DNA of 64,000 nt from Candidatus Bipolaricaulota bacterium (lineage in GTDB: Bacteria > Bipolaricaulota > Bipolaricaulia > Bipolaricaulales > Bipolaricaulaceae). This document shows, one piece after another, positions 1 to 64,000 of the stretch (positions are counted from its first letter, which is position 1; the number at the start of each line of letters is the position of its first letter). The notes below the pieces were generated by a model. It was not told the origin of the DNA and did no database searches. It was given only the letters and a program-made list of their open reading frames with translations. Position numbers and translations under genes: made by a program. The stretch spans positions 8,904 through 72,903 of the forward strand of contig JANXBC010000001.1 of assembly GCA_025060555.1 (NCBI GenBank), written 5' to 3'.

Positions 1-1
1 G

Positions 2-2020
2 CATGAAGAGTGTCTGGCTGGGGTTTTATCCCCTGAGGCCCTGCTCTTTCCCCAACCTTTGGCGCTGGCCAGCACATGGGAACCAAAGCTTGTCGAGGAG
101 ATGGCGAATTTCATACGTGACCAACTGCTTGCCTTGGGCGTACGACACGGTTTAGCTCCCGTCTTGGATGTGGTCAGGGACCCACGCTGGGGAAGAGTCG
201 AAGAGACCTTTGGGGAAGATGCTCACCTTGGCGCCACCATGGGCACAGCTTACGTGCGGGGTCTGCAAGGCCAGAACATCAAAAACGGGGTAATGGCTAC
301 CCTGAAGCACTTCGCGGGCCACGGAGCTTCTGAAGCTGGGAAAAATTGTGCTCCGTCGCACATTCCCGAGCGCGAACTACGGGAGGTGTTCCTTTTCCCC
401 TTCGAATGTGCGGCCTGTGCAGGAGGCGCTTTGGCCGTAATGCCCGCCTATAACGAAATCGATGGTGTACCCTGCACAGGCTCCACCTTTCTCCTCAGCG
501 AGATTCTTCGTGACAGCTGGAAATTTTCAGGTATAGTGGTCTCGGACTACTTCGCTGTGGAAATGCTCTGGTCTTTGCACCGGGTGGCGCGAAATCGCGA
601 GCACGCAGCGCAGCTTGCTCTAGCAGCCGGTGTGGATCTGGAACTGCCCCACGTTCAATGCTTCGGGGAATCACTAGAGCGCGTGGTCAAGGAAGGCAGT
701 GTTCCGGTCGATTTGATCGACCACGCGGTTTTCCGCGTACTTCGCATAAAGTTCCTGCTCGGCCTTTTTGAAAACCCCTTTGTTGAACCTGAGGTTACAA
801 AAAAGGTTTTTTCCCCAAGGAAATACGAGGAGGGGCAGAAATTAGCTCGAGAAATTGTAAGAAAATCCATAATCCTGCTGAAAAACGATGGAATCCTCCC
901 GCTTTCCCCGACAATACGAAAAATAGCTGTCATTGGGCCCAGTGCCGATGACCCGCGAAACTATCTGGGCGATTACCATTTTCCCGCTCACGCGGAAAGA
1001 TTTGACGCCCCGGCGTTGTTTCGCGTGAGCACCGTCCTTCGGTCGTTTGAGAAGCGACTTGGTCCAAATGTAGAGATAATCTATGCCAAAGGTTGCGACG
1101 TTGCCGACCAAAGGATGGCAAGCTTTACAGAGGCTGTAGCTGCCGCCCGTGCTTCTGAGGTGGCCATCGTTGTTGTGGGGGATCGCTCCGGACTTTCCCC
1201 CCTTTGCACAGTTGGCGAATCCCGCGATGCCGCTAATCTCCGGCTTCCCGGGGCTCAAGAAAAACTAGTGCAAGCGATCGCAGAAACGGGTACCCCAGTG
1301 ATATTGGTGCTGCTCATCGGTCGTCCTTACGTTCTTACGAGCATCATCCCTCAGGTTCGGGCAGCTTTAGTCGTGTGGCTACCCGGCGAGATGGGGGGAG
1401 AAGCTATCGTGGACGTTATTCTTGGTGATCACAATCCGGGCGGAAAACTTCCTGTGACCTTTCCCCGCAGCCCTGGCCAGATACCAATCTATTACCGCCA
1501 CAAACCATCTGGTAGCCGTTCTCATCCCCATGGGGATTACGTAGATGAAAAATCTAGTCCCCTTTTCCCCTTTGGCTACGGCCTCTCCTACACGGAGTTT
1601 CAGTACTCTGATCTGAGGATCGAGCCCAAAGAAGTGCCTGCTGAGGGGGAGATTCGCGTAAGTTTTATATTGAAAAATGTGGGGGAAAGGGCAGGGGAAG
1701 AAGTGGTGCAACTTTACATTGGTCAAGAGGGGCGAAGCGTCACGCGACCAATAAAAGAACTGAAAGGATTCGCTCGTGTTGCCCTCAAACCAGGCGAAGC
1801 TAAACTCATTTCTTTCATTATTCCTATGGATATCCTCGCTTTTTACGACCAGAAGATGAACCTAGTTATTGAACCGGGGGCGATTACAATAATGATCGGC
1901 AGTTCATCAGAAGATATCAGGCTTACCGGCACAGTCGTTGTTCGCGGAAGCCGGAGGATCAAGCCCGGGGAACGCAAGTATTTTGGGGAGGTTATCGTTG
2001 GCGCGGACCAAAAAGGGTAA
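2..2020 (+). CDS. Glycoside hydrolase family 3 beta-glucosidase/beta-xylosidase; 5' end lies upstream of the window
   Basis: The frame is open from base 2. GH3-type motifs KHFAGHG and GIVVSDYFAV are present, followed by a C-terminal Fn3-like tail. Length and order fit BglX-like enzymes. Confidence 0.9.
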   Translation, partial: HEECLAGVLSPEALLFPQPLALASTWEPKLVEEMANFIRDQLLALGVRHGLAPVLDVVRDPRWGRVEETFGEDAHLGATMGTAYVRGLQGQNIKNGVMATLKHFAGHGASEAGKNCAPSHIPERELREVFLFPFECAACAGGALAVMPAYNEIDGVPCTGSTFLLSEILRDSWKFSGIVVSDYFAVEMLWSLHRVARNREHAAQLALAAGVDLELPHVQCFGESLERVVKEGSVPVDLIDHAVFRVLRIKFLLGLFENPFVEPEVTKKVFSPRKYEEGQKLAREIVRKSIILLKNDGILPLSPTIRKIAVIGPSADDPRNYLGDYHFPAHAERFDAPALFRVSTVLRSFEKRLGPNVEIIYAKGCDVADQRMASFTEAVAAARASEVAIVVVGDRSGLSPLCTVGESRDAANLRLPGAQEKLVQAIAETGTPVILVLLIGRPYVLTSIIPQVRAALVVWLPGEMGGEAIVDVILGDHNPGGKLPVTFPRSPGQIPIYYRHKPSGSRSHPHGDYVDEKSSPLFPFGYGLSYTEFQYSDLRIEPKEVPAEGEIRVSFILKNVGERAGEEVVQLYIGQEGRSVTRPIKELKGFARVALKPGEAKLISFIIPMDILAFYDQKMNLVIEPGAITIMIGSSSEDIRLTGTVVVRGSRRIKPGERKYFGEVIVGADQKG

Positions 2021-2747
2021 CGCTTCCAAAAAAGCGAGTCTAAAGGCCATTCCGCGGTCGCAAAAGGTTGTTTACGCCATAGTTCAGCGGATGCGGGAGG
2101 CTATGGATCAAGGGAAACTCCGCCGTGGCGATCAGCTTCCCTCGGAATCGGAGCTTTGCAAGGAGCTTGGGGTTTCACGGGTTGCTGTGCGGGAGGCCTT
2201 AAAGATTTTGGAGGCCCTCGGCGCCGTGGAAATTCGCCACGGCAGCGGTACGTTCATCCCCGAGCACCCTCGCCCTCCCGTCATCGACCCTCTGCAGTTC
2301 TTGCTCTCCCTTGGAGATGCTGATCCCGAACACGTCAAAGAGCTCAGATTTATGGTGGAACTGGGTTTTTCCCGCATCGCTCAGCGGAAAATCACTGAAG
2401 CCGAGATCAAAAAGCTCGAAGAAAACCTAAACGCCTTGCGAAAAGCGTCGGAGAAAAAACACGTCACCTTGGATTTAGACCTAGAATTTCACTATCTCAT
2501 TTTGGAAGCCACACGAAACCCTTTGATCATTCAGCTAGGCAAAGCAATCCTTGGGCTATTCCACGACTCCATTGAAGCGGGCATCAGGGAACATCCCGAA
2601 GCTCCGGTGATCCACCACACCCTAATTTTCGAAGCCATGAAATCGCGGGACCCCCAAAAGTTAGAGGAAGCTTTGCTCGAGAGCTATCGCTATTGGCAAG
2701 AGCATTTGAGGCCAACGCGCAAAAGAGAGGGCAAGGATGAGAAATAG
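1938..2747 (+). CDS. GntR/FadR-family transcriptional regulator (wHTH plus FCD domain); true start probably an in-frame TTG near 1983-1998
   Basis: N-terminal GDQLPSESELCKELGVSRVAVREALKILE winged-helix signature and a C-terminal all-helical FCD-like domain. The listed start overlaps the GH3 stop. Confidence 0.85.
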   Translation: MFAEAGGSSPGNASILGRLSLARTKKGNASKKASLKAIPRSQKVVYAIVQRMREAMDQGKLRRGDQLPSESELCKELGVSRVAVREALKILEALGAVEIRHGSGTFIPEHPRPPVIDPLQFLLSLGDADPEHVKELRFMVELGFSRIAQRKITEAEIKKLEENLNALRKASEKKHVTLDLDLEFHYLILEATRNPLIIQLGKAILGLFHDSIEAGIREHPEAPVIHHTLIFEAMKSRDPQKLEEALLESYRYWQEHLRPTRKREGKDEK

Positions 2748-2898
2748 CGCGGAGATTTGGGCGTTTGGCCCTAATGGTACGCGGTTCATGCCAGGTGGTT
2801 ATCATCCCGAAACACAAAAAGAATCGGTGGTGGAGCGCGCAAAGCGCGCTTTGGATGGTTTGAACGTGGATGGCTTTGAGCTAAAGGGGAAACAATGA
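2737..2898 (+). pseudogene. 53-aa stub resembling the N-terminus of a xylose-isomerase-like TIM-barrel sugar isomerase (L-rhamnose isomerase type); likely a gene remnant
   Basis: Manual translation gives MRNSAEIWAFGPNGTRFMPGGYHPETQKESVVERAKRALDGLNVDGFELKGKQ*. The W..G..GTRF..G motif is typical of the N-terminus of these isomerases. The stop overlaps the xylB ATG (ATGA). Confidence 0.35.
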
Positions 2899-4409
2899 CA
2901 GCGGAGCTCCTCATAGGACTGGATATCGGGACCACTGGGGCGAAAGGGCTTCTTGTGTCATTGGATGGGCGAATAGTGGGGAGAAGTTTCGCTGAATACC
3001 CTCTATATACGCCACGTCCGGGCTGGTGCGAACAGATGCCTGATGATTGGTGGGGGGCGGCAGTAAAGGTTCTTAGGGAACTTGCCATCAACGCTTCGGG
3101 AGAAATCGCCGCCATCGGCCTCACCGGACAGATGCATGGCGCCGTGTTTTTGGATGGGAAACTCGAGGTTATCCGGCCTGCCATCTTATGGAATGATGCT
3201 CGTACGGGGCGTGAGTGTGCGGAAATCGAACACATTGTGGGGAAGGAATATCTGCGCAAAATCACGGGAAATCCAGCTTTGGCTGGTTTTCAAGCTCCCA
3301 AAATTCTGTGGTTAAGAAAACATGAGCCGGAAAACTACAAAAGAGTTGGGGCTGTGGTTCTTCCGAAGGACTACGTACGCCTCAAATTGACCGGAGACCT
3401 TGCCACTGATGTCTCTGATGCTTCCGGGACCCTGCTTTTGGACTTAGCTAAAAGGGATTGGTCAAACGAGATCCTCACAGCCCTTGACATCCCAAGGGAG
3501 TGGCTCCCCCAGACCTACGAAAGCCCGGAGGTTACCGGGAAGATCTCCAAGGAGGCGGAAAGGCTGACAGGAATACCGTGTGGGACGCCGGTGGTGGCGG
3601 GAGCGGGTGATAACGCCGCCTCCGCTGTCGGTGCGGGCGTGGTTAAAGATGGGACGGGGTTGGTCTCATTAGGATCATCAGGGGTGGTGTTTGTTCATTT
3701 GGACGAGCCGCGACCAGATCCAGCCGGAGCGATTCATTGTTTTTGCCATGCGGTGCCGGGGAAATATCACCTCATGGGCGTGATCCTCTCGGCTGGGGCC
3801 TCTCTCCGCTGGTTCCGCGATGTCTTGGGCTCCGAGGAAAAGGAGGTGGGGAGTCGAACGGGCCTTGACCCATACGAGCTCTTTACGCGGGAGGCGGAAT
3901 TTGCCCCCCCTGGAGCGGACGGGCTTTTTTTCCTCCCCTATCTCTCAGGCGAGCGCACTCCCCACATGGATCCGGCCGCGCGAGGGGCTTGGATTGGCCT
4001 TTCCCTTGCCCATCGCCGCCCCCATCTTGTGCGCGCACTTTTGGAAGGGGTCGCCTTTGCCCTAAAAGACGCCTTTGTGCGCATCCAGCGTTTGGGCCCG
4101 GACCCGCGGGAACTCCGCGCCGTAGGTGGAGGGATGCGAAGTTCCCTTTGGCGCACGGTCATCGCCTCTGTTTTGGAGGTCCCGTTACGACGTCTGGCAG
4201 TGGAGGAAGGAGCCGCCTATGGAGCTGCGCTCTTGGCCGGTGTTGGAGCAAAGCTTTACAATGACGTCTACGAAGCCGTGGATAAAGCCGTGAAACTTCA
4301 TGCTGAATGCACTTTACCAGATCCTCGTCTTGTGCAAATCTACCAAAAGATTTACCCCCTTTATGCCCGTCTCTATCCCTCCCTTAAGGCTACGGGGGTT
4401 TTCACATGA
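2895..4409 (+). CDS. xylB: Xylulokinase (FGGY carbohydrate kinase)
   Basis: N-terminal LGLDIGTTGAKG phosphate-1 motif, GAGDNAASAVGAG, FGGY C-domain, 504 aa. Confidence 0.9.
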   Translation: MTAELLIGLDIGTTGAKGLLVSLDGRIVGRSFAEYPLYTPRPGWCEQMPDDWWGAAVKVLRELAINASGEIAAIGLTGQMHGAVFLDGKLEVIRPAILWNDARTGRECAEIEHIVGKEYLRKITGNPALAGFQAPKILWLRKHEPENYKRVGAVVLPKDYVRLKLTGDLATDVSDASGTLLLDLAKRDWSNEILTALDIPREWLPQTYESPEVTGKISKEAERLTGIPCGTPVVAGAGDNAASAVGAGVVKDGTGLVSLGSSGVVFVHLDEPRPDPAGAIHCFCHAVPGKYHLMGVILSAGASLRWFRDVLGSEEKEVGSRTGLDPYELFTREAEFAPPGADGLFFLPYLSGERTPHMDPAARGAWIGLSLAHRRPHLVRALLEGVAFALKDAFVRIQRLGPDPRELRAVGGGMRSSLWRTVIASVLEVPLRRLAVEEGAAYGAALLAGVGAKLYNDVYEAVDKAVKLHAECTLPDPRLVQIYQKIYPLYARLYPSLKATGVFT

Positions 4410-5272
4410 TCGAAAAAATAGCTTTTGGAAGGACAGGCCACCACAGCACGCGCGTGATCTTCGGCGGGTTCGCCTTGTCTAACGCTGACGAGTACCAGGC
4501 TGACAGAACGCTAGAAATCCTTCTTTCCTATGGGATCAATCACATCGACACGGCTCGTGATTACGGAAAATCCGAGGAACTGATCGGTAGGTGGATGCGG
4601 CGCCACCGCGCCGATTTCTTCCTCGCCACAAAAACTTCGGCCAGGACTTACCGGGGAGCCAGGGAGGATATCCTGCGCTCTCTTACGCTTCTTAAAGTAG
4701 AAAACGTGGACCTCCTGCAGCTGCATAACTTAGTGGATCCGAAAGAGTGGGAACAGGCTTTGGCCCCAGGTGGAGCCTTGGAAGCGCTCGTCGAGGCGAA
4801 AGAACAGGGGCTGACACGCTTCCTTGGGATCACTGGGCATGGCCTTATGGCCCCGCACATGCATCGGCAAAGCATCGGCCGTTTCCCGTTTGACTCCGTT
4901 CTCGTCCCTTACAATTGGGTACTTATGCAAATCCCAAGTTATGCCAAGGATTTTCTCGCTCTCTACGAGGAATGCCGCCGCAAGAACATCGCGATTCAGA
5001 CAATCAAAGCCCTGGCGCGCAGACTCTGGCCAGGTCCACCCGCCGGTAACACCTGGTATGAACCGCTACAGGACCAAGAGGATATTACCCGCGCTGTTCA
5101 CTGGGTGTTAGCTAAACCCGGGCTCTTCCTAAACTCTGTTGGTGACCTTGACCTTCTCCCTAAGGTGCTTCAGGCGGCTGCCACCTTCGACCCTGAAAAA
5201 CCACCGCGTGAAGAAGAAATGATGGAAATGGTCAGGCGCTTGGGAATGGAACCGATTTTTTCCCCATCATGA
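4406..5272 (+). CDS. Aldo/keto reductase family oxidoreductase
   Basis: INHIDTARDYGKSEELIG and LQLHN motifs, 288 aa. Shares a 4-nt overlap with xylB. Confidence 0.85.
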   Translation: MIEKIAFGRTGHHSTRVIFGGFALSNADEYQADRTLEILLSYGINHIDTARDYGKSEELIGRWMRRHRADFFLATKTSARTYRGAREDILRSLTLLKVENVDLLQLHNLVDPKEWEQALAPGGALEALVEAKEQGLTRFLGITGHGLMAPHMHRQSIGRFPFDSVLVPYNWVLMQIPSYAKDFLALYEECRRKNIAIQTIKALARRLWPGPPAGNTWYEPLQDQEDITRAVHWVLAKPGLFLNSVGDLDLLPKVLQAAATFDPEKPPREEEMMEMVRRLGMEPIFSPS

Positions 5273-6249
5273 GAAGGATTACGGCGATTCCCCAACTCCT
5301 ACGTAAATTATTTTTAGAGCGCGCCACTGCCGGGATATTCTTGGCTCTTTTGGCAATAATTTTGGTTACTGGCATTGTAAACCCGCGCTTTTTCTCCGCG
5401 TATAACCTGCAAACTTTGGGTCGCCAACTCGTTATTTTTGGATTTCTTGCCATCGGGGAAACATTCGTGATTGTCACGGGCGGGATTGACCTTTCTGTTG
5501 GTTCCTTGACGGCATTGCTTAATGTGCTTTTGGCGCTATTTATGACGCGCGGCTTGGGTACAGCTGGAGGCATATTGGCCACGCTTGCCATTGCCATCGC
5601 TTTTGGTCTTTGGCACGGATTGTTCGTCACAAAACTTAGGGTGCCAGCCTTCATCATAACATTGGGCTCTTTTGTGGGTGCGAAGGGCCTTGCGGCTTTG
5701 ATCACAAAAGGGTGGCCAATAAGCGGTTTGCCAAGCGGTTTTTCTCAGCTGTGGGAGGGAATGATTTTCAGGGTCATCCCTGTCCCAGTGTTGGCATTTG
5801 TGGTTGTTGCGATCTTCGCGCACTTTCTCCTTGGGTACACGGTTTGGGGGCGACATTTGTACGCAATAGGTGGGGATATCGAAGCAGCACGACGCTTCGG
5901 CATCAAGATCGATGCCTTAAGGATCATGGCGTACATCATCAGCGCCTTGTCCGCCGGGGTTGTGGCCCTGTTCATCGCGGCCCGCTTGAACCAAGGAAAC
6001 CCCACGGTGGGGACACTCTACGAAATGTACGCCATCGCCGCGGTCGTGATCGGTGGGGCGAGCCTCTTTGGCGGAGAAGGTTCGATCATCGGCTCCATTG
6101 TTGGCGCCTGCATCATAAGTGTGCTGTGGAATGCCCTGGTTCTTATGCGCGTCTCGGCTTACTGGCATGAAGTAACAGTGGGAGCAATAATCGTAGCCGC
6201 AGTCACAGTGGACATCCTTCGGCGCCGCAGGATCCAACAACCGGGTTGA
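5269..6249 (+). CDS. Sugar ABC transporter permease (CUT2/RbsC-XylH family)
   Basis: Polytopic hydrophobic protein with GGIDLSVGS and GGASLFGGEGSI motifs typical of the RbsC family. Confidence 0.9.
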   Translation: MRRITAIPQLLRKLFLERATAGIFLALLAIILVTGIVNPRFFSAYNLQTLGRQLVIFGFLAIGETFVIVTGGIDLSVGSLTALLNVLLALFMTRGLGTAGGILATLAIAIAFGLWHGLFVTKLRVPAFIITLGSFVGAKGLAALITKGWPISGLPSGFSQLWEGMIFRVIPVPVLAFVVVAIFAHFLLGYTVWGRHLYAIGGDIEAARRFGIKIDALRIMAYIISALSAGVVALFIAARLNQGNPTVGTLYEMYAIAAVVIGGASLFGGEGSIIGSIVGACIISVLWNALVLMRVSAYWHEVTVGAIIVAAVTVDILRRRRIQQPG

Positions 6250-6285
6250 ACTAGCCCAAGTTTTCTTCTCATAAAAGTACACCGC

Positions 6286-6314
6286 TTGACACACGATATA
6301 GAATAGACATAATA
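6286..6314 (+). promoter_or_regulatory. Candidate sigma70 promoter for the substrate-binding-protein gene
   Basis: TTGACA (6286-6291), 17-nt spacer, ATAATA (6309-6314), in an AT-richer intergenic stretch. Confidence 0.4.
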
Positions 6315-6397
6315 CATCATGCCACTTTTAAGAAGGAGGTGACGCTCGGGAAAAGTCGAAAAGTATAGGAAGCTACTTGAACACAGGGGGTGAAACC

Positions 6398-7531
6398 ATG
6401 AGGAGGTGGGCAACGCTTTTAGGGATTTTGGTCATCGGTCTAAGCCTGTTGGGGTTCGGTGCGGAGAAAATTGCCATTGGGGTGCTTGGCAAATGCGTAC
6501 ATCCCTATTGGGACGTGGTTCGGATTGGGGTGGAAGCCGCGGCCGCAAAGCTCCCGGATGTACAGGCCACGTTCTGGGTGCCCTTGATCGAGGATATTCC
6601 CGGACAAATAAGCACCGTCGAGGCGTGGATTGCCGCCAAATATCAAGCCCTTTCCTTGGCGCCTTCTGACCCCGCCGCCATGGCCGGGGTTATCAAGCGC
6701 GCGTTGGAAGCGGGGATCCCTGTGATCACCCATGATACGGACGCCCCAGGAACGGGTCGGTATTTCTACCTCGGAACGGGCAACTACGCCTTCGGCAGAG
6801 CTGCCGGCGAAGCCATGCTCAAACTCTTGGGTGGGCCAGAAGCTGCGCGCGGGAAGAAGGTGGTCATCATCACCGGCTCCTTGACCGCCCTAAACTCGCT
6901 GGAGCGGATCAAAGGGTTCCGCGACGTCGTTGAGCCGGCTGGCGTCATCGTCTTGGACGTCTTAAACGACCGTGAGGATGTTTCCACGGCGATAAGCTTG
7001 GTGGAAGCGGCTATTTCTGCCTACCCTGACCTTGCGGGAATCTATGGGGTCTATGCGGCTAGCACAACCGGCCTTGCCCGTGCGCTAGAGACCGCGGGGA
7101 AAACAGCGCAAATCTTCGGGGTCGGTGTCGACACGATCAAAGAGCACCTCCAGTTCCTGGAGAAAGGTGCGCTGGATACAGTCGTTGGGCAGCGTCAGTA
7201 CTACATGGGCTACCACAGCGTGACCTTGATGCGGGTTGCCGTAAAGTACGGGATGGAGCGGGTGATAGCCGCCCTGGCGACCACGGGAGCCCTGCAGGCC
7301 CAAGGCCTTGGAAAGACGGAGATCCTCAAATTCTTAAGCCCTGTCTTTCCCGCAGAGCTTGTGGATACGATTGGGTTGATCCTTGACACCGGGATTGTCG
7401 TGCGCGTTGGCGGCGCCCCCGACGGCGCTATGTTCTTGGACACGGGCTCAGACGTCGTTACCCGCGAGAATCTAGAGGAGATGTTAGCTACTTGGAAAGC
7501 CATGGGTCTACCCATGGAGCTTTTCCGCTAG
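6398..7531 (+). CDS. Sugar ABC transporter periplasmic substrate-binding protein (PBP1/RbsB-like) with an extra C-terminal ~70 aa
   Basis: Signal peptide MRRWATLLGILVIGLSLLGFG. ATG at 6398 is preceded by GGGGGTGA. PBP1-type alternating fold pattern. Confidence 0.85.
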   Translation: MRRWATLLGILVIGLSLLGFGAEKIAIGVLGKCVHPYWDVVRIGVEAAAAKLPDVQATFWVPLIEDIPGQISTVEAWIAAKYQALSLAPSDPAAMAGVIKRALEAGIPVITHDTDAPGTGRYFYLGTGNYAFGRAAGEAMLKLLGGPEAARGKKVVIITGSLTALNSLERIKGFRDVVEPAGVIVLDVLNDREDVSTAISLVEAAISAYPDLAGIYGVYAASTTGLARALETAGKTAQIFGVGVDTIKEHLQFLEKGALDTVVGQRQYYMGYHSVTLMRVAVKYGMERVIAALATTGALQAQGLGKTEILKFLSPVFPAELVDTIGLILDTGIVVRVGGAPDGAMFLDTGSDVVTRENLEEMLATWKAMGLPMELFR

Positions 7532-7588
7532 AAAAGCGAACGGCAAAGGGGCCCTGTTTCAACCAGGGCCCCTTTACACTTTATCCTG

Positions 7589-8362
7589 ATGGATAACGAG
7601 TTTTTTCTCTTAGCGCGGGATATTCATAAGAGGTTCGGTGCTGTTCAAGCTTTGCGCGGGGTGGATTTCGAGGTGCGCTATGGCGAAGTCGTGGGTCTAG
7701 TCGGTGATAATGGCGCAGGAAAATCCACCCTCATGAAGATTTTGGCCGGGGCCTTGCCCCCAGATCGTGGTGAGATTTGGATCGAGGGCAAACGCGCAAA
7801 TATCTCTTCTCCGCACGATTCCCGCCGATATGGCATCGAGATGGTCTATCAAGATTTGGCCCTCGCAGGCAACCTCGATGCTCCCGCTAATGTTTTCATG
7901 GGGCGAGAAAAAACGCACCGCTTTTGGAAGCTAACGACGCCGGTGCTCCATCGACGGGAAATGGAGAAGGTTACCGGAGAACTTCTTTTGCGCTTAGGCG
8001 TACAGTTGCCAAACCTAAGACAGAGGGTGCGGTACTTGTCAGGTGGGCAGCGCCAAGCTGTGGCTATCGCCCGGACCCTCTTGGCGCAGGCGAAGCTAGT
8101 GATTATGGACGAGCCCACCGCGGCCCTCGGGGTATCGGAAGCAGAACGTGTGCTTGACCTCATCCGTCGTCTCAAAGAGGAAGGTATTTCTGTGGTGTTC
8201 ATCACCCACCGTCTCCCCCATATATTTGCAGTATGCGATAGGATCGTAGTGCTTCGCGCCGGAAAACGTGTTGGTGAGCGCACAACGTGCGAAACCACCA
8301 TGGAAGAAATCACACAGCTTATCGTGGGTGGCAAAACTGACGTGAAATACGAGAGAGAGTAA
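7589..8362 (+). CDS. ABC transporter ATP-binding protein (single NBD, FrcA-like)
   Basis: Walker A GDNGAGKST, signature LSGGQRQ, Walker B LVIMDEP. Confidence 0.9.
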   Translation: MDNEFFLLARDIHKRFGAVQALRGVDFEVRYGEVVGLVGDNGAGKSTLMKILAGALPPDRGEIWIEGKRANISSPHDSRRYGIEMVYQDLALAGNLDAPANVFMGREKTHRFWKLTTPVLHRREMEKVTGELLLRLGVQLPNLRQRVRYLSGGQRQAVAIARTLLAQAKLVIMDEPTAALGVSEAERVLDLIRRLKEEGISVVFITHRLPHIFAVCDRIVVLRAGKRVGERTTCETTMEEITQLIVGGKTDVKYERE

Positions 8363-8490
8363 TAATCCACAAGCCGCTTACCGTTGCCTCTCATGGACTT
8401 ACACGTCTAGTAGCAGTTTTCTCCTTCAAGCCTAACCCTTTCTCTTCCGCATTTGCAACCTAGAATCTTTAGGCACCGGCGGATTAGCTT

Positions 8491-9573
8491 ATGATTCACA
8501 AGATGCCTGGCCGGGGTTGGGAAGAGCTTGTGCGTAGGGTGCAGGAGGAGACGGCTCGCCGCTATCGGGAGAATCTCCTCCGACCTCGCCCGTTTCATTC
8601 TGTTTGGGCACCACTTACTGTCTCGGCTTATGAAGAAGCCCACCAATTGAAGAACACCCTGCTTCAGGAGTGTGCAGGGCGCTCCCTCCTCGATTTCTAT
8701 TCCGGCGAGGTGCACACCACGGAATATGGTCCTGTCCTTTCTCTTTGGGAAACGCCCCCGATCAAGCCCTTTATTCCTGAACGGGAGGTAGGCGAAGCTT
8801 GGATCATGCAGACCCTGCGCCTGTTACATGGGATTGGCAAAGCTACTGAGGCGCGCTTGAAACTCTCCGGCTACGTCACCCTGCGGGACCTCCTTTTTCA
8901 TCCGCGCTGGGCTTGGCAAGTGGAGCGGATCCTGGAGGCTGTGGAGAGACGGGACCTTCATACCCTTAACCATCTGGTAGCTCGTTGGTTTCCCGTGTCC
9001 CATCCCATCGCTCTAGCCCTTCTTGGGTTCGTGAAGCCCGAAGAGATCGTTTTCCTCGACATCGAAACCCTTGGGCTCTACACCGAGGCCGTCATTCTCA
9101 TTGGCCTTGCCTACCCACAAAACGGCGTCCTCCTCGTCAAGCACCTTGTTGTGCGAGAGATTGCTGAGGAGCTCCCGGTTCTCGTCGCTTTGCTCAAAGA
9201 GCTCCAAAGGGCAAAGGCGCTTGTTACCTATAACGGGCGAGCCTTCGATGTCAACTTCATCCAGGCCCGGCTGCGTTATTACGACCTTCCCCATAAAATC
9301 GACCTTCCGAATTTCGATCTCCTCCCGTTCACGCGGCGCTGTTTCCGGGAGTCCCTCCCCAACTGCCGCCTGGAGACCGTGGAGAAAGCCATTTCCGTGG
9401 AGCGCACGATCAACATCCCCAGCGCCCTCGTGCCCGAGTTCTACATGGAATATCTGCGGGAGAAGAACGTTGGGCCGTTGGTGGCCATCATCGAGCACAA
9501 CCGTCAAGATCTTCTTTCCCTCGTTCTTATTTTGCGGAAGCTTTGGGAGGAGTTGGTGATGCGTGGCCTTTGA
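8491..9573 (+). CDS. RNase H-like 3'-5' exonuclease domain protein (YprB/MrfB-like)
   Basis: VFLDIETLGL (Exo I-like), TYNGRAFDVNF and HNRQDLLSL motifs. Lies immediately upstream of a YprA-like helicase. Confidence 0.75.
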   Translation: MIHKMPGRGWEELVRRVQEETARRYRENLLRPRPFHSVWAPLTVSAYEEAHQLKNTLLQECAGRSLLDFYSGEVHTTEYGPVLSLWETPPIKPFIPEREVGEAWIMQTLRLLHGIGKATEARLKLSGYVTLRDLLFHPRWAWQVERILEAVERRDLHTLNHLVARWFPVSHPIALALLGFVKPEEIVFLDIETLGLYTEAVILIGLAYPQNGVLLVKHLVVREIAEELPVLVALLKELQRAKALVTYNGRAFDVNFIQARLRYYDLPHKIDLPNFDLLPFTRRCFRESLPNCRLETVEKAISVERTINIPSALVPEFYMEYLREKNVGPLVAIIEHNRQDLLSLVLILRKLWEELVMRGL

Positions 9574-11794
9574 AGAGCTTTTGCGGGACCTTGTTAGCCA
9601 AGACTGGTACGCTGGGCAGATCGTGGCCACATTCACCCTACCTGGCAAGGCTCCGAATTACGCCGAGTCTCGCCTGAGCTTCCACCCCGCGGTCCAGGGG
9701 TTCCTGGAGCGCCAGGGGATAAGACTCTTCACCCACCAGGCCAAGGCTGCGGAGCTCATCCTCGCGGGAGAGCATGTGTTCATCACCACCCCCACGGCCT
9801 CGGGAAAAACCCTTGCCTTCAACCTCCCTGTCCTCTCCCGGCTCCTTGCGGACAAGGAGGCCACAGCCCTCTACCTCTACCCCTTGAAGGCCCTGACCCA
9901 GGACCAGCTTCTGAAGCTGCGGGAACTCGAGGCTGGGGTGGGGTTTTCTCTGCGGCCGGAGATCTACGACGGCGATACGCCCAGCGAGGTCCGCCCAAGG
10001 ATCCGGGCCCAGGCCCGCATCCTCCTCACCAACCCCTACGCTCTCCACCAGTACCTCCCCTGGCACCACAAATGGGCCCGCTTTCTTAGGAACCTGCGGT
10101 TCGTAGTGATCGACGAGGCCCACCACTACCGTGGGGTGTTCGGCAGCCATGTGGCCCTTTTGCTCCGGCGGCTCCGGCGGATCCTCGCCCGCTACGGAGC
10201 TAAACCCCAGTTCATCCTGGCCTCCGCCACCATCGCCAACCCTGAGGAGCATGGGGAGAGGCTCATTGGCCAGCCCGTCGCAGTGGTGAAGGAGGACGGG
10301 GCGCCACGGGGCGAGAAAACCTTCGTGTTTTGGAACCCCTTCCTCGATACCAACACGTCCTGGTCCAATCAGGTGGCCTCCCTCATGGCCTTCCTCATCG
10401 GGGAGGGCCTCCAAACCCTGTGCTTCGCCACGTCGCGCCGGCTGGCGGAAGTGCTCGCAACCCAGGCCCAGGCCAAGCTCCCGGGCAAACGGGTCATGGC
10501 CTACCGGGCCGGGTACCTGCCTGAGGAACGGCGGGCCATCGAACGGGGGATCCGGGAGGGCGAGATCCACGGGGTCGTGTCCACCAACGCCTTGGAGCTT
10601 GGGGTGGACGTCGGCGGGCTGGACGCCGTAATTCTCGGGGGTTACCCGGGCTCGATCATCTCCGTGTGGCAGCAGGCGGGGCGGGCAGGCCGCGGCCCTA
10701 AACCCGCCCTCGTGTTCGTGGTGGGCCAGGGTGATCCACTAGACCAGTACTTCCTGCGCCATCCTGAAGAACTCCTTACTAGGCCGCATGAGCACGCCAT
10801 CATCAACCCGAAAAATGGGCCCATTCTCTTTCGCCAGCTCCTTTGCGCCGCCGGGGAATTCCCCCTCACGACCAAGGACCTGGAGCTCTTCGGAGCGGAA
10901 GGTGACGTGGCCCACGCCCTCCTTGGGAGCGGTCTTGTCGCCGGGACGCCCGTGGGCCTCGTGTACGCCGGGACCGTGCCGGCTGTGGAGCTTGTGAACC
11001 TCAATAACCTCTCAGACCGGACGATTCGCATCGAGGTGGACGGGGAGACCTTGGAGACCATGGATTACGAGCGGGCCCTGAGGGAAGCCCATCCCGGCGC
11101 GGTCCTCCTGCACCAAGGCACGACCTACCTCGTGCGTGAGCTCGATCTTGGGGAGGGTGTAGCCCGCTGCGTGTGGGAAGAGGTGGACTACTACACGGAG
11201 CCCCTCATCTGCGAAGACGTACGGATCCTGCGGGCCCTGGAGGAGCGGCGGTATGGGAATTTGCAGGTGGGGCTGGGCGAGGTGCGAGTGACCCAAGCGG
11301 TGCGGGCCTACCGGATGCGCCGGGCCGGGGTGACCTTGGGCGTAGAGGAACTTTCCCTGCCGCCGGTGGAGTTCGACACCGAGGGTGTGTGGTTTGCCCT
11401 GCCTCGGGAGCTTGCCCGCGACCTTGGGCCGGATTTGGCCGGGGCCCTACACGGCGCGGAGCACGCTCTCGTGGCCATCGCCCCCCTTCATGCCCTGGCC
11501 GACCGGTGGGACTTCGGCGGCCTCTCTACCCCCTTCCATCCCGACCTCACTGCGCCGGCGGTCATCATTCACGAGACCTTCCCCAACGGCGTGGGACTAG
11601 CGCACAAACTTTTCTCGGTCCTTGAGGAATGGCTTAAAGCCGCGGCTGATCTTTTGGAAACCTGCCCATGCCAGGACGGCTGCCCCTCCTGCGTTCTTTC
11701 TCCACGCTGCGGCAACGAGAACGAGCCCATGAGTAAAAACGGTGCGGCCCAACTCCTGCGATACCTTGCGGAAAGCCTTGTCCGGCCGCGTTGA
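9563..11794 (+). CDS. DEAD/DEAH-box helicase with C-terminal DUF1998/MZB Zn-binding domain (YprA/MrfA-like)
   Basis: Walker A TPTASGKT, DEAH box VIDEAHHY, QQAGRAGR motif VI. C-terminal CPCQDGCPSCVLSPRCGNEN four-Cys cluster. Confidence 0.85.
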   Translation: MAFEELLRDLVSQDWYAGQIVATFTLPGKAPNYAESRLSFHPAVQGFLERQGIRLFTHQAKAAELILAGEHVFITTPTASGKTLAFNLPVLSRLLADKEATALYLYPLKALTQDQLLKLRELEAGVGFSLRPEIYDGDTPSEVRPRIRAQARILLTNPYALHQYLPWHHKWARFLRNLRFVVIDEAHHYRGVFGSHVALLLRRLRRILARYGAKPQFILASATIANPEEHGERLIGQPVAVVKEDGAPRGEKTFVFWNPFLDTNTSWSNQVASLMAFLIGEGLQTLCFATSRRLAEVLATQAQAKLPGKRVMAYRAGYLPEERRAIERGIREGEIHGVVSTNALELGVDVGGLDAVILGGYPGSIISVWQQAGRAGRGPKPALVFVVGQGDPLDQYFLRHPEELLTRPHEHAIINPKNGPILFRQLLCAAGEFPLTTKDLELFGAEGDVAHALLGSGLVAGTPVGLVYAGTVPAVELVNLNNLSDRTIRIEVDGETLETMDYERALREAHPGAVLLHQGTTYLVRELDLGEGVARCVWEEVDYYTEPLICEDVRILRALEERRYGNLQVGLGEVRVTQAVRAYRMRRAGVTLGVEELSLPPVEFDTEGVWFALPRELARDLGPDLAGALHGAEHALVAIAPLHALADRWDFGGLSTPFHPDLTAPAVIIHETFPNGVGLAHKLFSVLEEWLKAAADLLETCPCQDGCPSCVLSPRCGNENEPMSKNGAAQLLRYLAESLVRPR

Positions 11795-11841
11795 GCGAGA
11801 CCAGAAAACCTATGTAGACCATAAAGCACAGCTTGCAAAGC

Positions 11842-11880
11842 CCCCGCTTTGTCCTGCCATTTGGGGAAAGGCGGGTTTTT
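11842..11880 (+). terminator. Candidate intrinsic terminator after the helicase gene
   Basis: CCCGCTTT ... AAAGGCGGG imperfect hairpin followed by TTTTT. Confidence 0.45.
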
Positions 11881-11894
11881 CTAGGGCGCGTGCT

Positions 11895-14387
11895 TTACGG
11901 GGGATTAGCAACGGACACGGGTTGGCGTAGTTCACCCAGCGGCCGGATTTCCCGCGCCCGCGGGAGCACACGGATCTCGATGGTCCGTGACTCACCAGCC
12001 GTAAGGACTAGGACGTAAACCTCTTGCTCCACATAGTGCGGTGGCGCCATGGGGGGAAGCTCTACCCGGAGCTCCCAAGTCCCGGGGCAAAGCCCCTGGA
12101 AGAAGAAGCTTCCGCGGTCGTCGGTGAGCGTGCTATGCCGTACGGTTCCGTTGGTGAGGATCACCCTGGCCTGCGCTAGGGGGCGGTCCACCACCCACGT
12201 GTTCTTGTTGGTCAAGGTGAGCGCGTTGCCCGCTGGCCGGTAGGCGAGGACGTGGCCAGAGAGCGTGGCTGCGGGGACGAGGGCAATGCGTACAGTGGTT
12301 ACTTGACCCGCAACGATGCGCACGTTGAGAGGGAGCTCAGGCTGCGGGCAATAAAGGGGCATGGGGGTCAATATCTGAAGCTGGTAGTTTCCGGGGGCCA
12401 TGGGATAGAACCGGAATGCCCCTCCTGTTCCGGTCAAAGCCTGCTCCTTATCCAATTGCAACAGGACCCCTTCCAGGCCACGCTCACCGGGATCTTGAAC
12501 GCCGTTGGCGTTCTCGTCCACAAACACCACCCCCTCCACCCGCCCCATGGTCTCGAACAAGGGGAACGGCGCCTGGAAGCGTGCTTCGAAGTTAAGTCCT
12601 AGGAAACCCTGTTTCTTTGTAACCTGCGCGGTCCAATCCGCACCGCGCAGGCAAAAGCTGAGTTCTTCTTCACCCAAAAGGACCAAGCGGAGCTCACCCC
12701 AAAGCCCCATCGGGAAAGGAAACGTGGTCCCAAGGCAAAGCTCGCTTCGCACCGTGCCCGAAAACCACTGGGTCACCTCACCCGCCATGCAGAGGGAGTA
12801 ATTGGTGGTCGACCAATATGTGAGGTGACCCTTCAAGGTGAAAGTGGCCACGGAGACGGTGGCGAGCCGGTCAGCGGAGCTCAAGAATTCGCCAAGGATG
12901 GACCAGGAAAGCGGGCGCGCGCTGTCATAAAACCCTAGGCACAGCTTGGTATCCAGCGTATCCAACGACGCTGGACCTTCGTCGCGCTTTCCCTCGAGCT
13001 CCAAGGAAACGCGGAAATGCAGGGTACGCAAGAAGTTTGGGCTGAAGCCAAGGCGCCCAAGCACCCGAATACAAGTTCCCTCCCCAGTGTAAGAGAAACG
13101 CGCAAAGAAGGGCAACCACTCCCCACAAAGGCCTACGGTAACCTTGGAACCCCAGGAAAGTTCCCCGGAAATGGCCGGGCTTCCATGGGTGGAGATGCTC
13201 AGGGATGGCGAATTCCCCACTTGGAATTTGAAGGAAGTTTGGTCCGAGAACAGTGTCCCCAAGAGGACGAAATCATCACCAAGTTGAGAATAAAGGTCCA
13301 GCAAAATCTTATCTAGTCGGAAGTAAAAATGGAAGAGGGTTTCTCCGTCGTAGAAATAAATTGTGGATTGGTAGGCGCAAGCCAAGGGATGATAGGAGTA
13401 CCGTAGACCCAGGCCGCTTACGTCCCCGATAGGCGTGGTATAGCCTATTTGTCCCAGCCGTATTTCCCAAGACGGTTCACGGTACTCCACCCATCCGTCC
13501 AGAAATTCTCTTCCTTTTGGCGAAAGCGCGAGTTTCCCAGTTGCGGCGGCGTAACGGTTAGGGGCGATCATCCCGCCTAGAAAGAGGCAGAACTCCGAGG
13601 AGAAGCTATCTGTGAGCTTTCCGGTCCAGGAGAGCCGCGCGGGGACAAGGGGAAACAGGGAGATGGAGACCCGCTCTGGCGGCGGAGGCAGAACCGTTGT
13701 CCAGATCCAGCCCGCCTCATAAACCTCAGGATCGGCTAAAGACCGCACCGTGACCCAGCAGCCGCTGCGCTCCCCAGGCTTTGCCGTTTCCGGGAGGCTG
13801 AGGCTCAGCGTGACCTCTGCCGCCTCCCCGGGCATGAGGTGCACCACGCGTGGAAAAAGGTCAAAACGCCAGGGCGTGTTCACCTCGACCTGGAAGGAGT
13901 CCAAGACGTTCCCGCGATTGATCACCCAGAGGGTGTAGGTGATTTTTGTGCCCGGCCAAGCCTGGGTACCTGCGGGAAGCCGAAGCTCTACCCCGGCTTG
14001 CGGGAGCACAAGCACGCGGGCCTTAGTTTCCGCAGTGTGAGCGGGCACGGTGTGGCTTTGAACCCGCACTCCAATCTCATGTTCCCCTGCCGGCGTCAAG
14101 GCTGACACGAACAGCGAGACCAGTACAACCTTGGTCTCGCCCGGCCCGAGCTCTACCGTCTCCGGGGCCACGAGAACTGAAATCCCTGGGGGAAGAGCAA
14201 ATGAGACCCCGTATGTATCGAGAAAATTCGCCAGGTTTGTGAAGCGGAAGGCGAGGGTGGTTACGGAGCGCGGGGCCACCGTGCGCTCCGGAGAGATACA
14301 TACCAGGGAAACCGGCGCGGCGAAAACGAAAGCGGAAAAGAAGCCCAGAAGAACGGCGCTGAATAACGTCTTCTTCCCGGGCTTCAT
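11895..14387 (-). CDS. Locus A large protein: signal peptide, NEW3/CARDB-like Ig domains, central beta-barrel-like region, SdrD-B/CarboxypepD_reg-like C-terminal domains (putative usher-like or anchor component)
   Basis: ATG at 14387 preceded by GAGGGGG. Signal peptide MKPGKKTLFSAVLLGFFSAFVFA. Repeats of the type LGPGETKVV.V.L. The ~370-aa centre shows amphipathic beta-strand periodicity and ends FEARF. The C-terminus carries VFVDENANGVQDPGE and DDRGSFFFQGLCPGTWEL motifs. The function is inferred. Confidence 0.85.
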   Translation of the reverse strand: MKPGKKTLFSAVLLGFFSAFVFAAPVSLVCISPERTVAPRSVTTLAFRFTNLANFLDTYGVSFALPPGISVLVAPETVELGPGETKVVLVSLFVSALTPAGEHEIGVRVQSHTVPAHTAETKARVLVLPQAGVELRLPAGTQAWPGTKITYTLWVINRGNVLDSFQVEVNTPWRFDLFPRVVHLMPGEAAEVTLSLSLPETAKPGERSGCWVTVRSLADPEVYEAGWIWTTVLPPPPERVSISLFPLVPARLSWTGKLTDSFSSEFCLFLGGMIAPNRYAAATGKLALSPKGREFLDGWVEYREPSWEIRLGQIGYTTPIGDVSGLGLRYSYHPLACAYQSTIYFYDGETLFHFYFRLDKILLDLYSQLGDDFVLLGTLFSDQTSFKFQVGNSPSLSISTHGSPAISGELSWGSKVTVGLCGEWLPFFARFSYTGEGTCIRVLGRLGFSPNFLRTLHFRVSLELEGKRDEGPASLDTLDTKLCLGFYDSARPLSWSILGEFLSSADRLATVSVATFTLKGHLTYWSTTNYSLCMAGEVTQWFSGTVRSELCLGTTFPFPMGLWGELRLVLLGEEELSFCLRGADWTAQVTKKQGFLGLNFEARFQAPFPLFETMGRVEGVVFVDENANGVQDPGERGLEGVLLQLDKEQALTGTGGAFRFYPMAPGNYQLQILTPMPLYCPQPELPLNVRIVAGQVTTVRIALVPAATLSGHVLAYRPAGNALTLTNKNTWVVDRPLAQARVILTNGTVRHSTLTDDRGSFFFQGLCPGTWELRVELPPMAPPHYVEQEVYVLVLTAGESRTIEIRVLPRAREIRPLGELRQPVSVANPP

Positions 14388-14395
14388 GTTCCCCC

Positions 14396-15205
14396 TCATC
14401 TGGCCTCGAGTGTTACTTGGGCACCCCACACGCACTCATCCAGGTTGTCCACGATAAGGAGGGCGGGGTAGGTGCCGGGCTTGAGGAGGGGCAAAGCGAT
14501 GGTTTGGCGGACTGAGCAACCAGGAAGGATCGTACGCTGAGTTTCCACCGCGAACCGGCCTAGATTTTCTCCCTCGGTACTGTAAAGCTCCAAATACACC
14601 ACCGGCCGGAGACGCCGCTCACCCGTGTTCTCCAGGTCCACTTGGAACACGAGCCCTTCCTCCGTCCGGTTAACCCTTGCGTTTGATAATCTCAAATTGC
14701 ACGCCCCCAGGGCTCCGGCGATATCGGTGATCACGAGCACGGCGTATTGCACAATCTGCACCACGCCCACCACGATTTCGCCCGCCCCGGCCAGCGGAGG
14801 GGCAGGCGCAGCGGGGGTGATGAGTATTACACACCAGTAGCTGCCCCGAAGCATCGGATCCGCCGGAACGTTGATACGGTAACGCACAACGGTTTCTTCA
14901 CCGGGGCCCAAGGTGAATTGCTTGGGAAAAACTTCCAGCCAGCCTGCGTTCGTGCGGGGGTTCGTGCCCGGCTCGGCGTAAGCAACCCGACCATCAGCGT
15001 ACATGAGAAAATCACGTATGCTGACATTGACCGTCACCACTCCCTCGGACTTGCTGCGCACAACGATCTCACCGGAGTAGGTGCGACCTGGCTCCACGAA
15101 AAATTCGTGTCGGAGGCCGCCCTCGATCTCCACCACGGGCATTGGTTGGCCACCTACCACCAAGGAAAGGAACACCGCTAATTCCATCCCTAAAAGGATT
15201 TTCAT
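14396..15205 (-). CDS. Locus A secreted two-Ig-domain protein (DUF916/DUF3324-like, PapD-chaperone-like architecture)
   Basis: Signal peptide. Segment AGWLEVFPKQFTLGPGEETVVRYRINVPADPMLRGSYWCVILI aligns by eye with the locus B homologue (25833-26858). Confidence 0.85.
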   Translation of the reverse strand: MKILLGMELAVFLSLVVGGQPMPVVEIEGGLRHEFFVEPGRTYSGEIVVRSKSEGVVTVNVSIRDFLMYADGRVAYAEPGTNPRTNAGWLEVFPKQFTLGPGEETVVRYRINVPADPMLRGSYWCVILITPAAPAPPLAGAGEIVVGVVQIVQYAVLVITDIAGALGACNLRLSNARVNRTEEGLVFQVDLENTGERRLRPVVYLELYSTEGENLGRFAVETQRTILPGCSVRQTIALPLLKPGTYPALLIVDNLDECVWGAQVTLEAR

Positions 15206-15464
15206 GCTCCACCTCTAAGCCGCCTGCCGTTGTTCATCCGCTGTGCTGGCCGCGCTCCTAGTTTTTGTCCTTGAGGCTTCCCAGCAAAGACGGCGCTGCT
15301 GGCACAGAAAGCGCGTTGAGCGCAGGGAAGATAAATCCACGAAAGACAGCAAAAAGAACGGACAAGAATCGCTTAAGGTTGCGAAATACTATGATCAACC
15401 CCGTTTTTGCCCGGCACAACCTGGTTTGGGAAAAACCATGGAGTCCGAGGTCTACCCTACACTG

Positions 15465-15941
15465 TTAGTCAAGCTGCGCCAGCGTGTAGACCAGGGTGAT
15501 CGTGAAAGTTGCGCCAACGAAACTACGATCGGTTACACCGCTTGCGTCAACCATGAGGTACACATCCCTCGTTTGGTCCTGACCAGGGGCGATATCAGTG
15601 TAAAGCCGGACCGCCTCATAAAGCGGGCCTTCAAGGTCAAGCTCGGCCCAATCGGTCCCATTCGTGCTGATCTTGAGGACGAAGCCCGTGGGAACAGTCC
15701 CAGTAATGCTCTGCACACCCACTTGGATATCGCGGTTTGTATGGTCTGTGGTGTATGTGATCGTGAGCTTACCGCTCGTTGCAAAGGACAATCGCGCAAC
15801 AGTTATATTCAAATGCGCCGGAGCAATTATCCTGTCAGGATATGCTGGGTCTATGGTCACTGTGACAGTCTGTGTCGCGGTTACCGCTAATACCCGCAAG
15901 CTAAACCCAAGAATTACCGATGCCAAAATTGCCCTGCGCAT
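15465..15941 (-). CDS. Locus A small secreted beta-rich subunit (pilin-like, 158 aa)
   Basis: Signal peptide MRRAILASVILGFSLRVLA. Strong RBS AAGGAGAAGGAGGTG and its own promoter. The C-terminus ATFTITLVYTLAQLD is shared with the C-domain of the 16105-17058 product. Confidence 0.9.
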   Translation of the reverse strand: MRRAILASVILGFSLRVLAVTATQTVTVTIDPAYPDRIIAPAHLNITVARLSFATSGKLTITYTTDHTNRDIQVGVQSITGTVPTGFVLKISTNGTDWAELDLEGPLYEAVRLYTDIAPGQDQTRDVYLMVDASGVTDRSFVGATFTITLVYTLAQLD

Positions 15942-16023
15942 CCGCCCACCTCCTTCTCCTTAACCCACAACCGCGTCCGTCTTCCTGTGCAAATCTTTTT
16001 CTGAACAACAAAATAAGCACTTT

Positions 16024-16052
16024 ATTATGATCTTGGAAAAGTATGTCGTCAA
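16024..16052 (-). promoter_or_regulatory. Near-consensus sigma70 promoter for the small-subunit gene of locus A
   Basis: On the minus strand: TTGACG (16052-16047), 17-nt spacer, CATAAT (16029-16024). Confidence 0.6.
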
Positions 16053-16104
16053 TAGCTGGACATTCGTAGCTAGCGCGATCCCGCAGGGCAAAAATAAAGG
16101 ATGC

Positions 16105-17058
16105 TCAGCTTATTAGCAGTGTGTAGACTAGAATGACGGTGAGGGAAGCTCCCACGTAACTCCGTGGTACCTCACGCGCCTCTACTTTCAGCTGCAGGGT
16201 AAATGAACCGGATCCGGAGAGATTTGTAACTATGGTCACAGCGTTGTACGGCTCTGAAAGCGGGAGTTCTACGTAACCTAGCTGCGCTGGCCCTTTCACC
16301 CACAGGCGTAACCCCGGGGGAACCGCAGGATAGACGTTCTGTACTCCCACGATAATGCTGCCTCCCGGAGGAACATAGGAATAGGTAACTATGAGGTCTT
16401 CGCTTTCCGCAACGGCCCCGCGCGCCACCCGGGGGCTCCAATCACTAGGGGCGGTGATATTGGGAAGCGCGTAGTACACAGTGATCTCCGCCGCGTCCAC
16501 GAAGCGTGTGCCTGCCGTGGTTCCAGACCCCACCCGTAGGCCAAAGCCCTGGGCGTTGATGTCCGCCGCTGTCCAGGAAGTTCCCCAAAGGTCCGTTGCG
16601 CTGCCCCAAGATTTCCATCCTGTTTCCGTGCAAGTGGTAGCCACACCTGGGCTAACTGTCTTATGACTTCCCACACGATTTCCGTTCTTAAGGAGAAAAA
16701 GGCCGAAGGCCCCGGCGGCGCTATGGCCGGCCTTGAGGGAAACTTTTATCCCAAGGATCGTGGCCATGGCGGGGATTTGGAAACCAAAGCCGCCAAGATA
16801 GAGATAAGCGTTGTTCTCGGTGGTTGTGGCACAGGTACCGTCAGCGGTGCGCAAAGCACTGCCCGCCGCAAGCCACGGGGTGGGAGCATCGGGCTCGTTT
16901 GGGAGAACAACACCCGCAAAACGACTCTGAAAATAGGGCTGGCAAAATGCCCGATAAGGTAAGAAGACCACCAAAGCTAGAAACGAAACTAATAGAAACA
17001 TGCTGCAAAAGCTTCCTTGCCTAGCAGGCCCTGCAAGCCTTCCCATGAATTTTAGCAT
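16105..17058 (-). CDS. Locus A two-domain secreted protein: novel N-domain plus subunit-like C-domain (tip-adhesin-like); start uncertain (17109, 17058, 17046 or 17001)
   Basis: Hydrophobic signal MFLLVSFLALVVFLPYRAFC. The N-domain shares the pattern IP..I.GI.V ... TDLWG..W ... VD...I.VYY with the locus B protein at 24862-25791. The C-domain ends SLTVILVYTLLIS, like the 158-aa subunit. Confidence 0.8.
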   Translation of the reverse strand: MLKFMGRLAGPARQGSFCSMFLLVSFLALVVFLPYRAFCQPYFQSRFAGVVLPNEPDAPTPWLAAGSALRTADGTCATTTENNAYLYLGGFGFQIPAMATILGIKVSLKAGHSAAGAFGLFLLKNGNRVGSHKTVSPGVATTCTETGWKSWGSATDLWGTSWTAADINAQGFGLRVGSGTTAGTRFVDAAEITVYYALPNITAPSDWSPRVARGAVAESEDLIVTYSYVPPGGSIIVGVQNVYPAVPPGLRLWVKGPAQLGYVELPLSEPYNAVTIVTNLSGSGSFTLQLKVEAREVPRSYVGASLTVILVYTLLIS

Positions 17059-17312
17059 CCTAAAAATTGCCCCGAATATTTCCCCCAAACTGCGAAAGGA
17101 ATGATACAACGGCCATGCGCGGTTGTGGAGTGAGGCCGGAAAATATGCGGTTTAATGCATGGCAATTGTGCCTGGGTGTTTAGCACCCGCGCGTATGTAT
17201 TCAAGCGGACATTTCCAGCGCTGTTTTTCCATAATTCGTTTCCAACCTTGACATCCACTTTCGGCCTGGTAACATTGGCCCTTCGGTTTTGGCTATATAA
17301 AGGACGGGGAGA

Positions 17313-19385
17313 ATGGAAAACGTGCTGATTCAGGGCGGGTTGGCTGGGGCGGTTGTCGGGGCTTTAGCCGTATTAATATCTTTTTTTCTTTACCGGCATG
17401 TTATGCGTCAGGACCCAGGCACTTCCAAGATGCAAGCTATCGCCCATTTCATCGAAGAAGGAGCACGAGCCTACCTTTTCCGGCAGAATGTGACCCTGTT
17501 CCTTTTTCTTGGGGTTTTGGCGCCTGTCATTGGCGTCCTTTTTGCCGTGACCAGCGGTGCGGGGCGCGGAGTGGCTGCGGCGCTGGCCTATCTTCTGGGG
17601 GCTGGCTGCTCCACAGCGGCGGCGTCTTTGGGAATGATCGCGGCGGTGCGGGCGAATGTGCGCACCGCGGCCGCGGCACAAAAGGGCCTCAAACCCGCAT
17701 TCACTGTCGCCTATTTCGGCGGGGCTGTGATGGGGTTGGGCATCGTGGGCATGGCCCTCCTCGGGATCAGCCTCATCTACTATATTTGCCGATTCGGCCT
17801 GGGCTGGACGGAAGGGGAGGCCACGGGCACAGCCTTGGGGTTCAGCTTCGGCGCAAGCGCATTGGCTCTTTTTGCTAAGGCTGGGGGTGGTATCTACACG
17901 AAAACCGCGGACATCAGCGCGGATCTCGTGGGGAAAGTGGAATTAGGGATCCCTGAGGATGACCCGCGGAACCCCGCGGTGATTGCGGATAACGTGGGCG
18001 ACAATGTGGGCGATGTGGCCGGTATGGGGGCTGATCTGGTGGACTCCTATATTGCCTCCATTGTGGCGGCCATGATCTTGGGGGCTGAGTCCGGCGGTGG
18101 GGCGTTCACCATCCTCCCTGTTCTCATCTCCGCTGTCGGTCTCCTTTCTTCTCTTTTCGGAACGTTCATCGTGCGGGTGCTAGTGCGGGGCAAGCCGGGC
18201 GCAGCCATGAACTTCGGCACCCTTGCTACTTCTGGGCTTTTCCTCCTCCTGCTTTTCGTTGTGACGTATAAAAGCGGCCTATCTGGACAACAATGGCTTG
18301 GCGTTTTTCTTCCTACCCTGGCAGGGCTCGCGGCGGGCTTGGTGATCGGGTTAACCACCGACTGCTTCACCTCCATTGACCGCGCGCCCACGCGGCGCAC
18401 CGCGGAGGCGGCCAGCCGGGGCACGGCCATCAATATCCTCCTGGGCTTTTCTTACGGGCTTGTGAGCATAGTCCCTTCGATCCTCGGGATCTGTGTCGCC
18501 ACGTACGCGGCTTGGCGATTTGCCGAGATTTTTGGGGTCAGCCCGTTTTATGGGATCGGGATCTCCGCGGTGGGCATGCTTTCTATCGTGGCTACAATCA
18601 TCTCTGGAGACGCCTTTGGTCCGGTGTCAGATAACGCGCGGGGGATCGCCGAGCAAGGAGGACTTGGCGGAGAAGTGATGGAAATAGTCGATGCTTTGGA
18701 TGCGCAGGGCAACACATCTAAGGCCATTACCAAAGGCTTCGCTATCGGTGCGGCAGCGCTCACCGTGCTCGCCTTGTTCGCGGCATACACGCATCTTGCT
18801 GGCATCGACATCATGCGCGGCATCAACCTCATGAGCCATACTGTCATCATCGGGCTCTTCTTGGGAGCGATGATGCCCCCCCTTCTCTCCGCTTTGCTCA
18901 TCCTTGCTGTTGGGCGCAACGCGGAGCGCATGATCGACGAGATCCGCCGACAGTTCCGGGAGATCCCCGGCCTTCTTGCTGGGCAGGCCAACCCCGACTA
19001 CCGGAGGTGCGTGGATATCGCCACACGTGGAGCCTTGCGGGAACTCCTCTTCCCCTGCTCCCTGGCCATCGTTGTACCGGTGCTCGTGTTTTTGGTGCTG
19101 GGCAAAGAGGCCTTAGCGGCGTTCCTGGGTGGCAGCATCCTGACCGGCATCATTTTTGCTCTCTTCATGGCTAACTCCGGTGGCGCCTGGGACAACGCTA
19201 AGAAGTACATCGAAAACGGCGCTTTTGGTGGAAAAGGCTCTGAGGCCCACAAGGCCGCAGTAGTGGGGGACACCGTGGGTGACCCATTCAAGGACACAGC
19301 TGGACCTTCTTTGAACACCATGATCACCGTCATGTCCCTTGCCGCTGAGGTGTTCGTGCCCATCATCCTTTTGGTCTTGGGCTGA
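17313..19385 (+). CDS. hppA: Membrane-bound proton/sodium-translocating pyrophosphatase
   Basis: GGGIYTKTADISADLVGKVE, DNVGDNVGD and DTVGDPFKDTAGPSLN motifs. 690 aa, polytopic. Confidence 0.95.
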   Translation: MENVLIQGGLAGAVVGALAVLISFFLYRHVMRQDPGTSKMQAIAHFIEEGARAYLFRQNVTLFLFLGVLAPVIGVLFAVTSGAGRGVAAALAYLLGAGCSTAAASLGMIAAVRANVRTAAAAQKGLKPAFTVAYFGGAVMGLGIVGMALLGISLIYYICRFGLGWTEGEATGTALGFSFGASALALFAKAGGGIYTKTADISADLVGKVELGIPEDDPRNPAVIADNVGDNVGDVAGMGADLVDSYIASIVAAMILGAESGGGAFTILPVLISAVGLLSSLFGTFIVRVLVRGKPGAAMNFGTLATSGLFLLLLFVVTYKSGLSGQQWLGVFLPTLAGLAAGLVIGLTTDCFTSIDRAPTRRTAEAASRGTAINILLGFSYGLVSIVPSILGICVATYAAWRFAEIFGVSPFYGIGISAVGMLSIVATIISGDAFGPVSDNARGIAEQGGLGGEVMEIVDALDAQGNTSKAITKGFAIGAAALTVLALFAAYTHLAGIDIMRGINLMSHTVIIGLFLGAMMPPLLSALLILAVGRNAERMIDEIRRQFREIPGLLAGQANPDYRRCVDIATRGALRELLFPCSLAIVVPVLVFLVLGKEALAAFLGGSILTGIIFALFMANSGGAWDNAKKYIENGAFGGKGSEAHKAAVVGDTVGDPFKDTAGPSLNTMITVMSLAAEVFVPIILLVLG

Positions 19386-19391
19386 AAGGAT

Positions 19392-22166
19392 GTGCGTGTG
19401 GGAAACGAGGTTAAACAGAATTGGCATGCGTTAGAGACGGAGGAAGTCCTTCGTCGCCTTGGCGTTGACCCCCAACGCGGGCTTTCTTCCGGGGAAGCCC
19501 AAGCCCGTCTGAAAAAACATGGGCCCAACGTCCTTCCCGAGGCCCCGCCAACTCCTTTTTGGAAACGTGTTCTTGAGCAACTAAAAGGTTTCGTGATCCT
19601 GATCCTCCTTGTGGCCACGGTGATCTCCATGGCCCTTGGGGATTGGATCGAGGCCGGGGCTATCCTAGCCATCGTCATCCTCAATGCCTTCATCGGGGCC
19701 ATTCAGGAAAGCCGCGCTGAGCAGGCCCTCCAGAGTCTCAAGAAGATGGCCGCGCCAGAAGCCCAGGTCTTGCGGGATGGGGTGCGCCAGACCATCCCGG
19801 CTCGGGAACTCGTGCCGGGTGATATCGTGCTTCTTGAGGCGGGATCCATCGTGCCTGCGGACCTCCGCCTCCTGGAAACCGCCCAGCTTAGGGTGGATGA
19901 GTCCTCGCTCACCGGAGAGTCTGTGCCTGTGGATAAGGACGCTTCTTCTGCCCTCCTGCAAGATACGGCCCTCGCGGATCAGGTGAACATGGCCTTCTTG
20001 GGAACGACCGTGGTGTATGGCCGTGGCACAGGCGTGGTCGTGGCCACTGGGTCCAATACAGTCCTCGGGGAAATCGCGGGGGTCATCGAGGAGCCTCAGG
20101 AGGAGACCCCGCTTCAGCGCAGGCTGGAGGAACTTGGGCGCGTACTAGGGGTCCTCATCCTCATCGTCTGCGGCGTGGTATTTTTGGTGGAGGTCCTGCG
20201 CGATCCGCACCTTCCGCTCCTTTGGCGCGAGGGTTTCTTGGCATACCTGCGGGCCTCCCAGCATGAACTCCTTGGGTTTTTCATCATCGCTGTGAGCCTT
20301 GCTGTGGCCGCTGTTCCGGAGGGGCTTCCGGCCGTGGTCACTTTGTGCCTGGCTGCCGGCATGCGGGAAATGCTCCGCCGGCATGCCTTGGTGCGAAGAC
20401 TACCCTCCGTGGAAACCTTGGGCTCGGCTACGGTCATCTGCGCTGATAAGACGGGGACCCTCACCCAAAACCAAATGACCGTGACCAACATTTGGGTCGA
20501 CGGAGACCTGGTCGCTGTGACAGGCCAAGGCTATAAACCTGATGGCCAATTCCTACTAAACGGTCATCCTGTGGATCCGCAAAAGCATCCCCTCCTTTTG
20601 AGCGCGCTGTGGCTTGGGCTTGTGTGCAACGATGCGGAATTGCGGGAGGAGAACGGCGCGTATCGGATCGTGGGCGATCCCACCGAAGGTGCGCTGCTTG
20701 TGGCCGCCCTGAAGGCCGGCCTTTCCCGGGACACCATCGTCCGGGTGAGTGAGTTGCCCTTTGACTCCGAGCGGAAACGCATGACCACCATTCATTTGGC
20801 GGCATCTTCTCCTCTCACTTTGACCACCCCTTATGTGGCGGCAGTAAAAGGCGCTCCCGATGTAGTGCTTGCCCACTGTTCCGCTCTGGCCACGAAGGAT
20901 GGGCCAAGGCCGCTTGGCGCCAGCGAGCGGGAGCGAATAAGCCGCGCGAACGAGGAACTTGCCGGTCAAGGACTGCGGGTTTTGGCGGTGGCTTATCGTC
21001 CCCTTCCCGCAGTCCCGGAGGAGCTAAGGCCGGAGGAGATCGAGCAAGACCTTATCTTCCTTGGCCTTTTGGGTATGCAAGATCCGCCCCGGCCGGAGGT
21101 CGCCGAGGCCTTGGCTACGGCCCGGCGGGCAGGCCTGCGCACGATCATGATCACCGGTGACCACGTGGCCACCGCCGTAGCCATCGCCAAACAGATCGGC
21201 CTCCTGCGGCCAAATGGCCGGGTGATAAGTGGAAGCGAACTTGATCGCATGAGCGACGAGGAGCTCGTGCGGGTGATTGATGAGGTGGACGTTTTTGCCC
21301 GGGTTTCCCCACATCATAAGGTGCGTATTGTGGAGGCGCTGCGGGCGCGCGGGGAGATCGTGGCCATGACTGGGGATGGGGTGAACGACGCTCCTGCCCT
21401 CAAGCGGGCCGACATCGGGATCGCCATGGGTATAGCCGGGACGGATGTGGCGAAGGCCACGGCCGACATGGTCCTTCTTGATGACAACTACGCTTCCATC
21501 GTTGCGGCGGTGGAGCAGGGGCGCGTCATTTATGCCAACATCAGGAAGACTGTGTATTACCTGCTTTCCTGCAATTTCGCGGAGATCGCCATCATTTTCT
21601 TCGCCGTGCTTTTGGGCTGGCCGGCCCCACTTACGGCCATTCAGCTTCTTTGGTTGAACCTCCTTACAGATGGAGCGCCGGCCTTGGCCTTGGGGATGGA
21701 GCCGGCGGAGCCGGGGATCATGGAGCGGCCTCCGCGCTCGCCCAAGGAAAAAATCATCAACCGGGAGATGGTGGGCGGCGTTTTCTTTCAGGCTGGAGCC
21801 CTCACCGCCGCGGTGCTCGGCCTTTTCGCCTTCGCTTATCATGGTGCTTGGCGGGAGGACGCCGACACCCTGGCCTTCGTGACCCTTGTGGTCGCCGAGC
21901 TTTTCCGCGCTTATGCCGCGCGCTCTGAGTGGGTCCCGCTTGTTAAGGTCGGGCTCTTTACTAACCGCTGGATGCAGTGGGCCTTCGTCACCTCTGTCGC
22001 CCTCCTTCTCCTTGTGGTCTACACCCCCCCTCTCCGCGCGGTGTTCAACACCCTCCCCCTCACCCTCCCCATGTGGGCGGCGATCTTGCCGCTTTCACTC
22101 GTGCCTTTCCTCGTTGTGGAAGCGCGAAAAATTCTCCTCAATCTGCGGCGAGGTCACGGATCATGA
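19392..22166 (+). CDS. Cation-transporting P-type ATPase (P2, Ca2+-ATPase-like)
   Basis: TGES, DKTGTLT, MITGDH and [11 protein letters not shown] motifs. 924 aa. Starts 7 nt after hppA. Confidence 0.9.
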
Positions 22167-22572
22167 GGATACCATCTTCACCGTCTGCATAATAGCTGGG
22201 GAGGAGGGCAGCCTCGCGAAACCCTTGTTTTTGGTAGAACGCGCGGGCCGCGGTGTTGGAGGCGCGCACCTCCAAGCGCAGGCAGCGGGCACCCTTGGCT
22301 TCCCGAATTACGTGGGCCAAAAGGGCCGTGGCTATCCCCTTGCGCCGATGTTCTGGGGCCACGGCAAGATCGTGAATGTGCACCTCTCCCCCTTCACGAA
22401 CGGCCAGGATGAATGCCACCACTCTGCCCTCCTCAGCTACAAAGGCCATGTTGTCGTGCTCCAAAATATAGGGCAAGAAAGCCAAAAGGGGCCACGGGTC
22501 GGAAAAGCTTGCTTTTTCCACACGATAAATTTCCGGGAGATCCCGAAGCCCGGCGCGCCGTATCCGCAACAC
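22138..22572 (-). CDS. rimI: GNAT N-acetyltransferase (RimI-like)
   Basis: HDLAVAPEHRRKGIATALL acetyl-CoA motif. GTG at 22572 is chosen because the longer ORF (to 22890) would overlap the TatT-like gene. Its 3' end overlaps the ATPase stop by 29 nt. Confidence 0.75.
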   Translation of the reverse strand: MLRIRRAGLRDLPEIYRVEKASFSDPWPLLAFLPYILEHDNMAFVAEEGRVVAFILAVREGGEVHIHDLAVAPEHRRKGIATALLAHVIREAKGARCLRLEVRASNTAARAFYQKQGFREAALLPSYYADGEDGILMIRDLAAD

Positions 22573-22593
22573 ACCGAATTTTAAGGTATAGGA

Positions 22594-23451
22594 TTGAAGG
22601 AGAAGGAGGTCATTGTGCTTAGGCTGGTTTTGCTTGTGCTGCTTGGTACCGCCCTTGCCGGGATGGCCCAAGGCCCGGTGGAGGAGCTTCTTTCTCAGGC
22701 CGATGCCCTTTACGACTGCGGGCATGGCAACTTTGAATTCACGGAGTATGAGGCGCGGCTTAGGGAAGCGATCAGCATCTGGGAAGGGGTTCTTCCTTTG
22801 CTGAACGACAGGGAAAGCCGACGTGCGGTTCTTGTGAAGCTTTCTCGGGCCTGGTTTGAACTTGCCGAAGGGTATCTCCAAAAGGATCAAGACAAAGAAG
22901 CAGCTTACAAGAAGGGCAAAGATTACGGGCTTAGTGCGCTGCGGTTGGACGGGGGGTTCGTGCTTGTGGAGGGGAAAGAGGGTTTTCGCGCAGCTTTACA
23001 AACAGCCTCGGATGTGGAGGCGCTCTTTTGGTATGGGAATAACCTTGGGCGTTGGTTAGCTTACCACTATTGGGAGGCATTGACGGGTGGGACCCGCGAT
23101 GTGTTTGCGGCGTTTGCGCGGTGCGCGGAACTAGATGAGAGCTATTGGGCGGGAGGGCCACGCCGCGCGCTCGCTAATTTTCTCGCCCAGACCCCAGGAT
23201 TCCTGGGCGGGGATTTGCAAAGGGCCAAAACAGAGTTTCAGCGGGCCCTGGAGCTCGCTCCCCATTTCCTCCAGAACTACGTGGATTATGCGGAGCATTG
23301 GGCGAAGAAAGTTGGGGACAGCGCGCTCTTTTGCTCATTAGTAGAGGAAGCTCTGAGACGAGGCGCAGAGCCGGAGGTTTTTTGGTCCTGGCCATTCTAC
23401 AACACTTTGGCCTTGCGGCGGGCGGGAAGTTTGCGCCAGGAATGCCGGTAG
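22594..23451 (+). CDS. TatT-family TPR-like secreted protein or lipoprotein (TRAP-T-associated family); no TRAP genes nearby
   Basis: Signal peptide. ALFWYGNNLGRW and YWAGGPRRALANFLAQTPGFLGGDL motifs are typical of the TatT family. Confidence 0.65.
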   Translation: MKEKEVIVLRLVLLVLLGTALAGMAQGPVEELLSQADALYDCGHGNFEFTEYEARLREAISIWEGVLPLLNDRESRRAVLVKLSRAWFELAEGYLQKDQDKEAAYKKGKDYGLSALRLDGGFVLVEGKEGFRAALQTASDVEALFWYGNNLGRWLAYHYWEALTGGTRDVFAAFARCAELDESYWAGGPRRALANFLAQTPGFLGGDLQRAKTEFQRALELAPHFLQNYVDYAEHWAKKVGDSALFCSLVEEALRRGAEPEVFWSWPFYNTLALRRAGSLRQECR

Positions 23452-23461
23452 TGTGCATCAC

Positions 23462-23489
23462 TTGACACCAGTTTACAGTGGTATATAAT
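23462..23489 (+). promoter_or_regulatory. Near-consensus sigma70 promoter driving the riboswitch leader of locus B
   Basis: TTGACA (23462-23467), 16-nt spacer, TATAAT (23484-23489). Confidence 0.65.
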
Positions 23490-23555
23490 GGAAGCACCTG
23501 GACAAGGATCCGGGTGAAAGGGGTGAGCAGGGCAGCCTAAGGGATCGGAAGACCG

Positions 23556-23648
23556 CCTGGCCTTCCGATAAAGGCAAACCCGTCGCAAGGCGGGGGCGCA
23601 AAGCCACAGGTCCCTCAGGGACGGCTGGGCTGCCGAAGAATGGCCAGG
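23556..23648 (+). promoter_or_regulatory. c-di-GMP-I (GEMM-I) riboswitch aptamer, copy 1 (core 23565-23638)
   Basis: Contains GGCAAACC. Helix CCCGUC/GGCGGG is capped by the GNRA loop GCAA. Also GCGCAAAGCC, hairpin GUCCC-UCA-GGGAC, and GGGCUGCCGAAG. Closing helix CCUGGCC (23556-62) pairs with GGCCAGG (23642-48). Confidence 0.8.
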
Positions 23649-24083
23649 AGATGGCTGCTGTTCATGATGGCATGCGCTTTGGGCTTTCCGGGCCTTGCCG
23701 GAAGTGTCTCCCGAACCGCTACCGTCTCCCTTTCCATCCCCGCCTTGAGCGTTCTTTCTCTCCCTGGGCGAGGGCTTTCCGGTCGGGAAATAGAGCTGGA
23801 GATTAGGCCCGATGAGCTGGTCCAGGGCGTTCTGCTCGTACCCCTTGAGGTAAAAAGCAATGTTCCGTGGGCGGTTACGGCACGGGTTCTCGCCGAGGCT
23901 CGTGCCGATCCCGTAGTCGGAGTACAGGGCGGCCCGGAGGTCTTGGTGGGAACGGAAGAGATCCCCCTCCTCTCGGGTCGGTCGGGGAAACATGAGCTCA
24001 CCTTGGTTGTAAAATTGGCCAATCTGGGGCAAGCACAGGACAAGGTGAGGCTCATGTTGAAGATAGCGGGAATGGGTCAATGA
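23640..24083 (+). CDS. Small secreted protein (147 aa), divergent paralogue of the locus B subunits; possibly decaying
   Basis: Signal peptide MARRWLLFMMACALGFPGLAGS. TATVSLSIPALSVLSL and VKSNVPWAVTARV parallel TATFTVPTLIRLQLS and VWSNRPWTLSVAA of the next gene. It lacks the C-terminal YTL motif. A competing antisense frame exists. Confidence 0.5.
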   Translation: MARRWLLFMMACALGFPGLAGSVSRTATVSLSIPALSVLSLPGRGLSGREIELEIRPDELVQGVLLVPLEVKSNVPWAVTARVLAEARADPVVGVQGGPEVLVGTEEIPLLSGRSGKHELTLVVKLANLGQAQDKVRLMLKIAGMGQ

Positions 24084-24132
24084 GGGACCCAGTTGGGAAA
24101 GGAGGTGAGAGCCGAAAGAAGATTTAGGTGTT

Positions 24133-24219
24133 GGGGTGACCGATAAAGGCAAACCCGTCGCAAGGCGGGGGCGCAAAGCCACAGGTCCCTCAGGGACGGC
24201 TGGGCTGCCGAAGCACCCC
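24133..24219 (+). promoter_or_regulatory. c-di-GMP-I (GEMM-I) riboswitch aptamer, copy 2 (core 24140-24213)
   Basis: The core is 74/74 identical to copy 1. It has a different closing helix: GGGGUG (24133-38) pairs with CACCCC (24214-19). Lies 66 nt upstream of the 24285 start codon. Confidence 0.8.
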
Positions 24220-24284
24220 AAGAGAAGCCAAAAACTCCCGGGGCAAGGAGGCCCGGTAAACAAAACTTCTCTTGGAGGTGCTCA

Positions 24285-24800
24285 ATGAAGAGCGTGAAGG
24301 TTTTGGCGGTTTTAGTGGCTGGAGTGATGGGCGTGGTGAGCGGGATGGCTCAAAGTGTGACAGCGAACTCCACAGCGACGTTTACGGTGCCGACGTTGAT
24401 TCGGTTGCAGCTCAGCGCTTCCACCATCAACTTCGGGACCCTCACCGAGGGTGACTACGATGTGGGCTACAAGGACGCCCTGAGCGCCCAGGTCGTGTAT
24501 GTTTGGAGCAACCGGCCTTGGACGCTCTCCGTGGCGGCGAACAGCGCGGCCTGGAACGGCCCGTGGGCCAAGCCCGCAAGCGACCTGCTTTTGCGTGTGG
24601 CTTCCGTGAACCGGCCGGAGCGCATCTCTTATTACCTAAACACCCTCACCGGCCTCACCACGAGCGGATTCACCGTTGCCCAGGGTCAACCGGGCGGGAA
24701 CTTCCAGCACACCATGGACTTCCGCGTTCTGGTGAGCTGGGACAACGACGTGGCCGGCAACTACTCGCTCGGCTTCACCTACACCCTCACCGCGCCGTGA
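24285..24800 (+). CDS. Locus B small secreted beta-rich subunit (pilin-like, 171 aa)
   Basis: RBS GGAGGTG. Signal peptide MKSVKVLAVLVAGVMGVVSGMAQS. The C-terminus is NYSLGFTYTLTAP. Confidence 0.9.
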   Translation: MKSVKVLAVLVAGVMGVVSGMAQSVTANSTATFTVPTLIRLQLSASTINFGTLTEGDYDVGYKDALSAQVVYVWSNRPWTLSVAANSAAWNGPWAKPASDLLLRVASVNRPERISYYLNTLTGLTTSGFTVAQGQPGGNFQHTMDFRVLVSWDNDVAGNYSLGFTYTLTAP

Positions 24801-24814
24801 CCCAGCGAAGGACG

Positions 24815-24852
24815 GGCAGCCCGGCTCCAGCGAAGAGCCGGGCTGCCTTTAT
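24815..24852 (+). terminator. Perfect 13-bp GC-rich hairpin after the small-subunit gene (attenuator or partial terminator)
   Basis: GGCAGCCCGGCTC (24815-27), loop CAGCGAA, GAGCCGGGCTGCC (24835-47), then TTTAT. Confidence 0.55.
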
Positions 24853-24861
24853 CCCGCTTCC

Positions 24862-25791
24862 ATGACCCGCAAACTCTTCCTCGGTTTAGTGGCATGGGGC
24901 CTCCTCGCGCTCCCCCTGGGGGCTCAGGACACAGGTTGGCGCAACCCCTCGCAAGACTATGGGGATTTTCGCAATCCCAAAGGGGCGTATTATGACGACA
25001 CGGATTACGCCTGGGCGGAACCCGGCCAAACCCACATCTTCTTTGGTTATGAATTCCTTATCCCGCAAACCGTAGAGATCGTGGGGATCGAGGTGCGTCT
25101 GGATGTTCGGCGCCACCCGGCAGGTGGGCCGTTCGTGGCGTATCTGGATGTGCAGCTTTCCGGGGACAGTGGCGCGACCTGGACGCGGGCCTACACTGCC
25201 GGCCCCATTGAGAGCGATTGGTCGGTCTTTATCCTGGGTGGCCCCACCGATCGGTGGGGAAGGGTCTGGCGTCCCGAGGAATTTGAGCCTTCCACGTTCA
25301 GGGTCCGCCTCACAGCCTGGGCGCCGCGCTGGCCCACGATTTACCTGGATTGGGTGGCTGTGCGCATTTACTACAGCACCGGCCTCACTCTAGAGGTGGC
25401 CCCCAAAACGGTGTCCTTGGGCACGCTCACCCTCGTGGACTACGACCAGGGTTATTTGGACCGTCTGGGAGCCCAGGCCGTAGAGCTCCGCAGTCCGGCC
25501 ACTTGGATCTTGTCCATCGCAGCGGTGCGAGCGGTCTGGAGCTACACCGGAACTCTGCCCGACCCCAAAAAGCCTTGCGGCCACCTCCTCTGGCGGGTGG
25601 AGTATGCCGAGGGCTCCGTGGACGCGGTGGAAAAGGACTTCATCCCCCTTTCCCTTTCAGAGCGGGCGGTGGCCAAGGGCCGAGCAGGCATGGCTAAGGT
25701 CAGCCTGAGCTTCCGCCTCCTTGTGGACTACGACACCACCTGGCCCGGCACCTACTCCCTGGACTTCCGCTACACCCTCACCAGCCCTTAG
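24862..25791 (+). CDS. Locus B two-domain secreted protein: novel N-domain plus subunit-like C-domain (tip-adhesin-like)
   Basis: Signal peptide MTRKLFLGLVAWGLLALPLGAQD. The C-domain segment TVSLGTLTLVDYDQGYLDRLGAQAVELRSPATWILSIAA parallels the 171-aa subunit. Ends YSLDFRYTLTSP. Confidence 0.9.
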   Translation: MTRKLFLGLVAWGLLALPLGAQDTGWRNPSQDYGDFRNPKGAYYDDTDYAWAEPGQTHIFFGYEFLIPQTVEIVGIEVRLDVRRHPAGGPFVAYLDVQLSGDSGATWTRAYTAGPIESDWSVFILGGPTDRWGRVWRPEEFEPSTFRVRLTAWAPRWPTIYLDWVAVRIYYSTGLTLEVAPKTVSLGTLTLVDYDQGYLDRLGAQAVELRSPATWILSIAAVRAVWSYTGTLPDPKKPCGHLLWRVEYAEGSVDAVEKDFIPLSLSERAVAKGRAGMAKVSLSFRLLVDYDTTWPGTYSLDFRYTLTSP

Positions 25792-25832
25792 ACCTTGTGC
25801 CGAAGTTTTCCTTCCCCCAAGATTGCCCTCGT

Positions 25833-26858
25833 ATGAAGCGTGCTTTCCTCCTTAGCTTTTTCTTCGTGGGTTTCCTCGGTGCAGCTTTCGAAGTGAACCT
25901 CCTGGAGGTAGACCTCCAGGCCCGACCTGGCCTAGTCCTTCCCTTCTCGTTCATTGTCAGGAACGAACTCGCTCAGCCTGAGCAGATTGTCCTTTACCTC
26001 GGCGACTGGGACCGCAACGAGTTCGGGGAGAATCAGTTTTACCAACCCGGCACGCTTGCCCGCTCCTCCGCTGCTTGGATCACCGTGGTGCCCACCTCCT
26101 TCGTTCTTGGGGCCGGCGAGGTGCGGGAGATCCAGGGTTCGGTGCAGATCCCTAACGACGCCAAACCCGGTACTTACTGGGCCATGGTATTCGTCCAAGG
26201 TGAGCCCCGCCTTGTCCCGTATGAAGGGGTTATGGTCACTGTGACGCGCCGGATCGGCATCAAGGTTTACATCACGGTTGAGCCCGCGGAGGCGCGCGGT
26301 GAGCTTCGGGGCGTGGAGGTGCGCGGCCTCAATCCGCTTTGGGCCTGGGTGAAGTTTGCCAACACCGGCACCCGGAACCTGCGGGAGGTCCGGGCCACGC
26401 TGCGAGTGGTGGATGTACAGGGCCGTACCGTGGCGGAGGCCAGCGCCGCACCTGTGCCGTGCCTTCCCGGCGCGGAGCGGTGGATCCGGGTGAACACGGA
26501 TTTCCGCCCCTCGCCTGGGGTGTACCAGGTTCTCGCCACCGTGGATTACGGCGGTGAGGCTCTCCTAGGCTTGACCCTGCGTTTGGCCGTTCGTCCCCTC
26601 TCCTTGTTTCCCTTGGGAGAAGGGCTTGGGATCCCTCAAGACCTCGACGGCAACGGGTTCTACGAGGACGTGAACGGCGACAGCCTCTTCAATGAGGTGG
26701 ACGTAGAGGTCTTGAGGGGGAACCTCATGAGCCCGGTCGTGCGTGCCAACCTCCGGGCCTTTGATTTCAACAACGACGGGGTTGTGGACGAGCAAGACGT
26801 AAAAGCTCTAGAAGCTCTCCTCGCAGCCATCCCGGCCAAACTTCCCGCCGGAAGATAA
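25833..26858 (+). CDS. Locus B secreted two-Ig-domain protein (DUF916/DUF3324-like, chaperone-like) with a C-terminal dockerin-like module; alternative GTG start at 25797
   Basis: Signal peptide MKRAFLLSFFFVGFLGAA. Segment AAWITVVPTSFVLGAGEVREIQGSVQIPNDAKPGTYWAMVFV is homologous to the locus A protein. C-terminal motifs DVNGDSLFNEVDVEVL and DFNNDGVVDEQDVKAL. Confidence 0.85.
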   Translation: MKRAFLLSFFFVGFLGAAFEVNLLEVDLQARPGLVLPFSFIVRNELAQPEQIVLYLGDWDRNEFGENQFYQPGTLARSSAAWITVVPTSFVLGAGEVREIQGSVQIPNDAKPGTYWAMVFVQGEPRLVPYEGVMVTVTRRIGIKVYITVEPAEARGELRGVEVRGLNPLWAWVKFANTGTRNLREVRATLRVVDVQGRTVAEASAAPVPCLPGAERWIRVNTDFRPSPGVYQVLATVDYGGEALLGLTLRLAVRPLSLFPLGEGLGIPQDLDGNGFYEDVNGDSLFNEVDVEVLRGNLMSPVVRANLRAFDFNNDGVVDEQDVKALEALLAAIPAKLPAGR

Positions 26859-26903
26859 CAAAGCTCTCCCAGACTTAGGTCCTGCGGTCCCATAATTCCC
26901 CGG

Positions 26904-29762
26904 ATGCGAGTTTTTGTCGGCGTGACCCTCGCGGGGTTTCTCGCCTTAGGGCAGGGCCTGGAACTCCTCCGCCTTTCCCCGCCGGCGAAAGTCCGCCCCG
27001 GTGATTTTGCCGTCCAAGTTTGGCAGATCGCCAATCGCTCCCCTTCGCCTATACAGGCCAAATTGCGCCCAGAGATCCCCGCGGGCTGGGAGATCCTAGG
27101 GCTTCCCGAAGCTCTTTCCCTTGGCCCTGGGGAGGAGGAGTTTCTTTTCCTCACGCTTTACGTTCCGCGCACGGCCAAAAGCGGGGTGCAACCGGTGCGC
27201 ATTCTCCTTCGCTGGGATGGGGAGGAGGTGGTTGCGGAGGCTACGGTGGAGGTGGAAACCGTGGCTGCTCTCATCCTTTCTCCCCCGGCTTCCCAGGCCG
27301 CCCCGCCAGGCGCGTCCCTCACATTTCCGCTCCGCGTGACGAACCGGGGAAATGCCCTGGACCGTGTCACCTTAGAGGTGCGCACCGCCGCGGGCTGGCG
27401 AGTGGAAGTGAGCCCTACTGAGCTTCCCTTGGCCCCTGGCGAGACGGGCGAAGCCCGTGTCACCCTGACCCTTCCTGCGGAGGCCCAGGTGGGACTGGAG
27501 GTAGTCTTGGCTACGGCCCGTTCAAGTCTTGCCCCGGAAGTGGAGGCCCGCACTGCCTGGTACGTGGAGGTCCTTCCCCCTGGGCCGGAGCGCGTCCCCG
27601 TGCAGCTTTACGCAGAATTGGCGATGCAGGGGCTGGCGCGTTTGGCCTACGACTTCCTTTCCGGGACCGGCACCTCGTTTTTGGGTTTCACCGGCCGGGG
27701 GACTGTGCTCGACGGGGCTTTGGAGCTTGCCGCACGCTGGTCCGGCCCTTGGGCCGCCCAGCCCTTCCAACTTTTGGATTTCCAGGCCACCTACGTTACG
27801 GACGCTTTAGAGATGCACGCCGGCCGGGTGGGCTTCGCCTTCGATTCCCTCCTTTCCCCGCTTGGCTTTTGGGGCCTGGGCGCGGAGCTTTCCCTTGGGG
27901 ATGTAAACCTGGCTTTGGGCTCGGGCTGGGAAGGCGAGCGTGGCAGGGCCGGTGGGCGGTTGACGTTGCGCGCCACATGGGGTGAGACGGGCAGTGCCTA
28001 CCGAGAAGAGCGAGGCAGTGATCGGCACAGCCAAGCCGGCACGATTTGGCTCGCCCTCCAGGCCCTAGAAAACGTGCGCTTCCAGGCCGAGGGCGGCGCG
28101 GCCCAGGTGAACGGCCTCACCCGCTTCGCCGGAGAAATGCGCCTCACCTGGGAGATCCCCGAACTTTTCCTCCTCGAGGCCCGCGGGTATGCCGTTGACC
28201 CGGGTTTCCCCGCCCTTTCGCCGGATCGGGTGGGGTTCCTCCTTTCCGGACGTTTGGGCGCGGAGGAGGCCGGCTTCCGTTTCACCTGTGAGTGGCAACG
28301 CGATAACCTCCGTGATCTTTCCCGCACTACACGCGTTTGGCAAGGGGCACAGGCAAGCTGGGATTTCTTTCCCATTGGGTGGCCTTTGCACTTTGGTTTC
28401 GGCCTTTCTTTGCGGCGCGCAGCCGATCTCTCGCTTTCGCCCATGCTGGATGAACGCACGGCCCACGCCGAAGTCATCGCTTCTTTCTCCTACCAAGATT
28501 TCACCCTCGGCGCGCAAGGGACATACACTTATTTTCAAAACCTTGTCTCTGGCTTCGCCTGGACGCGGGTTGAGTCTCGAGAATGGCTGGATCTTCGTTT
28601 TTCCCCGAATGTCTTGGTCTCCGTAGAATTTCGGCAAGCACGCTTTTCTTCTCCGAAAGAGGAAAGGACACAAGATGAGGCGGCATTGGTCCTCTCTGTG
28701 GACGAAAAGCTCCGGCTTTCTTGGGAGTATGGGTGTGCAGGTGGTCTAGCCCGCGCGGAATTCACCTGGGAGCCCGCCGCGGCTTTGACCATAAAGCTTG
28801 GGGCCGAGGCCAACTGGCAAGAAGCTGGACGACCCTTACGCTTCGGGGCCTCTTTGGAATTCACTCATAGCTTTTCTTGGGCTCCGCCTTTCTTGCCCGC
28901 CTTTGGCGTCCTTTCCGGCATAGTTTTTGCCGATTTAAACGGAAACAGCCGCCGTGATCGGGGTGAACCCGGCGTCCCTGGAGCAGTCCTCGCCCTCGAC
29001 GATGTCCAGGTTTCCTCCGGGAAAGACGGGGAATTTCGCTTCCCTGCGCGGGCACCCGGTGTGTACACGTTGCAAGTAGTACACACTCCCGCGGGGTACG
29101 CGGCCCCCCTTCACGAGCTATTGGTTTCTCTCGAGCTTGGGGAAAAGATGGAGATCGCCCTTCCCCTTTTGCCTTTGGCGAGGCTGGACGGCCTAATTTT
29201 TCTTGACGTCAATGCGGATGGGGTCTGGACGCCGGGCGAACAAGGTTTAAGTCGGGCTTATGTGCGCATTGTTCCTTCGGAGGGGAAGGTGCTCGAGGTT
29301 CCTTCCGATAGCCAGGGCCGATTCAGCTGGCCCGAGCTTCTTCCGGGGAAATATCGGGTGGAACTGGTTTTGGAATCCCTTCCTCCGCGTCACGAGCCGA
29401 CCACGCCAGTGGTGGCAGAGCTCGTTTTGCTGCCCGGAGAGAAGAAGAACGTGACTTTTGGCGTACGGGAGCGGCCCCGCCCGGTGGTAGTGATCCAGCC
29501 GCCGTTAGCAGATTTCACCTGGACGCCAAGCATTCCCAAGGCTGGTGAACCCGTGCTCTTCGACGGCACCCTCTCCCAGGCCTTCAACGGCGAAATCGTG
29601 AGCTACGCCTGGGATTTCAACAATGATGGCCACGTTGAGGCAGAAGGTGTGCGAGTAACCTGGGTTTTCCCGGAAGCGGGCTTCTATCTTGTCGCCCTCA
29701 TTGTCACCGACTCCGCTGGCTTCACCGGCCAGACCCAGTACCTTCTCCAAGTTCGCCCCTAA
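26904..29762 (+). CDS. Locus B large protein: signal peptide, NEW3/CARDB-like Ig domains, central beta-barrel-like region, SdrD-B/CarboxypepD_reg-like repeats, C-terminal PKD domain
   Basis: Signal peptide MRVFVGVTLAGFLALGQG. Junction LPPGPERVPV is shared with locus A (LPPPPERVSI). A ~430-aa amphipathic-strand region ends SLEFTHSF. Also VFADLNGNSRRDRGEPG, and PKD motif YAWDFNNDG...TDSAG. Confidence 0.9.
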   Translation: MRVFVGVTLAGFLALGQGLELLRLSPPAKVRPGDFAVQVWQIANRSPSPIQAKLRPEIPAGWEILGLPEALSLGPGEEEFLFLTLYVPRTAKSGVQPVRILLRWDGEEVVAEATVEVETVAALILSPPASQAAPPGASLTFPLRVTNRGNALDRVTLEVRTAAGWRVEVSPTELPLAPGETGEARVTLTLPAEAQVGLEVVLATARSSLAPEVEARTAWYVEVLPPGPERVPVQLYAELAMQGLARLAYDFLSGTGTSFLGFTGRGTVLDGALELAARWSGPWAAQPFQLLDFQATYVTDALEMHAGRVGFAFDSLLSPLGFWGLGAELSLGDVNLALGSGWEGERGRAGGRLTLRATWGETGSAYREERGSDRHSQAGTIWLALQALENVRFQAEGGAAQVNGLTRFAGEMRLTWEIPELFLLEARGYAVDPGFPALSPDRVGFLLSGRLGAEEAGFRFTCEWQRDNLRDLSRTTRVWQGAQASWDFFPIGWPLHFGFGLSLRRAADLSLSPMLDERTAHAEVIASFSYQDFTLGAQGTYTYFQNLVSGFAWTRVESREWLDLRFSPNVLVSVEFRQARFSSPKEERTQDEAALVLSVDEKLRLSWEYGCAGGLARAEFTWEPAAALTIKLGAEANWQEAGRPLRFGASLEFTHSFSWAPPFLPAFGVLSGIVFADLNGNSRRDRGEPGVPGAVLALDDVQVSSGKDGEFRFPARAPGVYTLQVVHTPAGYAAPLHELLVSLELGEKMEIALPLLPLARLDGLIFLDVNADGVWTPGEQGLSRAYVRIVPSEGKVLEVPSDSQGRFSWPELLPGKYRVELVLESLPPRHEPTTPVVAELVLLPGEKKNVTFGVRERPRPVVVIQPPLADFTWTPSIPKAGEPVLFDGTLSQAFNGEIVSYAWDFNNDGHVEAEGVRVTWVFPEAGFYLVALIVTDSAGFTGQTQYLLQVRP

Positions 29763-30679
29763 ACTTTCCCGCCCAGGAGAAGGGCGAGCACGGCTTTTTC
29801 GGCATGCAATCGGTTTTCGGCTTGGTCGAAAATAGCGGAATTCTTGCTCCGGGCAGCTTCATAGGTGATCTCCTCCCCGTAATGGGCGGGCAGGCAGTGC
29901 ATGACGAGGCAATCAGGCTTGGCCAGGGAGAGAAGGTCGAGGTCCACCGTATAGCCCTGAAATTTCTTGCGGCGGATTTCGGCCTCGGCCTCTTGGCCCA
30001 TACTCGTCCAAACGTCGGTGTACAAAACATCTGCGTCCTTCGCGGCTTCCTTGGGCGCATGGAGGATCTCGATCTCTGCCCCCAAAGAGCGAGCTTCACC
30101 TACGATGCGCGGACTAGGTTCATGCCCCATTGGGCAAGCGATGCGGAAGCGGAGCCCAAGTTTAGCGGAGGCTTCGATAAGAGAATTGGCCACATTGTTG
30201 CCGTCACCAATGAAAGCGATGGTCAAGCCTTCAAGCTTGCGCTTCTTTTCCCAAATGGTGAGCATATCCGCCAGGGCTTGGCAGGGATGGAGGAGGTCGG
30301 AAAGCCCGTTGATGACAGGGACGGTGGCGAAGCGTGCCAATTCCTCCACGACCTCGTGAGCAAACACACGCGCCATGATCCCATCCACATAGCGGGAGAG
30401 GTTCAAGGCCACATCCTCCACGCTCTCCCGTTGACCAAGCTTTATGTCCTCCGGGCCGAGGTAAAGGGCATAGCCGCCAAGTTGCCACATCCCCACCTCG
30501 AAGGAGACGCGGGTGCGCAGGGAGGGTTTTTGGAAGATCATGGCCAAGGTTTTTCCTCTTAGGATATGATCGTGTTTTATACCTGCGCGCATTTCTCGCT
30601 TCAGATGAATCCCTAGCTCCAGCACCTCCCATATCTCTTCCTGAGACCACTCAGACAGACCCACAAGATCTCGCTTCAT
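29759..30679 (-). CDS. argF: Ornithine carbamoyltransferase
   Basis: SLRTRVSFE, HPCQ and HCLPA motifs. ATG at 30679 is preceded by AAGGAGGGG. Confidence 0.92.
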   Translation of the reverse strand: MKRDLVGLSEWSQEEIWEVLELGIHLKREMRAGIKHDHILRGKTLAMIFQKPSLRTRVSFEVGMWQLGGYALYLGPEDIKLGQRESVEDVALNLSRYVDGIMARVFAHEVVEELARFATVPVINGLSDLLHPCQALADMLTIWEKKRKLEGLTIAFIGDGNNVANSLIEASAKLGLRFRIACPMGHEPSPRIVGEARSLGAEIEILHAPKEAAKDADVLYTDVWTSMGQEAEAEIRRKKFQGYTVDLDLLSLAKPDCLVMHCLPAHYGEEITYEAARSKNSAIFDQAENRLHAEKAVLALLLGGKV

Positions 30680-30779
30680 CACCCCTCCTTTTTGGGGATG
30701 CCGAAACAATGATAACAAAAGGGGTAGGGAAGACTGCGAGGATTGGGAAAGGACGAGGGGGAAGATAAAATCAGAGACT

Positions 30780-32090
30780 ATGGATAGGGTGAGGGTCAGG
30801 TTTGCTCCGAGTCCTACGGGCTACCTCCATGTGGGCGGGGCAAGGACGGCGCTGTTCAATTGGTTGTTTGCTCGCCATCATGGCGGAACGTTCATTCTGC
30901 GCATCGAGGACACAGACCGCACCCGCTCCACCGATGAGGCGATAGAACAAATAATCGCTTCTATGCGCTGGCTCGGCCTGGATTGGGACGAATTCTACCG
31001 ACAAACTGAGCGTTTTCACCTTCACCGGCGCTACGCTGAGGAGCTTCTTCGCCGCGGTGCCGCCTACGAAGCCGACGGCGCTATCTGGTTCCGCATCCCC
31101 AAAGAAGGCGTAACCATAGTAGATGACCTGATTGCCGGGAAAGTGGAGTTTCAAAACCGTGAATTCAAAGATCTCGTGATCCTTCGTTCTGATGGAACCC
31201 CGACTTACAACTTCGCCTGCGTGGTGGATGACACCGAAATGGGCATCACGCACGTGATCCGCGGGGACGAGCACCTTCCCAACACCCCAAAGCAACTGCA
31301 CATCTACCGGGCTTTGGGTCTTACCCCGCCGAAGTTCGCCCATATCCCCCTCATCCTTGGCCCGGACCGCACGAAGCTTTCCAAGCGCCACGGCGCGGTG
31401 TCCGTGCTGGAATACCGCCGAAAAGGGATCCTCCCTGAGGCGATGGTGAATTTTCTGGCCCGCCTGGGCTGGTCATACGGCGATCAAGAAATTTTCTCGC
31501 GGGAGGAGTTGATTCGCTATTTTGACCTGGGAGGAGTAGGCCAATCCCCAGCGGTGTTCGACGAGCAAAAACTTCTTTGGCTGAACCGCGAATGGATGAG
31601 GAGGGTGGACGTCCCGCAACTCGCGGAAATGGTGAAGGAGTTCCTCGTGGTGGAGGGTATCGCCACAAAGGAAGAGGTGGAGGCCTTACCGAAGTCCCGC
31701 TTCTTCCGTGCTGTGGGACTCTTGCGAGATCGCACCCATACCCTTGTCGAGCTGGCACACAGCGCACGGTTCCTCTTCCCTGGGGAAATGTCAATAGCGA
31801 AGGATTTGGAAGATCTGCTCAAACCCGAGCTTGTCCAACCTTTTTTAGCCATAGCAGCGGCGCTGGATGGGCTCACCGATCCGGAACCAGCGGAGATAGA
31901 GGCCACGGTGCGGAGGGTTTTGGATCAGCTTGGGCTTCCCCTCAAAGCTGTGGCGCTGCCAATGCGGGTGGTTGTCACCGGATCACGGGTCGGGCCTGGC
32001 CTTTTCGAGGTCTTGGCGATGGCTGGGCCGAAGCTTGTGGCTGAGCGGCTGCGTACGATGGCTGCTCATCTTGACGCCAAGAAAGGATAA
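30780..32090 (+). CDS. gltX: Glutamyl-tRNA synthetase
   Basis: RFAPSPTGYLHVGGARTA (HIGH region) and KLSKRHG (KMSKS). Confidence 0.95.
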   Translation: MDRVRVRFAPSPTGYLHVGGARTALFNWLFARHHGGTFILRIEDTDRTRSTDEAIEQIIASMRWLGLDWDEFYRQTERFHLHRRYAEELLRRGAAYEADGAIWFRIPKEGVTIVDDLIAGKVEFQNREFKDLVILRSDGTPTYNFACVVDDTEMGITHVIRGDEHLPNTPKQLHIYRALGLTPPKFAHIPLILGPDRTKLSKRHGAVSVLEYRRKGILPEAMVNFLARLGWSYGDQEIFSREELIRYFDLGGVGQSPAVFDEQKLLWLNREWMRRVDVPQLAEMVKEFLVVEGIATKEEVEALPKSRFFRAVGLLRDRTHTLVELAHSARFLFPGEMSIAKDLEDLLKPELVQPFLAIAAALDGLTDPEPAEIEATVRRVLDQLGLPLKAVALPMRVVVTGSRVGPGLFEVLAMAGPKLVAERLRTMAAHLDAKKG

Positions 32091-32093
32091 TAT

Positions 32094-34175
32094 TTGCGCT
32101 ACCTCTTCCTGGCCCTTCTCCTTTGGGTCTCTTTTAGCATAGGCCAAGAGATTTCTTTATTCCCTGGCGAGCCTGCCCAACTAGGAAGTTGGGCCCAAGT
32201 GGCCCAGGCGCTGCGGCTATACCCAACCTCACCCCGCCCCGTGATCTATGAGGGCCCAACCCTCCTCAACCGCCTCTTTGGGGAAATCGTCCTGGGGGAG
32301 GGGAGATACACCATTTTGCTAGGCGTAAGCCCGCAGAACGAGGTAGGGCTTTGGGTGGATTTCGACGAGGATAGCCGCCTTTCCGCAGGGGAGAGGGCAC
32401 AGGGAACAAAAGTGACTGGGGGGATAGCATGGTCTTTCTCGCTGCAAGCTAAACCTAAAGGCGCAGCGCCCTATGCTTACTCGTTACAGGTCCTTTGGCC
32501 CGAAGGCCGAGGTTATGTGTTCCTGGTCGGCGGTGCTCCCAGAACCGGTTTCTTTCAAGATCGGCGGGTGGTCGCGATTGACGGCGATCTGGATGGAGTA
32601 TTCGGCACAAAAGGAGACTTTTTCGGAATAGATGTGGATGGGGATGGAAAGATTTACGCTGAAGCCGACGGACATGAGCGTTTTTCGCTCGCAGAGGCGT
32701 TCACCATCGGCACGGAAAGCTTCAAGCTTACAGAGATTTCTGGCGATGGCTTAAGAGCCCGCGTGGAACCCACAAGTTACGTTTCCCCAAAGGTTCCGCT
32801 TATTCCCGGCTCCCCCGCCCCGAACTTTTTCTTCCGCGACTTCTTAACAGGCCAAGAGCTCTCTTTGCGTGACCTCCGAGGGAGGGTGGTTTTACTCGAT
32901 TTTTGGGCCACCTGGTGTCCACCCTGCATGGCCAGCCTCCCCGAGGTGAAGAAAGTTTATGAAGAGTTCCACACCCAAGGGTTTGAAATTGTCGGCATAA
33001 GTTTGGACGAAAGTCGCGAGGATCTGGAGCGGATTCTCAAGGATTACGGAATTTCATGGCTCGTGGCTTTTGAGGGAAAACGTTGGGATAACGCCTTAGC
33101 CAATCTCTACCGCGTTTCCCAAATCCCCACCACGTATCTTCTCGACAAAGCAGGAACAATTCGTTTCCGCAACATGGAGGGGGAAGAACTCCGTAAAGCC
33201 GTCGTCGAACTTATCGGTGAGGGGATAGAGGAAACAAGCAATGCGCAAGTTTCCACGCTGCCCACGTTGCCCGCCAAGGCTGAACCCATCCTCGAGGTTC
33301 ACCTGCCCACGGAGATTGGTCTTCCTGCTGGCGAAGAAACAGCAATTCCTGTACGGATCGCGAATATCTCTCCTTATCTTGCGGAAGAAATCAATTTTGC
33401 CGTTGAAGAGTTGCCAGCGGGGGTTGAGTTGCACCTGCCCGCGCCTTTTGCTCTTCCAGCCTTTGGTGAGCGCACCGTAACCATAACTTTTTTTGTTCAG
33501 CCTGGTGCCCCGAATGTCTTTCCGACCCCAATTAAATTGCGCTTAGATTACCACTACTGCATCGCGGAAGCTTGTTTTCAAATGACGCAAGAAGCGGTGA
33601 CCACCTTAGTCCTAGGAAAGACCACCACCCGGGGTCTACGTGTGCCGTGGTGGTTGCTCCTGCTATTGGCTGCTGGTGTTTTCATTTCTTGGTTCCTTTG
33701 GGGAAAGGGGCTTGTTGGGCTTTCCTTTTTCCTTTTCGCGATCGCCCTCGCTGCGATGGGATTCGGGGTATATTTAGGTCAGGCTCGCCAGGCTCAACGC
33801 ATCGCGCAAGTCCTATGCACATCGTGCGTGGGCCTCGCAGAGGCTCATCCCGCGCAGGATGGGCTTTCCCCAGAGCTTCGGCAAGCTTTTTCCTCTCTCA
33901 CCAAATCTGGGCATCTTTTGCTCTTCTATACCGAATGGTGTCGCGCCTGCCCGTACGCCAAGAACCTTTTGGCGGAGATCGCCTCCATCAATCCCCGCAT
34001 CTTTGTGGAACTAGTGGATGCAGATTTGGAGCGGGAGAGGGCTGAAGCCGCAGGTGTGATCCACCACGGAAAGGCCGTCGTCCCCGCGGTGTTAGTTGTG
34101 GAAACGCAAAAGGTGTTGTTTGGTACAGAAGGCTTGCCCACGCGGCTGCTTGCGGCACTGAGGGAGATTCCATGA
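32094..34175 (+). CDS. Multidomain thiol-disulfide oxidoreductase: signal peptide, FG-GAP-like region, TlpA/ResA thioredoxin domain, DsbD-N-like/Ig domain, 2 TM helices, second thioredoxin-like domain
   Basis: DFWATWCPPCMASLPE (TlpA CxxC), LRLDYHYCIAEACFQ, hydrophobic WWLLLLLAAGVFISWF and LSFFLFAIALAAMGFGVYL, C-terminal LLFYTEWCRACPYAK. Confidence 0.8.
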   Translation: MRYLFLALLLWVSFSIGQEISLFPGEPAQLGSWAQVAQALRLYPTSPRPVIYEGPTLLNRLFGEIVLGEGRYTILLGVSPQNEVGLWVDFDEDSRLSAGERAQGTKVTGGIAWSFSLQAKPKGAAPYAYSLQVLWPEGRGYVFLVGGAPRTGFFQDRRVVAIDGDLDGVFGTKGDFFGIDVDGDGKIYAEADGHERFSLAEAFTIGTESFKLTEISGDGLRARVEPTSYVSPKVPLIPGSPAPNFFFRDFLTGQELSLRDLRGRVVLLDFWATWCPPCMASLPEVKKVYEEFHTQGFEIVGISLDESREDLERILKDYGISWLVAFEGKRWDNALANLYRVSQIPTTYLLDKAGTIRFRNMEGEELRKAVVELIGEGIEETSNAQVSTLPTLPAKAEPILEVHLPTEIGLPAGEETAIPVRIANISPYLAEEINFAVEELPAGVELHLPAPFALPAFGERTVTITFFVQPGAPNVFPTPIKLRLDYHYCIAEACFQMTQEAVTTLVLGKTTTRGLRVPWWLLLLLAAGVFISWFLWGKGLVGLSFFLFAIALAAMGFGVYLGQARQAQRIAQVLCTSCVGLAEAHPAQDGLSPELRQAFSSLTKSGHLLLFYTEWCRACPYAKNLLAEIASINPRIFVELVDADLERERAEAAGVIHHGKAVVPAVLVVETQKVLFGTEGLPTRLLAALREIP

Positions 34176-35002
34176 GGCTACGGTATTTGCGCCGGGGATC
34201 CCAAGGGCTGGGAATCCTCTTTGGAATCCTTGGAGTAACCGGGATTGGCATGACCCATGTGATCTTCCCTGGGCTTCACTGTTACGCCTGCCCTCTTTCC
34301 GTCACGATCTGCCCTGTCGGGCTTTTGCAAAACCTCGTGATCGCCGGAGCAGCCCCCCTTTACCTTTTCGGCGTTTTAGGCGTATACGGTATGGTACTGG
34401 GGCGCGGTTGGTGTGGATGGTTCTGTCCGTTTGGTACGGTCAATGACCTTTTTGCTTGGCGTAAAGTCCGTTTTCCCCGAGTTTTTTCACCTCTGAAATT
34501 TCTTGTTCTTCTGGGCACAGTAATTGCGGCGTGGCGACTGGCAGACACTTGGTTTTGCAAGCTCTGCCCCGCTGCTTCCCTCACGGCGTCATTGCCGTAT
34601 TTCGGCTTGGGTTTGGCTGAGCTCAACACTCCTTTTCTTCTCCACATGGGAACTCTGGCCGGAAGCCTTCTGGGAATGGTAGTTGTGGCCAGGTTCTGGT
34701 GTCGGTATTTGTGTCCAATGGGGGCCATCCTCGCTTTTTTCAACCGCGCCAGCTTCTTTGGCCTTCGGCTCAGCCAAGAAAAGTGCACGCGGTGTGGGCT
34801 ATGTAAAGCTGCTTGTCCAATGGGAATCGAACCGCATCGGGAGGGGAACTCCACAAACTGCATAAAATGTGGGGAGTGCGTGATTGCGTGCCCACATGCC
34901 GCCTTGACTTTGGGTTTTTCTTCCCCGGGAGCACGAGGATATGCTACGCTACGTCTTCCTTGGCCTGGTGCAAGGTCTGACCGAGTTCCTCCCAGTAAGT
35001 AG
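34172..35002 (+). CDS. Membrane 4Fe-4S ferredoxin-type protein (NapH/MauN/NosR-like)
   Basis: WCGWFCPFG and WCRYLCPMG membrane CxxCP motifs, plus CTRCGLCKAACP and CIKCGECVIACP clusters. Shares a 4-nt overlap with the upstream gene. Confidence 0.8.
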   Translation: MRLRYLRRGSQGLGILFGILGVTGIGMTHVIFPGLHCYACPLSVTICPVGLLQNLVIAGAAPLYLFGVLGVYGMVLGRGWCGWFCPFGTVNDLFAWRKVRFPRVFSPLKFLVLLGTVIAAWRLADTWFCKLCPAASLTASLPYFGLGLAELNTPFLLHMGTLAGSLLGMVVVARFWCRYLCPMGAILAFFNRASFFGLRLSQEKCTRCGLCKAACPMGIEPHREGNSTNCIKCGECVIACPHAALTLGFSSPGARGYATLRLPWPGARSDRVPPSK

Positions 35003-35699
35003 TTCAGCGCACATCCTGTTGGTCCAGAAATGGCTGGGGTTAGAGGAACCGGGCACACTACTTGTGGCCTTCCTCCATTTGGGCACGCTTCTTGCCCTCG
35101 CAGCTTGGTTTTGTCGGGATCTCCTTTGGTTATCCCAAGCCCTAAGACCCCAGGGACGGCCGGCGCGCGCGTATTTATTGCGCTTAGCGGTCGGCTTGTT
35201 CCCTCTTTTCCTTGCCTACCTGGTTTTACGTGGAAAGCTAGGACAAGTTTTTTCCAACCCTAGGCTCGCAGCATGCCTTCTTTTTGTGACGGCGGGGCTC
35301 CTTTTCCTCGCGGACCGTGTACGGCAGGGAAGCGTCCGTTTTCCCACTTATCTGCAGGCCGGAGCAATCGGCCTGGCACAAGCTTTAGCAGTGCTACCGG
35401 GCATTTCTCGAGCAGGAGCCACGGTGGCCACCGGAATTTTCTTTGGCCTTGCCTACGAAGAAGCGTTTCGTTTTTCCTTCCTTTTGGGAATCCCCACGCT
35501 CTTGGGAGCGGCTATTTTTGCGCTCCTGGAGCGTGGAAGTCCCGAAAGCTGGTTGGGATTATTGCTTGGCACTTCTTCTGCCTTTCTTTCCGGTGTTGTG
35601 AGTCTCAGCGTTTTTCGGCTTGCTCTCTCCCGCCGAAAACTTTGGCCATTTGGCCTCTACTGCCTCCTTTTGGGAACTGTCGGCCTGATCCTCATTTGA
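34941..35699 (+). CDS. uppP: Undecaprenyl-diphosphate phosphatase
   Basis: GLTEFLPVSSSAHILL and PGISRAGAT motifs. 252 aa, polytopic. Confidence 0.9.
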   Translation: MLRYVFLGLVQGLTEFLPVSSSAHILLVQKWLGLEEPGTLLVAFLHLGTLLALAAWFCRDLLWLSQALRPQGRPARAYLLRLAVGLFPLFLAYLVLRGKLGQVFSNPRLAACLLFVTAGLLFLADRVRQGSVRFPTYLQAGAIGLAQALAVLPGISRAGATVATGIFFGLAYEEAFRFSFLLGIPTLLGAAIFALLERGSPESWLGLLLGTSSAFLSGVVSLSVFRLALSRRKLWPFGLYCLLLGTVGLILI

Positions 35700-35810
35700 T
35701 CTGAGAGACGAGTGTCCCACAAACCAGGCCGCCACTGGTCGTCCACATAACCCCCAACTCCCTTGGATACGCCCCAGCTTACCTTCTTGTGCGTGCGCGG
35801 AGGCGGCACA

Positions 35811-36734
35811 GTGCGTATGGTTATGCGTACGGCCGGCATCCTCTTAGGTCTTGTCTTTAGCATCCTCGGCAGCGGAAGCGAGTTTTTTGCTAATGGTCGG
35901 CCAGACTCCTCCGGATGGGTATGGCTTCGGATGGGCAATGGTCTAGCTCAATGGCAATTCTATGATATTGCTTGGGAAGGACAATTCCTCAATGTGGAAC
36001 TTGTTTTGCAAACGCGCGGTTGGCAAATACCGCCACCCATTTCCCTTACCATCGCCCTTCAGTTCTCTACTTTCGGCGCGTCGCTAACGCGACGTGTTTG
36101 CCTTCAGCGCGTAGCCGAGGCCTCTGGGGTCATCCAATATTTTGGGCAAGTCGTCATCGCCCGACGGGACTTGAAATTTGGTTCATATCTGTGTATTCAG
36201 CTCTCAGAGGCCCCTCTTGGGGTGGAAGTTGGAGTCCATCCCTCTTCTTTACGCATCTTGGGAGAACATACGGGTTACTTAGGGCAAGGAAGCGCGGGCG
36301 GGGTAGGGGGGCCTTTGGTTGCCTCCCCACCTAAGGATGGGGGCAAAGGAGAGGCAGTGGTCTTTCCTGCGGCAAGCACGGTTGAGAGGAAGCTTCGGGA
36401 ATGCGTGGGGATGGAAGATGCCCCCTATGTGAGTCCCGGAAGGTATTTGGGTGAGCTTGGCTGGCCGGGCCCGGGCTCTAGTGTGGACTGTCGGGACTGG
36501 TTGCGCGTGAACCTCAATACCGGACACGTTCTGGAAGTATTGATAAATACCCCAAGAACTGTGAACCTGTGGCTTCTCAATCCGTGGGGGCAAGAGGTGG
36601 GGCGGGTAAGCGGTTTTGGGAAGATCGGGCTCACCTACCAAGCCACGGCCCGGGGCGTCTATTGGGTATGCATTTCCGTAACCGAGAGCCCCCCTTCTTT
36701 TACTTACACCCTCGACCTTTCCATCCACCGTTAA
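35811..36734 (+). CDS. Secreted hypothetical protein with a C-terminal pre-peptidase C-terminal (PPC)-like domain
   Basis: GTG at 35811 lies 7 nt after GGAGG. Signal-like RTAGILLGLVFSILGSG. The C-terminal pattern D.RDWLRVNL..GHVLEV...NLWLLNPWGQEV...GVYWVCISV is PPC-like. Confidence 0.6.
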   Translation: MRMVMRTAGILLGLVFSILGSGSEFFANGRPDSSGWVWLRMGNGLAQWQFYDIAWEGQFLNVELVLQTRGWQIPPPISLTIALQFSTFGASLTRRVCLQRVAEASGVIQYFGQVVIARRDLKFGSYLCIQLSEAPLGVEVGVHPSSLRILGEHTGYLGQGSAGGVGGPLVASPPKDGGKGEAVVFPAASTVERKLRECVGMEDAPYVSPGRYLGELGWPGPGSSVDCRDWLRVNLNTGHVLEVLINTPRTVNLWLLNPWGQEVGRVSGFGKIGLTYQATARGVYWVCISVTESPPSFTYTLDLSIHR

Positions 36735-36743
36735 ACTTGGGAA

Positions 36744-37613
36744 GTGAACCCTGAAGCTCTCCTCTGTTTACTTCCTGAGGGCGTAGAACCTTGGGAAGAC
36801 CTGGTGCGCAGGACTGGGCTTCCATTGCCCACACTTCAAGAAGTTGTTTCTTATCTGCAGAAACAAGGTTTTCCAGTGCTAAAAGAGGAGAAAGGCGCAG
36901 GTATTGCCCCCGGCAGTCTCGCTCCACAACACTTTTTGCCGCGGCTCCGGGGAAAATTCGGTCGCCATTATCGATACCTCGGGGTAGTCAGCAGCACTCA
37001 AGACGTGCTAAGGGAGTGGGCGGGCGCGGCACCTGGCGCAGTGGTTGCTGCGGAACAACAAACGTGTGGGCGCGGCCGCCTGGGCCGCCGTTGGGAAAGC
37101 CCCCCGGGTAACCTTTATTTCTCGGTGCTGCTCACTACTGAAGTGGACTCCCTTCTTCCCTTGCGGGCGGGGGTGGCGCTGCGTGAGGCCGCCTGCGTAG
37201 GGAAGCTGAAGTGGCCCAACGATCTTTTGGCTCCCGATGGGCGAAAACTCGCGGGCATACTCATCGAGCGCTGCGGAGAGCGCGTCCTTTTAGGGGTAGG
37301 AATAAACGTAGAGGTCGCGCCTTTTCCCACGGCCGCAGCATTGAGCGAATTTCGTGAGGTCCATCGCGCCCAACTCTTGGCGGACTTCCTTTGGGCTTTA
37401 GAGGAATGGCTGGCAGAGAAGCCAGAACTTGTCCTCACTACGTGGAAGGAAGCGAACGCCACGCTGGGAAAGCCGTTGCGGGTGCGGGTTGGGGAAAAAG
37501 TGGTGGAGGGGGTAGGGGTAGACATAGGTCCAAGGGGTGAACTTCTCCTCCGCACTTCAGATGGCGTGTGCGCTGTCCATGCTGGGGAAATAGAAACTGT
37601 CAACCCCGGTTGA
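36744..37613 (+). CDS. birA: Biotin-[acetyl-CoA-carboxylase] ligase / BirA-like
   Basis: QTCGRGRLGRRWESPPGNLYFS and KWPNDLL motifs, with an N-terminal HTH-like segment. Confidence 0.88.
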   Translation: MNPEALLCLLPEGVEPWEDLVRRTGLPLPTLQEVVSYLQKQGFPVLKEEKGAGIAPGSLAPQHFLPRLRGKFGRHYRYLGVVSSTQDVLREWAGAAPGAVVAAEQQTCGRGRLGRRWESPPGNLYFSVLLTTEVDSLLPLRAGVALREAACVGKLKWPNDLLAPDGRKLAGILIERCGERVLLGVGINVEVAPFPTAAALSEFREVHRAQLLADFLWALEEWLAEKPELVLTTWKEANATLGKPLRVRVGEKVVEGVGVDIGPRGELLLRTSDGVCAVHAGEIETVNPG

Positions 37614-38049
37614 CAATGTAAAAGATGCCGAGATAGGCCAGGGAGAGGCGCAATGCGGAGGCGCTAGCCATAGCTAGGGCGAAGGCCCAAGGCCGACGGT
37701 TGAACATGGCAAGGACATAGGTCACTACGGTATCTGGAAAGCCCGGGATGAGGAGCAGAAAAAACAGGGCCGGCGCACCCAACCGGTTCACCCACCGCTC
37801 GGTTCGTATAACCCATCTTTGAATGCGCTTGTCTTTTTCCCGCCAAGCTCGCAGTTTCTGCCAGCTTTTGACCTTAGCGCCCAAAAAGAAAAGGAGATAT
37901 GCGCCCAAAGCTCTCCCAGCTGCGGCTACGGTGATGACCGCCCAACCGGGAGCCGTAGCCACCGCTCCCAACACAAGTTCCTGTGGGGTGGGCAAGGCGA
38001 TCACTGTACCCGCAGCGTAGAGGAAGACGAGGAAAAGGGCGAAGGCCAT
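37600..38049 (-). CDS. Small membrane protein, YqaA/DedA (SNARE-associated/VTT) family
   Basis: 149 aa with 4 hydrophobic segments and a family-typical N-terminus (ALPTPQELVL). The assignment is tentative. Confidence 0.55.
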   Translation of the reverse strand: MAFALFLVFLYAAGTVIALPTPQELVLGAVATAPGWAVITVAAAGRALGAYLLFFLGAKVKSWQKLRAWREKDKRIQRWVIRTERWVNRLGAPALFFLLLIPGFPDTVVTYVLAMFNRRPWAFALAMASASALRLSLAYLGIFYIVNRG

Positions 38050-38052
38050 GCC

Positions 38053-38874
38053 TCATCTGCTTGGCTGGCTCACATTCTGGCACCGCGGACAGTAATTGGT
38101 GCGCTGGCCTTCGGCTAAAACCTCCCCAATAGGGGTCCCGCACACACGGCAAGGCGCGCCAGCCCGACCGTGAACATAAAGGAAATCCCTGACCTCTTTG
38201 TCGAACAAATTTCCACCTACGCGTGCCTTTATCTCCCGGATCGCCCAAAGCAACGTGTCCGGAATCGCTCGCCAAAGAGTTTCCAGTTCGGCATCACTCA
38301 GGGTATGAACATAGCGAAACGGGGATATCTTCGCGCGAAACAATATTTCATCAGCGTAGGCATTGCCTATCCCGGCTATTACAGATTGGTCCATAATGAT
38401 TTTTTTGACCATCCGGCGCTTGCCACGTAGGGCCCGGGCAAAACTCTCCAAGGTGAACTCCGCGGACAGCGGCTCAGGCCCCAATTTCTGCAGGGCCTCG
38501 GCTTGCGCGAGGTCTTGTACTAGCCACACCGCCGCGATCTGAACAGTTCCAGGCTCGATGAGGCGGAGGTCCGTCGTGTCATCAAAAGAAATGAACATAG
38601 TTGTAGCTTTGGTCACCTCATAGTGGGACGGGCCATGCCAAAGCCAAGCGTAGCGCATGAGATGAACGATAAGATAAACGTTGTCAAAATGGAAAAGCAA
38701 ATGCTTGCCGCGGCGAGTGAGGTCGCGGAGACTTTGCCCACGGATAGGCGACAAATCTTGCGGGCCAACCTGGACCAGGCTTGGCCGACGCACTCCCACG
38801 GAGAGAACCGCCCGGCCAAGGAGCCGGGCGGCCAAATTCTCCCTAATTACCTCAAGGTCCGGAAGTTCCGGCAC
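38053..38874 (-). CDS. mutM: Formamidopyrimidine-DNA glycosylase / endonuclease VIII family
   Basis: N-terminal MPELPDLE catalytic Pro, an H2TH region, and a C-terminal Zn finger CRVCGTPI...YCPRCQ. Confidence 0.9.
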   Translation of the reverse strand: MPELPDLEVIRENLAARLLGRAVLSVGVRRPSLVQVGPQDLSPIRGQSLRDLTRRGKHLLFHFDNVYLIVHLMRYAWLWHGPSHYEVTKATTMFISFDDTTDLRLIEPGTVQIAAVWLVQDLAQAEALQKLGPEPLSAEFTLESFARALRGKRRMVKKIIMDQSVIAGIGNAYADEILFRAKISPFRYVHTLSDAELETLWRAIPDTLLWAIREIKARVGGNLFDKEVRDFLYVHGRAGAPCRVCGTPIGEVLAEGQRTNYCPRCQNVSQPSR

Positions 38875-39474
38875 TTATGGTTCGCCCACACCTAGATAGA
38901 TCGTCACCCCGCATGGCCCTACACACGAGGGCGCACACGGGGCCACGCATGTTGGGCAGCGGTATAGCTTTATGTAGGGCGAGCACCAGGAAACCGCGCA
39001 AGGCTTAGAAGAAAGGCCCCAACAACCGAAGAAGAAAAATGGGAAGCAACAAGAGCACGGCTGGCAACACTCAGACTTGGCCACAATCTTCACGGTGTTC
39101 TGGTATTCGCCGGTAGTGGTCACGACGATGATCTTGTAATAGCCCGGCGCAACGGGATTGCCTAGCGTATCCACTTGCTTCCACACCCATTTTCCCGGTG
39201 CCACCGGAGCAGGGAAAATCTCTTGGTACACGACGTTTCCATCCTGGGTTACCACGCGCCAGCCTGTCACCTGGAGCTTGAGATCACAACAGGAACAACA
39301 AAAGTACCAAGGGACAACAAGCTCAAAGCAGATCTCCTCGCCCTGCCAAAAAGCCGTATAGCATGAGGGTTCCGTAGCGGGCGCGGCACAGGAAGTACAC
39401 GACTGTCCGGCGGCCAAAAGCCCGAATACCCCTATCCCTAAAATCAACGCCACCGCTCTCTTCATGCCCAGCAC
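38875..39474 (-). CDS. Cys-rich secreted hypothetical protein with a central FlgD-Ig-like domain
   Basis: Signal peptide MKRAVALILGIGVFGLLAAG. About 21 Cys in 199 aa (CCSCC, CCQPCSCC, CPTCVAPCAPSCVGPC). Middle segment W.W..VD..GNPVAPGYYKIIV. Its stop abuts the mutM start. Confidence 0.75.
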   Translation of the reverse strand: MLGMKRAVALILGIGVFGLLAAGQSCTSCAAPATEPSCYTAFWQGEEICFELVVPWYFCCSCCDLKLQVTGWRVVTQDGNVVYQEIFPAPVAPGKWVWKQVDTLGNPVAPGYYKIIVVTTTGEYQNTVKIVAKSECCQPCSCCFPFFFFGCWGLSSKPCAVSWCSPYIKLYRCPTCVAPCAPSCVGPCGVTIYLGVGEP

Positions 39475-39565
39475 CTCCTCACCCTAGTTTTACACCCCAA
39501 AACATCCGCGAGTTTCATACCGAACACATGCTATGCAAGAAAGGGCCAAGGTCAAGTAGCGCGCA

Positions 39566-40537
39566 TTACATAAGCCAGGCCTCGGGATTGACCAACGTAG
39601 GGGGACGCTCCCCCCGAAAGAAAGCCAACACGTTGTCCACCGCGAGTGCAGCCATGCGCCGCCGCGTGGTCCAGGTGGCTGAGCCAATATGCGGGGTAAG
39701 CACAACATTGGGTAACAGGAGAAGGTCGGGATGAACCTGAGGCTCGTGTTCGAACACATCTAGGCCAGCGCCGAGGATCCGTCCCTCTTTTAGGGCCCGT
39801 GCCAATGCTTCTTCGTCCACTACTGGCCCACGCGCAATGTTCACTAAAATCGCATCCCGCTTCATGAAAGAAAGCTCGCGCTCACCGATGAGGTGACGAG
39901 TATCAGAGGTGAGTGGCACACAAAGGACGACGAAGTCGCTTGCCGAAAGGAGTTCAGCGAGGGGGGTAAAACGGGCGCCCAGTTCCTCTTCAACCTCCGG
40001 TTTAGGTGTTCGCGCGTGGTAAAGAACGGTCATGCCAAAACCTTTAGCCCTCCGGGCAATAGCCTGCCCAATCCGGCCAAATCCGATGATTCCCATGGTC
40101 TTTCCGTACACATCCACCCCGAGGTGCTTGGAGATGAAGGTCCAACCGAGGAAACCCTCACGGCGCAAATCCTGATCAGCTTCAACAATGCGCCGAGCCA
40201 CCGCCAAAAGCAGAGCCCAGGCGAGATCAGCTGTGGCTTCTGTAAGCACGTCCGGGGTGTTCGTTACCAGTATTTTTCTGCGCGTAGCCGCAGCTACATC
40301 AATATTATCCACTCCTACTCCGAGGTTGGCGATGATCTTAAGCGCGGCAAGCCGGGCAATGGTGTCCACGTCAATGCGTAGCGAGAGGGGGATGACGAGT
40401 GCTTCCGCATCGCTTGCGTACTTCACCACCGCGGCCTTATCCCCTCCCTCCTCATGAACGGTCACCAAGTGACCGGCGGCGCAGAGGCGCGCTACCTCTT
40501 CGGGGAAGAACTTCGTCATAATCGCCACTTTGCTCAT
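39566..40537 (-). CDS. D-isomer-specific 2-hydroxyacid dehydrogenase (glyoxylate/hydroxypyruvate reductase-like)
   Basis: GIIGFGRIGQAIARRA NAD-binding motif, ARGPVVDE and TPHIGSAT catalytic region. Confidence 0.88.
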   Translation of the reverse strand: MSKVAIMTKFFPEEVARLCAAGHLVTVHEEGGDKAAVVKYASDAEALVIPLSLRIDVDTIARLAALKIIANLGVGVDNIDVAAATRRKILVTNTPDVLTEATADLAWALLLAVARRIVEADQDLRREGFLGWTFISKHLGVDVYGKTMGIIGFGRIGQAIARRAKGFGMTVLYHARTPKPEVEEELGARFTPLAELLSASDFVVLCVPLTSDTRHLIGERELSFMKRDAILVNIARGPVVDEEALARALKEGRILGAGLDVFEHEPQVHPDLLLLPNVVLTPHIGSATWTTRRRMAALAVDNVLAFFRGERPPTLVNPEAWLM

Positions 40538-40557
40538 CTTGCCTCCTTATCCTGAGT

Positions 40558-41460
40558 CTACCCGCCATAGCGGAGAAGAAAGAGAGTGAGGGATATAGTA
40601 ACCAGGGCAAAGACTGTAGAAAGAAGTAGGACTGCAGCGGCAAAATCGGGTCGGCGCTTATATTGACTAGCCAAAATGTAGGCGTTGACCGCACTTGGAA
40701 CGCTGCCTTCAACCACAAGGGCTTTTCGCACCATAGAGGCTACAGGGACAACGTAGGCTAAGCCCCAAGCAAGGGCGGAAGCCAAGATCAAACGAAGCCA
40801 GGCTGCTAAGACCGCAGGTCTGGCAAGGTTTCGCATGTTTGTGCACGAAAGCTCTAGGCCAAGCACAAGGAGGAATATGGGGATTGCGGCTTGGGAGAGG
40901 AGGGCAGAAGCGCGGGCCAAAACCGCTGGCCACACATGCGTTACTTTCGCAATTAGGGCGAGCAAGATCGCATAAGGCCAAGGTACAGTCAAAATGCCAC
41001 GCAAGAACTCTCCTGGCGTAGGGCGCTCCTCCCAACCAGCGATGCCCACCCCCAAGGTGGCAAGGAGAACAGTGTTTGTGGCCAAGAAAATAACACCAAC
41101 GTCTAGGGTTCCCTGACCGTAAGCAAAAACGAGGATGGGCAGGCCGAAATTTCCGCAATTACCAAAGGTAAGAAGCAGGCTTGTTGCCCGTTGCGCGTTG
41201 CGATCGGTGGGGAAAAGCATGCGTCCCACTGGCAAGGAAAGCAAGAACATCAGCCCGTAGTGGGCAAAAACGAAAAGGGCGACCAAACCAGCCTCCCGCA
41301 TGGGCAGCTGGGCTGTGCGCAAACTCTCAAAGATGAGGGCCGGGGAGAGGATCCAAAAGCTGACCGCCGTAAATGGCTGGGCGGGAATTTTCCCAAAACG
41401 ACCTAAGCAATAGCCAATGCCCATGAGAAGGAGGGTTGGCCCGATGACCTCCGTGATCAC
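40558..41460 (-). CDS. AEC (auxin efflux carrier) family transporter
   Basis: 300 aa, ~10 TM, family-typical N-terminus LLMGIGYCLGRFG. Confidence 0.8.
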   Translation of the reverse strand: MITEVIGPTLLLMGIGYCLGRFGKIPAQPFTAVSFWILSPALIFESLRTAQLPMREAGLVALFVFAHYGLMFLLSLPVGRMLFPTDRNAQRATSLLLTFGNCGNFGLPILVFAYGQGTLDVGVIFLATNTVLLATLGVGIAGWEERPTPGEFLRGILTVPWPYAILLALIAKVTHVWPAVLARASALLSQAAIPIFLLVLGLELSCTNMRNLARPAVLAAWLRLILASALAWGLAYVVPVASMVRKALVVEGSVPSAVNAYILASQYKRRPDFAAAVLLLSTVFALVTISLTLFLLRYGG

Positions 41461-41505
41461 AGGTCAAGCCTACACGGCGGGCGTGGACTTTTACAATTCG
41501 GACTG

Positions 41506-42018
41506 ATGAAGATCGGGATCACCGGTTATCCAGGTGTGGGGAAGACGACTTTGGTCAAACGAGTGCTGGAGGCTGTGCCCCTCAAAGGTGGGGGAATGAT
41601 CACCGAGGAGATTCGGAAATGTGGATATCGTGTGGGTTTTCTTGTGCGGGATATTGCCACTGGTCAAGAGGGGTACCTCGCCCACCTCCATCACTGTGAT
41701 GGGCCGGAATTTGGGAAGTATCGCCTGTGCTTACGCGACCTCGAGGAGGTTGGCGCAGCGGCTATCGAGCGCGCCGTGGAGGAGGCGGAACTCATTGTGA
41801 TCGACGAGGTGGGCCCCATGGAGTTGAAATCACCACGTTTCATTTCCGCGGTGGAAAAAGCTCTGGCTAGCAAAAAACATCTCCTTATCACCGTGCACCG
41901 CGCCTCCAACCACTCTCTAGCTTACCGTGTTCGCCATGAGGTGGACCTTTTGATTCGGCTCACGAAAACTAACCGCGAGGAAAAAATTCACGAGGTCATC
42001 AGGCTTCTTTCAGGCTGA
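41506..42018 (+). CDS. Nucleoside-triphosphatase, THEP1 family
   Basis: MKIGITGYPGVGKTTL Walker A, VIDEVGPMEL Walker B, 170 aa. Confidence 0.8.
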   Translation: MKIGITGYPGVGKTTLVKRVLEAVPLKGGGMITEEIRKCGYRVGFLVRDIATGQEGYLAHLHHCDGPEFGKYRLCLRDLEEVGAAAIERAVEEAELIVIDEVGPMELKSPRFISAVEKALASKKHLLITVHRASNHSLAYRVRHEVDLLIRLTKTNREEKIHEVIRLLSG

Positions 42019-42430
42019 GCCCAACCGGGCCAGGAAGGCCATGAAACTCTTGCCGAGTTAGCGAAAGACAGGGTTTGGGATCAGGTTAAATGGGCTTAGG
42101 CAAGTGCATGGCGATCTATACTCTCTACGGCGCACAGGTGAAGCCGCGCTAAATTATGGTAACCCTAGTCTCAGGCTTATCGGCTAAGTTGTCCCCAATC
42201 CCTTGGGTGTAGTAAGGCTCCCGTTGGGAAAACGTTACCGAAACTTTCGCGATAAAGTGCGACAACACATGGAATGGAGCGGCCAATGAACACACTGCTG
42301 CTAAGCGCAGCCGCTGCCTAAAGTGAAATGTTTAGCATGCGAATTCCGCGCGAAGATCAAGGGTCAAAAAAACACCCTTTTAAGGCGATTTGTCAAGCTA
42401 GGGCCATTTATTTATCTTTGTACTTAAGAG

Positions 42431-43159
42431 ATGAGCACAGGTGCAACGCGGGTGACTGTTGTGGTCCCCGTGCTCAACGAAGAGGATTTCCTTGAAGAAA
42501 CATTAAGATCTTTGCGTCACCAAACTTTTCGTGATTTTGAGTTAATCGTTGTAGACAACGGGAGCACCGATGCTAGCATAGACATCGCCCAACAATTTGC
42601 GGATAGGGTGGTCATTGAACCCCAAAAAGGGTATGACTTTGCGCTACATCGCGGCATTTTGGAAGCCCAAAGCCCACTGATCGCCCAAGCAGATGCGGAT
42701 ACGCTTTATCCACGTGACTGGCTCTCCAAAATGGTTCGGGCTTTGGACAATAGCGGAGTTGTATGTGCTTATGGTCCGTGGGCCTTTCGAGAAAATCCTA
42801 AATGGAGACGCCATTTGGAGTTAAGCCTTTGCTGGAGCACGCAGCTCATCACTCACCTTTTTGGGTTTCCCTTGGCTACGGGATGTAATATGGGATTTAG
42901 GCGAGAAGCATATTTCCGTGTCGGCGGTTATCCTGCCCTGAATCACCTTGCCGGTGCTGATACTAGACTTGGGTTGCGGCTACGACAGGTGGGCAAAGTC
43001 CGCTTTGTGCCAGACATGATAGCCTATACTTCAAACCGTGTGGTCAGGCAACAAGGGGTTTGGCGGCGCTGGGCATTGACGGTGAGGGTTTTGGTAGACA
43101 TCTTGATGCATCGGGATCAGGTAACCCTCGACCAATGGTACGATTGGAGGCGATCCTAA
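42431..43159 (+). CDS. Glycosyltransferase family 2
   Basis: VVVPVLNEEDFLEETLRSL, VVDNGSTD and ADAD (DxD-like) motifs. Confidence 0.85.
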   Translation: MSTGATRVTVVVPVLNEEDFLEETLRSLRHQTFRDFELIVVDNGSTDASIDIAQQFADRVVIEPQKGYDFALHRGILEAQSPLIAQADADTLYPRDWLSKMVRALDNSGVVCAYGPWAFRENPKWRRHLELSLCWSTQLITHLFGFPLATGCNMGFRREAYFRVGGYPALNHLAGADTRLGLRLRQVGKVRFVPDMIAYTSNRVVRQQGVWRRWALTVRVLVDILMHRDQVTLDQWYDWRRS

Positions 43160-43419
43160 AATTCCCGGTTAACGCTTGGCTTACGGTTACAATCACTGAT
43201 CCGGCGCTGATCGCCCCGGCCTTGCATGCGTCTCTTTGTCGCCCAAAACTTTTCTCACCGCTTAGACCATGGGCCTGGCTGCTCTAAGTGCCTCTTGCGC
43301 CGCGTACTTAAAGAGTCCGTAGTGTTAAAAACGCAGAGAGGTTTCGCCGTGTGGAAACCCTTGGTTGCGTGCGCTTTCATGATAAGAAAGAGGCCGTTCC
43401 CAGAACGCTAATTCGTAAC

Positions 43420-44178
43420 TCATTTGGCCTCGGAACGCCAGACTGGTCCGGGGAGGCCATAAAACTTTTGGTAGAACTCTCCGAAGGCCTGTTCAAGTTT
43501 GCGCATCATTCTGTCAACGTCTTCGTCTTCGCTGCTGCTTGGATCCGGGAAAATAGGGTCTGCAAAATGCACGGCGACCCACCGTTTTCGAAATGTCTTG
43601 CCCAAAGCTCGCAGGACGCCGCGCCAAACGGGAAGTTTTTCAACTCCAGGCTCATACATAGGCACATTCTCCAGGCCCACCGGGATCAAAGGCACCTGCG
43701 CCCGATGCGCTAAGATGGCAGCCCCGGGATAGAGCTTTCGCTCCCAAAACCTATCCCCCTCCGGATAAACCTGGAGGCTTCCCTGTTTTTTCAGGAATTG
43801 AACGGCGGCTTCGATGGTCCTGGGGTTGATCACCTTTTTCTTTTGCGGATCCTGGGTGACCCCAAAGCGCCAAAAGCTGTGAGCAAGCAAACGCGCGAGA
43901 CGACCAGGCCGATCCAATGAATAGAGGGCGAAGCCGCGGAAATGGCGGCTGGCCCAGGTCACGAAGAGGGGGTCGAATCCATAGCCGCTGATGTGCGTCA
44001 CCGCAAGAACGCAGGGCCGGCGAGGTCTATCTCCCTCACGGCGGATTCGCACAAGGCTAGCCAAAAGGAAGATGAAAAAGACGTACCAACACCAAAAGAA
44101 TTCGTACACTGCCTGCAGTAAAGCGCTTTTGAGGCGGGCAGCAAAGCCTGAATTCATCCCTTTTTCTTTTTCGACCAA
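43420..44178 (-). CDS. Lysophospholipid/1-acyl-glycerol-3-phosphate acyltransferase family protein (PlsC-like)
   Basis: An N-terminal TM segment, H(x)4D-like THISGYGFD, and a YPEGDR block (compare FPEGTR). Confidence 0.65.
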   Translation of the reverse strand: MVEKEKGMNSGFAARLKSALLQAVYEFFWCWYVFFIFLLASLVRIRREGDRPRRPCVLAVTHISGYGFDPLFVTWASRHFRGFALYSLDRPGRLARLLAHSFWRFGVTQDPQKKKVINPRTIEAAVQFLKKQGSLQVYPEGDRFWERKLYPGAAILAHRAQVPLIPVGLENVPMYEPGVEKLPVWRGVLRALGKTFRKRWVAVHFADPIFPDPSSSEDEDVDRMMRKLEQAFGEFYQKFYGLPGPVWRSEAK

Positions 44179-44876
44179 CCGAACGTGTACCGGAAACGAT
44201 CGTACGGGATGCGGCCAAAGGGGCGCGCGAGCTCGGTGTAGAGGTAGATAGCCAGGGTGCGGAGAGTCCCTTCGGTGGCAAACCTTCGGGTGGAGCCGAA
44301 GATCGGCCCCACTCGCAAAAAGCCGATCTTACCGTGGCGGCGAATGCGGCTGATGTAGTCGTGATCCTCGCGGAAAGCCGGGGTTTCGTCGAACCCCCCA
44401 ATCTTCTGGTGCAGTTCCTTTCGCACCAGGATGGCCCACCCGGGCACGTGGGGGTCAATCCTCTGGGTCGCCCAAAACAGGGCGTTTCCGAACAGGAAAA
44501 GAAGGCGATGCCCAATATGCCCGTCCCAGGCGCGGATGTAAAACCCGGCCGCTCCCAATGCCCTTCGCTCAAACTCTTCCACCGCCTTGCGCAAAAAATC
44601 CTTCCCGGGCAAGCGTACGTCAGCATCCAGGAAGAGAAGGAGTTCGCCCTGGGCCATCTCCGCCCCGCGGTTGCGCCCATACCCCGGGCCGCGCTTCGGG
44701 CCCACCACAACCTTCGCTCCGTAATGCTCGGCGATCCTCACCGTGTCGTCAGAAGAACCCGCGTCGGATACGATGATCTCGTAATCCTTCCAAGCCTGAG
44801 ACGTGATGGATTCCAAAAGACCCGGAAGATAATCCTCCTCGTTGAGTGTAGGTATGACGATGGAGAGCTTTGGCAT
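44154..44876 (-). CDS. Glycosyltransferase family 2
   Basis: LSIVIPTLNEEDYLPGLLESI, VSDAGSSD and LDADV motifs. Confidence 0.85.
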   Translation of the reverse strand: MPKLSIVIPTLNEEDYLPGLLESITSQAWKDYEIIVSDAGSSDDTVRIAEHYGAKVVVGPKRGPGYGRNRGAEMAQGELLLFLDADVRLPGKDFLRKAVEEFERRALGAAGFYIRAWDGHIGHRLLFLFGNALFWATQRIDPHVPGWAILVRKELHQKIGGFDETPAFREDHDYISRIRRHGKIGFLRVGPIFGSTRRFATEGTLRTLAIYLYTELARPFGRIPYDRFRYTFGWSKKKKG

Positions 44877-44878
44877 CT

Positions 44879-46003
44879 TTACCCCCTTTCCCGCCGCACC
44901 TTATACCACGGTTGGGGGCCACGGAAAGAGCGGAAGAACGCCACGGCCACAGTCAGTTGCATCCAAAAGTACAGGAAGGGGAAGGCCCAAAGGAGCACAA
45001 GCCCGGGTTTTCCTTGGTCCAAAAGGCTGGGGACGGAGGCAGCCGCCCAGAGGAAGGCTAAAAATCCCGGAAGGACAAGCGGAACAAGGAGCCATGTCCC
45101 CCGTATCCCGTCCACCAAAAGGGCGATCTGAGGGAAGTAAATCACGAGCGCAAGTCCCGCCATAAGTAAGAGGTAGGAAAGATCGCCATTTTTGATCTCC
45201 TCCACCATCTCCCGGATACCCCCGGTATACCAGCGCAGAAATTGATAAAAGAGATCGCGTAGGGTTGGTGCGTATTGGATGAGGCACCGCGGACCGCGCA
45301 CAAACGGCACTTTTACCTTTGCCCGCGCCAAACGAATCCCAAGGTCGAAGTCATCCACCAACGTCTTGGGATCGAACTCTCCCACCTCCTGCAGAAGGTC
45401 CTTCCGCACAAATAGCCCGCAGGTCATGAACACTGGACGCCAAAACAGGCCGGAGAACACGAAACGGCGTGCAAAAGAAAAGAAGTACTCTTGGGCCCTG
45501 ATAACCCAAGTTTTGCGCAGGTTGTAGGGGGCAAAGTCCGCGTAGACCGCCCGCACCGCGGGTTGGGCCAAAAGCTGGGGATAGAAGGTCAGCCCCGCAT
45601 GGTCCATCCGGGCATCGGCATCCAAAAAGAGGATGACCTCCCCTGTCACGTGTTTGAGGGCGTAATTGAGGGCCGCGGGCTTGCCCGTGCGGTATGGATC
45701 GCGGAGCACTTTGAGCGCCGGGATTTCTTGACACAGGCGGGCGAGGATCTGCGGGGTGGAATCCGTGGACCCATCCACCACCACTATCTCCGTTCGCAGT
45801 GGCGCATGGGCTGCCAGGGTCCGCAGGGTGTTTTCGATCACCGCCTCTTCATTGCGGCTGGCGATGACGATGGAAAGCGTTGGTGGGGAGCCAGCACGCG
45901 CCGCCAACCTTTTCAGGGTCCAACGATTTTTCGCCTCCCCCAGGAGCGCAAGCGCCGCTCCCACGAGGATCCCTACTACAATGCCCCAAAGGGTTGGGCT
46001 CAT
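44879..46003 (-). CDS. Membrane-embedded glycosyltransferase family 2 (processive NodC/IcaA-like architecture)
   Basis: N-terminal TM segment, [23 protein letters not shown], a QxxRW-like QFLRWYTGG, and C-terminal TM helices. Confidence 0.8.
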
Positions 46004-48885
46004 CGCGCCACGATGGAGACGAGTTTCTCCGGCACGGCGATGACCTTCTCGATACGCAAGCCTTGGAGACGCTGTTTCACTTCGGGAGCGGCAAGGACTA
46101 GAGCTTCCAAAGCCTTGGGATCCGCAGCTTTTGCACGGGGGAAACGAAGTTTCACCCGCACCTTCCCATTGATCTGTATGGGAATTTCTACCTCTGCTTC
46201 TTCCAAAACCCTCGGATCATAAGTGGGCCAGGGTGTCTCCAGCACTGCCTTTTCCTCACCAAGACGGTGCCACAGTTCCTCACAGATGAAAGGAGTGAAT
46301 GGGGAGAGGAGCAAGATGAGGTTCCGGAGGGCCCAGCGGAGGAGTTTCGGATCCGCCGCGGGATCCTCAGCATAACTAGAAAGCTCGTTGGTGAACTCCA
46401 TGAGCGCGGCGACCGCTGTGTTTAAGGCTAGTCGTCCTTCGAACTCCTCAGTCACCTTCTTCACCGTGGCTTGCAGCTTGACCCAAAGTGCTTGTTCCTT
46501 GGGGCCAAAGGATTCTGGTACGGGCTGTTCTTGGCATTCACCAGTCCTCGCGATGATGGTTAACGCCGTGTTCCAAAACCGATTGAGGAAGCGCCAACAG
46601 CCCCGCACACCCTCCTCGCTCCACTCGATCTCCTTTTCCGGCGGCCCCATGAACAGGGTATAAAGCCTTTCGGTGTCCGCACCATATTGGGCAATGAGCT
46701 CATCAGGAGACACCACGTTCTTCTTGGACTTGGACATGGCGACCACCGATACCACTAGTTCTGCGCCGCATCTGGGACAGCGGGTCCCAGGGGAGACCTC
46801 TTTGGGAGGAATCCAATGATGATTAGGGCACCAATAAGCTGGGTAAGTCACCATCCCTTGGGTAAAAAGTTTCTTGAATGGTTCATCGAAGGTGAGCAGA
46901 CCCAAATCAAAGAGGAACTTGGTGATGAACCGTGAATAGAGGAGATGAAGGATAGCATGCTCTACGCCCCCTACGTAAAGATCCACGGGTAGCCAGCGAT
47001 TAACCAGATCTGAGTCGAATGGACGTTCTTCGTCCTTTGGCGAAATGTAGCGCAGGAAGTACCACGAAGAATCAACGAAAGTATCCATGGTGTCCGTATC
47101 TCGTTGCGCTACCCCTCCGCAGCGAGGGCAAGTGGTAGGGATGAACTCTGGAATATCCGCAAGACCCAGTTTTCCAATCCTCCGCACCTCAGGAAGCCTC
47201 ACGGGGAGATCTTTTTCGGGGACAGGCACGATCCCGCACCTCGGGCAGTGGATTATGGGGATAGGTGCTCCCCAGTAGCGTTGCCGAGAAATGAGCCAAT
47301 CGCGGAGTTTATAAGTCACTGCGGATTTCCCTATCCCTTGCCGCTCCAGCCACTCCACCGTTCGCGCTACCGCCGCAGACCCCGCTGTTCCGGAAAGTGG
47401 GCCGCAGTTGATCATCGTTCCATAGTCGGCGTGGAAGAGGAGGTCACGGAGGAAAGCCTCAGCCCAAAGAACCTCTGCGATCGTCTTTTTTGGGCGCTGA
47501 GCTTGGTCCCGCTCCTTGATCATCGCCAAGGCCCGCCGTTCCTCAGCTTGTGAGCCTACATTTACCACCTCTTCTTGGAAGACGATCCGCCAGCCCTGGC
47601 CGACAATCGCTGCCCATCCCTCAGGGCGAAGATGCTGTTGGATTAAAGCCTCTACTGTTTGCTGTTTCTCCACTGAAAACCGGAGGAGGAGAGCCCCTTC
47701 CTTTTCCTCCACCTCAATCCCCTGCGTCTGTAGCGCCGGGAGAATTTCCTTCCGATAGGCTCCAGCGGGAATCAGGGCTTTGGCGACGGCAGCGGGATGG
47801 GCAATGACGGGGATCACGGGAAGACCGTATTTGAGGGCAAACAAAAAGTCTCGTTCATCATGAGCGGGCACTCCCATTACCGCTCCAGTTCCATAGCCAA
47901 AGAGGACATAATCCGCAATCCAAATGGGAATGCGCTCTCCATTCGCCGGATTAATGGCATATGTTCCAAGGAAGACACCGGTCTTCTCTTTTTCGGCAGA
48001 GGTGCGTTCCACTTCGCTTAGGCGCTCCGTGATCTCCCGGTAAGCCTGGACTTCTTGGCGTTTCGCTGGGCTGGTAAGCCTTTCCACAAGCGGATGTTCG
48101 GGGGCAATGACGAGGAAGGTCGCTCCCCAAAGGGTGTCTGGCCGCGTAGTGAAGACCTTTATTTCCTGGCCGTTCTCGCTGCGAAACAGCACTTCCGCCC
48201 CTTCGGAACGACCGATCCAGTTCTCCTGCATCTTCTTCACGTGTTCTGGCCAATCGAGCTTCTCTAAATCCCGCAAAAGCCGCTCCGCATAAGCGGTGAT
48301 TTTGAAATACCATTGTTCGAGCTCTCTTTTCTCCACCAAGGAATTGCAGCGCCAGCAGCGGCCACCGATAACTTGCTCGTTGGCCAAGACCACCTCGCAA
48401 TGGGGGCACCAGTTGACCTTGCCCTTCGCCCGGTAAGCTAAACCTTTTTCATAGAGCTTGAGGAATAGCCATTGGGTCCACTTGTAGTAGTCCGGCTCGC
48501 AGGTCGCAATCTCCCGGTCCCAATCGTACTCCACCCCCCAGGCCCGGAATTGGCGCTTGAATTCCCGAATGTTTTGCCAGGTCCAATCCCGTGGGTGTAC
48601 ACCCTGCTCGAGGGCCGCGTTCTCCGCAGGCAACCCGAAAGCATCCCATCCCATGGGGTTCAGGACGTTCCAACCCCGCATAAGAAGGAAACGGACAATG
48701 GCATCCCCAAGGATATAGTTGCGACCATGCCCAGCGTGAAGCTTCCCCGAAGGATAGGGAAACATGTTGAGGTAGTAGAACTTCTTGTGGGTGTCATTGA
48801 TTTTGGCCTTAAAGAAGCCGCGGCTGCGCCAAAAGTCACGCCATTTCTCCTCGATGGCTTGCGGATTGTATGGTTCGCGGTTCAC
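46000..48885 (-). CDS. leuS: Leucyl-tRNA synthetase (961 aa, with an extra ~100-aa insertion after the CP1 editing domain)
   Basis: [11 protein letters not shown] (HIGH), KMSKSKKN (KMSKS), [12 protein letters not shown] editing motif. Confidence 0.95.
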
Positions 48886-50336
48886 AGGAGACCTCCTTTC
48901 ACTAACCCTTTCGCCGCTTCCAGCACCTTTCGCACTTCCTGCGGGTCATCCATTTCACAGTAGAGGCGGAGGATGGGCTCGGTCCCCGAGGCACGAAAGA
49001 GCACCCAGCCACGGGCGAACCGAAGTTTTAGACCATCAAGGGTCTCCACTTCTTTCACCGCATGTCCGGCCAAGGATTCAGGCGGTCTTTTCTGAAGTTT
49101 ATCGGCGATTTCGAAGCGGTTGGGAAGATGAAGATCACAGCGGGAATAATGATGGGGGCCAACTCGTGCGAAGAGGTCCGCTACCAATGCCGAAATGGGC
49201 TTTCCCGTTGTAGCTATAAACTCAAGCAAAAGGAGGTTGGAAAGGATTCCATCACGCTCAGGCAGGTGCCAAGCGTACCCATAACCACCGGACTCCTCCC
49301 CGGCAAACACCGCCTGGCCTGTAACCAATCCTTCTACCGCCCATTTGAATCCAATCTTAATCTCATGGCAAGCGACACTGGCCTCATCCGCAATTTTTTT
49401 GATCATGTCTGTCAAAGCGAAGGATTTCAATACCGGTCCAAAGACGCGGCGGTTTTGAAAAAGGTGCCAAAGGAGAAGGGCAGCAGTACGGTGGGTATCC
49501 AGGAATTCCCCGTGCTCATCCATGCCAGCGGCGCGATCGCCGTCGCCGTCGGTGACAAGGCCGACGACGATGCGGCCGCGCACCCGCCCCCGCAGCCCAC
49601 GAATGACCGCGCGCAGGGGGCCCATGTTCTCCGCAATTGGTTCCGGCTTTTTCCCGCCAAAAAGAGGATCTCGCCCAGAGCGAATAGCGACGTATGGGAT
49701 ACGCAACTCCCGCAATATCGTGGGCAAATACCCCTGCGCTGAGCCGTACATCGCGTCCACCACGGGAAAGAGGGGGGCGCGGCGCAGGAGGGGGAGATCC
49801 ACGGCCTTTCTGATCCTCTCTAAATAAAGTTCCCGTACAGCCCGCGTGGGGATGTCCGTAGCATCCAGGGCAGGGGGAAACGGAGGGAGACGGGCTTCGA
49901 TCTCCCGCGTGACCTCCTCTGTCGCTGAACCTCCGTATTCAGGCTTGAATTTAACCCCGTTATATTCAGAAGGGTTGTGGGAAGCGGTGATCATCACTCC
50001 TCCAGCCAATCCTTCCTCGCGCACGGCCAGGGAGAGAGCGGGGGTGGGGATGGGCTCCGGCGTTATCCAAGCGGGAACCCCATTTTTGGCCAAAGCACGG
50101 GCGAGCTCCAACGCGAATTGCCCGGAAAGGAAGCGCGTGTCGTATCCCACCAACACCCCGGCTTCCGCCGGTCTGAATGGCACCCCCCACTCTTTATAGA
50201 TCCGCACCCCCTTGCGGGCCGGATCCCGGAGGTATACGGCTAACGCCGCTCCCACCCGCGCAACGTTCGCGAACGTGAAATCGCGGGCGATCACGCCCCG
50301 CCAACCATCCGTGCCAAACTTAATGTCAGCGTTCAC
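48882..50336 (-). CDS. Phosphoglucomutase/phosphomannomutase (alpha-D-phosphohexomutase)
   Basis: [13 protein letters not shown] active-site serine loop, DGDGDR metal loop, GEESGG sugar loop. Confidence 0.9.
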
Positions 50337-50569
50337 TTCCTACCCTTTCTCTTTGCCTTTCCCAAATCCACCCTCTCCACATGGGGAGGAATCTTTACGC
50401 CATCGCTCTCCAATAGCTCAACGATGAGATCAATAGGTATCGCTGTCTCCAGCCAAAGGTCCTCAACAGCTACGACCCCGTTGCGCACGGGGACGCGCTC
50501 GAACGCTTTTTCCAATGCCCGGCAATATCCCTCCCGCAGCCGGGCTAACTCCTCCTCGAATTCCGGCAT
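50333..50569 (-). CDS. Small hypothetical protein (78 aa)
   Basis: The ORF overlaps both neighbours by 4 nt or fewer in an operon-like array. I recognise no motif. Confidence 0.5.
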   Translation of the reverse strand: MPEFEEELARLREGYCRALEKAFERVPVRNGVVAVEDLWLETAIPIDLIVELLESDGVKIPPHVERVDLGKAKRKGRK

Positions 50570-50570
50570 A

Positions 50571-51806
50571 CTAGTAACGCCACTCTACAACGTACTCTAA
50601 CGCGGTCTCACTCCCCGGAAGTATGGGGACTACGAATTTTACGCGCTGGGCATCGACGATCTCATAGGGAAAGGAGGCACTCAAAATCCGCCAATAGCCG
50701 GAAAGGGTCTCGATGACCTCCACTTCCACTTTTTTATCCTTCGCGGAACGCAAAGTGATGCACCATGTGTCGCGATATAGGTTTTCGCCGATACGTTCAC
50801 GCCGTACCTGTACGCGGGTACCGGTGAGGTCGAAGGCTGCACCAACGACAAGCTCTGCGTCTTTCCCTTTGGGGAGGTGCCCGATGTTGTTAGCGCCCAC
50901 GAATATCCCTTCTGCGTAAACGCGAATCTCGCCCGCGGGGAAAACCGTTTCTTTAGTGTTGAATCTTAATCCCACTTCCACAGGTCCTCCGCTGAACCTG
51001 TAGAACTCTGTCGCAGGAATAGTAGCGTGTACAAGCGGAAGAACCATGCGTCCCTGGGGAAGGTCCCAGGTGCCGAAAAGATCGTATCGGTGGTATTCGA
51101 ACGCCTCTCCAGCTTCTGTGGAAGCGGCCTCGGGAGCAAAAGCCAGCGCCCGCAGCCCCGTATCCTTCGCCGGGCCACGCACCGCCCCAGCGATCAAGGT
51201 TATCTTTGCGTTCCTAAAGTCCATACCCGTGTCGTTTTGCACTAGCGCCTTTCCCAAAATCGTTAGGTTACCCCCCGCGAATTCCGCATCATAAGAAATT
51301 TCCCAGGTGAGGCCCTGAGCAAGGTACCTAAAGCGCACGTTCTTTTCCCCGGGCTCCGCACAGCGGTAGCAAAGGATAACTTGGCTTTGTCCTGTTGGGG
51401 TGTAGGTCGGACCCAGTAGCCAGAGATACTCGCGAACCAAAACCACACCTTCTTCGGTTTCCACCACCAATCCTTCCTCACTGATTTCTCGCAAAACGCC
51501 GCGAAACGCCCCGGCTTTGGTCTGCACCGTTATTTCTTTCCCCAAAAGATCTTGTAGGCTCCAGGCCTTTGGCGGAACGGGGCGAAGAGCAAGGATCTCT
51601 ACTCCCTCAACCACCAATGTCTCCCATAGGGTGCCGCGCGGAAAACCCCAGAGTTCAAGAACGCCCTCCTTGGCCAGTGTGACCGTTCTTGTCTCCTCGA
51701 CCAGGGCTGTGCCGGTGGAATAAAGCACAAGGGAAGTCTGGCCGAAGGCCATAACCCCAAGCATCCCTAAAAGTCCAAAGATAAGCATGAAATCACCCCA
51801 CCCCAT
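50571..51806 (-). CDS. DUF4139-like secreted protein
   Basis: N-terminal signal or anchor. An all-beta sequence with a C-terminal pattern typical of DUF4139 proteins. The family assignment is from memory and is tentative. Confidence 0.6.
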   Translation of the reverse strand: MGWGDFMLIFGLLGMLGVMAFGQTSLVLYSTGTALVEETRTVTLAKEGVLELWGFPRGTLWETLVVEGVEILALRPVPPKAWSLQDLLGKEITVQTKAGAFRGVLREISEEGLVVETEEGVVLVREYLWLLGPTYTPTGQSQVILCYRCAEPGEKNVRFRYLAQGLTWEISYDAEFAGGNLTILGKALVQNDTGMDFRNAKITLIAGAVRGPAKDTGLRALAFAPEAASTEAGEAFEYHRYDLFGTWDLPQGRMVLPLVHATIPATEFYRFSGGPVEVGLRFNTKETVFPAGEIRVYAEGIFVGANNIGHLPKGKDAELVVGAAFDLTGTRVQVRRERIGENLYRDTWCITLRSAKDKKVEVEVIETLSGYWRILSASFPYEIVDAQRVKFVVPILPGSETALEYVVEWRY

Positions 51807-51824
51807 CTTACCCGGTTTCCGGGA

Positions 51825-52034
51825 CTATCCCCCGAGCCCCTCCAGCTCTTTTTTCACCGCTGCGATCTCCTCTTCCAAGTCCTTTTTATACCGCTCTAAC
51901 TCTTCCAAATATTCCTGAAGGAAGCGGCGGTATTCCTCACGGCTCCACCAGGGAGCAAAGCGGGACGGACCGAAACGAAAGAAGAAAAACGGAGGGAAAC
52001 CGAAACCAAAAGCACCATAGCGCCACCAACGCAT
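51825..52034 (-). CDS. Small protein with a Phe/Gly/Trp-rich N-terminus and a coiled-coil C-terminus (DUF5320-like?)
   Basis: ATG at 52034 is preceded by GGAGGTGA. Sequence MRWWRYGAFGFGFPPFFFFRFG...EELERYKKDLEEEIAAVKKELEGL. Confidence 0.55.
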   Translation of the reverse strand: MRWWRYGAFGFGFPPFFFFRFGPSRFAPWWSREEYRRFLQEYLEELERYKKDLEEEIAAVKKELEGLGG

Positions 52035-52050
52035 GGGGATCACCTCCCCA

Positions 52051-53241
52051 TCAATGATAGCGGACAGAAGCTGGTAGGGGGGACCGCTCAGGAAGAAGTT
52101 CAGCAATGAGTTGGGAAAGTTCCGGTAGATTTTCCCCGGTCTTCGCAGAAATCACGAGCCCCGGCTGGGCTTCCAAAAGGAGGCCCTCAACCCTTGCCCA
52201 GTCCTCACTTGTTCGAAGAAGATCAAGCTTGTTGAGAGTGTAAATGATGGGTGGACGTTGCTTTTCTGGCCCAAAGAGGTCCTCAAAGAGCACCCTGCGC
52301 ACAGTACGCAAATGTTCGAACACCGCGGGTGAGGCAGCATCCAGCACCACCACGATCAATGCAGCCTCACGCACCGCTTCCAAGGTTGCGTGGAAAGCGG
52401 GGATTAGCTGGGGAGGGAGGTCGCGGATGAACCCTACGGTGTCGGTGAGGAGGGCGCTGCGGTTATCGGGGAGGAAGAACCGGCGTACTTTTGTGTCCAG
52501 GGTCGCGAAGAGCTGGTCGGCAACGAGGGCGTCACCATGCGTGAGGGCATTGAAAAGCGTGGATTTTCCGGAATTGGTATAGCCAACGAGGGCGATTTCG
52601 GGGGGGCCGAAGCGCCGGCGGCGGGCACGGCGAACTTCCCGGGCGCGTTCCGCTTCCTTAAGCTCCCGTTCCAGGGCCTGGATGCGGCGGCGGATGGCGC
52701 GGCGGCTTTGCTCAAGTCGCGTCTCCCCAGGTCCCATCGTGCCCACAATCCCCCCGGGGTCGGACAAAGCCTGCCCCCAACCTCGCAATCGGGGCAAAAG
52801 GTACCTAAGCTGCGCGAGTTCCACAGCCAGCGCGGCTTCTTTAGTGCCGGCATGAAGTGCGAAGATATCCAGAATGAGCTGAGAACGATCAATAATCTTG
52901 AGGCCTGTGAATTCCTCAAGGTTCCGCGCTTGGGCTGGGGTGAGTTCCACACCGAAGATCAGGGTATCGGCGTTCACTTGCTGAGCCAAGGCCAAGATTT
53001 CCAGAACTTTTCCCCGCCCAATATATGTGGCGGGATCTGGCCGATCCCGCCGCTGCGTAGCTGTGGCTACCGGCAAGACCCCGGCGGTCTCAGCCAATGC
53101 GGAAAGCTCAGCCAGGCGTTCCTTAGCATCTGCGCCAGCTGGGGTCACCTCAATGAGGATCGCCCGTTCCCCCCCATAAATTCGGGCTCGTTGTCCAAGA
53201 TAGTCCTCAATAACTAGTCTTCTTAGCCCTCTTCCTCCCAT
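52051..53241 (-). CDS. hflX: GTPase HflX
   Basis: HflX N-domain, G1 GYTNSGKST, DTVGF, NKLD. Confidence 0.92.
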   Translation of the reverse strand: MGGRGLRRLVIEDYLGQRARIYGGERAILIEVTPAGADAKERLAELSALAETAGVLPVATATQRRDRPDPATYIGRGKVLEILALAQQVNADTLIFGVELTPAQARNLEEFTGLKIIDRSQLILDIFALHAGTKEAALAVELAQLRYLLPRLRGWGQALSDPGGIVGTMGPGETRLEQSRRAIRRRIQALERELKEAERAREVRRARRRRFGPPEIALVGYTNSGKSTLFNALTHGDALVADQLFATLDTKVRRFFLPDNRSALLTDTVGFIRDLPPQLIPAFHATLEAVREAALIVVVLDAASPAVFEHLRTVRRVLFEDLFGPEKQRPPIIYTLNKLDLLRTSEDWARVEGLLLEAQPGLVISAKTGENLPELSQLIAELLPERSPLPASVRYH

Positions 53242-54467
53242 ATCTGGGCTCCCAGCCCCCGAAGCTTTCCCTCCATATTTTCGTATCCTCGGCGCAGATG
53301 TTGTTCGCCGCGCACATAGCTTACCCCCTGCGCGGCGAGGGCGGCCAAAACCAAAGCCGCGCCGGCGCGAATGTCCGTAGCCTCCACCGCAGCCGGCCGA
53401 AGTTCCCCCACGCCTTCCACGATCTGTACGCTACCACTCACCTGAATCTTGGCGCCCATTTGGATGAGAGGTTCTACGTGGCCAAAGCGTGCAGCATACA
53501 CCGTTTCGGTGACCGTGGAACGCCCTTCAGCTATGGCGAGAAAGCTCACCATGGGGGGTTGCAGATCCGTAGGGAACCCCGGATAAGGCCATGTGCGAAA
53601 ATCCACAGCCCTTGGGCGCTGGGCCCCTCTGACTTCGATCCAATCCTCTCCGTAGTCGATTTCGCAACCTGCACAGGAAAGGCGGTCCAACAATGCGAAA
53701 AGATGGCGGGGCTCAGCGTTCACCGCCCGCACCCTTCCGCCGGTGATTGCGCCAGCCAAAAGATAAGTTCCTGCCTCGATGCGATCGGGAAGGAGGGTGT
53801 GTTCAGCCCCCCCAAGCTCCTCTTGACCGCGTATGACCACGTGGTCAGTGTTCCAGGTGACCTCCGCCCCCATTTTCCTAAGAAGTTCCGTGAGGTTTGT
53901 CAGCTCTGGCTCACGGGCGGGATTGATCACCACTGTCTCCCCTTCCGCCAGGGCCCCGGCCAAAAGGAGCTGCTCTGTGGCCCCCACGGACGGGAAGTCA
54001 AGGTAGACGATAGCCCCGCGCAAGCGCTGGGCTTCGGCCAAGACCGCACCATCGATAAAAGTGATCCGCGCACCAAGGCGGGAAAGACCATGAAGATGAA
54101 AATCTACAGGGCGTGGGCCTAAGGCACATCCTCCAGGAAGGGGAACGCGGGCAAGCCCAGTCCGCGCCAGCACGGGGCCGAGGACCAAGAAGGAAGCCCG
54201 CATACGTTGCACAAGCTCTGCGGGCGCCTCGGAGCTCAACTTCTCCCCACCCCAAATTTTCAAAGTATCCTTCTCCCAACAAACCTCTTTACCCAGGGCT
54301 TGTACCAATCTCACCGCGGTTTCCACATCCAAAAGTCGCGGCACGCGGTGAAGGATCACTGGTTCCGTGGTAAGAAGGCTCGCAATGATCGCTGGGAGTG
54401 CCGCGTTCTTTGCCCCTGAGATGGGGACTACGCCGCGGAGGCTTCTGCCGCCCAAAACGCAGATCAC
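53223..54467 (-). CDS. murA: UDP-N-acetylglucosamine 1-carboxyvinyltransferase
   Basis: ISGAKNAALP, the active-site loop with Cys (LPGGCALGPRPVD), 414 aa. Confidence 0.95.
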   Translation of the reverse strand: MICVLGGRSLRGVVPISGAKNAALPAIIASLLTTEPVILHRVPRLLDVETAVRLVQALGKEVCWEKDTLKIWGGEKLSSEAPAELVQRMRASFLVLGPVLARTGLARVPLPGGCALGPRPVDFHLHGLSRLGARITFIDGAVLAEAQRLRGAIVYLDFPSVGATEQLLLAGALAEGETVVINPAREPELTNLTELLRKMGAEVTWNTDHVVIRGQEELGGAEHTLLPDRIEAGTYLLAGAITGGRVRAVNAEPRHLFALLDRLSCAGCEIDYGEDWIEVRGAQRPRAVDFRTWPYPGFPTDLQPPMVSFLAIAEGRSTVTETVYAARFGHVEPLIQMGAKIQVSGSVQIVEGVGELRPAAVEATDIRAGAALVLAALAAQGVSYVRGEQHLRRGYENMEGKLRGLGAQIWEEEG

Positions 54468-55285
54468 GGAAGAAGAGGCCGTGGATCCACAGGGGAATCA
54501 CTGTAGCGGACTTCGAAATGAAGGTGAGGACCCGTAGAAAGCCCGGTGTTCCCGGAGAGGGCAATTGTTTCTCCCGCCAAAACTTTTTGCCCTGTGCTTG
54601 TCAGAAGCTTCGAAAGATGGCCATAGTAGCTCTTGTAACCATCGCCATGGTCAATAACCACGAGCAATCCGAAGCCCTCCTCCCAGCCAGCGAAAGACAC
54701 CGTTCCGGCTGCAGCCGCGCGCACTGGAGTCCCCTCGGGAACAGCGATGTCGATCCCCGTATGGAAGGAAGGAACTCCGTAGATCGGGTGAATGCGTGGC
54801 CCAAACGTCGAGGAAATGGTCCCCCTTACCGGCCATATAAACCGATATCCAGTGCTGGAAGAACTTCCGGGCAGCGTGTTCGGATTTGGTATGTACAGAC
54901 GTGTGCCAGGCTTGGGTTCATCTGCAACGCCATTGGCCGTGCGGATGACGTCCTCGGCTACTCCATAGGCTTTAGCAATAGAGCTCAGGGTTTCGCCGGA
55001 TTTCACGGTGTGTAGAACCCCATCCTTTGGGATGAGGAGCCTTTGTCCGGGATAGATAGTGGTGGAGGTGAGATTATTAGAAATCGCAAGCCAGGAGAGA
55101 GGCACGCCATAGCGGGTGGCGATGGCGCTCAGCGTATCGCCCGCGCGAACCTCGTACACTGTGGCCTGGGTTTGCAGGGAGTCCAGGGCCTGGGAGGGGC
55201 CACCAAGCTCGGGTTGGAAGACAGCAGTGAAAATGGCAAGGGGCAGACAAAGCGCCAAGACTGCGATGATCCACATGTTATTCAC
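54464..55285 (-). CDS. LysM-domain M23 metallopeptidase
   Basis: Two LysM repeats (YEVRAGDTLSAIA, HTVKSGETLSSIA). HTGIDIA and GPHLHFEV M23 Zn motifs. Confidence 0.9.
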   Translation of the reverse strand: MNNMWIIAVLALCLPLAIFTAVFQPELGGPSQALDSLQTQATVYEVRAGDTLSAIATRYGVPLSWLAISNNLTSTTIYPGQRLLIPKDGVLHTVKSGETLSSIAKAYGVAEDVIRTANGVADEPKPGTRLYIPNPNTLPGSSSSTGYRFIWPVRGTISSTFGPRIHPIYGVPSFHTGIDIAVPEGTPVRAAAAGTVSFAGWEEGFGLLVVIDHGDGYKSYYGHLSKLLTSTGQKVLAGETIALSGNTGLSTGPHLHFEVRYSDSPVDPRPLLP

Positions 55286-56525
55286 TGTTCATCAGCTCCA
55301 GGAATTGTTTGTTAGTTTTCGTCCGTTCCATCCTCTGTTTTATGAATTCCAGGGCTACCCCTGGGTCCGGCATCTCGGAGATGAGCTTACGGAGAATCCA
55401 CACGCGGCGAAGGACATCTGGCTCAAGGAGGAGTTCCTCTTTTCTCGTGCCGGACTGGATGAGATCGATGGCTGGAAAGATGCGGCGGTTGGCAAGGTCC
55501 CGGTTGAGGACCAGCTCCATATTCCCCGTGCCTTTGAACTCCTCGAACACAACTTGATCCAGGCGGGAACCGGTGTCGATGAGGGCGGTGGCGATGATGG
55601 TGAGGGAGCCGCCATCCTCGATATTGCGGGCCGCGCCGAAGAACTCCTTGGGCTTATAGAGAGCAGTGGGGTCGATGCCGCCGGAAAGGAGCTTCCCCGA
55701 GGGGGTGATGGAGAGGTTATACGCCCGGGCCAGGCGGGTGAGGGAGTCCATGAGGATCACCACGTCGTAGCCCACCTCCACCAGGCGCTTGGCTTCGGCG
55801 GTGACAAGCTCCGCGAGCTTCGTGTGGTGCTGGGGCTCCATGTCGAAGGTGGCGGCGATGACCTCCGCCCGCTTCACCGAGCGCTTGAAATCCGTGACCT
55901 CCTCGGGACGTTCGTCCACAAGGAGGATGAGGAGCTTGATGTTGGGGTAGTTGGCTTCCAGGCCCTGGGCGATGTGCTTGAGGAGGGTGGTCTTCCCGGC
56001 CTTGGGTGGAGAGACGATGAGACCGCGCTGGCCCTTCCCGATGGGAGCAAAGAGGTCGATCATGCGGGTAGAGAGCTCTTCGGGATCATGCTCAAGAACA
56101 TACTGCTCATTGGGATGGAGGGGGGTGAGCTGGGCAAAATCCTTGCGTTTTCTCACTACCTCGGGATCTAGCCCATTGACTTCTTCCACACGTAAAAGAG
56201 CAAAATAGCGTTCACCCTCGCGGGGTGGACGCACAGCCCCTTTTACGATGTCTCCATCCTTGAGGGCAAACTTTCTGATTTGGGAAGGGGAGACGTAAAC
56301 ATCGTACCGGCTGGGCAAACAGGATTTATCCCGAAGGAAGCCGTAGCCATCGGGCATTATCTCCAAAACCCCGGTTACGCTGAGCTCTTGGCGATCGGCC
56401 AACGCCCGCATCACCGCCATCTCGAGCTCCGCTGGGGAAAGTTCACTTGTCCCATCGATGCCGAGCTTCTCCGCGATTTCCAAAACCTTTTCGTGCCCGA
56501 GGGCTCGGACTTCACTGATCTCCAT
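55278..56525 (-). CDS. rho: Transcription termination factor Rho
   Basis: Rho N-terminal and CSD-like domains, Walker A PPKAGKTT, ILLVDERPEEV. Confidence 0.95.
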   Translation of the reverse strand: MEISEVRALGHEKVLEIAEKLGIDGTSELSPAELEMAVMRALADRQELSVTGVLEIMPDGYGFLRDKSCLPSRYDVYVSPSQIRKFALKDGDIVKGAVRPPREGERYFALLRVEEVNGLDPEVVRKRKDFAQLTPLHPNEQYVLEHDPEELSTRMIDLFAPIGKGQRGLIVSPPKAGKTTLLKHIAQGLEANYPNIKLLILLVDERPEEVTDFKRSVKRAEVIAATFDMEPQHHTKLAELVTAEAKRLVEVGYDVVILMDSLTRLARAYNLSITPSGKLLSGGIDPTALYKPKEFFGAARNIEDGGSLTIIATALIDTGSRLDQVVFEEFKGTGNMELVLNRDLANRRIFPAIDLIQSGTRKEELLLEPDVLRRVWILRKLISEMPDPGVALEFIKQRMERTKTNKQFLELMNSE

Positions 56526-56547
56526 CGCACCTCACCTCCCCGCTCGC

Positions 56548-57183
56548 TCAGATCCGCTGAAAGAGGGAGCGCACCACATCTCCGTACATTCTCAAGCGGT
56601 CGCAAAGGCCCAGCCAAAAGCCGCGCTTTTCTTCTTTGCGCACGTGACTTACACCCTCCCATACCACCGTTTTTTGCCGCCAACCTTCGCGAAAGGCCAA
56701 CTTAGTCAGTGCTGTTTCGATCCCAAAATCGCTCGTATTCGCCAAGGCCTGTGCCTTCTCCCAAAGTTGGCGTCCCATGATCCTCTGGCCGGAAAGGAAG
56801 GGAACAACACGTTGAGATAAGTCGGTAGCCATGCGTCCCTTGCGGAACACAGCAATCACCACCTCAGCATCACCTGCCCGGTATGCCTGAACCAGATCCT
56901 CGATGTGTTGGGCGGTGAGCCCGGTGAGGTCAGCGTCCAAAAAAAGAAGAGTATCACCGCTTGCCTCCTGGGCCCCAGCGGCCATAGCTGCTCCTTTGCC
57001 TTGGTTCTCCCCAAGCCGCACGACTTTGACGCCGTAGCGGTGGGCGACGTCCCCGGTTTTGTCCGTGGAGCCGTCATCGACCACGATGACCTCAGCCACA
57101 GACGGCGCAGCCAGGAGTGCTTCCAAGACAGCGCCAATACGCGCAGCCTCGTTGTATGCTGGGACGATAGCGGAGATCTTCAT
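56548..57183 (-). CDS. Glycosyltransferase family 2 (soluble, GpgS/Dpm-like)
   Basis: MKISAIVPAYNEAARI, VVDDGSTD and LDADL motifs. The start is set at 57183 to avoid overlapping the proS 3' end. Confidence 0.8.
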   Translation of the reverse strand: MKISAIVPAYNEAARIGAVLEALLAAPSVAEVIVVDDGSTDKTGDVAHRYGVKVVRLGENQGKGAAMAAGAQEASGDTLLFLDADLTGLTAQHIEDLVQAYRAGDAEVVIAVFRKGRMATDLSQRVVPFLSGQRIMGRQLWEKAQALANTSDFGIETALTKLAFREGWRQKTVVWEGVSHVRKEEKRGFWLGLCDRLRMYGDVVRSLFQRI

Positions 57184-57236
57184 GTGGCAAGATTCAAGGC
57201 CTACAAAAGGCACTATAGCATCGCGAGCGGCGGTGG

Positions 57237-58961
57237 TCAAGCCCCCTGCAAGAGCTCCATAACTTTGGATACCACAAGTTCAGGCTTGGCTTCAACAACG
57301 CGTTTTTCTCCATCCCGCCTGCGCTCTAGCTCCACCTGGTTCTGCCCCACCGCCCGCGGACCGACAACCACAAGCAACGGTATCCCCAGGAGCTTGGCGT
57401 CGTGAAACTTTTCGCCCGCGCTCTGATCCCGCTCATCCAGAAGCACTTCCAAACCAGCCTCGGCCAAAGCTTGGGCCAACCTCTCCCCCAGCGAGAGAAG
57501 GAGGACCTGCTTCGGATCCAAAACACTCACGATCACCTGAAACGGCGCCAAGTTTGCCGGCCAGATAATCCCGGCCTCATCGTGGTGGGCCTCGATCACG
57601 GCGGCAAGTAGCCTTCCCACCCCAATTCCGTAGCAACCCATGATCAGGGGGCGGGACTTCCCCATGCGGTCGAGGAAGGTCGCACCCATGGCTTCCGAGT
57701 ATTTCGTGCCGAGTTTGAAGATGTGCCCGAGCTCAATGGCCCGTTGGATTCGGAGCGGGGCGCCGCAGCGCGGGCAAGGATCGCCCTCCTTCGCCATCGC
57801 CACGTCGGCCACGATGTCCGCCGTGAAATCCCGGGGGAAATTCACATTGCGCAGGTGGAATCCCTCCTCATTTGCTCCCGCCACAAGGTTCCGGGCTTTG
57901 AGGATGGAATCGTCCACCACCACTTTAACCCCGTCTCTGCTGATCCCAATGGGCGAGGCATAGCCAGGGACAGCACCGATCTCTTTGATCTCCTCCTCCA
58001 GGGCTGGACGAAAGTCTGTGCGGCCCAAAGCGCGCGCTAACTTCGCCTCATTCACCTCTAAATCCCCGCGGATGACCACGAACACCAACTCTTCCCCCGC
58101 CTTGTAAAAGACGGCTTTCGCCGTCTTTCGCGTGGGGACACCCAGGAATTTCGCCACAGCCTCGATGGTGTAGCAGTTGGGTGTCGCCACCTCCTGTAAG
58201 GGGAGAAGGGGCTCAGGTGGATCTGCGTCCTTCACACTTATTGCCCCTTCCAAGTTCGCCGCGTAGTCCCCGCTTTCGCACTGGATAAAGGAATCCTCCC
58301 CATAGGGGCTGGGGAGCATGAACTCGTGGGACTCCGATCCGCCCATCAACCCTGGATCGGCCTCCACTACAACCACATCTAGGGCACAGCGGTGGAAGAT
58401 GTTGAGATACGCCTGGTAGATCTCGCGGTAGAACCGATCCAAGTCAGCTTTGGATTCGTGGAAGCTGTAGCCATCCTTCATGGTGAACTCGCGGGCCCGG
58501 ATCAAACCGCCCCGGGGGCGGGGTTCATCCCGGAATTTCGTCTGGATTTGATAAAAAACGAGGGGAAGTTGGCGCCAAGACCGGATTTCCCTTCGCGCCA
58601 AATCCGTGATCACTTCCTCATGCGTTGGGCCGAGAACCATCTCCCGCCCCGCGCGGTCCCGCAGGCGTCCGAGGATGGGCCCGAAGTCCTGTAGGCGACC
58701 GGTCTCCGCCCAAAGCTCAGCAGGATGAAGGACGGGCATGGTGATCTCCAGCCCACCAATGGCGTTCATCTCCTCGCGGATGATGTTCTCGATTTTGTGG
58801 AGAACGCGCCTTGCGAGCGGAAGGTATATGTAAATCCCAGCCGCAAGCTTACGGATCATCCCCGCCCGTAGCATGAGCTTGTGGCTCGGAAGCTCGGCCT
58901 CGGCGGGATCCTCTTTCCAAGTGGGTAAAAAGTATTGACTCGCCCTAACCAGAGCCATCAT
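57237..58961 (-). CDS. proS: Prolyl-tRNA synthetase (bacterial type with INS editing domain)
   Basis: RASQYFLPTWKEDPAEAE...HKLMLRAGMIRK N-terminus, class II motifs, 574-586 aa depending on the start. Confidence 0.95.
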   Translation of the reverse strand: MMALVRASQYFLPTWKEDPAEAELPSHKLMLRAGMIRKLAAGIYIYLPLARRVLHKIENIIREEMNAIGGLEITMPVLHPAELWAETGRLQDFGPILGRLRDRAGREMVLGPTHEEVITDLARREIRSWRQLPLVFYQIQTKFRDEPRPRGGLIRAREFTMKDGYSFHESKADLDRFYREIYQAYLNIFHRCALDVVVVEADPGLMGGSESHEFMLPSPYGEDSFIQCESGDYAANLEGAISVKDADPPEPLLPLQEVATPNCYTIEAVAKFLGVPTRKTAKAVFYKAGEELVFVVIRGDLEVNEAKLARALGRTDFRPALEEEIKEIGAVPGYASPIGISRDGVKVVVDDSILKARNLVAGANEEGFHLRNVNFPRDFTADIVADVAMAKEGDPCPRCGAPLRIQRAIELGHIFKLGTKYSEAMGATFLDRMGKSRPLIMGCYGIGVGRLLAAVIEAHHDEAGIIWPANLAPFQVIVSVLDPKQVLLLSLGERLAQALAEAGLEVLLDERDQSAGEKFHDAKLLGIPLLVVVGPRAVGQNQVELERRRDGEKRVVEAKPELVVSKVMELLQGA

Positions 58962-58971
58962 CACCTGGAGA

Positions 58972-61233
58972 TTACCGGAAGACCGCGTGCAAAACAACGT
59001 CTAGCTCCGCTAGGCTATGGATGGTGTCTGGTGCAATGGGCAACGCGGAGAGGAAGGCATTCCGGTATGGGCGGGAGGTGAGCCGGGGATCGGCGATAAG
59101 GATCACCCCGCGGTCCGTGGGGGTTCGCACAAGCCGCCCCAATCCTTGCCGCAATTTCAAAACCGCAAGGGGCAGGGAAAGCTCGCGGAAATCACTTCTC
59201 CCTTGGGCCCGCAATTTCTCGGCCTCGGCCTCAAGGAGCGGCTCAGCAGGATGGGGGAAGGGCAGTCGCGCGATAACCAGGATCTCCAATTCTCTTCCGG
59301 GCAGGTCCACACCCTCCCAAAAGCTCTCCAAGCCCAAAAGGAACGCAGGGGGTGGCATAGATTTGAATCGGCGGAGGAGTTGGTCGCGTTCCCCATCCCA
59401 GCCCTGCGCAAGGTGCGGAACTTTAAGGTGCATGCGCACCGCCGCAAGCGCGCGCTTCGCCGTAAAGAGGACCATGCCTTTCACTGCCACCTTTTGGGCC
59501 ACATGGTGAAGGAGTTCCGCTAACGCTTGGGGATATCTCGGGTCGTCTGGCTCCGGGACATTGTCGAGGATTGCGATCCTCACGCATTCATAGCTAAAGG
59601 GAGAAAGCCAGGAAGCAAAAGGCGTTTCCCCAGGAAGACCCAGACGCGAAAGGAGAAATTGCGGGTTTCCCTGCACGGCTAAGGTCGCAGAGGTCAGAAT
59701 GCCCGCGCGCACGCGAGGCCAAAAATCCTGGGCAAGCTCTAAGGAGATATCCAAGGGGGTCACTCCCAAACTCACCCCCTCTTCGCGGTTCGACCACTGC
59801 ACCCATTCCCCTGGCCCAGGAGAGAGGATGCGAAACAAATCCCCTCTATACCCAGCAAGGCTATTTATGAGCTCGTCCCCCTCCCCTTCCTTTGCCTCTG
59901 CTTTTAACTTCCGCACAAGCGCATCGATGGCATGGAAAAGGGGCTCAGCCGCGATTAAAAGGGCATTCGCTATTTCTGGCTTAAGCCGGCTTCGGCCGGA
60001 CGGAATAAGACCGCGCACGGTTTCCCAAAAATCCCGATGAGAAGCGCGAATTTCCTCCTCTAACGCGTTTATTTCGTGGATTCTTTGGGGATCTATATCG
60101 ACTCGCCTCACCTCGGATAAAATAAGAGGAAGCACATCGGGTGTTAATTCCGTTCCCAGGCTTTCCCGTAGCACGCTGGCTAAGGCGTGGGCTTCGTCTA
60201 CCACAAGATAGTCATAGGGGCCAAGGAGGGCATTTTCGGTGGCCCAGTCTGCCCCAAGAAGGGCGTGGTTGACCACCACGAGTTGGGCTGAGTGCGCGGC
60301 CTCCCGGGCCCGGCGTGACGGACAATGTGGCCAAAGCCGACAGCGTTGACCTTGACACCGCCATGGCCGATCTCGTAACCCCTCGATGAGCCATGGCTCA
60401 CTCAAAAAACCAAGCTCATCGAGATCGCCGCTGCGCGCAGCCAGGACATGCAGCGGAGCAACGATATCTTCCGGAATCAGTTGGTGCTCGAGCTCTTGAA
60501 CGCGCCGAAGACAGAGATAATTTTCCCGGCCCTTGAGAAGTGCCCGCTCCACCCGCAGACCAAGATGCTCTTCAAGCCAAGGCAGATCCTTTTTCCAAAG
60601 TTGATCTTGAAGGGTGCGCGTGCGGGTGGCAACCACGGCTCTTGTGCTGGTATTTCGCAAGGCGAGGAGGAGCGGGATCAAGTACCCGAAGGTTTTTCCT
60701 GTACCAGGGCCAGCTTCAAGGAGCACAACCTCGTTGGAATTCAAGGCCTGCGCCACACGCTGCGCATATTCCCACTGCGCTGAGCGCGGGGACAAACCCA
60801 CCTTCGTCAAGCGGTGGAAGGCCTCGGCAAGGGTTCGCGGGGGACGGGGAAGGGGGCGCGGACGGAAAGCAGGCAGAGCCCACGTGCTTGGGAAAACACG
60901 AGCTAGGGCTTGGCGGGCCTGCGCGGGCCAACGCTGGACTTCGGCTAGGGCCAAAAGGACGAGTTTTCCCAGCGCTTCCGCGCGCGTCCATGGGTCAGGG
61001 TCAGCCAAAGGAAGGCCGGTGTTCGCACATAACCCTTGGAGATCGGGGATTTCCGGCCACACTGCGCGGGCAAGAAGACGGAGATCCAACACCTCTTTGT
61101 CCTTTGCCCCCCAAGTCGCGCGAGGTAGTTCAGGCCAAGCATCAGTTGGGGTGAGTCGCTTTTGTGGTCCTAAAGCGGAAAAGATTATCCTCGCCAAAAC
61201 GTCGGTGGTCTCAACAAAAACGATGAATTCCAC
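58972..61233 (-). CDS. dinG: DinG/XPD-family ATP-dependent DNA helicase with a degenerate exonuclease-like N-terminal region
   Basis: Walker A EAGPGTGKT, DEAH box VVDEAHAL, four-Cys cluster WRCQGQRCRLWPHCPS (Fe-S-like), C-terminal helicase motifs. Confidence 0.85.
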   Translation of the reverse strand: MEFIVFVETTDVLARIIFSALGPQKRLTPTDAWPELPRATWGAKDKEVLDLRLLARAVWPEIPDLQGLCANTGLPLADPDPWTRAEALGKLVLLALAEVQRWPAQARQALARVFPSTWALPAFRPRPLPRPPRTLAEAFHRLTKVGLSPRSAQWEYAQRVAQALNSNEVVLLEAGPGTGKTFGYLIPLLLALRNTSTRAVVATRTRTLQDQLWKKDLPWLEEHLGLRVERALLKGRENYLCLRRVQELEHQLIPEDIVAPLHVLAARSGDLDELGFLSEPWLIEGLRDRPWRCQGQRCRLWPHCPSRRAREAAHSAQLVVVNHALLGADWATENALLGPYDYLVVDEAHALASVLRESLGTELTPDVLPLILSEVRRVDIDPQRIHEINALEEEIRASHRDFWETVRGLIPSGRSRLKPEIANALLIAAEPLFHAIDALVRKLKAEAKEGEGDELINSLAGYRGDLFRILSPGPGEWVQWSNREEGVSLGVTPLDISLELAQDFWPRVRAGILTSATLAVQGNPQFLLSRLGLPGETPFASWLSPFSYECVRIAILDNVPEPDDPRYPQALAELLHHVAQKVAVKGMVLFTAKRALAAVRMHLKVPHLAQGWDGERDQLLRRFKSMPPPAFLLGLESFWEGVDLPGRELEILVIARLPFPHPAEPLLEAEAEKLRAQGRSDFRELSLPLAVLKLRQGLGRLVRTPTDRGVILIADPRLTSRPYRNAFLSALPIAPDTIHSLAELDVVLHAVFR

Positions 61234-61664
61234 TATAGTCGGGAAAGAAGATCGATACGGCGGACCACCCCTACGAGCCGTCCTTGCTCATCCACAACCG
61301 GAAGCTGCTTCAAACCCTTCCGCAGCATAAGGTCAGCGACATAAAGATCGGTGTCCTCCAGCCGGACAGATATGACCTCTTTTACCATGTAGCGCTCAAT
61401 TGGGTGGTCCCCGATTTCCCTGAGTTTCTTGGTTAGCCTGTCCAAGCTGGGAAGGAAGGAAGGGGAGCGGAGCATGTCCACATATTCTGGGAGAAGGGCG
61501 CGGATGATATCACGCTCGGAGATCACCCCGACCACCTTCCCTTCATCGTCAACCACAGGAAGGGAAGAGAGGCCAGAGTTCTCTAGGAGTTTAATGGCCT
61601 GACTCACACGGGTGTCGCGTTCCACTGCGGTCAAATCCCGGCGCACGAAGTCCCGCACTTTCAT
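61233..61664 (-). CDS. CBS-pair domain protein
   Basis: Two CBS repeats (LPVVDDEGKVVGVISERDI, LPVVDEQGRLVGVVRRIDL). Confidence 0.85.
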   Translation of the reverse strand: MKVRDFVRRDLTAVERDTRVSQAIKLLENSGLSSLPVVDDEGKVVGVISERDIIRALLPEYVDMLRSPSFLPSLDRLTKKLREIGDHPIERYMVKEVISVRLEDTDLYVADLMLRKGLKQLPVVDEQGRLVGVVRRIDLLSRL

Positions 61665-62629
61665 GATCCCTCTCTCCTCCGCACCTCCACCTTTTCCAAT
61701 TCAGCTAGGATTTTCTTACGATCAAGGCAAAGCTTTTCCTCCACCTCGGCGGAGGCCACCGCGGCGGCCATCCCATATTTCACGCTTTCGATGAGGTCCG
61801 CGCCCTGGTGCAGCCCCACCAGCACTCCCCCCACCAGGGCATCATCAGCCCCAACGAGGTTTCTGAAAGCGCTTAGAGGAGTTTTCGCCTCGAATTTCCA
61901 TATCCCCTCAGCACTAACTAAGATGTCCCCGGTCAATTGATGGGAAATGAGACAGATCTCCGCGCCTTGAGCGATGGCACGGCGGCCAGCGGCTATCACT
62001 CCTTCCTCCGTATGGAGGGGCAGATCTCCAAACCGCAGACCCTCGCGCACGTCAGGTTTCACCAAGAATGGGCGCTCGGCGAGGCTGCGTAACATCGGCT
62101 CCCCACCCGCGTGCACCACCACGCGCACCCCCTTCTCGCGCGCCCGTCGTGCTAAGTCTTGGTAGAAGTCCAGAGGGATACCCGGGGGGAGGGCCCCGGC
62201 CAAAACTACATAGCTTGCGCGCAGAAGCATCCGTTCGTATTTACGCAGGAAGATGCGCAAAGCCTCCGCGGGGATGGGGGGGCCTTCTTCGTGGATGTGA
62301 ATGGGGCAATATTCATGGCCCCGCACAATTAACGCGACATTGGTGCGGTTTTCCTCGTCAATCCATACGAAATTCGTGCTCACCCCCCGGGCAAGAAGAT
62401 CTCGCAAGATGACCTGCCCAGTATGCCCACCAAGAAAACCCATGGCTACAGTGTCAATATCGTGGGCTGCGAGGAAGACAGAAACGTTTATGCCCTTCCC
62501 CCCAGCAGAGGTCAACGATTTTGTCGTGCGAATCGTGACCCCCTCTTCGCTTGGCGCCAAACTTTCGGGAAGGTGCTCTAGCCAATAAAACTTGTCCAGG
62601 GCCGGGTTGAGGGTTACGGTGAGGATCAT
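61661..62629 (-). CDS. PfkB-family hexose-phosphate kinase (1-phosphofructokinase/tagatose-6-P kinase type)
   Basis: MILTVTLNPALD N-terminus, GGKGINV, and the C-terminal GADDALVGG motif. Confidence 0.85.
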   Translation of the reverse strand: MILTVTLNPALDKFYWLEHLPESLAPSEEGVTIRTTKSLTSAGGKGINVSVFLAAHDIDTVAMGFLGGHTGQVILRDLLARGVSTNFVWIDEENRTNVALIVRGHEYCPIHIHEEGPPIPAEALRIFLRKYERMLLRASYVVLAGALPPGIPLDFYQDLARRAREKGVRVVVHAGGEPMLRSLAERPFLVKPDVREGLRFGDLPLHTEEGVIAAGRRAIAQGAEICLISHQLTGDILVSAEGIWKFEAKTPLSAFRNLVGADDALVGGVLVGLHQGADLIESVKYGMAAAVASAEVEEKLCLDRKKILAELEKVEVRRREGS

Positions 62630-63930
62630 AGAACAGGTTCCTTCACTCCACCGAGAAGAGCCGCGGGGGTAGCTCCGCTGACCTCCACCTCGACCAGGGT
62701 TCCCACTAGCTCCGGTCCACCTGTGGCCAAAACCGTCCGGAAATCGCGCGTCTTTCCTATCACCATCCCCTTTTCCGGCAAATGCTCCTCCACCAAGACC
62801 TCTACGGTTTGCCCCACCCGTTCCTGGTGGAGTTCCAGCGCGATTTTACGGGCTAAGTTCAGGACTTCTTGGAGGCGGCGGGCCTTTTCCCCTTTGGAAA
62901 CGGGATCACCCAAAGCTTCCGCGGGCGTATTGGGCCTAGGCGAGTACGCAGCCACATACACCGTGCCAAACCGCACCTCTTCGATGAGGGAAAGGGTCTC
63001 CTCAAAATCTCGCTCCTCTTCCGTGGGAAAGCCTACGATCAAATCCGTGGTGATGTTCAAAGCAGGGATAGCCCGACGCAGACGCTCCACAAGAGCGAGG
63101 AACTGCTCGCGGGTATAGCCACGCCGCATCGCCCGAAGTACGCGGTCGCTCCCGGACTGCACAGCAAGATGCACATGCTCACAGATGTTTTTCTCCTCCG
63201 CAAGGACAGAAATAACTTCCTCTGTCATGTACGCCGGATGAGAACTGGTGAAACGCACGCGCGGAATGTCAATCTTCCCAATTCGGCGCAGAAGCCCAGC
63301 GAAACTCGTCCCATCATGGAGATCCAGGCCATAAGCATCCACGTTCTGGCCAAGCAGGGTGATCTCCATGTACCCCTTTTGTGCGAGTTCTTCCACCTCG
63401 GCCAAGATTTCACCCATTGGGCGAGAGCGCAGAGGTCCGCGCACCTTGGGGATCACGCAGTAGGCGCAGGAATGAGAACACCCTTCTGCGATGGTCACGT
63501 ATGCCTGGAATGAGCTTTTCCGCAATATCGGCAAGTATTCTAACCCTGTAGGCTCCGGGATGAATGCGATGCGTTCCCCTCTTTGCGCCCGCTGAATGAG
63601 TTCAGGAAGGTAGCGCAGCCCCGTGGTGCCAAAAAGGAAATCAGCCGTAGGACAGAGGGAGAAAAGTTGGGAGCCGCGGCCTTGGGGCATACACCCGCCC
63701 ACGCCGATGAGCACCGACCTTTCTCGCTTGAGACGGGAAAGCTCGGCAACCCGACTGACCACTTTGTCTTCGCTCTTTTGCCGAACCATACAAGTGTTGA
63801 GGAGTATCACATCCGCTTCCTCCGGCTTTTCCACAATGCTGAACCCCGCCGCGGCAAGGACCCCGGCGATCTCCTCGCTTTTGTGATGATTGAGCTGGCA
63901 GCCCCAGGTAAGGATGCACGCGCGCATCAT
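62626..63930 (-). CDS. miaB: tRNA-i6A37 methylthiotransferase (radical SAM, MiaB); alternative start at 63987
   Basis: UPF0004 N-domain TWGCQLNHHKSE, radical-SAM CSHSCAYC, C-terminal TRAM domain. Confidence 0.9.
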   Translation of the reverse strand: MMRACILTWGCQLNHHKSEEIAGVLAAAGFSIVEKPEEADVILLNTCMVRQKSEDKVVSRVAELSRLKRERSVLIGVGGCMPQGRGSQLFSLCPTADFLFGTTGLRYLPELIQRAQRGERIAFIPEPTGLEYLPILRKSSFQAYVTIAEGCSHSCAYCVIPKVRGPLRSRPMGEILAEVEELAQKGYMEITLLGQNVDAYGLDLHDGTSFAGLLRRIGKIDIPRVRFTSSHPAYMTEEVISVLAEEKNICEHVHLAVQSGSDRVLRAMRRGYTREQFLALVERLRRAIPALNITTDLIVGFPTEEERDFEETLSLIEEVRFGTVYVAAYSPRPNTPAEALGDPVSKGEKARRLQEVLNLARKIALELHQERVGQTVEVLVEEHLPEKGMVIGKTRDFRTVLATGGPELVGTLVEVEVSGATPAALLGGVKEPVL

Positions 63931-64000
63931 TTCGATCCTAGCAAGTTTACCTTCGTCCACAACCCCTGTGCTTCCTTCGAGTATCATCGTTTTGTGCGGC

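What the first reader, a model, noticed from the sequence alone, without database searches (positions are those of the whole stretch)
11895..17109. Locus A: a second, sequence-divergent copy of the same four-component architecture, without a riboswitch
On the minus strand the order is a 318-334-aa two-domain subunit, own promoter, 158-aa small subunit, a 259-nt gap, a 269-aa two-Ig-domain protein, then an 830-aa barrel-containing protein.

Evidence of homology with locus B:
- The accessory proteins are clearly homologous. AGWLEVFPKQFTLGPGEETVVRYRINVPADPMLRGSYWCVILI aligns with AAWITVVPTSFVLGAGEVREIQGSVQIPNDAKPGTYWAMVFV.
- The large proteins share the junction LPP(P/G)PERV(S/P).
- The N-domains of the two-domain subunits share a common pattern.

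The small subunits themselves have diverged into two families. I found no GEMM-like sequence in the 17110-17312 or 15942-16104 leaders. The two paralogous systems therefore appear differently regulated, one by a second messenger and one not.
Basis: partly seen in the sequence, partly recalled or inferred. Interest (0 to 1): 0.75.

Follow-up and report, generated by a model that had tools for sequence, protein, structure and literature searches.

The report
Second usher-like surface-fibre gene cluster
Locus A is a real second, riboswitch-free copy of a four-gene cluster that most likely builds a surface fibre or adhesin, pairing a relative of the Gram-positive WxLIP protein with an outer-membrane barrel shaped like a pilus usher, a combination I could not find described.

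Summary
**Observation: confirmed.** All four minus-strand genes sit at the stated coordinates in a Candidatus Bipolaricaulota genome.

**A versus B homology**
- Large protein: E=9e-35, full length.
- Accessory: E=2e-12.
- N-domain of the two-domain subunit: E=2e-6.
- Small subunits: related only weakly.

**Regulation.** No Rfam family matches the A leaders, even at E<=10. Locus B carries two identical c-di-GMP-I-GGC aptamers. This split holds in every relative examined.

**What it is**
- The accessory is a homologue of the enterococcal WxL-interacting protein WxLIP (profile E=6e-7; best Foldseek hit). It lacks WxLIP's membrane anchor, and its next-best structural matches are pilus chaperones.
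- The large protein models as two Ig domains, a roughly 22-24-strand barrel and two C-terminal sandwiches. Its best PDB matches are the FimD and PapC ushers.
- The small and two-domain subunits mirror "small WxL" and "large WxL" proteins.

**Best reading.** This is a chaperone-usher-like export and assembly pathway for WxL-like subunits in a two-membrane bacterium. Locus A is its constitutively or otherwise regulated paralogue.

**Not shown.** The subunit fold, donor-strand exchange and polymerisation are untested.

The parts
16105..17109 (-). Two-domain subunit, the putative tip or adhesin subunit. It has a signal peptide, an N-terminal domain of unknown fold, and a C-terminal domain homologous to the small subunit. 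The true start is probably the ATG at 17058 or 17046.
   Evidence: ORF. The N-domain matches the locus B two-domain protein at E=2e-6. An alignment of 11 A- and B-type proteins is colinear, with 18 invariant columns. The C-domain matches the small subunit at E=2.6e-17 through the L001 orthologue. No Pfam, NCBIfam or PDB sequence relative was found.
16024..16052 (-). Sigma-70-like promoter consensus, TTGACG-17-CATAAT, in the 163-nt spacer ahead of the small-subunit gene.
   Evidence: 10 of 12 matches. This is a consensus match only and does not show function.
15465..15941 (-). Small subunit of 158 aa, the putative major structural subunit. It has a signal peptide, the N-terminal strand TQTVTVTI, and the C-terminal strand TFTITLVYTL.
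   Evidence: ORF. An orthologue lies in L001-L003 (35% identity). It ranks second of 149 window ORFs for an HMM built from canonical WxL domains. It has no Pfam family.
15206..15464 (-). Non-coding gap of 259 nt. In relatives L001-L003 this position holds a frameshifted second two-domain gene.
   Evidence: No remnant is detectable by tblastn or blastn, and there is no Rfam match.
14396..15205 (-). Accessory protein of 269 aa. It is an exported protein with two Ig-like domains, a WxLIP (DUF916+DUF3324) homologue without the transmembrane helix, and a putative periplasmic chaperone.
   Evidence: - AF2 model: pLDDT 87, pTM 0.79, two beta-sandwiches.
- Foldseek top hits are E. faecium WxLIP 9i25_C and 9i1y (E=7e-14, TM 0.51-0.57). 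The chaperones CfaA, CsuC, FimC, Caf1M and PapD follow.
- The family profile matches EfmWxLIP1 at E=6.4e-7 across both domains.
- Sub-threshold Pfam hits to WxLIP_PGBD and WxLIP_HBD occur in family members.
11895..14387 (-). Large protein of 830 aa from the ATG at 14387; the ORF extends to 14435. It is a putative usher-like outer-membrane translocase.
   Evidence: - Homologous to the locus B large protein at E=9e-35.
- AF2 model with pLDDT 76.
- Foldseek top hits are the FimD usher (9fw9_D 1.5e-12; 3rfz), PapC (7lhg_C, 6cd2_C), and the FimD translocation domain 3ohn_A (TMt 0.41).
- No Pfam Usher hit and no usher in a PDB sequence-profile search.
13692..14315 (-). Large protein residues 25-232: two N-terminal Ig-like (NEW3/CARDB-type) domains. 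The conserved LPPPPERV linker follows them.
   Evidence: Pfam Ig_VWA7, FixG_C and NPCBM_assoc hits. AF2 strands with pLDDT 83-90. The linker is visible in the alignment.
12576..13640 (-). Large protein residues 250-604: a beta-barrel region of about 22-24 long antiparallel strands. A low-confidence insert at residues 306-357 may be plug-like.
   Evidence: AF2 secondary structure and pLDDT. No Pfam family matches at E<=10. The plug reading is inference only.
11958..12545 (-). Large protein residues 615-810: two C-terminal beta-sandwich domains (SdrD_B and CarboxypepD_reg types).
   Evidence: Pfam 4.3e-15 and 9.1e-13; AF2.
23564..29762 (+). Locus B, the comparator.
- Riboswitch 23564-23638, then a 147-aa gene at 23640-24083.
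- Riboswitch 24139-24213, then a 171-aa subunit at 24285-24800.
- Two-domain subunit at 24862-25791.
- Accessory with dockerin at 25797-26858.
- Large protein with PKD at 26904-29762.
   Evidence: The locus is conserved with synteny in other Bipolaricaulota.

Best explanation
Locus A encodes a complete envelope machine that works like a chaperone-usher pathway, built from parts related to Gram-positive WxL clusters.

**Proposed mechanism**
1. All four products carry N-terminal signal peptides (judged by eye) and are exported across the inner membrane.
2. The 269-aa accessory is a soluble WxLIP homologue with two Ig-like domains. It binds and stabilises the beta-rich subunits in the periplasm.
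3. The 830-aa protein forms a large outer-membrane barrel flanked by periplasmic Ig-like and transthyretin-like domains. Subunits are passed through it to the cell surface.
4. The 158-aa protein has its own strong promoter and is the bulk subunit.
5. The two-domain protein carries a variable N-terminal domain in front of a subunit-type domain. It is the distal, binding subunit, analogous to FimH or to 'large WxL'.

**Relation to locus B.** Locus A is an old paralogue of locus B. B is switched by two c-di-GMP-class riboswitches; A is not.

**Shown**
- Gene content and paralogy.
- WxLIP homology of the accessory.
- Usher-like predicted architecture of the large protein.
- Absence of any Rfam riboswitch in A.
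- Conservation of the subunit-accessory-large trio across phyla.

**Inferred**
- Periplasmic chaperoning.
- Translocation through the barrel.
- Strand complementation or polymerisation into a fibre.
- The adhesin role of the N-domain.
For: **Paralogy:**

**Accessory is WxLIP-like and chaperone-like**
- AF2 model with pLDDT 87.
- Foldseek top hits are 9i25_C and 9i1y WxLIP (7e-14), followed by more than 40 chaperone chains of CU pili with TMt about 0.5.
- Profile versus EfmWxLIP1: E=6.4e-7 over both domains.
- Pfam WxLIP_PGBD in 7 of 39 members (best 1.6e-6) and WxLIP_HBD in 3 of 39.

**Large protein is usher-like**
- AF2 domain order is Ig-Ig-barrel-sandwich-sandwich.
- FimD and PapC ushers are the top PDB matches.
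- Rhodothermales orthologues end in a LysM domain. This places the C-terminus in the periplasm, as in ushers.

**Host envelope.** Bipolaricaulota have an outer membrane or toga.

**Synteny.** The order subunit(s), accessory, large protein recurs in several lineages:
- Bipolaricaulota, both A and B types;
- Rhodothermales (L005-L008; ORFs read in L008);
- L024;
- metagenome loci L026-L028.

**Subunits resemble WxL proteins**
- The logic is the same: a small protein that is one domain, plus a larger protein with that domain at its C-terminus (PMC9772566, PMC10599100).
- B_s171 shares the motif layout and spacing of an Enterococcus small WxL: INFG / WTL / YTL..P versus ITFN / WTL / WNL..P.
- In rank tests, a canonical WxL HMM ranks B_s171 first, A_small second and B_two fourth of 149 window ORFs (P=7e-5).
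- An A-family HMM ranks five canonical WxL ORFs as the top 5 of 42 (P=5e-4).
- The signal-peptide-trimmed B HMM gives the same pattern.

**Promoter:** own promoter consensus ahead of the small subunit.
Against: - No sequence-level link exists to usher or PapD families.
- Foldseek TM-scores for the large protein are low (0.23-0.41). The model rests on only 8 sequences, and residues 306-357 have pLDDT below 50.
- The subunit fold was not modelled. No missing strand or donor strand has been shown.
- Pfam WxL (PF13731) does not hit any of 37 subunits scanned.
- hhalign against canonical WxL gives only P about 1e-3, probability 7-20%.
- The rank tests use related, compositionally similar beta-rich secreted proteins, so they overstate independence.
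- Canonical WxL proteins are not known to polymerise.
- Accessory B carries a dockerin, which is odd for a periplasmic chaperone.
- Some accessory homologues occur with no large protein nearby (L017, L018).
Confidence: 0.6

Rival explanations
1. A non-polymerising cell-surface complex, as proposed for Gram-positive WxL/Csc clusters. The subunits and accessory form a stoichiometric complex attached to peptidoglycan or the toga. The large protein is an anchoring platform or porin, not a translocase, and no fibre is made.
For: The accessory is a true WxLIP homologue. WxL clusters are described as surface complexes, not pili (PMC9772566, PMC10599100). Dockerin, PKD and LysM modules on components fit anchoring roles.
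Against: The accessory here has lost the membrane anchor that positions WxLIP. The large protein's best structural matches are ushers, full-length and in domain order. A separately promoted small subunit suggests it is needed in excess over the other components.
Confidence: 0.2
2. A carbohydrate-capture or cellulosome-like envelope complex. The Ig/NEW3/CBM-like domains bind polysaccharide, the barrel imports oligosaccharides, and the small proteins are binding modules. This follows the original Csc hypothesis for WxL clusters.
For: NPCBM_assoc/NEW3, PKD and dockerin hits. Siezen et al. 2006 (PMC1534035) proposed a carbohydrate-utilisation role for Csc clusters.
Against: No glycoside hydrolase or sugar transporter lies in or next to locus A or its relatives. 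c-di-GMP-class riboswitch control of locus B fits adhesion or biofilm better. The barrel's structural matches are ushers, not TonB-dependent or sugar porins.
Confidence: 0.1
3. The four genes are not one system. They are generic Ig-rich secreted proteins that happen to be adjacent, and the A/B similarity reflects only common Ig-like repeats.
For: Many Pfam hits are to promiscuous Ig-like families.
Against: The large proteins align across the barrel and linker, not only the Ig domains. The two-domain proteins are colinear over both domains. The same gene order recurs in several phyla. The accessory-to-large spacing is 8 nt.
Confidence: 0.03

Closest known systems
WxL gene clusters of Bacillota (small WxL + large WxL + WxLIP/DUF916-DUF3324; Csc clusters of Lactiplantibacillus, Enterococcus loci A-C)
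   Same: - The accessory is a sequence and structure homologue of WxLIP over both Ig-like domains.
- The cluster logic is the same: a small single-domain subunit, plus a larger protein carrying that domain at its C-terminus behind variable N-terminal domain(s).
- The B-type subunits reproduce the WxL motif layout and spacing.
- All components are secreted.
   Different: - The host has two membranes.
- The accessory has no C-terminal transmembrane helix.
- There is no LPXTG partner.
- An 830-950-aa usher-like outer-membrane barrel protein is added.
- The second Trp-x-Leu motif is Tyr-x-Leu, and A-type subunits have no Trp-x-Leu at all.
- The Pfam WxL model does not detect the subunits.
Chaperone-usher pili (classical Fim/Pap, archaic Csu, alternate CFA/I)
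   Same: - The four roles match: major subunit, two-domain tip subunit, a two-Ig-domain periplasmic partner, and a large outer-membrane barrel with N- and C-terminal periplasmic domains.
- Structural matches support this: ushers are the top hits for the large protein, and chaperones rank from 4th (6k73_B) and make up most of the top 50 for the accessory.
- The operon-like arrangement is similar.
   Different: - There is no detectable sequence relationship to the PapD, Usher, Fimbrial or SCPU families.
- The N-terminal region of the large protein is two NEW3-type Ig domains rather than a single usher NTD.
- Donor-strand complementation and exchange are untested here.
- The accessory is closer to WxLIP than to any CU chaperone.
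c-di-GMP riboswitch-controlled adhesin and pilin genes (e.g. Clostridioides difficile pilA1 and surface adhesins; my own knowledge, not checked here)
   Same: Locus B places c-di-GMP-class aptamers directly ahead of the structural subunit genes.
   Different: Locus A has none. The aptamers are the GGC variant class (RF03167), whose ligand I did not verify. There are two 100%-identical copies in one locus.

Membership tests
WxL cluster (Bacillota) | WxLIP protein with DUF916 (PGBD) followed by DUF3324 (HBD) Ig-like domains | tested here: met
   The family profile matches EfmWxLIP1 (9i25_C) at E=6.4e-7 over both domains, and it is the Foldseek top hit. Pfam hits stay below the gathering score: 14 bits for the window protein against a cut-off of 27.3, with a best member E-value of 1.6e-6.
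WxL cluster (Bacillota) | WxLIP anchored by a C-terminal transmembrane helix | tested here: not met
   Accessory A ends at the second Ig domain. Accessory B ends in a dockerin. Only the distant relative P0018 (L017) has the helix.
WxL cluster (Bacillota) | At least two adjacent proteins with a WxL domain (Pfam PF13731), one small and one large with the domain at the C-terminus | tested here: inconclusive
   The small-plus-two-domain architecture is present. PF13731 gives no hit at E<=10 in 37 subunits. The model scores only 32.8 bits on a genuine Enterococcus small WxL. hhalign gives P about 1e-3. Rank tests are positive.
WxL cluster (Bacillota) | Dual Trp-x-Leu motifs | tested here: not met
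   B_s171 has WTL at residues 79-81, but YTL at 166-168 replaces the second motif. A_small and A_two have only the C-terminal YTL and no Trp-x-Leu.
Chaperone-usher pili | Periplasmic chaperone with the PapD-like two-domain Ig fold | tested here: met
   This is met at the fold level only. CfaA, CsuC, FimC, Caf1M, SafB and PapD match at E=5e-10 to 1e-7 with TMt 0.46-0.59. No PapD Pfam hit was found.
Chaperone-usher pili | Outer-membrane usher: 24-strand barrel with plug, N-terminal domain and two C-terminal domains (Pfam Usher, PapC_N, PapC_C) | tested here: inconclusive
   The predicted architecture and the top Foldseek hits are ushers. However, TM-scores are 0.23-0.41, the strand count is only approximate, and a plug is not established. 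No Pfam or PDB sequence match exists.
Chaperone-usher pili | Subunits with an incomplete Ig fold completed by a donor strand from the chaperone or the next subunit | not tested
   Both structure-prediction jobs went to the large and accessory proteins. Only conserved N- and C-terminal beta-strand motifs were seen.
c-di-GMP-I-type riboswitch regulon | Aptamer in the 5' leader | tested here: not met
   There is no riboswitch match at E<=10 in 15100-17400. A-type relatives also have none. Locus B is positive.

The most novel reading that the evidence does not exclude
These loci may represent an undescribed, phylogenetically broad class of chaperone-usher-type fibre systems in bacteria with two membranes, whose chaperone is the orthologue of Gram-positive WxLIP.

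A profile of the accessory family finds 877 representative proteins at E<=1e-30 and about 17,000 at E<=1e-3. The named members I looked up or found in loci come from Bipolaricaulota, Rhodothermales, Saprospiraceae and Poribacteria.

If this reading is right, WxL clusters of Bacillota would be the single-membrane, usher-less descendants or cousins of a donor-strand assembly pathway. That would give the poorly understood WxL proteins a mechanism. It would also give the diderm-to-monoderm transition a concrete example of a machine that lost its outer-membrane part.
Probability: 0.35. Interest if true: 0.8.

Novelty: new variant of a known kind. Interest (0 to 1): 0.62.

Why it matters
- **Mechanism for WxL clusters.** WxL clusters are common in enterococci, listeriae and lactobacilli and are linked to adhesion and virulence, yet how they work is unclear. 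A two-membrane version, with a soluble WxLIP homologue beside an usher-shaped barrel, suggests WxLIP acts as an assembly chaperone. It would also tie WxL systems to the chaperone-usher principle.
- **Candidate appendages in Bipolaricaulota.** For this deep-branching, barely cultured phylum it names candidate genes for surface appendages. Pili were seen at the toga ends of the first isolate (bioRxiv 10.1101/2025.11.21.689855); any connection to these loci is speculation.
- **A natural regulatory comparison.** The two paralogues in one genome differ in control. One sits behind two identical c-di-GMP-class aptamers and one behind an ordinary promoter.

Tried and rejected
**Searches that found nothing**
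- Pfam and NCBIfam on all nine A and B proteins gave nothing for the subunits or the two-domain proteins.
- PDB sequence searches were empty or uninformative: the large protein hit only Ig-type domains. The accessory and two-domain proteins, the B-subunit profile and the two-domain profile gave only chance-level or no matches. The large-protein profile again hit only Ig and transthyretin domains.
- Pfam scans of 27 plus 10 subunits at E<=10 gave no WxL, SCPU, DUF4402 or Fimbrial hit.
- Literature searches found no paper linking WxL or DUF916 to ushers, chaperone-usher systems or donor strands, and no open paper for PDB 9i25.

**Results I set aside**
- hhalign of the subunit families against each other and against canonical WxL gave P=1e-3 to 2e-2, which is not significant.
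- An apparently strong hit of the deep B-family HMM on an Enterococcus small WxL (E=2e-6) was partly driven by signal-peptide similarity. After trimming it fell to E=0.25.

**Regulation and the gap**
- A sigma-54 promoter scan found fewer matches than chance and none in the A leaders.
- A search for a remnant of the extra two-domain gene in the 259-nt gap found nothing.

- Word-indexed homology searches badly under-report these families (10, 8 and 78 hits). The exhaustive profile search shows the accessory family is very large.
With A8 it returned only 4 loci.

**Explanation considered and rejected**
- That this is an archaic (Csu/SCPU-type) chaperone-usher member by sequence: there is no supporting hit.

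Full report

Yes.
- 16105-17109: 334-aa ORF, with in-frame ATGs at 17058 and 17046.
- 15465-15941: 158 aa.
- 15206-15464: a 259-nt gap.
- 14396-15205: 269 aa.
- 11895-14435: 846-aa ORF, or 830 aa from the ATG at 14387.

The 830-aa product is 100% identical to an NCBI 'hypothetical protein' of a Candidatus Bipolaricaulota MAG.

Locus B lies at 23564-29762 on the plus strand. Its order is:
- a c-di-GMP-I-GGC aptamer, then a 147-aa gene;
- a second aptamer, then a 171-aa gene;
- a 309-aa two-domain gene;
- a 353-aa accessory;
- a 952-aa large protein.

**2. Are A and B homologous beyond generic Ig repeats?**

Yes, for three of the four components.
- The large proteins align end to end (E=9e-35). 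The alignment includes the LPP(P/G)PERV linker and the central region, which has no Pfam family.
- The accessories align over both domains (E=2e-12).
- The two-domain proteins share their N-domain (E=2e-6). They are colinear over both domains in an 11-sequence alignment with 18 invariant columns.
- In each locus the C-domain of the two-domain protein is homologous to that locus's small subunit (E=1e-15 to 4e-22).

The small subunits of A and B do not match by BLASTP or convincingly by hhalign (P=0.005-0.02). They do pick each other out in rank tests. All share a C-terminal strand ending in Y-[TKR]-[LIF], which also appears in distant loci.

**3. Regulation**

- No Rfam family relevant to regulation matches 15100-17400, even at E<=10.
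- A promoter-like TTGACG-17-CATAAT site precedes the small-subunit gene.
- No sigma-54-type site lies in the leaders.
- Locus B's two aptamers score 75 bits each. They are 100% identical over exactly 74 nt.
- All six complete B-type loci from other genomes carry both aptamers. None of the A-type or Rhodothermales-type loci carries any.

The regulatory difference is thus a conserved property of the two lineages. The Rfam family is the GGC variant (RF03167). I did not verify its ligand.

**4. What the parts are**

*Accessory.*
- The AF2 model is confident (pLDDT 87, pTM 0.79) and shows two beta-sandwich domains.
- Its best PDB matches are the E. faecium WxL-interacting protein WxLIP, alone and bound to a long WxL protein (9i1y and 9i25_C; E=7e-14, TM 0.51-0.57).
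- Dozens of pilus chaperones follow: CfaA, CsuC, FimC, DraB, Caf1M, SafB and PapD.
- A sequence profile of the family finds EfmWxLIP1 at E=6.4e-7 across both domains.
- Family members give sub-threshold Pfam hits to WxLIP_PGBD and WxLIP_HBD.
- Unlike WxLIP, accessories A and B lack the C-terminal membrane helix. A distant relative (P0018, locus L017) has one.
- The family is very large: 877 representatives at E<=1e-30 and 16,940 at E<=1e-3. Named members come from Bipolaricaulota, Saprospiraceae and Poribacteria and from Rhodothermales.

*Large protein.*
- The AF2 model (pLDDT 76, from 8 sequences) shows a clear domain order:
  - two Ig-like domains at residues 25-232;
  - about 22-24 long antiparallel strands at residues 250-604, interrupted by a low-confidence insert at 306-357;
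  - two beta-sandwich domains at residues 615-810.
- The top PDB matches are the FimD usher in several states, PapC, and the isolated FimD translocation domain. E-values reach 1.5e-12, but TM-scores are only 0.23-0.41.
- There is no sequence-level link to ushers.
- Rhodothermales orthologues end in a LysM domain, which argues that the C-terminus is periplasmic.
- Bipolaricaulota have an outer membrane or toga.

*Subunits.* Published descriptions of WxL clusters match the layout here.
- They describe a small protein that is only a WxL domain, a large protein with N-terminal binding domains and a C-terminal WxL domain, and WxLIP.
- AF2 predicts that a DUF916 strand inserts next to the WxL N-terminal strand (PMC9772566, PMC10599100).

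I fetched canonical clusters from Enterococcus and Bacillus plasmids for comparison.
- *Motifs.* B_s171 and an Enterococcus small WxL share the same motifs at nearly the same positions:
  - INFG at 49-52, WTL at 79-81 and YTL..P at 166-171 in B_s171;
  - ITFN at 47-50, WTL at 81-83 and WNL..P at 165-170 in the Enterococcus protein.
- *Formal tests are weak.* Pfam WxL gives no hit. That model scores only 32.8 bits on a genuine small WxL. hhalign gives P about 1e-3.
- *Rank tests are positive.* After signal-peptide trimming, the top non-self hits of the B-family HMM among 883 ORFs are almost all of four kinds:
  - other subunit families;
  - 6 of the 7 canonical WxL domains;
  - A-type small subunits;
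  - members of the 147-aa family.

  These proteins are related and compositionally alike, so I treat the test as supportive only.
- *A discarded hit.* An untrimmed hit at E=2e-6 was partly due to signal peptides, and I discarded it.

**5. Distribution and history**

- The B-type locus is conserved with synteny in many Bipolaricaulota. Ornithine carbamoyltransferase and gltX lie downstream.
- Its 171-aa subunit has 78 clusters, and every cluster with a source name is from this phylum.
- The A-type locus is patchier and sits in different neighbourhoods.
- Accessory A is closer to Rhodothermales accessories (35% identity, E about 1e-44) than to accessory B. It is as close to the membrane-anchored L017 protein as it is to B.
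- In contrast, large protein A is closer to large protein B than to the Rhodothermales proteins. I cannot explain this discordance.
- The core trio of subunit(s), accessory and large protein recurs in Rhodothermales, L024 and three metagenome loci.
- Some accessory homologues stand alone beside sigma-54 activators.
- Relatives L001-L003 carry a frameshifted second two-domain gene where the window has its 259-nt gap. No remnant is detectable in the window.

**6. Most likely mechanism**

My confidence in this mechanism is 0.6. I read it as a chaperone-usher-like pathway.
1. Exported subunits are held by the soluble WxLIP-type accessory in the periplasm.
2. They are handed to the usher-like barrel.
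3. They are displayed or assembled on the surface.
4. The separately promoted 158-aa protein is the bulk subunit.
5. The two-domain protein is the distal binding subunit.

The homologies, predicted architectures, synteny and regulatory difference are shown. Chaperoning, translocation, strand exchange and polymerisation are inferred. The main rival, at about 0.2, is a non-polymerising WxL-type surface complex in which the large protein is an anchor.

**7. Novelty**

I found no paper connecting WxL/DUF916 proteins with ushers, chaperone-usher systems or donor strands. I also found no open paper for the 2026 WxLIP structures. The library does not cover subscription journals, so prior description cannot be excluded.

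I rate this a new variant of a known kind: a hybrid of WxL-cluster parts with an usher-like outer-membrane component. The narrow claim, that locus A is a riboswitch-less paralogue of B, is solid but modest. The wider implication is what makes it interesting.

Noticed in passing
window 23565-23638 and 24140-24213: The two c-di-GMP-I-GGC aptamers of locus B are 100% identical over exactly 74 nt, and the identity stops at the aptamer borders. The first ends 1 nt before the ATG of the 147-aa gene. The second lies 71 nt before the 171-aa gene. The double layout is conserved in six other genomes.
   Followed up: partly
window 23640-24083: A fifth locus B gene (147 aa, exported, behind the first riboswitch) has no counterpart in locus A. 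It is conserved in all B-type loci and shows only a weak profile similarity to the 171-aa subunit family (hhalign P=8e-4).
   Followed up: partly
L002 1980-2599 (also L001, L003): Relatives of locus A carry a frameshifted second copy of the two-domain subunit between the small subunit and the accessory. The window has only a 259-nt gap there (15206-15464), with no detectable remnant.
   Followed up: yes
window 25797-26858 and 26904-29762: Accessory B ends in a type I dockerin (residues 289-340) and large protein B in a PKD domain (residues 866-945). Neither module is present in locus A. A dockerin on a presumed periplasmic chaperone is unexplained.
   Followed up: no
L017 3569-9020: A metagenome contig carries a membrane-anchored accessory homologue (P0018) preceded by four subunit-like genes ending ...GxYTTTLTYxCTxxF. 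No usher-like gene lies in the 17 kb held. This looks like a single-membrane-style version, and none of these genes has a Pfam match.
   Followed up: partly
L008 5165-6535; L018 6216-7694; L019 533-2011: Sigma-54-dependent response regulators sit next to accessory homologues in Rhodothermales and in a phototroph-like contig. In L018 and L019 the accessory has no large protein beside it.
   Followed up: no
L006-L008 large proteins (e.g. L008 9731-12907): Rhodothermales versions of the large protein are about 1030-1060 aa and end in a LysM peptidoglycan-binding domain.
   Followed up: partly
window 15243-15890 (+): A 215-aa ORF lies antisense to the small-subunit gene and the gap. It has no support as a gene and is probably spurious.
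   Followed up: no
window 16105-17109 and 24862-25791 (N-terminal domains): The N-domain shared by the two-domain subunits has no relative in Pfam, NCBIfam or PDB sequences. Its conserved motifs are GIEV.L, GG.TD.WG..W, F.VR and D...V.VYY.
   Followed up: partly

Follow-up and report, generated by a model that had tools for sequence, protein, structure and literature searches.

A five-gene Candidatus Bipolaricaulota operon with two c-di-GMP-type riboswitches and a putative chaperone-usher-like surface-fibre system

What does an operon without annotation, equipped with two c-di-GMP-type RNA sensors, build in an uncultured, deep-branching bacterium? The operon lies at positions 23462-29762 (+) of the window, by which we mean the whole 64,000-nt stretch of a Candidatus Bipolaricaulota genome that was analysed, and its five genes follow the order promoter, aptamer, ORF1, aptamer, ORF2, hairpin, ORF3, ORF4 and ORF5 (Table 1). 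The outer membrane of Bipolaricaulota is described as Thermotoga-like (bioRxiv 10.1101/2021.05.31.446380), and pili were seen on the first isolate of the phylum (bioRxiv 10.1101/2025.11.21.689855). The host type is an LPS-less, toga-type diderm within Terrabacteria.

A sequence-only reading had proposed this gene order, likened it to chaperone-usher operons and recognized no classical PapD, usher or Fimbrial motifs. All of the listed parts were found where they had been placed, neither Pfam nor hhalign returned a significant match to the classical families, and the chaperone-usher-like reading is supported at fold level. Every one of the five proteins carries an N-terminal hydrophobic leader of the Sec-signal-peptide type, as read by eye, and a Pfam scan of the five products gave no match to Usher, PapC or Fimbrial at E <= 1 and no families beyond NEW3, SdrD_B, CarboxypepD_reg, PKD and Dockerin_1. 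We propose, with a probability of roughly 0.62, that the operon products assemble a donor-strand-exchange surface fibre (pilus) following chaperone-usher logic, with parts that have no detectable sequence kinship to the tested canonical families. We call the system chaperone-usher-like, and not a chaperone-usher member, because sequence homology to the compared E. coli chaperones and ushers was not detected; the operon would represent what looks like a new and strongly divergent form of the machinery with which chaperone-usher systems build adhesive surface fibres.

Table 1. Positions of the features discussed, counted from the first letter of the window.
Feature	Position	Strand	Details
Sigma-70-type promoter	23462..23489	+	TTGACA-16 nt-TATAAT; 12/12 consensus match
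Extended P1 helix of riboswitch 1 (predicted)	23553..23649	+	encloses ORF1 start codon
Aptamer 1, GEMM-I / c-di-GMP-I clan	23564..23638	+	RF03167, 75.1 bits, E 5e-16, full length
ORF1	23640-24083	+	147 aa
Anti-sequestor, 5' arm of riboswitch 2 P1 extension (predicted)	24131..24138	+	UUGGGGUG; partner CACCCCAA at 24214-24221
Aptamer 2, GEMM-I / c-di-GMP-I clan	24139..24213	+	RF03167, 74.8 bits, E 7e-16
Shine-Dalgarno-sequestering hairpin of riboswitch 2 (predicted)	24212..24282	+	masks GGAGG at 24274-24278
ORF2	24285-24800	+	171 aa
Strong intercistronic hairpin, 3' of putative major-pilin gene	24814..24848	+	14-bp G+C stem
ORF3	24862-25791	+	309 aa
ORF3 C-terminal pilin domain	25378-25788	+	aa 173-309; no free N-terminal extension
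ORF4	25797/25833-26858	+	353/341 aa (alternative starts)
ORF4 type I dockerin	about 26661-26816	+	aa 277-328; Dockerin_1 E 3e-7
ORF5	26904-29762	+	952 aa
ORF5 strand region	27618-28880	+	aa 239-659; 26 consecutive long antiparallel strands (model)
Locus A, paralogous module outside 23462-29762	11895..17109	-	HMM matches

The promoter was scored against the sigma-70 consensus, which may not be this phylum's own; by chance, one would expect a shuffled version of the region to contain only 0.9 sites of at least 9/12. The hairpin behind ORF2, already noticed as strong, folds at -38.8 kcal/mol (z = -5.65), a value equalled by 0 of 200 shuffles. A terminator scan made no call on this hairpin because its U-tract (UUUAUCCC) is weak, and it probably acts as an attenuator or mRNA 3' stabiliser.

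The gene preceding this hairpin encodes the putative major pilin. In ORF2 a signal peptide is followed by an extension conserved at the N-terminus (~aa 24-38) and by an Ig-like body; the segment S29-L41 is almost unchanging across the family, and the end of the protein is an invariant YTLTA, followed by P in all sequences save one. The family has 1084 clusters in the representative protein library. Foldseek with the AlphaFold2 model (pLDDT 90.3, pTM 0.79), a monomer from which the presence of a missing strand cannot be read, placed TLP-1a (E 2.8e-5) and TLP-1b (E 1.2e-4) at the top with a TM of 0.56, then CfaB, PapA, PapE, the pilin domains of FimH and PapG, CsuA/B and CS17, with the archaeal thread 7pnb and the bundling pilus 7ueg lower at E 0.03-0.04. 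The predicted fold agrees with the kind of subunit that the sequence-only reading had proposed. A sequence profile of ORF2 had TLP-1 chains as its sole match in the PDB (E 0.004-0.009). Pfam scans of the subunit families lacked SCPU and gave one match to DUF4402 (E 4.5e-4), which we take to be fimbria-related and which is the only such family among the subunit matches.

Two further products share the pilin domain. Residues 177-309 of ORF3 align with residues 41-171 of ORF2 at 39% identity (E 2e-19), in keeping with the subunit-like C-domain ascribed to ORF3 beforehand, while the N-terminal domain (~aa 21-165) has no sequence match in Pfam or the PDB and is homologous to that of a 334-aa protein of Locus A (E 6e-15); we regard ORF3 as a putative two-domain tip subunit. 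ORF1 is conserved in more than 20 loci at 30-68% identity, and its family aligns with that of ORF2 in hhalign at a probability of 97.6% (E 4e-12); ORF1 is a secreted, divergent pilin paralogue that may act as a minor, terminator or anchor subunit.

ORF4, the putative chaperone, consists of a signal peptide, two Ig-like domains and a C-terminal type I dockerin; the two-Ig description given earlier stands, but it had missed the dockerin, which is present in 36 of 38 homologues. Its proposed likeness to DUF916/DUF3324 proteins is weak but specific: EfmWxLIP1 (9i25_C) is the sole significant solved-structure sequence match (E 0.0038), colinear over both domains, and Pfam WxLIP_PGBD matches 8/13 and 9/38 members in two sets of the family, which suggests that ORF4 is distantly related to the WxL-interacting protein of Firmicutes. 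Compared by hhalign with six E. coli PapD-type chaperones the family showed no homology (probability 1.3%), and PapD_N appeared in one member only, at a non-significant E of 0.11.

This distant WxLIP relationship, together with a dockerin that suggests stable anchoring, bears on the possibility of a WxL-type surface complex, in which ORF1-ORF3 would not polymerise, ORF4 would stay bound to them for good through strand complementation, and ORF5 would only translocate or anchor them at the outer membrane. ORF2 has a W79-T-L tripeptide and a C-terminal YTLTAP, which resemble the dual WxL motif. The parts list matches the commonest WxL cluster exactly, and for Firmicutes strand complementation in WxL/WxLIP is a published proposal, AlphaFold2 having predicted that a WxLIP strand makes the beta-sandwich of WxL complete (PMC10599100). 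We nevertheless hold such a complex to be unlikely, because Pfam WxL matched 0 of about 180 subunit-family members, the nearest solved folds of ORF2 are polymerising pilins and TLP-1 fibrils, and the conserved N-terminal extension beside a tip-like subunit that has none suits ordered polymerisation. Moreover, the Planctomycetia genome L030 and the locus L003, in which the core of pilin, accessory and barrel proteins recurs, carry 4 and 3 tandem pilin genes, respectively, in the style of pilus operons, and a static assembly would need no usher-like pore.

Support at fold level for ORF5 as an usher-like outer-membrane protein comes from its AlphaFold2 model (pLDDT 90.0), in which two N-terminal Ig-like domains (aa 19-223) precede the strand region and three C-terminal beta-sandwich domains follow it, namely two SdrD_B/transthyretin-like domains and a PKD (aa 866-945); Pfam detects NEW3, SdrD_B, CarboxypepD_reg and PKD. 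The strands, and the lack of a plug-sized insertion, were judged from the secondary-structure string of the model, and the barrel shape, which the sequence-only reading had also suspected, is predicted. The top Foldseek matches are FimD (9fy9_D, E 3.4e-16), 3rfz_B and PapC (7lhg_C); the usher matches span E 3e-16 to 1e-9 over about 750 aligned columns, are weak in superposition (TM 0.25-0.39, rmsd 15-21 A), and may owe part of their score to generic Ig-like domains. Isolated usher pores, LptD, porins and BtuB were also matched, with ushers ahead of LptD and porins. Aligned by hhalign to five E. coli ushers, the ORF5 family showed no homology (probability 0.2%).

SdrD_B and PKD are domain types characteristic of adhesins exposed at the cell surface, and ORF5 could therefore display both outside instead of using them in the periplasm. 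Taken further, this would make ORF5 an adhesin or porin by itself, either a barrel anchor displaying SdrD_B and PKD in the manner of inverse autotransporters or a toga structural protein, with the small proteins as unrelated co-transcribed envelope or sheath parts. The frequency of SdrD_B, CarboxypepD_reg and PKD in exposed adhesins, the barrel matches to porins, LptD and BtuB, the low usher TM-scores and the lack of a visible plug domain all agree with this account, to which we give little credence: the E-values of ushers beat those of porins and intimin-type anchors by at least 9 orders of magnitude, pilin and accessory families accompany the barrel protein in every case across four module types, and an even number of strands puts the domains before and after the strand region on one side, as in ushers. 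A self-assembling donor-strand fibre without chaperone or usher (like TasA, archaeal threads, bundling pili and cannulae), with ORF4 and ORF5 otherwise employed, is very improbable, since the 7pnb and 7ueg protomers, although among the ORF2 fold matches, fall far behind TLP-1 and the chaperone-usher pilins, diderm subunits would still need to cross the outer membrane, and conservation of ORF4 and ORF5 strictly follows that of the pilins, even if chaperone-free donor-strand polymerisation is on record (bioRxiv 10.1101/2024.12.30.630787).

That the genes belong together, as had been supposed, is borne out by conservation: ORF1 to ORF5 keep their colinear order in each Bipolaricaulota locus of sufficient length to show it (22 species-level genomes), and the pilin, accessory and barrel families co-occur in two distant lineages. 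The window itself holds a paralogous module, Locus A, encoding 334-aa two-domain, 158-aa small, 269-aa accessory and 846-aa usher-like proteins. HMMs built without any window paralogues matched its accessory protein at E 2.5e-29 and its barrel protein at E 2.5e-87, whereas the pilin likeness of the 158-aa protein is non-significant (E 0.07). The Locus A accessory protein has no dockerin, its usher-like protein has no PKD, and the module has no riboswitch, with no Rfam match even at E <= 1.

The riboswitches proposed ahead of ORF1 and ORF2 are readily recovered: both aptamers, which differ solely at the first base, have as their top Rfam model the 'GGC' variant RF03167 (gathering score 59; clan CL00126). 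Rfam makes this assignment although the defining G is absent, the variant-defining site being A, as in canonical c-di-GMP-I, in 44 of 48 aptamers, i.e. all that the site pattern could read, the other 4 being unreadable by it. The ligand-contacting sites G20, A47 and C92 are present in 44/44 readable aptamers, aptamer 1 included, and the canonical model RF01051 scores best for the ORF2-upstream aptamer in two related loci. An aptamer occupies the aptamer-1 position in 20 related loci, the one before ORF2 is kept in all related Bipolaricaulota loci, and there are two per locus wherever the contig covers the DNA upstream of both genes. In L006 the module is adjoined by a GAF-GGDEF cyclase (Pfam), whose full-length gene also has PAS domains.

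ORF1 has no Shine-Dalgarno sequence and its start codon lies one base past aptamer 1, within the extended P1 helix. The arms of this helix, CCUGGCC (23554-23560) and GGCCAGG (23642-23648), form a predicted duplex of -16.2 kcal/mol; a flank duplex of -10 to -18 kcal/mol is predicted in 20/20 loci, and the arms co-vary in several, as where GGCC -> GGUC accompanies GGCC -> GACC. Upstream of ORF2, the sequestering hairpin folds at -37.7 kcal/mol (z = -4.7), and an equivalent is found in 19/19 loci, with the stem changed on both arms in several. The competing anti-sequestor duplex is likewise predicted in 19/19 loci, weakly (-7 kcal/mol) in some, and varies on both sides between clades, being GGGGUG/CACCCC in some loci and GAGGU/ACCUC in most others. 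These structures suggest that ligand turns ORF2 translation ON, by stabilising the P1 extension against the hairpin that would mask the ORF2 ribosome-binding site, and ORF1 translation OFF, by pairing the P1 extension over the ORF1 start codon, both signs deriving solely from helix complementarity. With ORF2 ON and ORF1 OFF, high c-di-GMP would, as we propose, yield more major pilin relative to ORF1.

For the donor-strand-exchange fibre that we favour, the following route can be envisaged. All five proteins would be exported to the periplasm of a toga-type diderm, a status taken from the literature, where ORF4 would cap the pilin-domain proteins, whose Ig fold would be incomplete, by lending a strand, and the ORF5 outer-membrane beta-barrel with its periplasmic Ig-like domains would act as the assembly and secretion pore. 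ORF3 would enter first, as the tip, with a putative N-terminal binding domain and a pilin domain that accepts but does not donate a strand; ORF2 would polymerise behind it, with the conserved extension at the ORF2 N-terminus serving as donor strand, and ORF1, as a divergent pilin, would be a minor subunit, possibly the terminator or anchor. Through the hairpin that follows ORF2, the major pilin would stay more abundant than the products of the assembly genes further downstream.

Among known systems, the RNA elements compare with c-di-GMP-I riboswitches of pili and adhesins, such as the one that controls the B. thuringiensis collagen adhesin (PMC4933901), in that they score far over the Rfam threshold and share G20, A47 and C92. 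Tandem arrangements of c-di-GMP riboswitches have been reviewed (PMC9481103); here, instead of a tandem on one leader, ORF1 and ORF2 each have an aptamer of their own within a single operon, and the predicted helices point to switches of opposite sign. The Pam pili of CPR bacteria are likewise a recently found donor-strand-exchange pilus, from an operon that encodes a pilin for the tip, several pilins, and chaperones of two domains recognised by fold alone; however, these chaperones have a PapD/FimC-like fold and a transmembrane helix as anchor, the Pam assembly model lies entirely at the inner membrane without an outer-membrane pore, and the pilins are reportedly confined to CPR bacteria (bioRxiv 10.64898/2026.03.03.709456).

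Firmicute WxL (Csc) clusters share the core of a small one-domain protein, a large protein in which that domain forms the C-terminus behind an N-terminal binding region, and a two-Ig accessory protein, WxLIP, to which ORF4 appears distantly homologous over both domains. They differ in that the WxL Pfam domain is undetectable in the subunits here, and in that WxLIP (DUF916-DUF3324-TM helix) ends in a transmembrane helix, whereas ORF4 ends in a dockerin and the accessory proteins of Locus A, L003 and L030 in neither; an outer-membrane usher-like protein and a diderm host are further distinctions of the present system.

The best structural match of ORF2 is to the TLP-1a/TLP-1b fibrils (CryoSeek, PDB 9IKJ/9IKK), with the whole 236-residue chain aligned and a profile match that spans three strands, namely the N-terminal donor strand, the one that follows it and the one with W-x-L. 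TLP-1 is an orphan pond fibril solved by cryo-EM that is built by donor-strand exchange from a protomer that is secreted, has its signal peptide cleaved off and bears its donor strand at the N-terminus, the nearest predicted relative of TLP-1 being in Flavobacteriales (PMC11494351). That protomer has about 236 aa against the 149 aa of mature ORF2, at 16% identity, and its fibril is a tubule of 8 nm in which strand exchange is n+4.

From Proteobacterial chaperone-usher pili (Fim, Pap, CFA/I and the archaic Csu/CupE) the system departs in showing no likeness, by sequence or by profile, to the PapD-type chaperones, ushers and Fimbrial-family pilins that were tested, in an ORF5 with 26 predicted strands and no plug-sized insertion where ushers have 24, in the NEW3/ASH-type Ig domains at the N-terminus and SdrD_B and PKD domains at the C-terminus of that protein, in a WxLIP-like accessory protein with a dockerin, and in its riboswitch control and LPS-less toga-type diderm host. 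It also has a potential growth-terminating minor pilin, as do pili whose growth FimI or PapH terminates (PMC10673952). What the two have in common is a major pilin with an attenuating hairpin behind it, a tip subunit of two domains of which the C-terminal one is a pilin domain (ORF3), a putative two-Ig periplasmic accessory protein, a large predicted outer-membrane barrel with flanking beta-sandwiches, and predicted folds that are nearest FimD and PapC for ORF5 and, after TLP-1, nearest CfaB, PapA, PapE and CsuA/B for ORF2.

We favour reading Locus B, the riboswitch-controlled module of five genes (ORF1-ORF5), as an operon for an usher-type pilus, a mechanism to which we assign a probability of about 0.6. 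The subunits would polymerise by strand exchange, ORF4 would chaperone them and the usher-like barrel protein ORF5 would secrete them; ORF2 is the putative major pilin, the two-domain protein ORF3 would form the tip subunit, and ORF1, a pilin paralogue, may be a minor or terminating subunit. The observation made in the sequence-only reading was confirmed, and its chaperone-usher-like interpretation was supported at the level of fold; sequence-based assignment to that class failed. What the analysis shows is which parts the locus has and how they are arranged, that they are conserved, which folds they match and what the aptamers are. Hydrophobic leaders of the Sec-signal-peptide type, judged by eye, stand at the N-termini of all five products, and the 3' end of ORF5 abuts a convergent ornithine carbamoyltransferase gene. 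An outer-membrane pore is plausible in this host because Bipolaricaulota, a phylum of toga-type diderms, have an outer-membrane tether of the Thermotoga type, Omp-alpha/Omp-beta (bioRxiv 10.1101/2021.05.31.446380), and no genes for LPS (PMC6092417). Two antisense ORFs, of 288 aa (23397-24263, -) and 146 aa (23615-24055, -), overlap ORF1 and both aptamers, and many further ORFs of at least 60 aa overlap real genes in the Locus B region; at a window G+C of 57%, these long antisense and overlapping frames look like high-G+C by-products and not genes.

Features of Locus B and of the modules related to it. Positions are those of the window, except for L003 and L030, which are loci in other genomes.
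Feature	Coordinates	Strand	Remarks
Promoter	23462-23489	+	TTGACA-16-TATAAT, 12/12 match
Aptamer 1	23564-23638	+	
ORF1	23640-24083	+	147 aa
Aptamer 2	24139-24213	+	
ORF2	24285-24800	+	171 aa, strong GGAGG Shine-Dalgarno
Hairpin	24814-24848	+	14-bp G+C stem, -38.8 kcal/mol, z = -5.65
ORF3	24862-25791	+	309 aa
ORF3 N-terminal domain	24922-25350		~145 aa
ORF4	25833-26858	+	341 aa; mechanical ORF start 25797
ORF4 dockerin	26661-26816	+	
ORF5	26904-29762	+	952 aa
ORF5 PKD domain	29499-29738	+	
Locus A	11895-17109	-	accessory E 2.5e-29; barrel protein E 2.5e-87
ORF3-type N-terminal domain, Locus A 334-aa protein	16500-16950		
L003	9343-14974		accessory E 6e-31; barrel protein E 2.9e-41; 3 pilin-like genes
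L030 (Planctomycetia MAG)	6658-13401		accessory E 2.6e-28; barrel protein E 1.9e-56; 4 pilin-like genes

Neither Pfam nor NCBIfam has a matching family for ORF1-ORF3. For ORF2, AlphaFold2 gave a confident model (pLDDT 90.3, pTM 0.79), and the first and second of 350,542 chains ranked by Foldseek were TLP-1a (9ikj_A, E 2.8e-5; TM 0.56 query-normalised, 0.42 target-normalised) and TLP-1b (9ikk_A, E 1.2e-4), followed by chaperone-usher pilins (CfaB, PapA, PapE, the FimH/PapG pilin domains, CsuA/B and CS17; E 2e-3 to 6e-2, probability 0.9 or higher) and, lower in the ranking, by archaeal thread and bundling-pilus protomers. The only PDB sequence matches of the ORF2-family profile were 'TLP-1' (E 0.0091) and 'TLP-2' (E 0.0039), matches that are limited to ~63 N-terminal residues and a weak C-terminal strand and that cover the W-x-L strand as well as those at the N-terminus. 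After the signal peptide, the segment S29-L41 of ORF2 is nearly invariant across the family, a conservation that fits a donor strand. The subunit-like C-domain proposed for the two-domain ORF3 held up, its C-terminal domain being 39% identical to ORF2 (E 2e-19); this pilin domain is joined straight to the N-terminal domain and so has no free extension, as is the case in tip adhesins. The N-terminal domain matched neither Pfam nor any PDB sequence, but is conserved, recurring in the 334-aa protein of the paralogous module Locus A (E 6e-15) with the motifs GY.F.IP....I.GIEV, GG..D.WG..W and LDWVAVR.YY. Remote homology links the ORF1 family to that of ORF2 (hhalign probability 97.6%, E 4e-12).

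When 1.84 billion representatives were scanned in full with HMMER, the ORF2 family amounted to 1084 clusters (at 50% identity) with E <= 1e-3, of which 367 reached E <= 1e-10, and ORF3-like two-domain proteins were among them; the close family is essentially restricted to Bipolaricaulota. None of 148 members had a meaningful Pfam family, and neither Fimbrial nor SCPU matched among the members scanned. Since the subunit family is this large, systems of the Locus B type are probably common in nature. Other pilus classes were considered and rejected: type V (Bacteroidia) pili because the ORF2 leader lacks a lipobox cysteine, sortase pili because no sortase or related Pfam family occurs among the five products, and type IV pili because mature ORF2 lacks a hydrophobic N-terminal helix and its model is all-beta.

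The 55 homologues of the accessory protein ORF4 share two domains with a type I dockerin behind them; the dockerin was detected in 36 of 38. When the profile was trimmed of the dockerin and extended with the distant modules, its only significant match among 177,635 solved sequences was the Enterococcus faecium WxL-interacting protein EfmWxLIP1 (E 0.0038-0.0043), colinear across both domains, and Pfam WxLIP_PGBD (formerly DUF916) matched 8/13 and 9/38 family members, as judged by E-value (best E 3.6e-4); DUF3324 was not matched in these Pfam scans. This apparent distant homology lends weight to the main rival of a fibre, a static WxL-type surface complex. On the other side of the balance, the WxL domain (Pfam PF13731) matched 0/32 ORF2-family members at E <= 10 and 0/148 at E <= 0.01, the resemblance of the subunit to WxL proteins is one seen by eye only (W79-T-L and the C-terminal YTLTAP), and the structural matches of ORF2 are led by fibril protomers and pilins. 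The sequence-only reading had recognised no classical PapD, usher or Fimbrial motifs, and the searches bore it out: neither PapD_N nor PapD_C had a significant Pfam match in the ORF4 family (one member reached PapD_N at E 0.11), and the hhalign probability of ORF4 against six E. coli PapD-type chaperones was 1.3%.

For ORF5, an AlphaFold2 model built on a 28-sequence alignment (pLDDT 90.0) had a pTM of 0.59, as would be expected of loosely coupled domains. It comprises a pair of Ig-like domains (aa 19-223), an uninterrupted series of 26 long antiparallel strands (aa 239-659) and three further beta-sandwich domains, so that, on the predicted model, the protein has the usher architecture of a putative barrel between periplasmic beta-sandwich domains. 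The barrel-like central region suspected in this protein is thus supported by the strands themselves and by Foldseek, in which the FimD and PapC ushers came first (E 3.4e-16 to 1e-9, ~750 aligned columns), albeit with modest TM-scores of 0.25-0.41 for the ORF5 matches and of 0.25-0.39 for the ushers. A 24-strand barrel with a plug between strands 6 and 7 was not found; the model has 26 strands, and its longest inter-strand loop is ~10 residues, which leaves no plug-sized insertion (~80 aa). Pfam assigned NEW3, SdrD_B/CarboxypepD_reg and PKD domains to ORF5 and, at E <= 1, no Usher, PapC_N or PapC_C; against five E. coli ushers the family reached an hhalign probability of 0.2%. An independent role for ORF5 as an adhesin or porin, a lesser rival, could draw on the lower Foldseek matches, which include LptD, OprD-type porins, MOMP and BtuB as well as isolated usher pores (2vqi, 3ohn); the complete ushers rank above these, and ORF5 travels with the subunit genes. 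Chaperone-free self-assembly, likewise a lesser rival, could draw on the archaeal thread and bundling-pilus protomers among the fold matches of ORF2 and sits less well with an accessory gene that accompanies the subunits even in distant modules.

That the five genes belong together, as had been proposed, was upheld by their conservation. When one genome of each species was scanned with a 32-sequence ORF2-family alignment, 23 loci were returned, 22 from Bipolaricaulota/Acetothermia (a few labelled Thermotoga/Thermotogaceae) and one from Planctomycetia; all Bipolaricaulota loci of sufficient length have ORF1-ORF5 in colinear order, in at least three different genomic contexts, and both aptamers are present wherever the contig covers sequence upstream of both genes. 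The records L009, L015, L024 and P0296 carry a Bipolaricaulota-type module at 44-85% identity under labels including 'uncultured Thermotogaceae', 'Thermotoga sp.' and 'Candidatus Hadarchaeota archaeon', and these labels are likely to reflect errors in the labelling or binning of metagenomic contigs.

With HMMs from which all window paralogues had been left out, the accessory and barrel proteins were also detected in Locus A, in the distant module L003 and in L030. The genes of Locus A encode, in an order unlike that of Locus B, a two-domain protein (334 aa), a small protein (158 aa), an accessory protein (269 aa) and an usher-like protein (846 aa); the 158-aa protein did not match the pilin HMM significantly (E 0.07) and has only a C-terminal VYTL motif in common with the pilins. 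In L030 and L003 the pilin-like genes stand in tandem beside a single accessory gene each and an usher-like gene of 936 aa and 998 aa, respectively; an ORF3-like two-domain tip is absent from both modules, and an extra 221-aa ORF in L030 had no match. No riboswitch, dockerin or PKD domain was found in Locus A, L003 or L030, whose ORF4 homologues have no Pfam-detectable C-terminal domain; the Locus A accessory protein ends where its second Ig-like domain ends. The ORF4 dockerin and the ORF5 PKD domain thus co-occur in the Locus B lineage and are both missing from the three distant modules, a pattern of one lineage against three from which one might weakly suggest that the accessory protein attaches to the barrel protein through its dockerin.

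Each of the two aptamers gives a full-model match to Rfam clan CL00126, at 75.1 and 74.8 bits (gathering score 59), and the top-scoring model for each is RF03167, the c-di-GMP-I-GGC variant. In the printed alignment, both carry A opposite a conserved G of RF03167 (GCG-AA in the model, GCA-AA here). We extended the comparison to 48 aptamers (39 unique), the window pair and 46 from the related loci L001-L029, at the contact sites that we take to be G20, A47 and C92 in Vc2 numbering. G occupies the first in 47/47 and C the third in 44/44; at the A47 site, which defines the GGC variant, A stands in 44/44 readable aptamers, and the replacement of A47 by G in 0/44. In two orthologous loci, it is the canonical RF01051 that gives aptamer 2 its highest score. 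On this Vc2 numbering the pockets are of the canonical c-di-GMP type, which makes c-di-GMP the likely ligand of both aptamers, and RF03167 seems to pick up Bipolaricaulota aptamers through their overall shape, not through an altered pocket. Two loci have an additional, third aptamer of this type ~2.5 kb 5' of the module (L006, 4603-4677; L028, 4600-4674), followed by a 107-aa ORF and a gene for a Na+/Ca2+ exchanger.

The two expression platforms appear to work in opposite directions. Directly 3' of aptamer 2, the 5' arm CACCCCAAGAGAAG pairs with CUUCUCUUGGAGGUG in a masking hairpin that buries the ORF2 Shine-Dalgarno (-37.7 kcal/mol, z = -4.7); alternatively, UUGGGGUG (24131-24138), the 8 bases just 5' of aptamer 2, can pair with CACCCCAA and extend P1. 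Both the masking hairpin and the upstream-downstream duplex are predicted in 19/19 ORF2 leaders, and the helices vary on both arms between clades (GGGGUG/CACCCC versus GAGGU/ACCUC, for example), the duplex being weak in some loci (-7 kcal/mol). The simplest reading of this complementarity is a kinetic translational ON switch for ORF2, in which we propose that the ligand fixes P1 and its extension and so would bar the masking hairpin from forming. Riboswitch 1 differs in layout: in 20/20 loci ORF1 begins, with AUG or in some cases GUG, 1-2 nt 3' of aptamer 1, and no Shine-Dalgarno precedes the start codon. The P1 extension, both arms of which vary in several loci, pairs over this start codon and codons 2-3, and this complementarity points to an OFF switch for ORF1. 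c-di-GMP would then raise ORF2 and lower ORF1, a control made more plausible by type 1 pili, in which rod length is set by the terminator-to-major-subunit ratio (PMC10673952). Two near-identical aptamers with apparently opposite outputs in one operon are a compact and directly testable design. In L006, a gene for a diguanylate cyclase with GAF and GGDEF domains, at least 1453 aa in length (13452-16504, -; GGDEF E 1e-40 in Pfam, PAS domains in the precomputed full-length annotation) converges on the module end, so that a c-di-GMP synthesis gene adjoins its putative target module. Judging from such a gene, Bipolaricaulota can make c-di-GMP.

A broader reading makes the operon the type example for an ancient pathway of pilus assembly in diderm Terrabacteria and other phyla, and has four parts: that this pathway gave rise to the Firmicute WxL/WxLIP clusters, in which the usher-like pore disappeared along with the outer membrane; that the pathway makes donor-strand-exchange fibres of the TLP-1 type; that it explains the unassigned pili on the first cultured Bipolaricaulota; and that the opposite-sign riboswitches tune the terminator-to-major-pilin ratio, and with it fibre length, to c-di-GMP. 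We consider this reading as a whole unlikely. A dedicated genome study of the phylum from 2018 found no genes for pili, fimbriae or adhesins (PMC6092417), yet pili are seen at the toga ends of the first isolate (strain J31), and no genes were assigned to them (bioRxiv 10.1101/2025.11.21.689855). ORF2, ORF4 and ORF5 have 100% identical counterparts in a Candidatus Bipolaricaulota (Acetothermia) metagenome-assembled genome; the proteins are entered in public records as 'hypothetical', 'dockerin' or 'PKD domain-containing', which marks an unannotated system. If the pilus reading of Locus B is right, chaperone-usher architecture reaches deep-branching, LPS-less diderms, where it is built from parts with no detectable sequence relation to the canonical families tested, and usher-based pili become tied to the poorly understood Gram-positive WxL clusters, a link that would bear on how surface machinery changes upon loss of the outer membrane. 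On the broader reading, the orphan TLP-1 fibrils, solved without gene or organism (PMC11494351), would gain their first gene cluster and assembly machinery, with Locus B as a genetic handle on them.

Among known systems, the WxL clusters of Firmicutes share with Locus B a parts list and, it appears, a distant accessory-protein homologue; the commonest comprises a small WxL protein, a large protein with a C-terminal WxL domain and a WxLIP, a strand of which completes the WxL sandwich in an AlphaFold2 prediction (PMC10599100). Locus B differs from them in having no detectable WxL domain, in an accessory protein that ends in a dockerin where WxLIP ends in a transmembrane helix, and in its toga-type diderm host, whereas the WxL/Csc host is a monoderm with an exposed peptidoglycan wall. 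Our literature search returned no paper linking WxL clusters with donor-strand or chaperone-usher assembly. By predicted fold, the subunit ORF2 comes closest to TLP-1, whose 8-nm tubules from pond water (TLP-1a/b) are built by n+4 donor-strand exchange and whose nearest predicted relative is a Flavobacteriales protein, UniProt A0A2M8AA21 (PMC11494351). With the pilins of chaperone-usher systems, ORF2 shares a predicted Ig-like fold and an N-terminal extension (residues ~24-38), and we infer that Locus B works like a chaperone-usher pilus even as it falls outside that class by sequence. Analogues of chaperone-usher systems recognisable by fold only have now been found elsewhere, as described in work on a CPR pilus (bioRxiv 10.64898/2026.03.03.709456).

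Follow-up and report, generated by a model that had tools for sequence, protein, structure and literature searches.

Two separate functional class-I c-di-GMP riboswitches probably lie in one operon of the window (the whole 64-kb stretch of DNA that was analysed), each controlling translation of the next cistron; this and all other inference here is drawn from metagenome-assembled sequence. The two aptamers are identical over 74 nt. Comparison with related loci indicates that they are ancient paralogs, duplicated together with a subunit gene, and that their identity is the product of gene conversion that affected only the core of the aptamer, with aptamer 1-type sequence repeatedly overwriting aptamer 2. 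The twin aptamers are a known kind of regulator (the c-di-GMP-I class), not a new kind, with an instructive evolutionary pattern.

Twin aptamers in a five-gene operon

The promoter, aptamers and genes are as follows.

23462-23489, + strand: sigma-70-type operon promoter, TTGACA-16-TATAAT (12/12 consensus match)
23564-23638, + strand: aptamer 1, c-di-GMP-I type, GCAA tetraloop at 23585-23588 (RF03167, 75.1 bits; covariation)
23640-24083, + strand: ORF1, 147 aa, signal-peptide-like N-terminal segment, secreted (ORF list; homologs)
24139-24213, + strand: aptamer 2, c-di-GMP-I type (RF03167, 74.8 bits; same as aptamer 1 over 24140-24213)
24285-24800, + strand: ORF2, 171 aa, secreted, all-beta; putative fibre or pilus subunit
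24862-29762, + strand: rest of the operon, ORF3-ORF5 (Pfam; gene order kept in related loci)
24862-25791, + strand: ORF3, larger paralog, its C-terminal half paralogous to ORF2
25797-26858, + strand: ORF4, dockerin domain (Pfam)
26904-29762, + strand: ORF5, NPCBM_assoc, SdrD_B, CarboxypepD_reg and PKD domains (Pfam)

A repeat search identified a single direct repeat, in which positions 23565-23638 and 24140-24213 match over 74 nt at 100% identity with a spacing of 575 nt; the first-pass annotation had reported these same identical copies. The borders of the repeat are sharp, with identity ending exactly at the ends of the 74-nt unit. Each motif that the annotation had quoted as a GEMM-I hallmark was found in both copies, namely GGCAAACC, a GCAA-capped P2 helix CCCGUC/GGCGGG, GCGCAAAGCC, GUCCC-UCA-GGGAC and GGGCUGCCGAAG. 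We scanned the entire window against Rfam with cmscan at gathering thresholds (59 bits for RF03167, of clan CL00126, and 35 bits for RF01051) and obtained exactly 2 matches, 23564-23638 (RF03167, 75.1 bits, E 5e-16) and 24139-24213 (74.8 bits). One extra clan match per copy, above its own gathering score, was concealed by the clan filter, which displays the best clan member alone; this extra match is most probably RF01051. The earlier description of both copies as GEMM-I-type c-di-GMP aptamers is borne out by their scores and their clan: both pass the gathering score of RF03167, which proved to be the best model in place of the RF01051 named earlier. An exact 74-nt repeat that also gives a 75-bit covariance-model match is far beyond chance. 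Since the same near-identical pair is present in 5 independent metagenome-assembled genomes from different projects, an assembly artefact is an unlikely source of the repeat.

The promoter, noted earlier as near-consensus, matches at all 12 consensus positions, and the TTGACA...TATAAT arrangement is also visible 5' of aptamer 1 in most related loci. Transcription from this strong promoter is expected to start near 23496 and would yield one mRNA encoding ORF1-ORF5. No promoter-like or terminator-like site was predicted between ORF1 and aptamer 2. Two aptamers were present in 19/19 related Bipolaricaulota loci with enough upstream DNA, and tblastn recovered the same gene order in related loci. 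ORF1 homologs were found in all 19 at 23-67% identity, the start codon always lying 1-2 nt past the aptamer. The aptamers had been assigned to one operon and one leader; the operon stands, but the leader does not, as the conserved ORF1 separates them. Because ORF1 lies between the aptamers, each aptamer would serve its own cistron.

Tandem c-di-GMP-I riboswitches, such as Bc3-5 of Bacillus thuringiensis, likewise place more than one c-di-GMP-I aptamer on a transcript, and 347 doublets have been catalogued (PMC9481103). Theirs, however, share one 5' UTR and act in series on one ORF, whereas here a gene lies between the aptamers and the platforms are separate and differently built; instead of at least 2 riboswitches in one 5' UTR serving the same ORF, we found a conserved 147-aa ORF between the two. 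The seven-riboswitch region of Desulfobacca acetoxidans resembles the present case in that closely similar c-di-GMP-I aptamers occur repeatedly over a few kb, with ORFs separating the riboswitches (PMC9481103). That cluster differs in mixing AdoCbl and c-AMP-GMP sensors and in using terminators, and neither concerted evolution nor paralogous downstream genes are described there (PMC9481103). A motif scan of the 64-kb window found no GGDEF motif (diguanylate cyclase), a result that is uninformative for the rest of the genome.

The binding pocket is of the canonical type

Both aptamers share with RF01051 and the Vc2 aptamer of Vibrio cholerae three helices (P1, a GNRA-capped P2 and P3), conserved junctions of the GGCAAACC and ACGCAAAGCC type, the nucleotides of the C44-G83 interhelix pair, surface or lifestyle genes under control, and pocket nucleotides equivalent to G20, A47 and C92, the ligand-contacting positions of Vc2 (PMC4744006). 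Mapped through the cmscan alignments, these are G23573 (Vc2 G20), A23600 (A47) and C23633 (C92) in aptamer 1 and G24148, A24175 and C24208 in aptamer 2, and in both copies they agree with the RF01051 consensus GACGCAAAgCc. In contrast to RF01051/Vc2, the window aptamers have a short P3 without the 11-nt tetraloop receptor and a GCAA (GYRA) loop, their platforms appear to be translational rather than terminators, and their host phylum is uncultured; copies of clade A further depart from the RF01051 consensus in having G for A in GGGACGC.

The leaders were aligned for comparison, which the first-pass annotation had suggested as a way to look for covariation. Across the 19 orthologous leaders 96.8% of the aptamer structure was paired; 8 pairs had changes in both partners, a value that 0/500 shuffles reached. 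P1, P2 and P3 had 100% of cells paired, 5 covarying pairs fell in P2/P3, and the P2 loop was GCAA or GCGA.

RF03167, the c-di-GMP-I-GGC variant class, scores highest on both window copies and on almost every copy in the relatives, raising the possibility that the aptamers belong to this class and that an altered pocket recognises a ligand other than c-di-GMP. The likeness is not limited to the covariance-model score (75 bits): a short P3 is shared as well, and so is the 5' junction AAAGGC. As defined here from the two Rfam consensus lines plus background knowledge, the variant conserves, at model position 37 (Vc2 A47; consensus ACGCGAAgCc), a G that we take to be the middle letter of a 'GGC' referring to positions 20/47/92. 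That nucleotide is A, not G, in both window copies and in all 42 Bipolaricaulota copies inspected; in these copies the region reads CGCAAAGCC, save CGCAAAACC in one (aptamer 2 of L019). In addition, 2 orthologous copies, aptamer 2 of L011 and of L018, score best on RF01051 (65 and 62 bits), and the advantage of RF03167 plausibly arises from the short P3 without tetraloop receptor, scored as a deletion under RF01051. Since every copy has A where the variant has its distinguishing G, the pocket of both aptamers reads as the canonical c-di-GMP-I G20/A47/C92. We infer that c-di-GMP is the ligand of both and consider membership of the variant class improbable. The c-di-GMP-I assignment made in the first-pass annotation is thus preferable to the best-scoring model, a warning for annotation in that the top Rfam match here is not the right family, its distinguishing nucleotide being absent.

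Gene conversion accounts for the identity of the copies

Within-genome identity of aptamer 1 to aptamer 2 was 0.97 in the window's clade versus 0.69 in the distant clade, and aptamer 2 of the window's clade was nearer to the distant clade's aptamer 1 (0.83) than to its aptamer 2 (0.685). Eight genome-specific substitutions were common to both copies (5 in L002, 2 in L001 and 1 in L006), and L002 carried identical compensatory P2 substitutions in both. The true pairing of copies gave the minimum difference among the 720 possible pairings, a minimum at which 12/720 tie. In L007 and L008, aptamer 2 is a mosaic that appears partly converted. These findings indicate that the copies are identical because of repeated gene conversion in the window's clade. 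The ORF1 and ORF2 families are themselves distant paralogs (hhalign probability 96.9, E 2e-10, ~20% identity).

Recent duplication and gene conversion had both been offered as explanations at first pass. A perfect 74-nt direct repeat with copies only 575 nt apart does look like a young tandem duplication of the aptamer. However, all relatives with a complete enough locus, including those whose ORF2 is only 51% identical, have the two-aptamer layout with ORF1 between; divergence is high in the flanks as well as in ORF1 and ORF2; and lineage-specific changes are common to both copies. Since the layout is phylum-wide, ORF1 and ORF2 are ~20% identical and the distant clade's aptamers are ~30% different, recent duplication is contradicted and we judge it very improbable, leaving conversion as the part of the earlier proposal that stands. 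We give still less credence to purifying selection alone, or an assembly artefact, as the source of identity. Aptamer cores are indeed strongly constrained, and the window comes from a metagenome-assembled genome, but functional copies in the distant clade tolerate ~30% divergence, selection alone does not predict the same compensatory P2 changes in both L002 copies, and 5 independent assemblies from different projects have the same pattern.

Concerted evolution by gene conversion is familiar in bacteria from rRNA operons and tuf genes. As in those cases, within-genome paralogs are closer here than between-genome orthologs and tract borders are sharp; unlike in those cases, the converted unit would be a 74-nt cis-regulatory RNA aptamer. 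The operon would thereby offer a clean comparative case of concerted evolution in which the tract borders are the functional aptamer borders. A literature search on gene conversion of riboswitches found nothing relevant, which does not prove that none exists, nor did a search on c-di-GMP riboswitches of Bipolaricaulota find anything relevant.

Aptamer 2 as a probable translational switch for ORF2

The following elements surround aptamer 2.

24097-24109, + strand: second SD-like element GAAAGGAGGUGAG, without a start codon after it (sequence; conserved in the window's clade)
24133-24138, + strand: 5' strand of the aptamer 2 P1 extension, GGGGUG, an SD mimic (covaries with the anti-SD across loci)
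24214-24227, + strand: anti-SD strand CACCCCAAGAGAAG, pairing either with 24133-24138 or with 24266-24280
24266-24280, + strand: ORF2 SD strand CUUCUCUUGGAGGUG, comprising the SD GGAGGUG (24274-24280) and the 3' arm of the sequestering hairpin

The flanks of the repeat had been described as self-complementary, providing each copy with its own closing helix. Both pairings, CCUGGCC/GGCCAGG and GGGGUG/CACCCC, were confirmed, and the flanks appear in addition to be expression platforms, one holding the ORF1 start codon and the other the ORF2 anti-SD. For loci of the window's clade, the calculated energy of the GGGGUG:CACCCC duplex (24133-24138:24214-24219) was -11.6 to -13.6 kcal/mol. The anti-SD:SD hairpin was found in 22/22 loci (-17.7 to -23.5 kcal/mol) and forms in the MFE fold, where the ORF2 SD was paired in 14/14 loci tested. 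Folds in which the SD was forced free cost 3.7-15 kcal/mol and contained the aptamer with its P1 extension in all 14 loci except L016. The three strands change together, reading GAGGUG/CACCUCC/GGAGGUG in L009 versus GGGGU/CACCCCC/GGGGGUG in L010. Taken together, these results point to aptamer 2 as a likely translational ON switch for ORF2. Without ligand, the anti-SD would pair with the ORF2 SD in a 14-bp hairpin; c-di-GMP would lock aptamer 2, allowing GGGGUG to capture CACCCC as the P1 extension and releasing the SD. The SD-like element at 24097-24109 lies 13 nt past the ORF1 stop codon and 30 nt ahead of aptamer 2.

Aptamer 1 and the ORF1 start codon

The leader upstream of aptamer 1 contains the following elements.

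23496-23515, + strand: leader 5'-terminal hairpin CCUGGA/UCCGGG (predicted in the MFE fold)
23516-23527, + strand: SD-like element GAAAGGGGUGAG, without a start codon after it (sequence conservation)
23531-23539, + strand: leader strand GGCAGCCUA, complementary to the aptamer 1 3' strand UGGGCUGCC at 23626-23634 (MFE fold)
23544-23569, + strand: alternative anti-P1 hairpin, AUCGGAAG (23544-23551)/CUUCCGAU (23562-23569) (MFE fold)
23556-23562, + strand: 5' strand of the aptamer 1 P1 extension, CCUGGCC, pairing with GGCCAGG (23642-23648)

The ORF1 AUG (23640-23642) is placed after P1 and before the 3' strand of its extension, and it lies within the extension in all 19 loci. The 7-bp extension was 86.5% paired across these loci, with 3 pairs changed on both sides. 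In constrained folding, a closed aptamer 1 always enclosed the AUG, and such folds were 4-14 kcal/mol less stable than the MFE fold. No terminator-like hairpin was predicted 3' of aptamer 1. With the AUG 1 nt past aptamer 1 and inside the extension, ligand-stabilised closure would bury it: ligand would stabilise P1, and CCUGGCC/GGCCAGG would close over the start codon. Because the start codon is enclosed in this covarying helix, we lean slightly towards aptamer 1 being an OFF switch for ORF1. The lack of an SD for ORF1 is plausible, given that ORF3, ORF4 and ORF5 in the window are likewise without one.

In the ligand-free state, leader strand GGCAGCC (23531-23537) would pair with the aptamer 1 3' strand and leave the AUG open, and 23531-23539 is accordingly proposed as the anti-aptamer strand of that fold. 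This helix had 88.3% of cells paired across 19 loci versus 5-46% in slid controls. It contains one covarying pair (GC 10, AU 6, GU 2 in the 19 loci), a single column that may reflect one evolutionary event, and the strand was placed on aptamer 1 in the MFE folds of only 4/19 loci.

Further leader elements were considered. The anti-P1 hairpin would sequester the 5' strand of P1; it was rejected as a general feature, being confined to the window's clade plus L010 (88.8% paired, no covariation). Constrained folds suggested that GGCAGCC pairs with ORF1 codons 5-7 (GGCUGCU) in the ligand-bound state, and this too was rejected, as the pairing (64.7% paired) was no better than shuffles or slid controls. 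The 5'-terminal hairpin has a shared position and, by eye, a sequence that differs per relative (CCCGGCGG/CCGCCGGG in L001, CCAGUC/GACUGG in L005). The SD-like element at 23516-23527 has a purine-rich GGRGG core at the same position in 19/19 aligned leaders. A split ribosome-binding site, in which the leader:aptamer helix brings this element beside the ORF1 AUG (summed spacing of ~12 nt plus the helix width), is a weak idea only: a similar element precedes aptamer 2 although ORF2 has its own SD, and ORF3, ORF4 and ORF5 have no SD whatever.

Relative polarity of the two switches

Identical sensors on one constitutive mRNA could thus have opposite outputs, ORF1 off and ORF2 on, with conversion, or selection for it, keeping their affinities equal. 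If so, the cell would switch from one paralogous fibre subunit to the other at one c-di-GMP threshold, with a sharp hand-over. We advance this only tentatively and regard it as doubtful. With aptamer 1 OFF and aptamer 2 ON, ORF1 would go untranslated when c-di-GMP is high, and ORF2-5 could then suffer transcriptional polarity; as this would oppose the ON switch of aptamer 2, the opposite-polarity reading is uncertain.

Alternatively, both riboswitches may be ON, or aptamer 1 may act operon-wide through transcription or mRNA stability, the pair then working in series as a gate with a more digital response, like tandem c-di-GMP-I riboswitches. Such doublets are frequent, with 347 reported, and a sharper response has been attributed to them (PMC9481103); opposite outputs on one mRNA could also be self-defeating if transcriptional polarity occurs. 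Moreover, the ligand-free structure of leader 1 is inconsistently predicted, and the conserved SD-like elements ahead of both aptamers are unaccounted for. Against this reading, the covarying P1 extension contains the ORF1 start codon in 19/19 loci and encloses it in every fold with a closed aptamer, aptamer 1 is not followed by a terminator-like hairpin, and the differently built platforms argue against simple serial redundancy. This alternative seems possible to us, if rather unlikely. Since the same sensor is coupled to two platforms, the operon represents a natural experiment in which the contribution of the platform should be measurable on its own.

Products of the operon

No Pfam families were found in ORF1, ORF2 or ORF3. 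ORF2 had 71 homologs, for which all given source names were Bipolaricaulota/Acetothermia. Its AlphaFold model (pLDDT 81.5) gave as best PDB matches in Foldseek the TLP-1a/b donor-strand-exchange fibrils 9ikj_A and 9ikk_A (E 5e-4 and 1.3e-3; TM 0.49-0.51). In such fibre or pilus subunits an Ig-like fold is completed by the N-terminal donor strand of the neighbouring protomer, and the similarity of ORF2 to them is a weak fold match. ORF4 and ORF5 are proteins of cell-surface type. The operon probably specifies a surface fibre or adhesin, a reading built on a weak structural match (TM 0.49) and on surface domains of a generic kind. These results would place riboswitch-based c-di-GMP control in the uncultured phylum Candidatus Bipolaricaulota (Acetothermia), and they point to a conserved operon of five genes for surface proteins, which may form a donor-strand-exchange fibre, as its main riboswitch-controlled output.

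Two identical aptamers separated by a gene

A repeat search of the window recovered a single long direct repeat, 23565-23638 and 24140-24213, whose copies are 100% identical over 74 nt at a spacing of 575 nt, as the first-pass annotation had claimed; beyond these borders it found nothing similar between the copies. Rfam cmscan at gathering thresholds returned exactly two RNAs in the entire 64-kb window, namely a c-di-GMP-I-type riboswitch aptamer on each copy (E 5e-16 for aptamer 1). Direct reading of the region bore out all of the GEMM-I motifs quoted in that annotation, together with the promoter it had called near-consensus and the self-complementarity of the aptamer flanks (CCUGGCC, 23556-62, with GGCCAGG, 23642-48; GGGGUG, 24133-38, with CACCCC, 24214-19). 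The features of the region are as follows.

Features of the riboswitch operon and the gene before it
22594-23451, + strand, TAtT-like gene
23462-89, + strand, promoter TTGACA-16-TATAAT, 12/12 consensus positions, between the TAtT-like gene and aptamer 1
23564-23638, + strand, aptamer 1, Rfam 75.1 bits
23640-24083, + strand, ORF1, 147 aa, signal-peptide-like N-terminus
24139-24213, + strand, aptamer 2, Rfam 74.8 bits
24285-24800, + strand, ORF2, 171 aa
24862-25791, + strand, ORF3
25797-26858, + strand, ORF4, dockerin domain
26904-29762, + strand, ORF5, 952 aa; NPCBM_assoc, SdrD_B, CarboxypepD_reg and PKD domains

The two aptamers do not share one leader, as had been proposed, since the ORF1 gene separates them. 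ORF1 is a genuine gene: homologs (23-67% identity) are present in 19 of the 19 relatives retaining the region, each starting 1-2 nt past aptamer 1 with AUG, or with GUG in two loci. A 288-aa antisense ORF (23397-24263, - strand) spans both aptamers and the entire ORF1; almost certainly it arises spuriously from the high G+C content and deserves no gene annotation. Recombination between the two perfect 74-nt repeats, at their spacing of 575 nt, could delete ORF1 and would thereby join the aptamer 1 leader to the aptamer 2 platform.

The ligand-binding pocket

The top-scoring model for both copies was RF03167 (the c-di-GMP-I-GGC variant; gathering score 59), whose clan also contains RF01051, the canonical c-di-GMP-I (GEMM-I) family. 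Each copy had one additional, lower-scoring clan match above its own gathering score, most probably RF01051. The GEMM-I assignment held at clan level, with RF03167 and not RF01051 as the best model. In the core, the two consensus sequences differ at one conserved position (GACGCGAAgCc in RF03167, GACGCAAAgCc in RF01051), equivalent to A47 of Vc2, the Vibrio cholerae type example, in which G20, A47 and C92 contact the ligand (PMC4744006). Both window copies read GGCGCAAAGCC, placing A23600 and A24175 at the A47 position; the other pocket nucleotides are G23573/G24148 (G20) and C23633/C24208 (C92). The 42 aptamer copies gathered from relatives likewise all carry A at this position, and RF01051 itself was the best model for two orthologous copies (65 and 62 bits). 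Since equivalents of G20, A47 and C92 are present, with A rather than G at A47 in all copies, the pocket of both aptamers is, by its sequence, canonical. We take 'GGC' in the variant name to refer to positions 20/47/92; membership of that variant was rejected, as the nucleotide that defines it proved on checking to be missing, and we file both aptamers under c-di-GMP-I. Judging from the alignments, the preference for RF03167 most likely reflects a short P3 helix without a tetraloop receptor.

Gene conversion between the copies

The closest protein match places the host in Candidatus Bipolaricaulota (Acetothermia). A scan covering a single genome of each species yielded 22 related loci; where a title names a phylum it is Bipolaricaulota/Acetothermia, and three loci are labelled Thermotogaceae or Thermotoga. 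Two aptamers, 570-850 nt apart, were found in 19/19 loci with enough upstream DNA (window counted). Across 19 leaders, aptamer 1 and its P1 extension, the helix formed by the aptamer flanks, were 96.8% paired, compared to 29-45% for slid controls. The covariation sought in this alignment was present as 8 pairs changed on both sides, a value reached by 0 of 500 shuffles.

In the distant clade (L009-L021), aptamers 1 and 2 are distinct sequence types, with identities of 0.69 within a genome and 0.85-0.90 between orthologs. Within-genome identity is 0.97 in the window's clade (window, L001, L002, L004, L005 and L006), whose aptamer 2 is 0.83 identical to distant-clade aptamer 1 versus 0.685 to distant-clade aptamer 2. 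In this clade, therefore, aptamer-1 sequence has overwritten aptamer 2. Individual lineages changed both copies alike: in L002 the two copies have four substitutions in P2 (two compensatory pairs) plus one loop change in common, while two changes are common to both copies in L001 and one in L006. The true genome pairing of copies gave the minimum total difference among 720 possible pairings (ties, 12/720). Homogenisation evidently went on after speciation. Of the two origins proposed in the first-pass annotation, gene conversion is supported by these shared lineage changes; recent duplication is contradicted by the comparative and conversion data, as are selection alone and an assembly artefact as causes of the identity.

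The 5' tract border is constant in all clade members (preceding nucleotide U in copy 1, A in copy 2), and the flanks on either side, from which two different expression platforms are built, show no relationship between the copies. In L007 (1418-1514) and L008 (1943-2039), aptamer 2 is a mosaic with an aptamer-1-like 5' part and an aptamer-2-like P3 that is 22 nt longer, a pattern that indicates several partial conversion tracts. These mosaics are apparently an intermediate stage of conversion.

Aptamer 2 as a candidate ON switch

Directly 3' of aptamer 2, 22/22 loci carry CACCYCC(AAGA...), complementary to the ORF2 Shine-Dalgarno (SD) region (GGRGGUG); the anti-SD:SD hairpin comprises 12-15 bp at -17.7 to -23.5 kcal/mol in these loci. 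The first six nt of the anti-SD are also complementary to the aptamer 2 5' flank, an SD mimic (GGGGUG or GAGGUG), and the three strands change together, as L009 versus L010 shows. The SD was sequestered in the minimum-free-energy (MFE) fold of 14/14 loci tested. With the SD constrained to be open, all of them except L016 folded best into a closed aptamer whose P1 extension contained the anti-SD, at a cost of 3.7-15 kcal/mol. Affinities of c-di-GMP-I aptamers are picomolar to nanomolar, which places this cost within c-di-GMP binding energies. Without ligand, the anti-SD would pair with and sequester the ORF2 SD; closure of aptamer 2 would move the anti-SD into the P1 extension, freeing the SD. 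We infer the direction of this classical design, and consider it quite probable that aptamer 2 is a translational ON switch.

Aptamer 1 and start-site accessibility

The six nt following the ORF1 start codon provide the 3' strand of the P1 extension; the 5' strand immediately precedes aptamer 1. The extension covaries with the second codon (CCUGGCC/GGCCAGG, CCUGACC/GGUCAGG, CAGCC/GGCUG; 3 pairs changed on both sides). In constrained folds with aptamer 1 closed, the AUG was enclosed in a long interrupted helix at all loci, and this form lay 4-14 kcal/mol above the MFE fold. A conserved leader strand, GGCARC, is complementary to the aptamer 1 3' strand, GYUGCC; the resulting helix is 88.3% paired versus 5-46% for slid controls, with one covarying pair (GC 10, AU 6, GU 2). 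In the window's MFE fold this helix and an anti-P1 hairpin form, leaving the AUG unpaired. Ligand-closed aptamer 1 would bury the ORF1 AUG, and the alternative leader pairing would leave it free. ORF1 could credibly be controlled through start-site accessibility, because ORF3 (24862), ORF4 (25797) and ORF5 (26904) also lack a recognisable SD. The natural reading is that aptamer 1 is an OFF switch, towards which we lean only slightly, since the ligand-free fold was not predicted consistently, the leader helix has little covariation behind it, and two switches of opposite sign on the same mRNA could interfere via transcriptional polarity.

Extended SD-like elements, GAAAGGGGUGAG (23516-23527) and GAAAGGAGGUGAG (24097-24109), precede aptamers 1 and 2 by 36 and 30 nt, and no start codon follows either. 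The former is conserved in 19/19 leaders and the latter in the window's clade. They could be STAB-SD-type 30S-binding mRNA stabilisers; alternatively, they could be pairing partners.

Gene products and relation to known systems

Profiles of ORF1 and ORF2 aligned with an hhalign probability of 96.9 (E 2e-10, ~20% identity, SNxPW motif in common), marking them as distant paralogs at the profile level; ORF3 contributes a third in its C-terminal half. All three are secreted and beta-rich, and no Pfam family was found for any of them. The best PDB matches of the ORF2 AlphaFold model (pLDDT 81.5) were TLP-1a/b (E 5e-4, TM 0.49), uncharacterised environmental fibrils that assemble by donor-strand exchange and are proposed to be pili (PMC11494351). 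These fibrils were found by cryo-EM in pond water, and the model resembles them weakly. The operon product is thus plausibly a surface fibre or adhesin, though the support is weak. The strong SD of ORF2 (GGAGGUG), compared to ORF3-5, fits an abundantly made subunit. The octamer GGGCTGCC (24840-24847), 15 nt upstream of the ORF3 start, equals the conserved aptamer 3' strand and may be due to chance.

Both class-I c-di-GMP riboswitches and their control of adhesins, pili and motility are familiar from earlier work. A transcript or locus commonly carries several c-di-GMP-I copies (347 doublets and 12 triplets are on record), and in a Desulfobacca acetoxidans cluster they are separated by ORFs, as here (PMC9481103). 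What is new here is the phylum of the host, a duplicated module consisting of an aptamer and a subunit gene, one sensor sequence serving two platforms of different build, and demonstrable concerted evolution of a riboswitch aptamer, of which our literature search found no earlier report (not proof of absence). Together they do not amount to a new kind of system. We regard it as possible but doubtful that the identical sensors switch the paralogous fibre subunits reciprocally, one OFF as the other goes ON, with conversion keeping affinities equal; this would be of clear interest if true.

A third aptamer of the same type occurs in L021 (2600-2674; RF03167, 64.1 bits). It has its own promoter-like TTGACG...TAAACT and is followed after 43 nt by a 107-aa ORF (2718-3041) whose ribbon-helix-helix match is weak, suggesting that the c-di-GMP riboswitch regulon in the phylum is wider than this operon.
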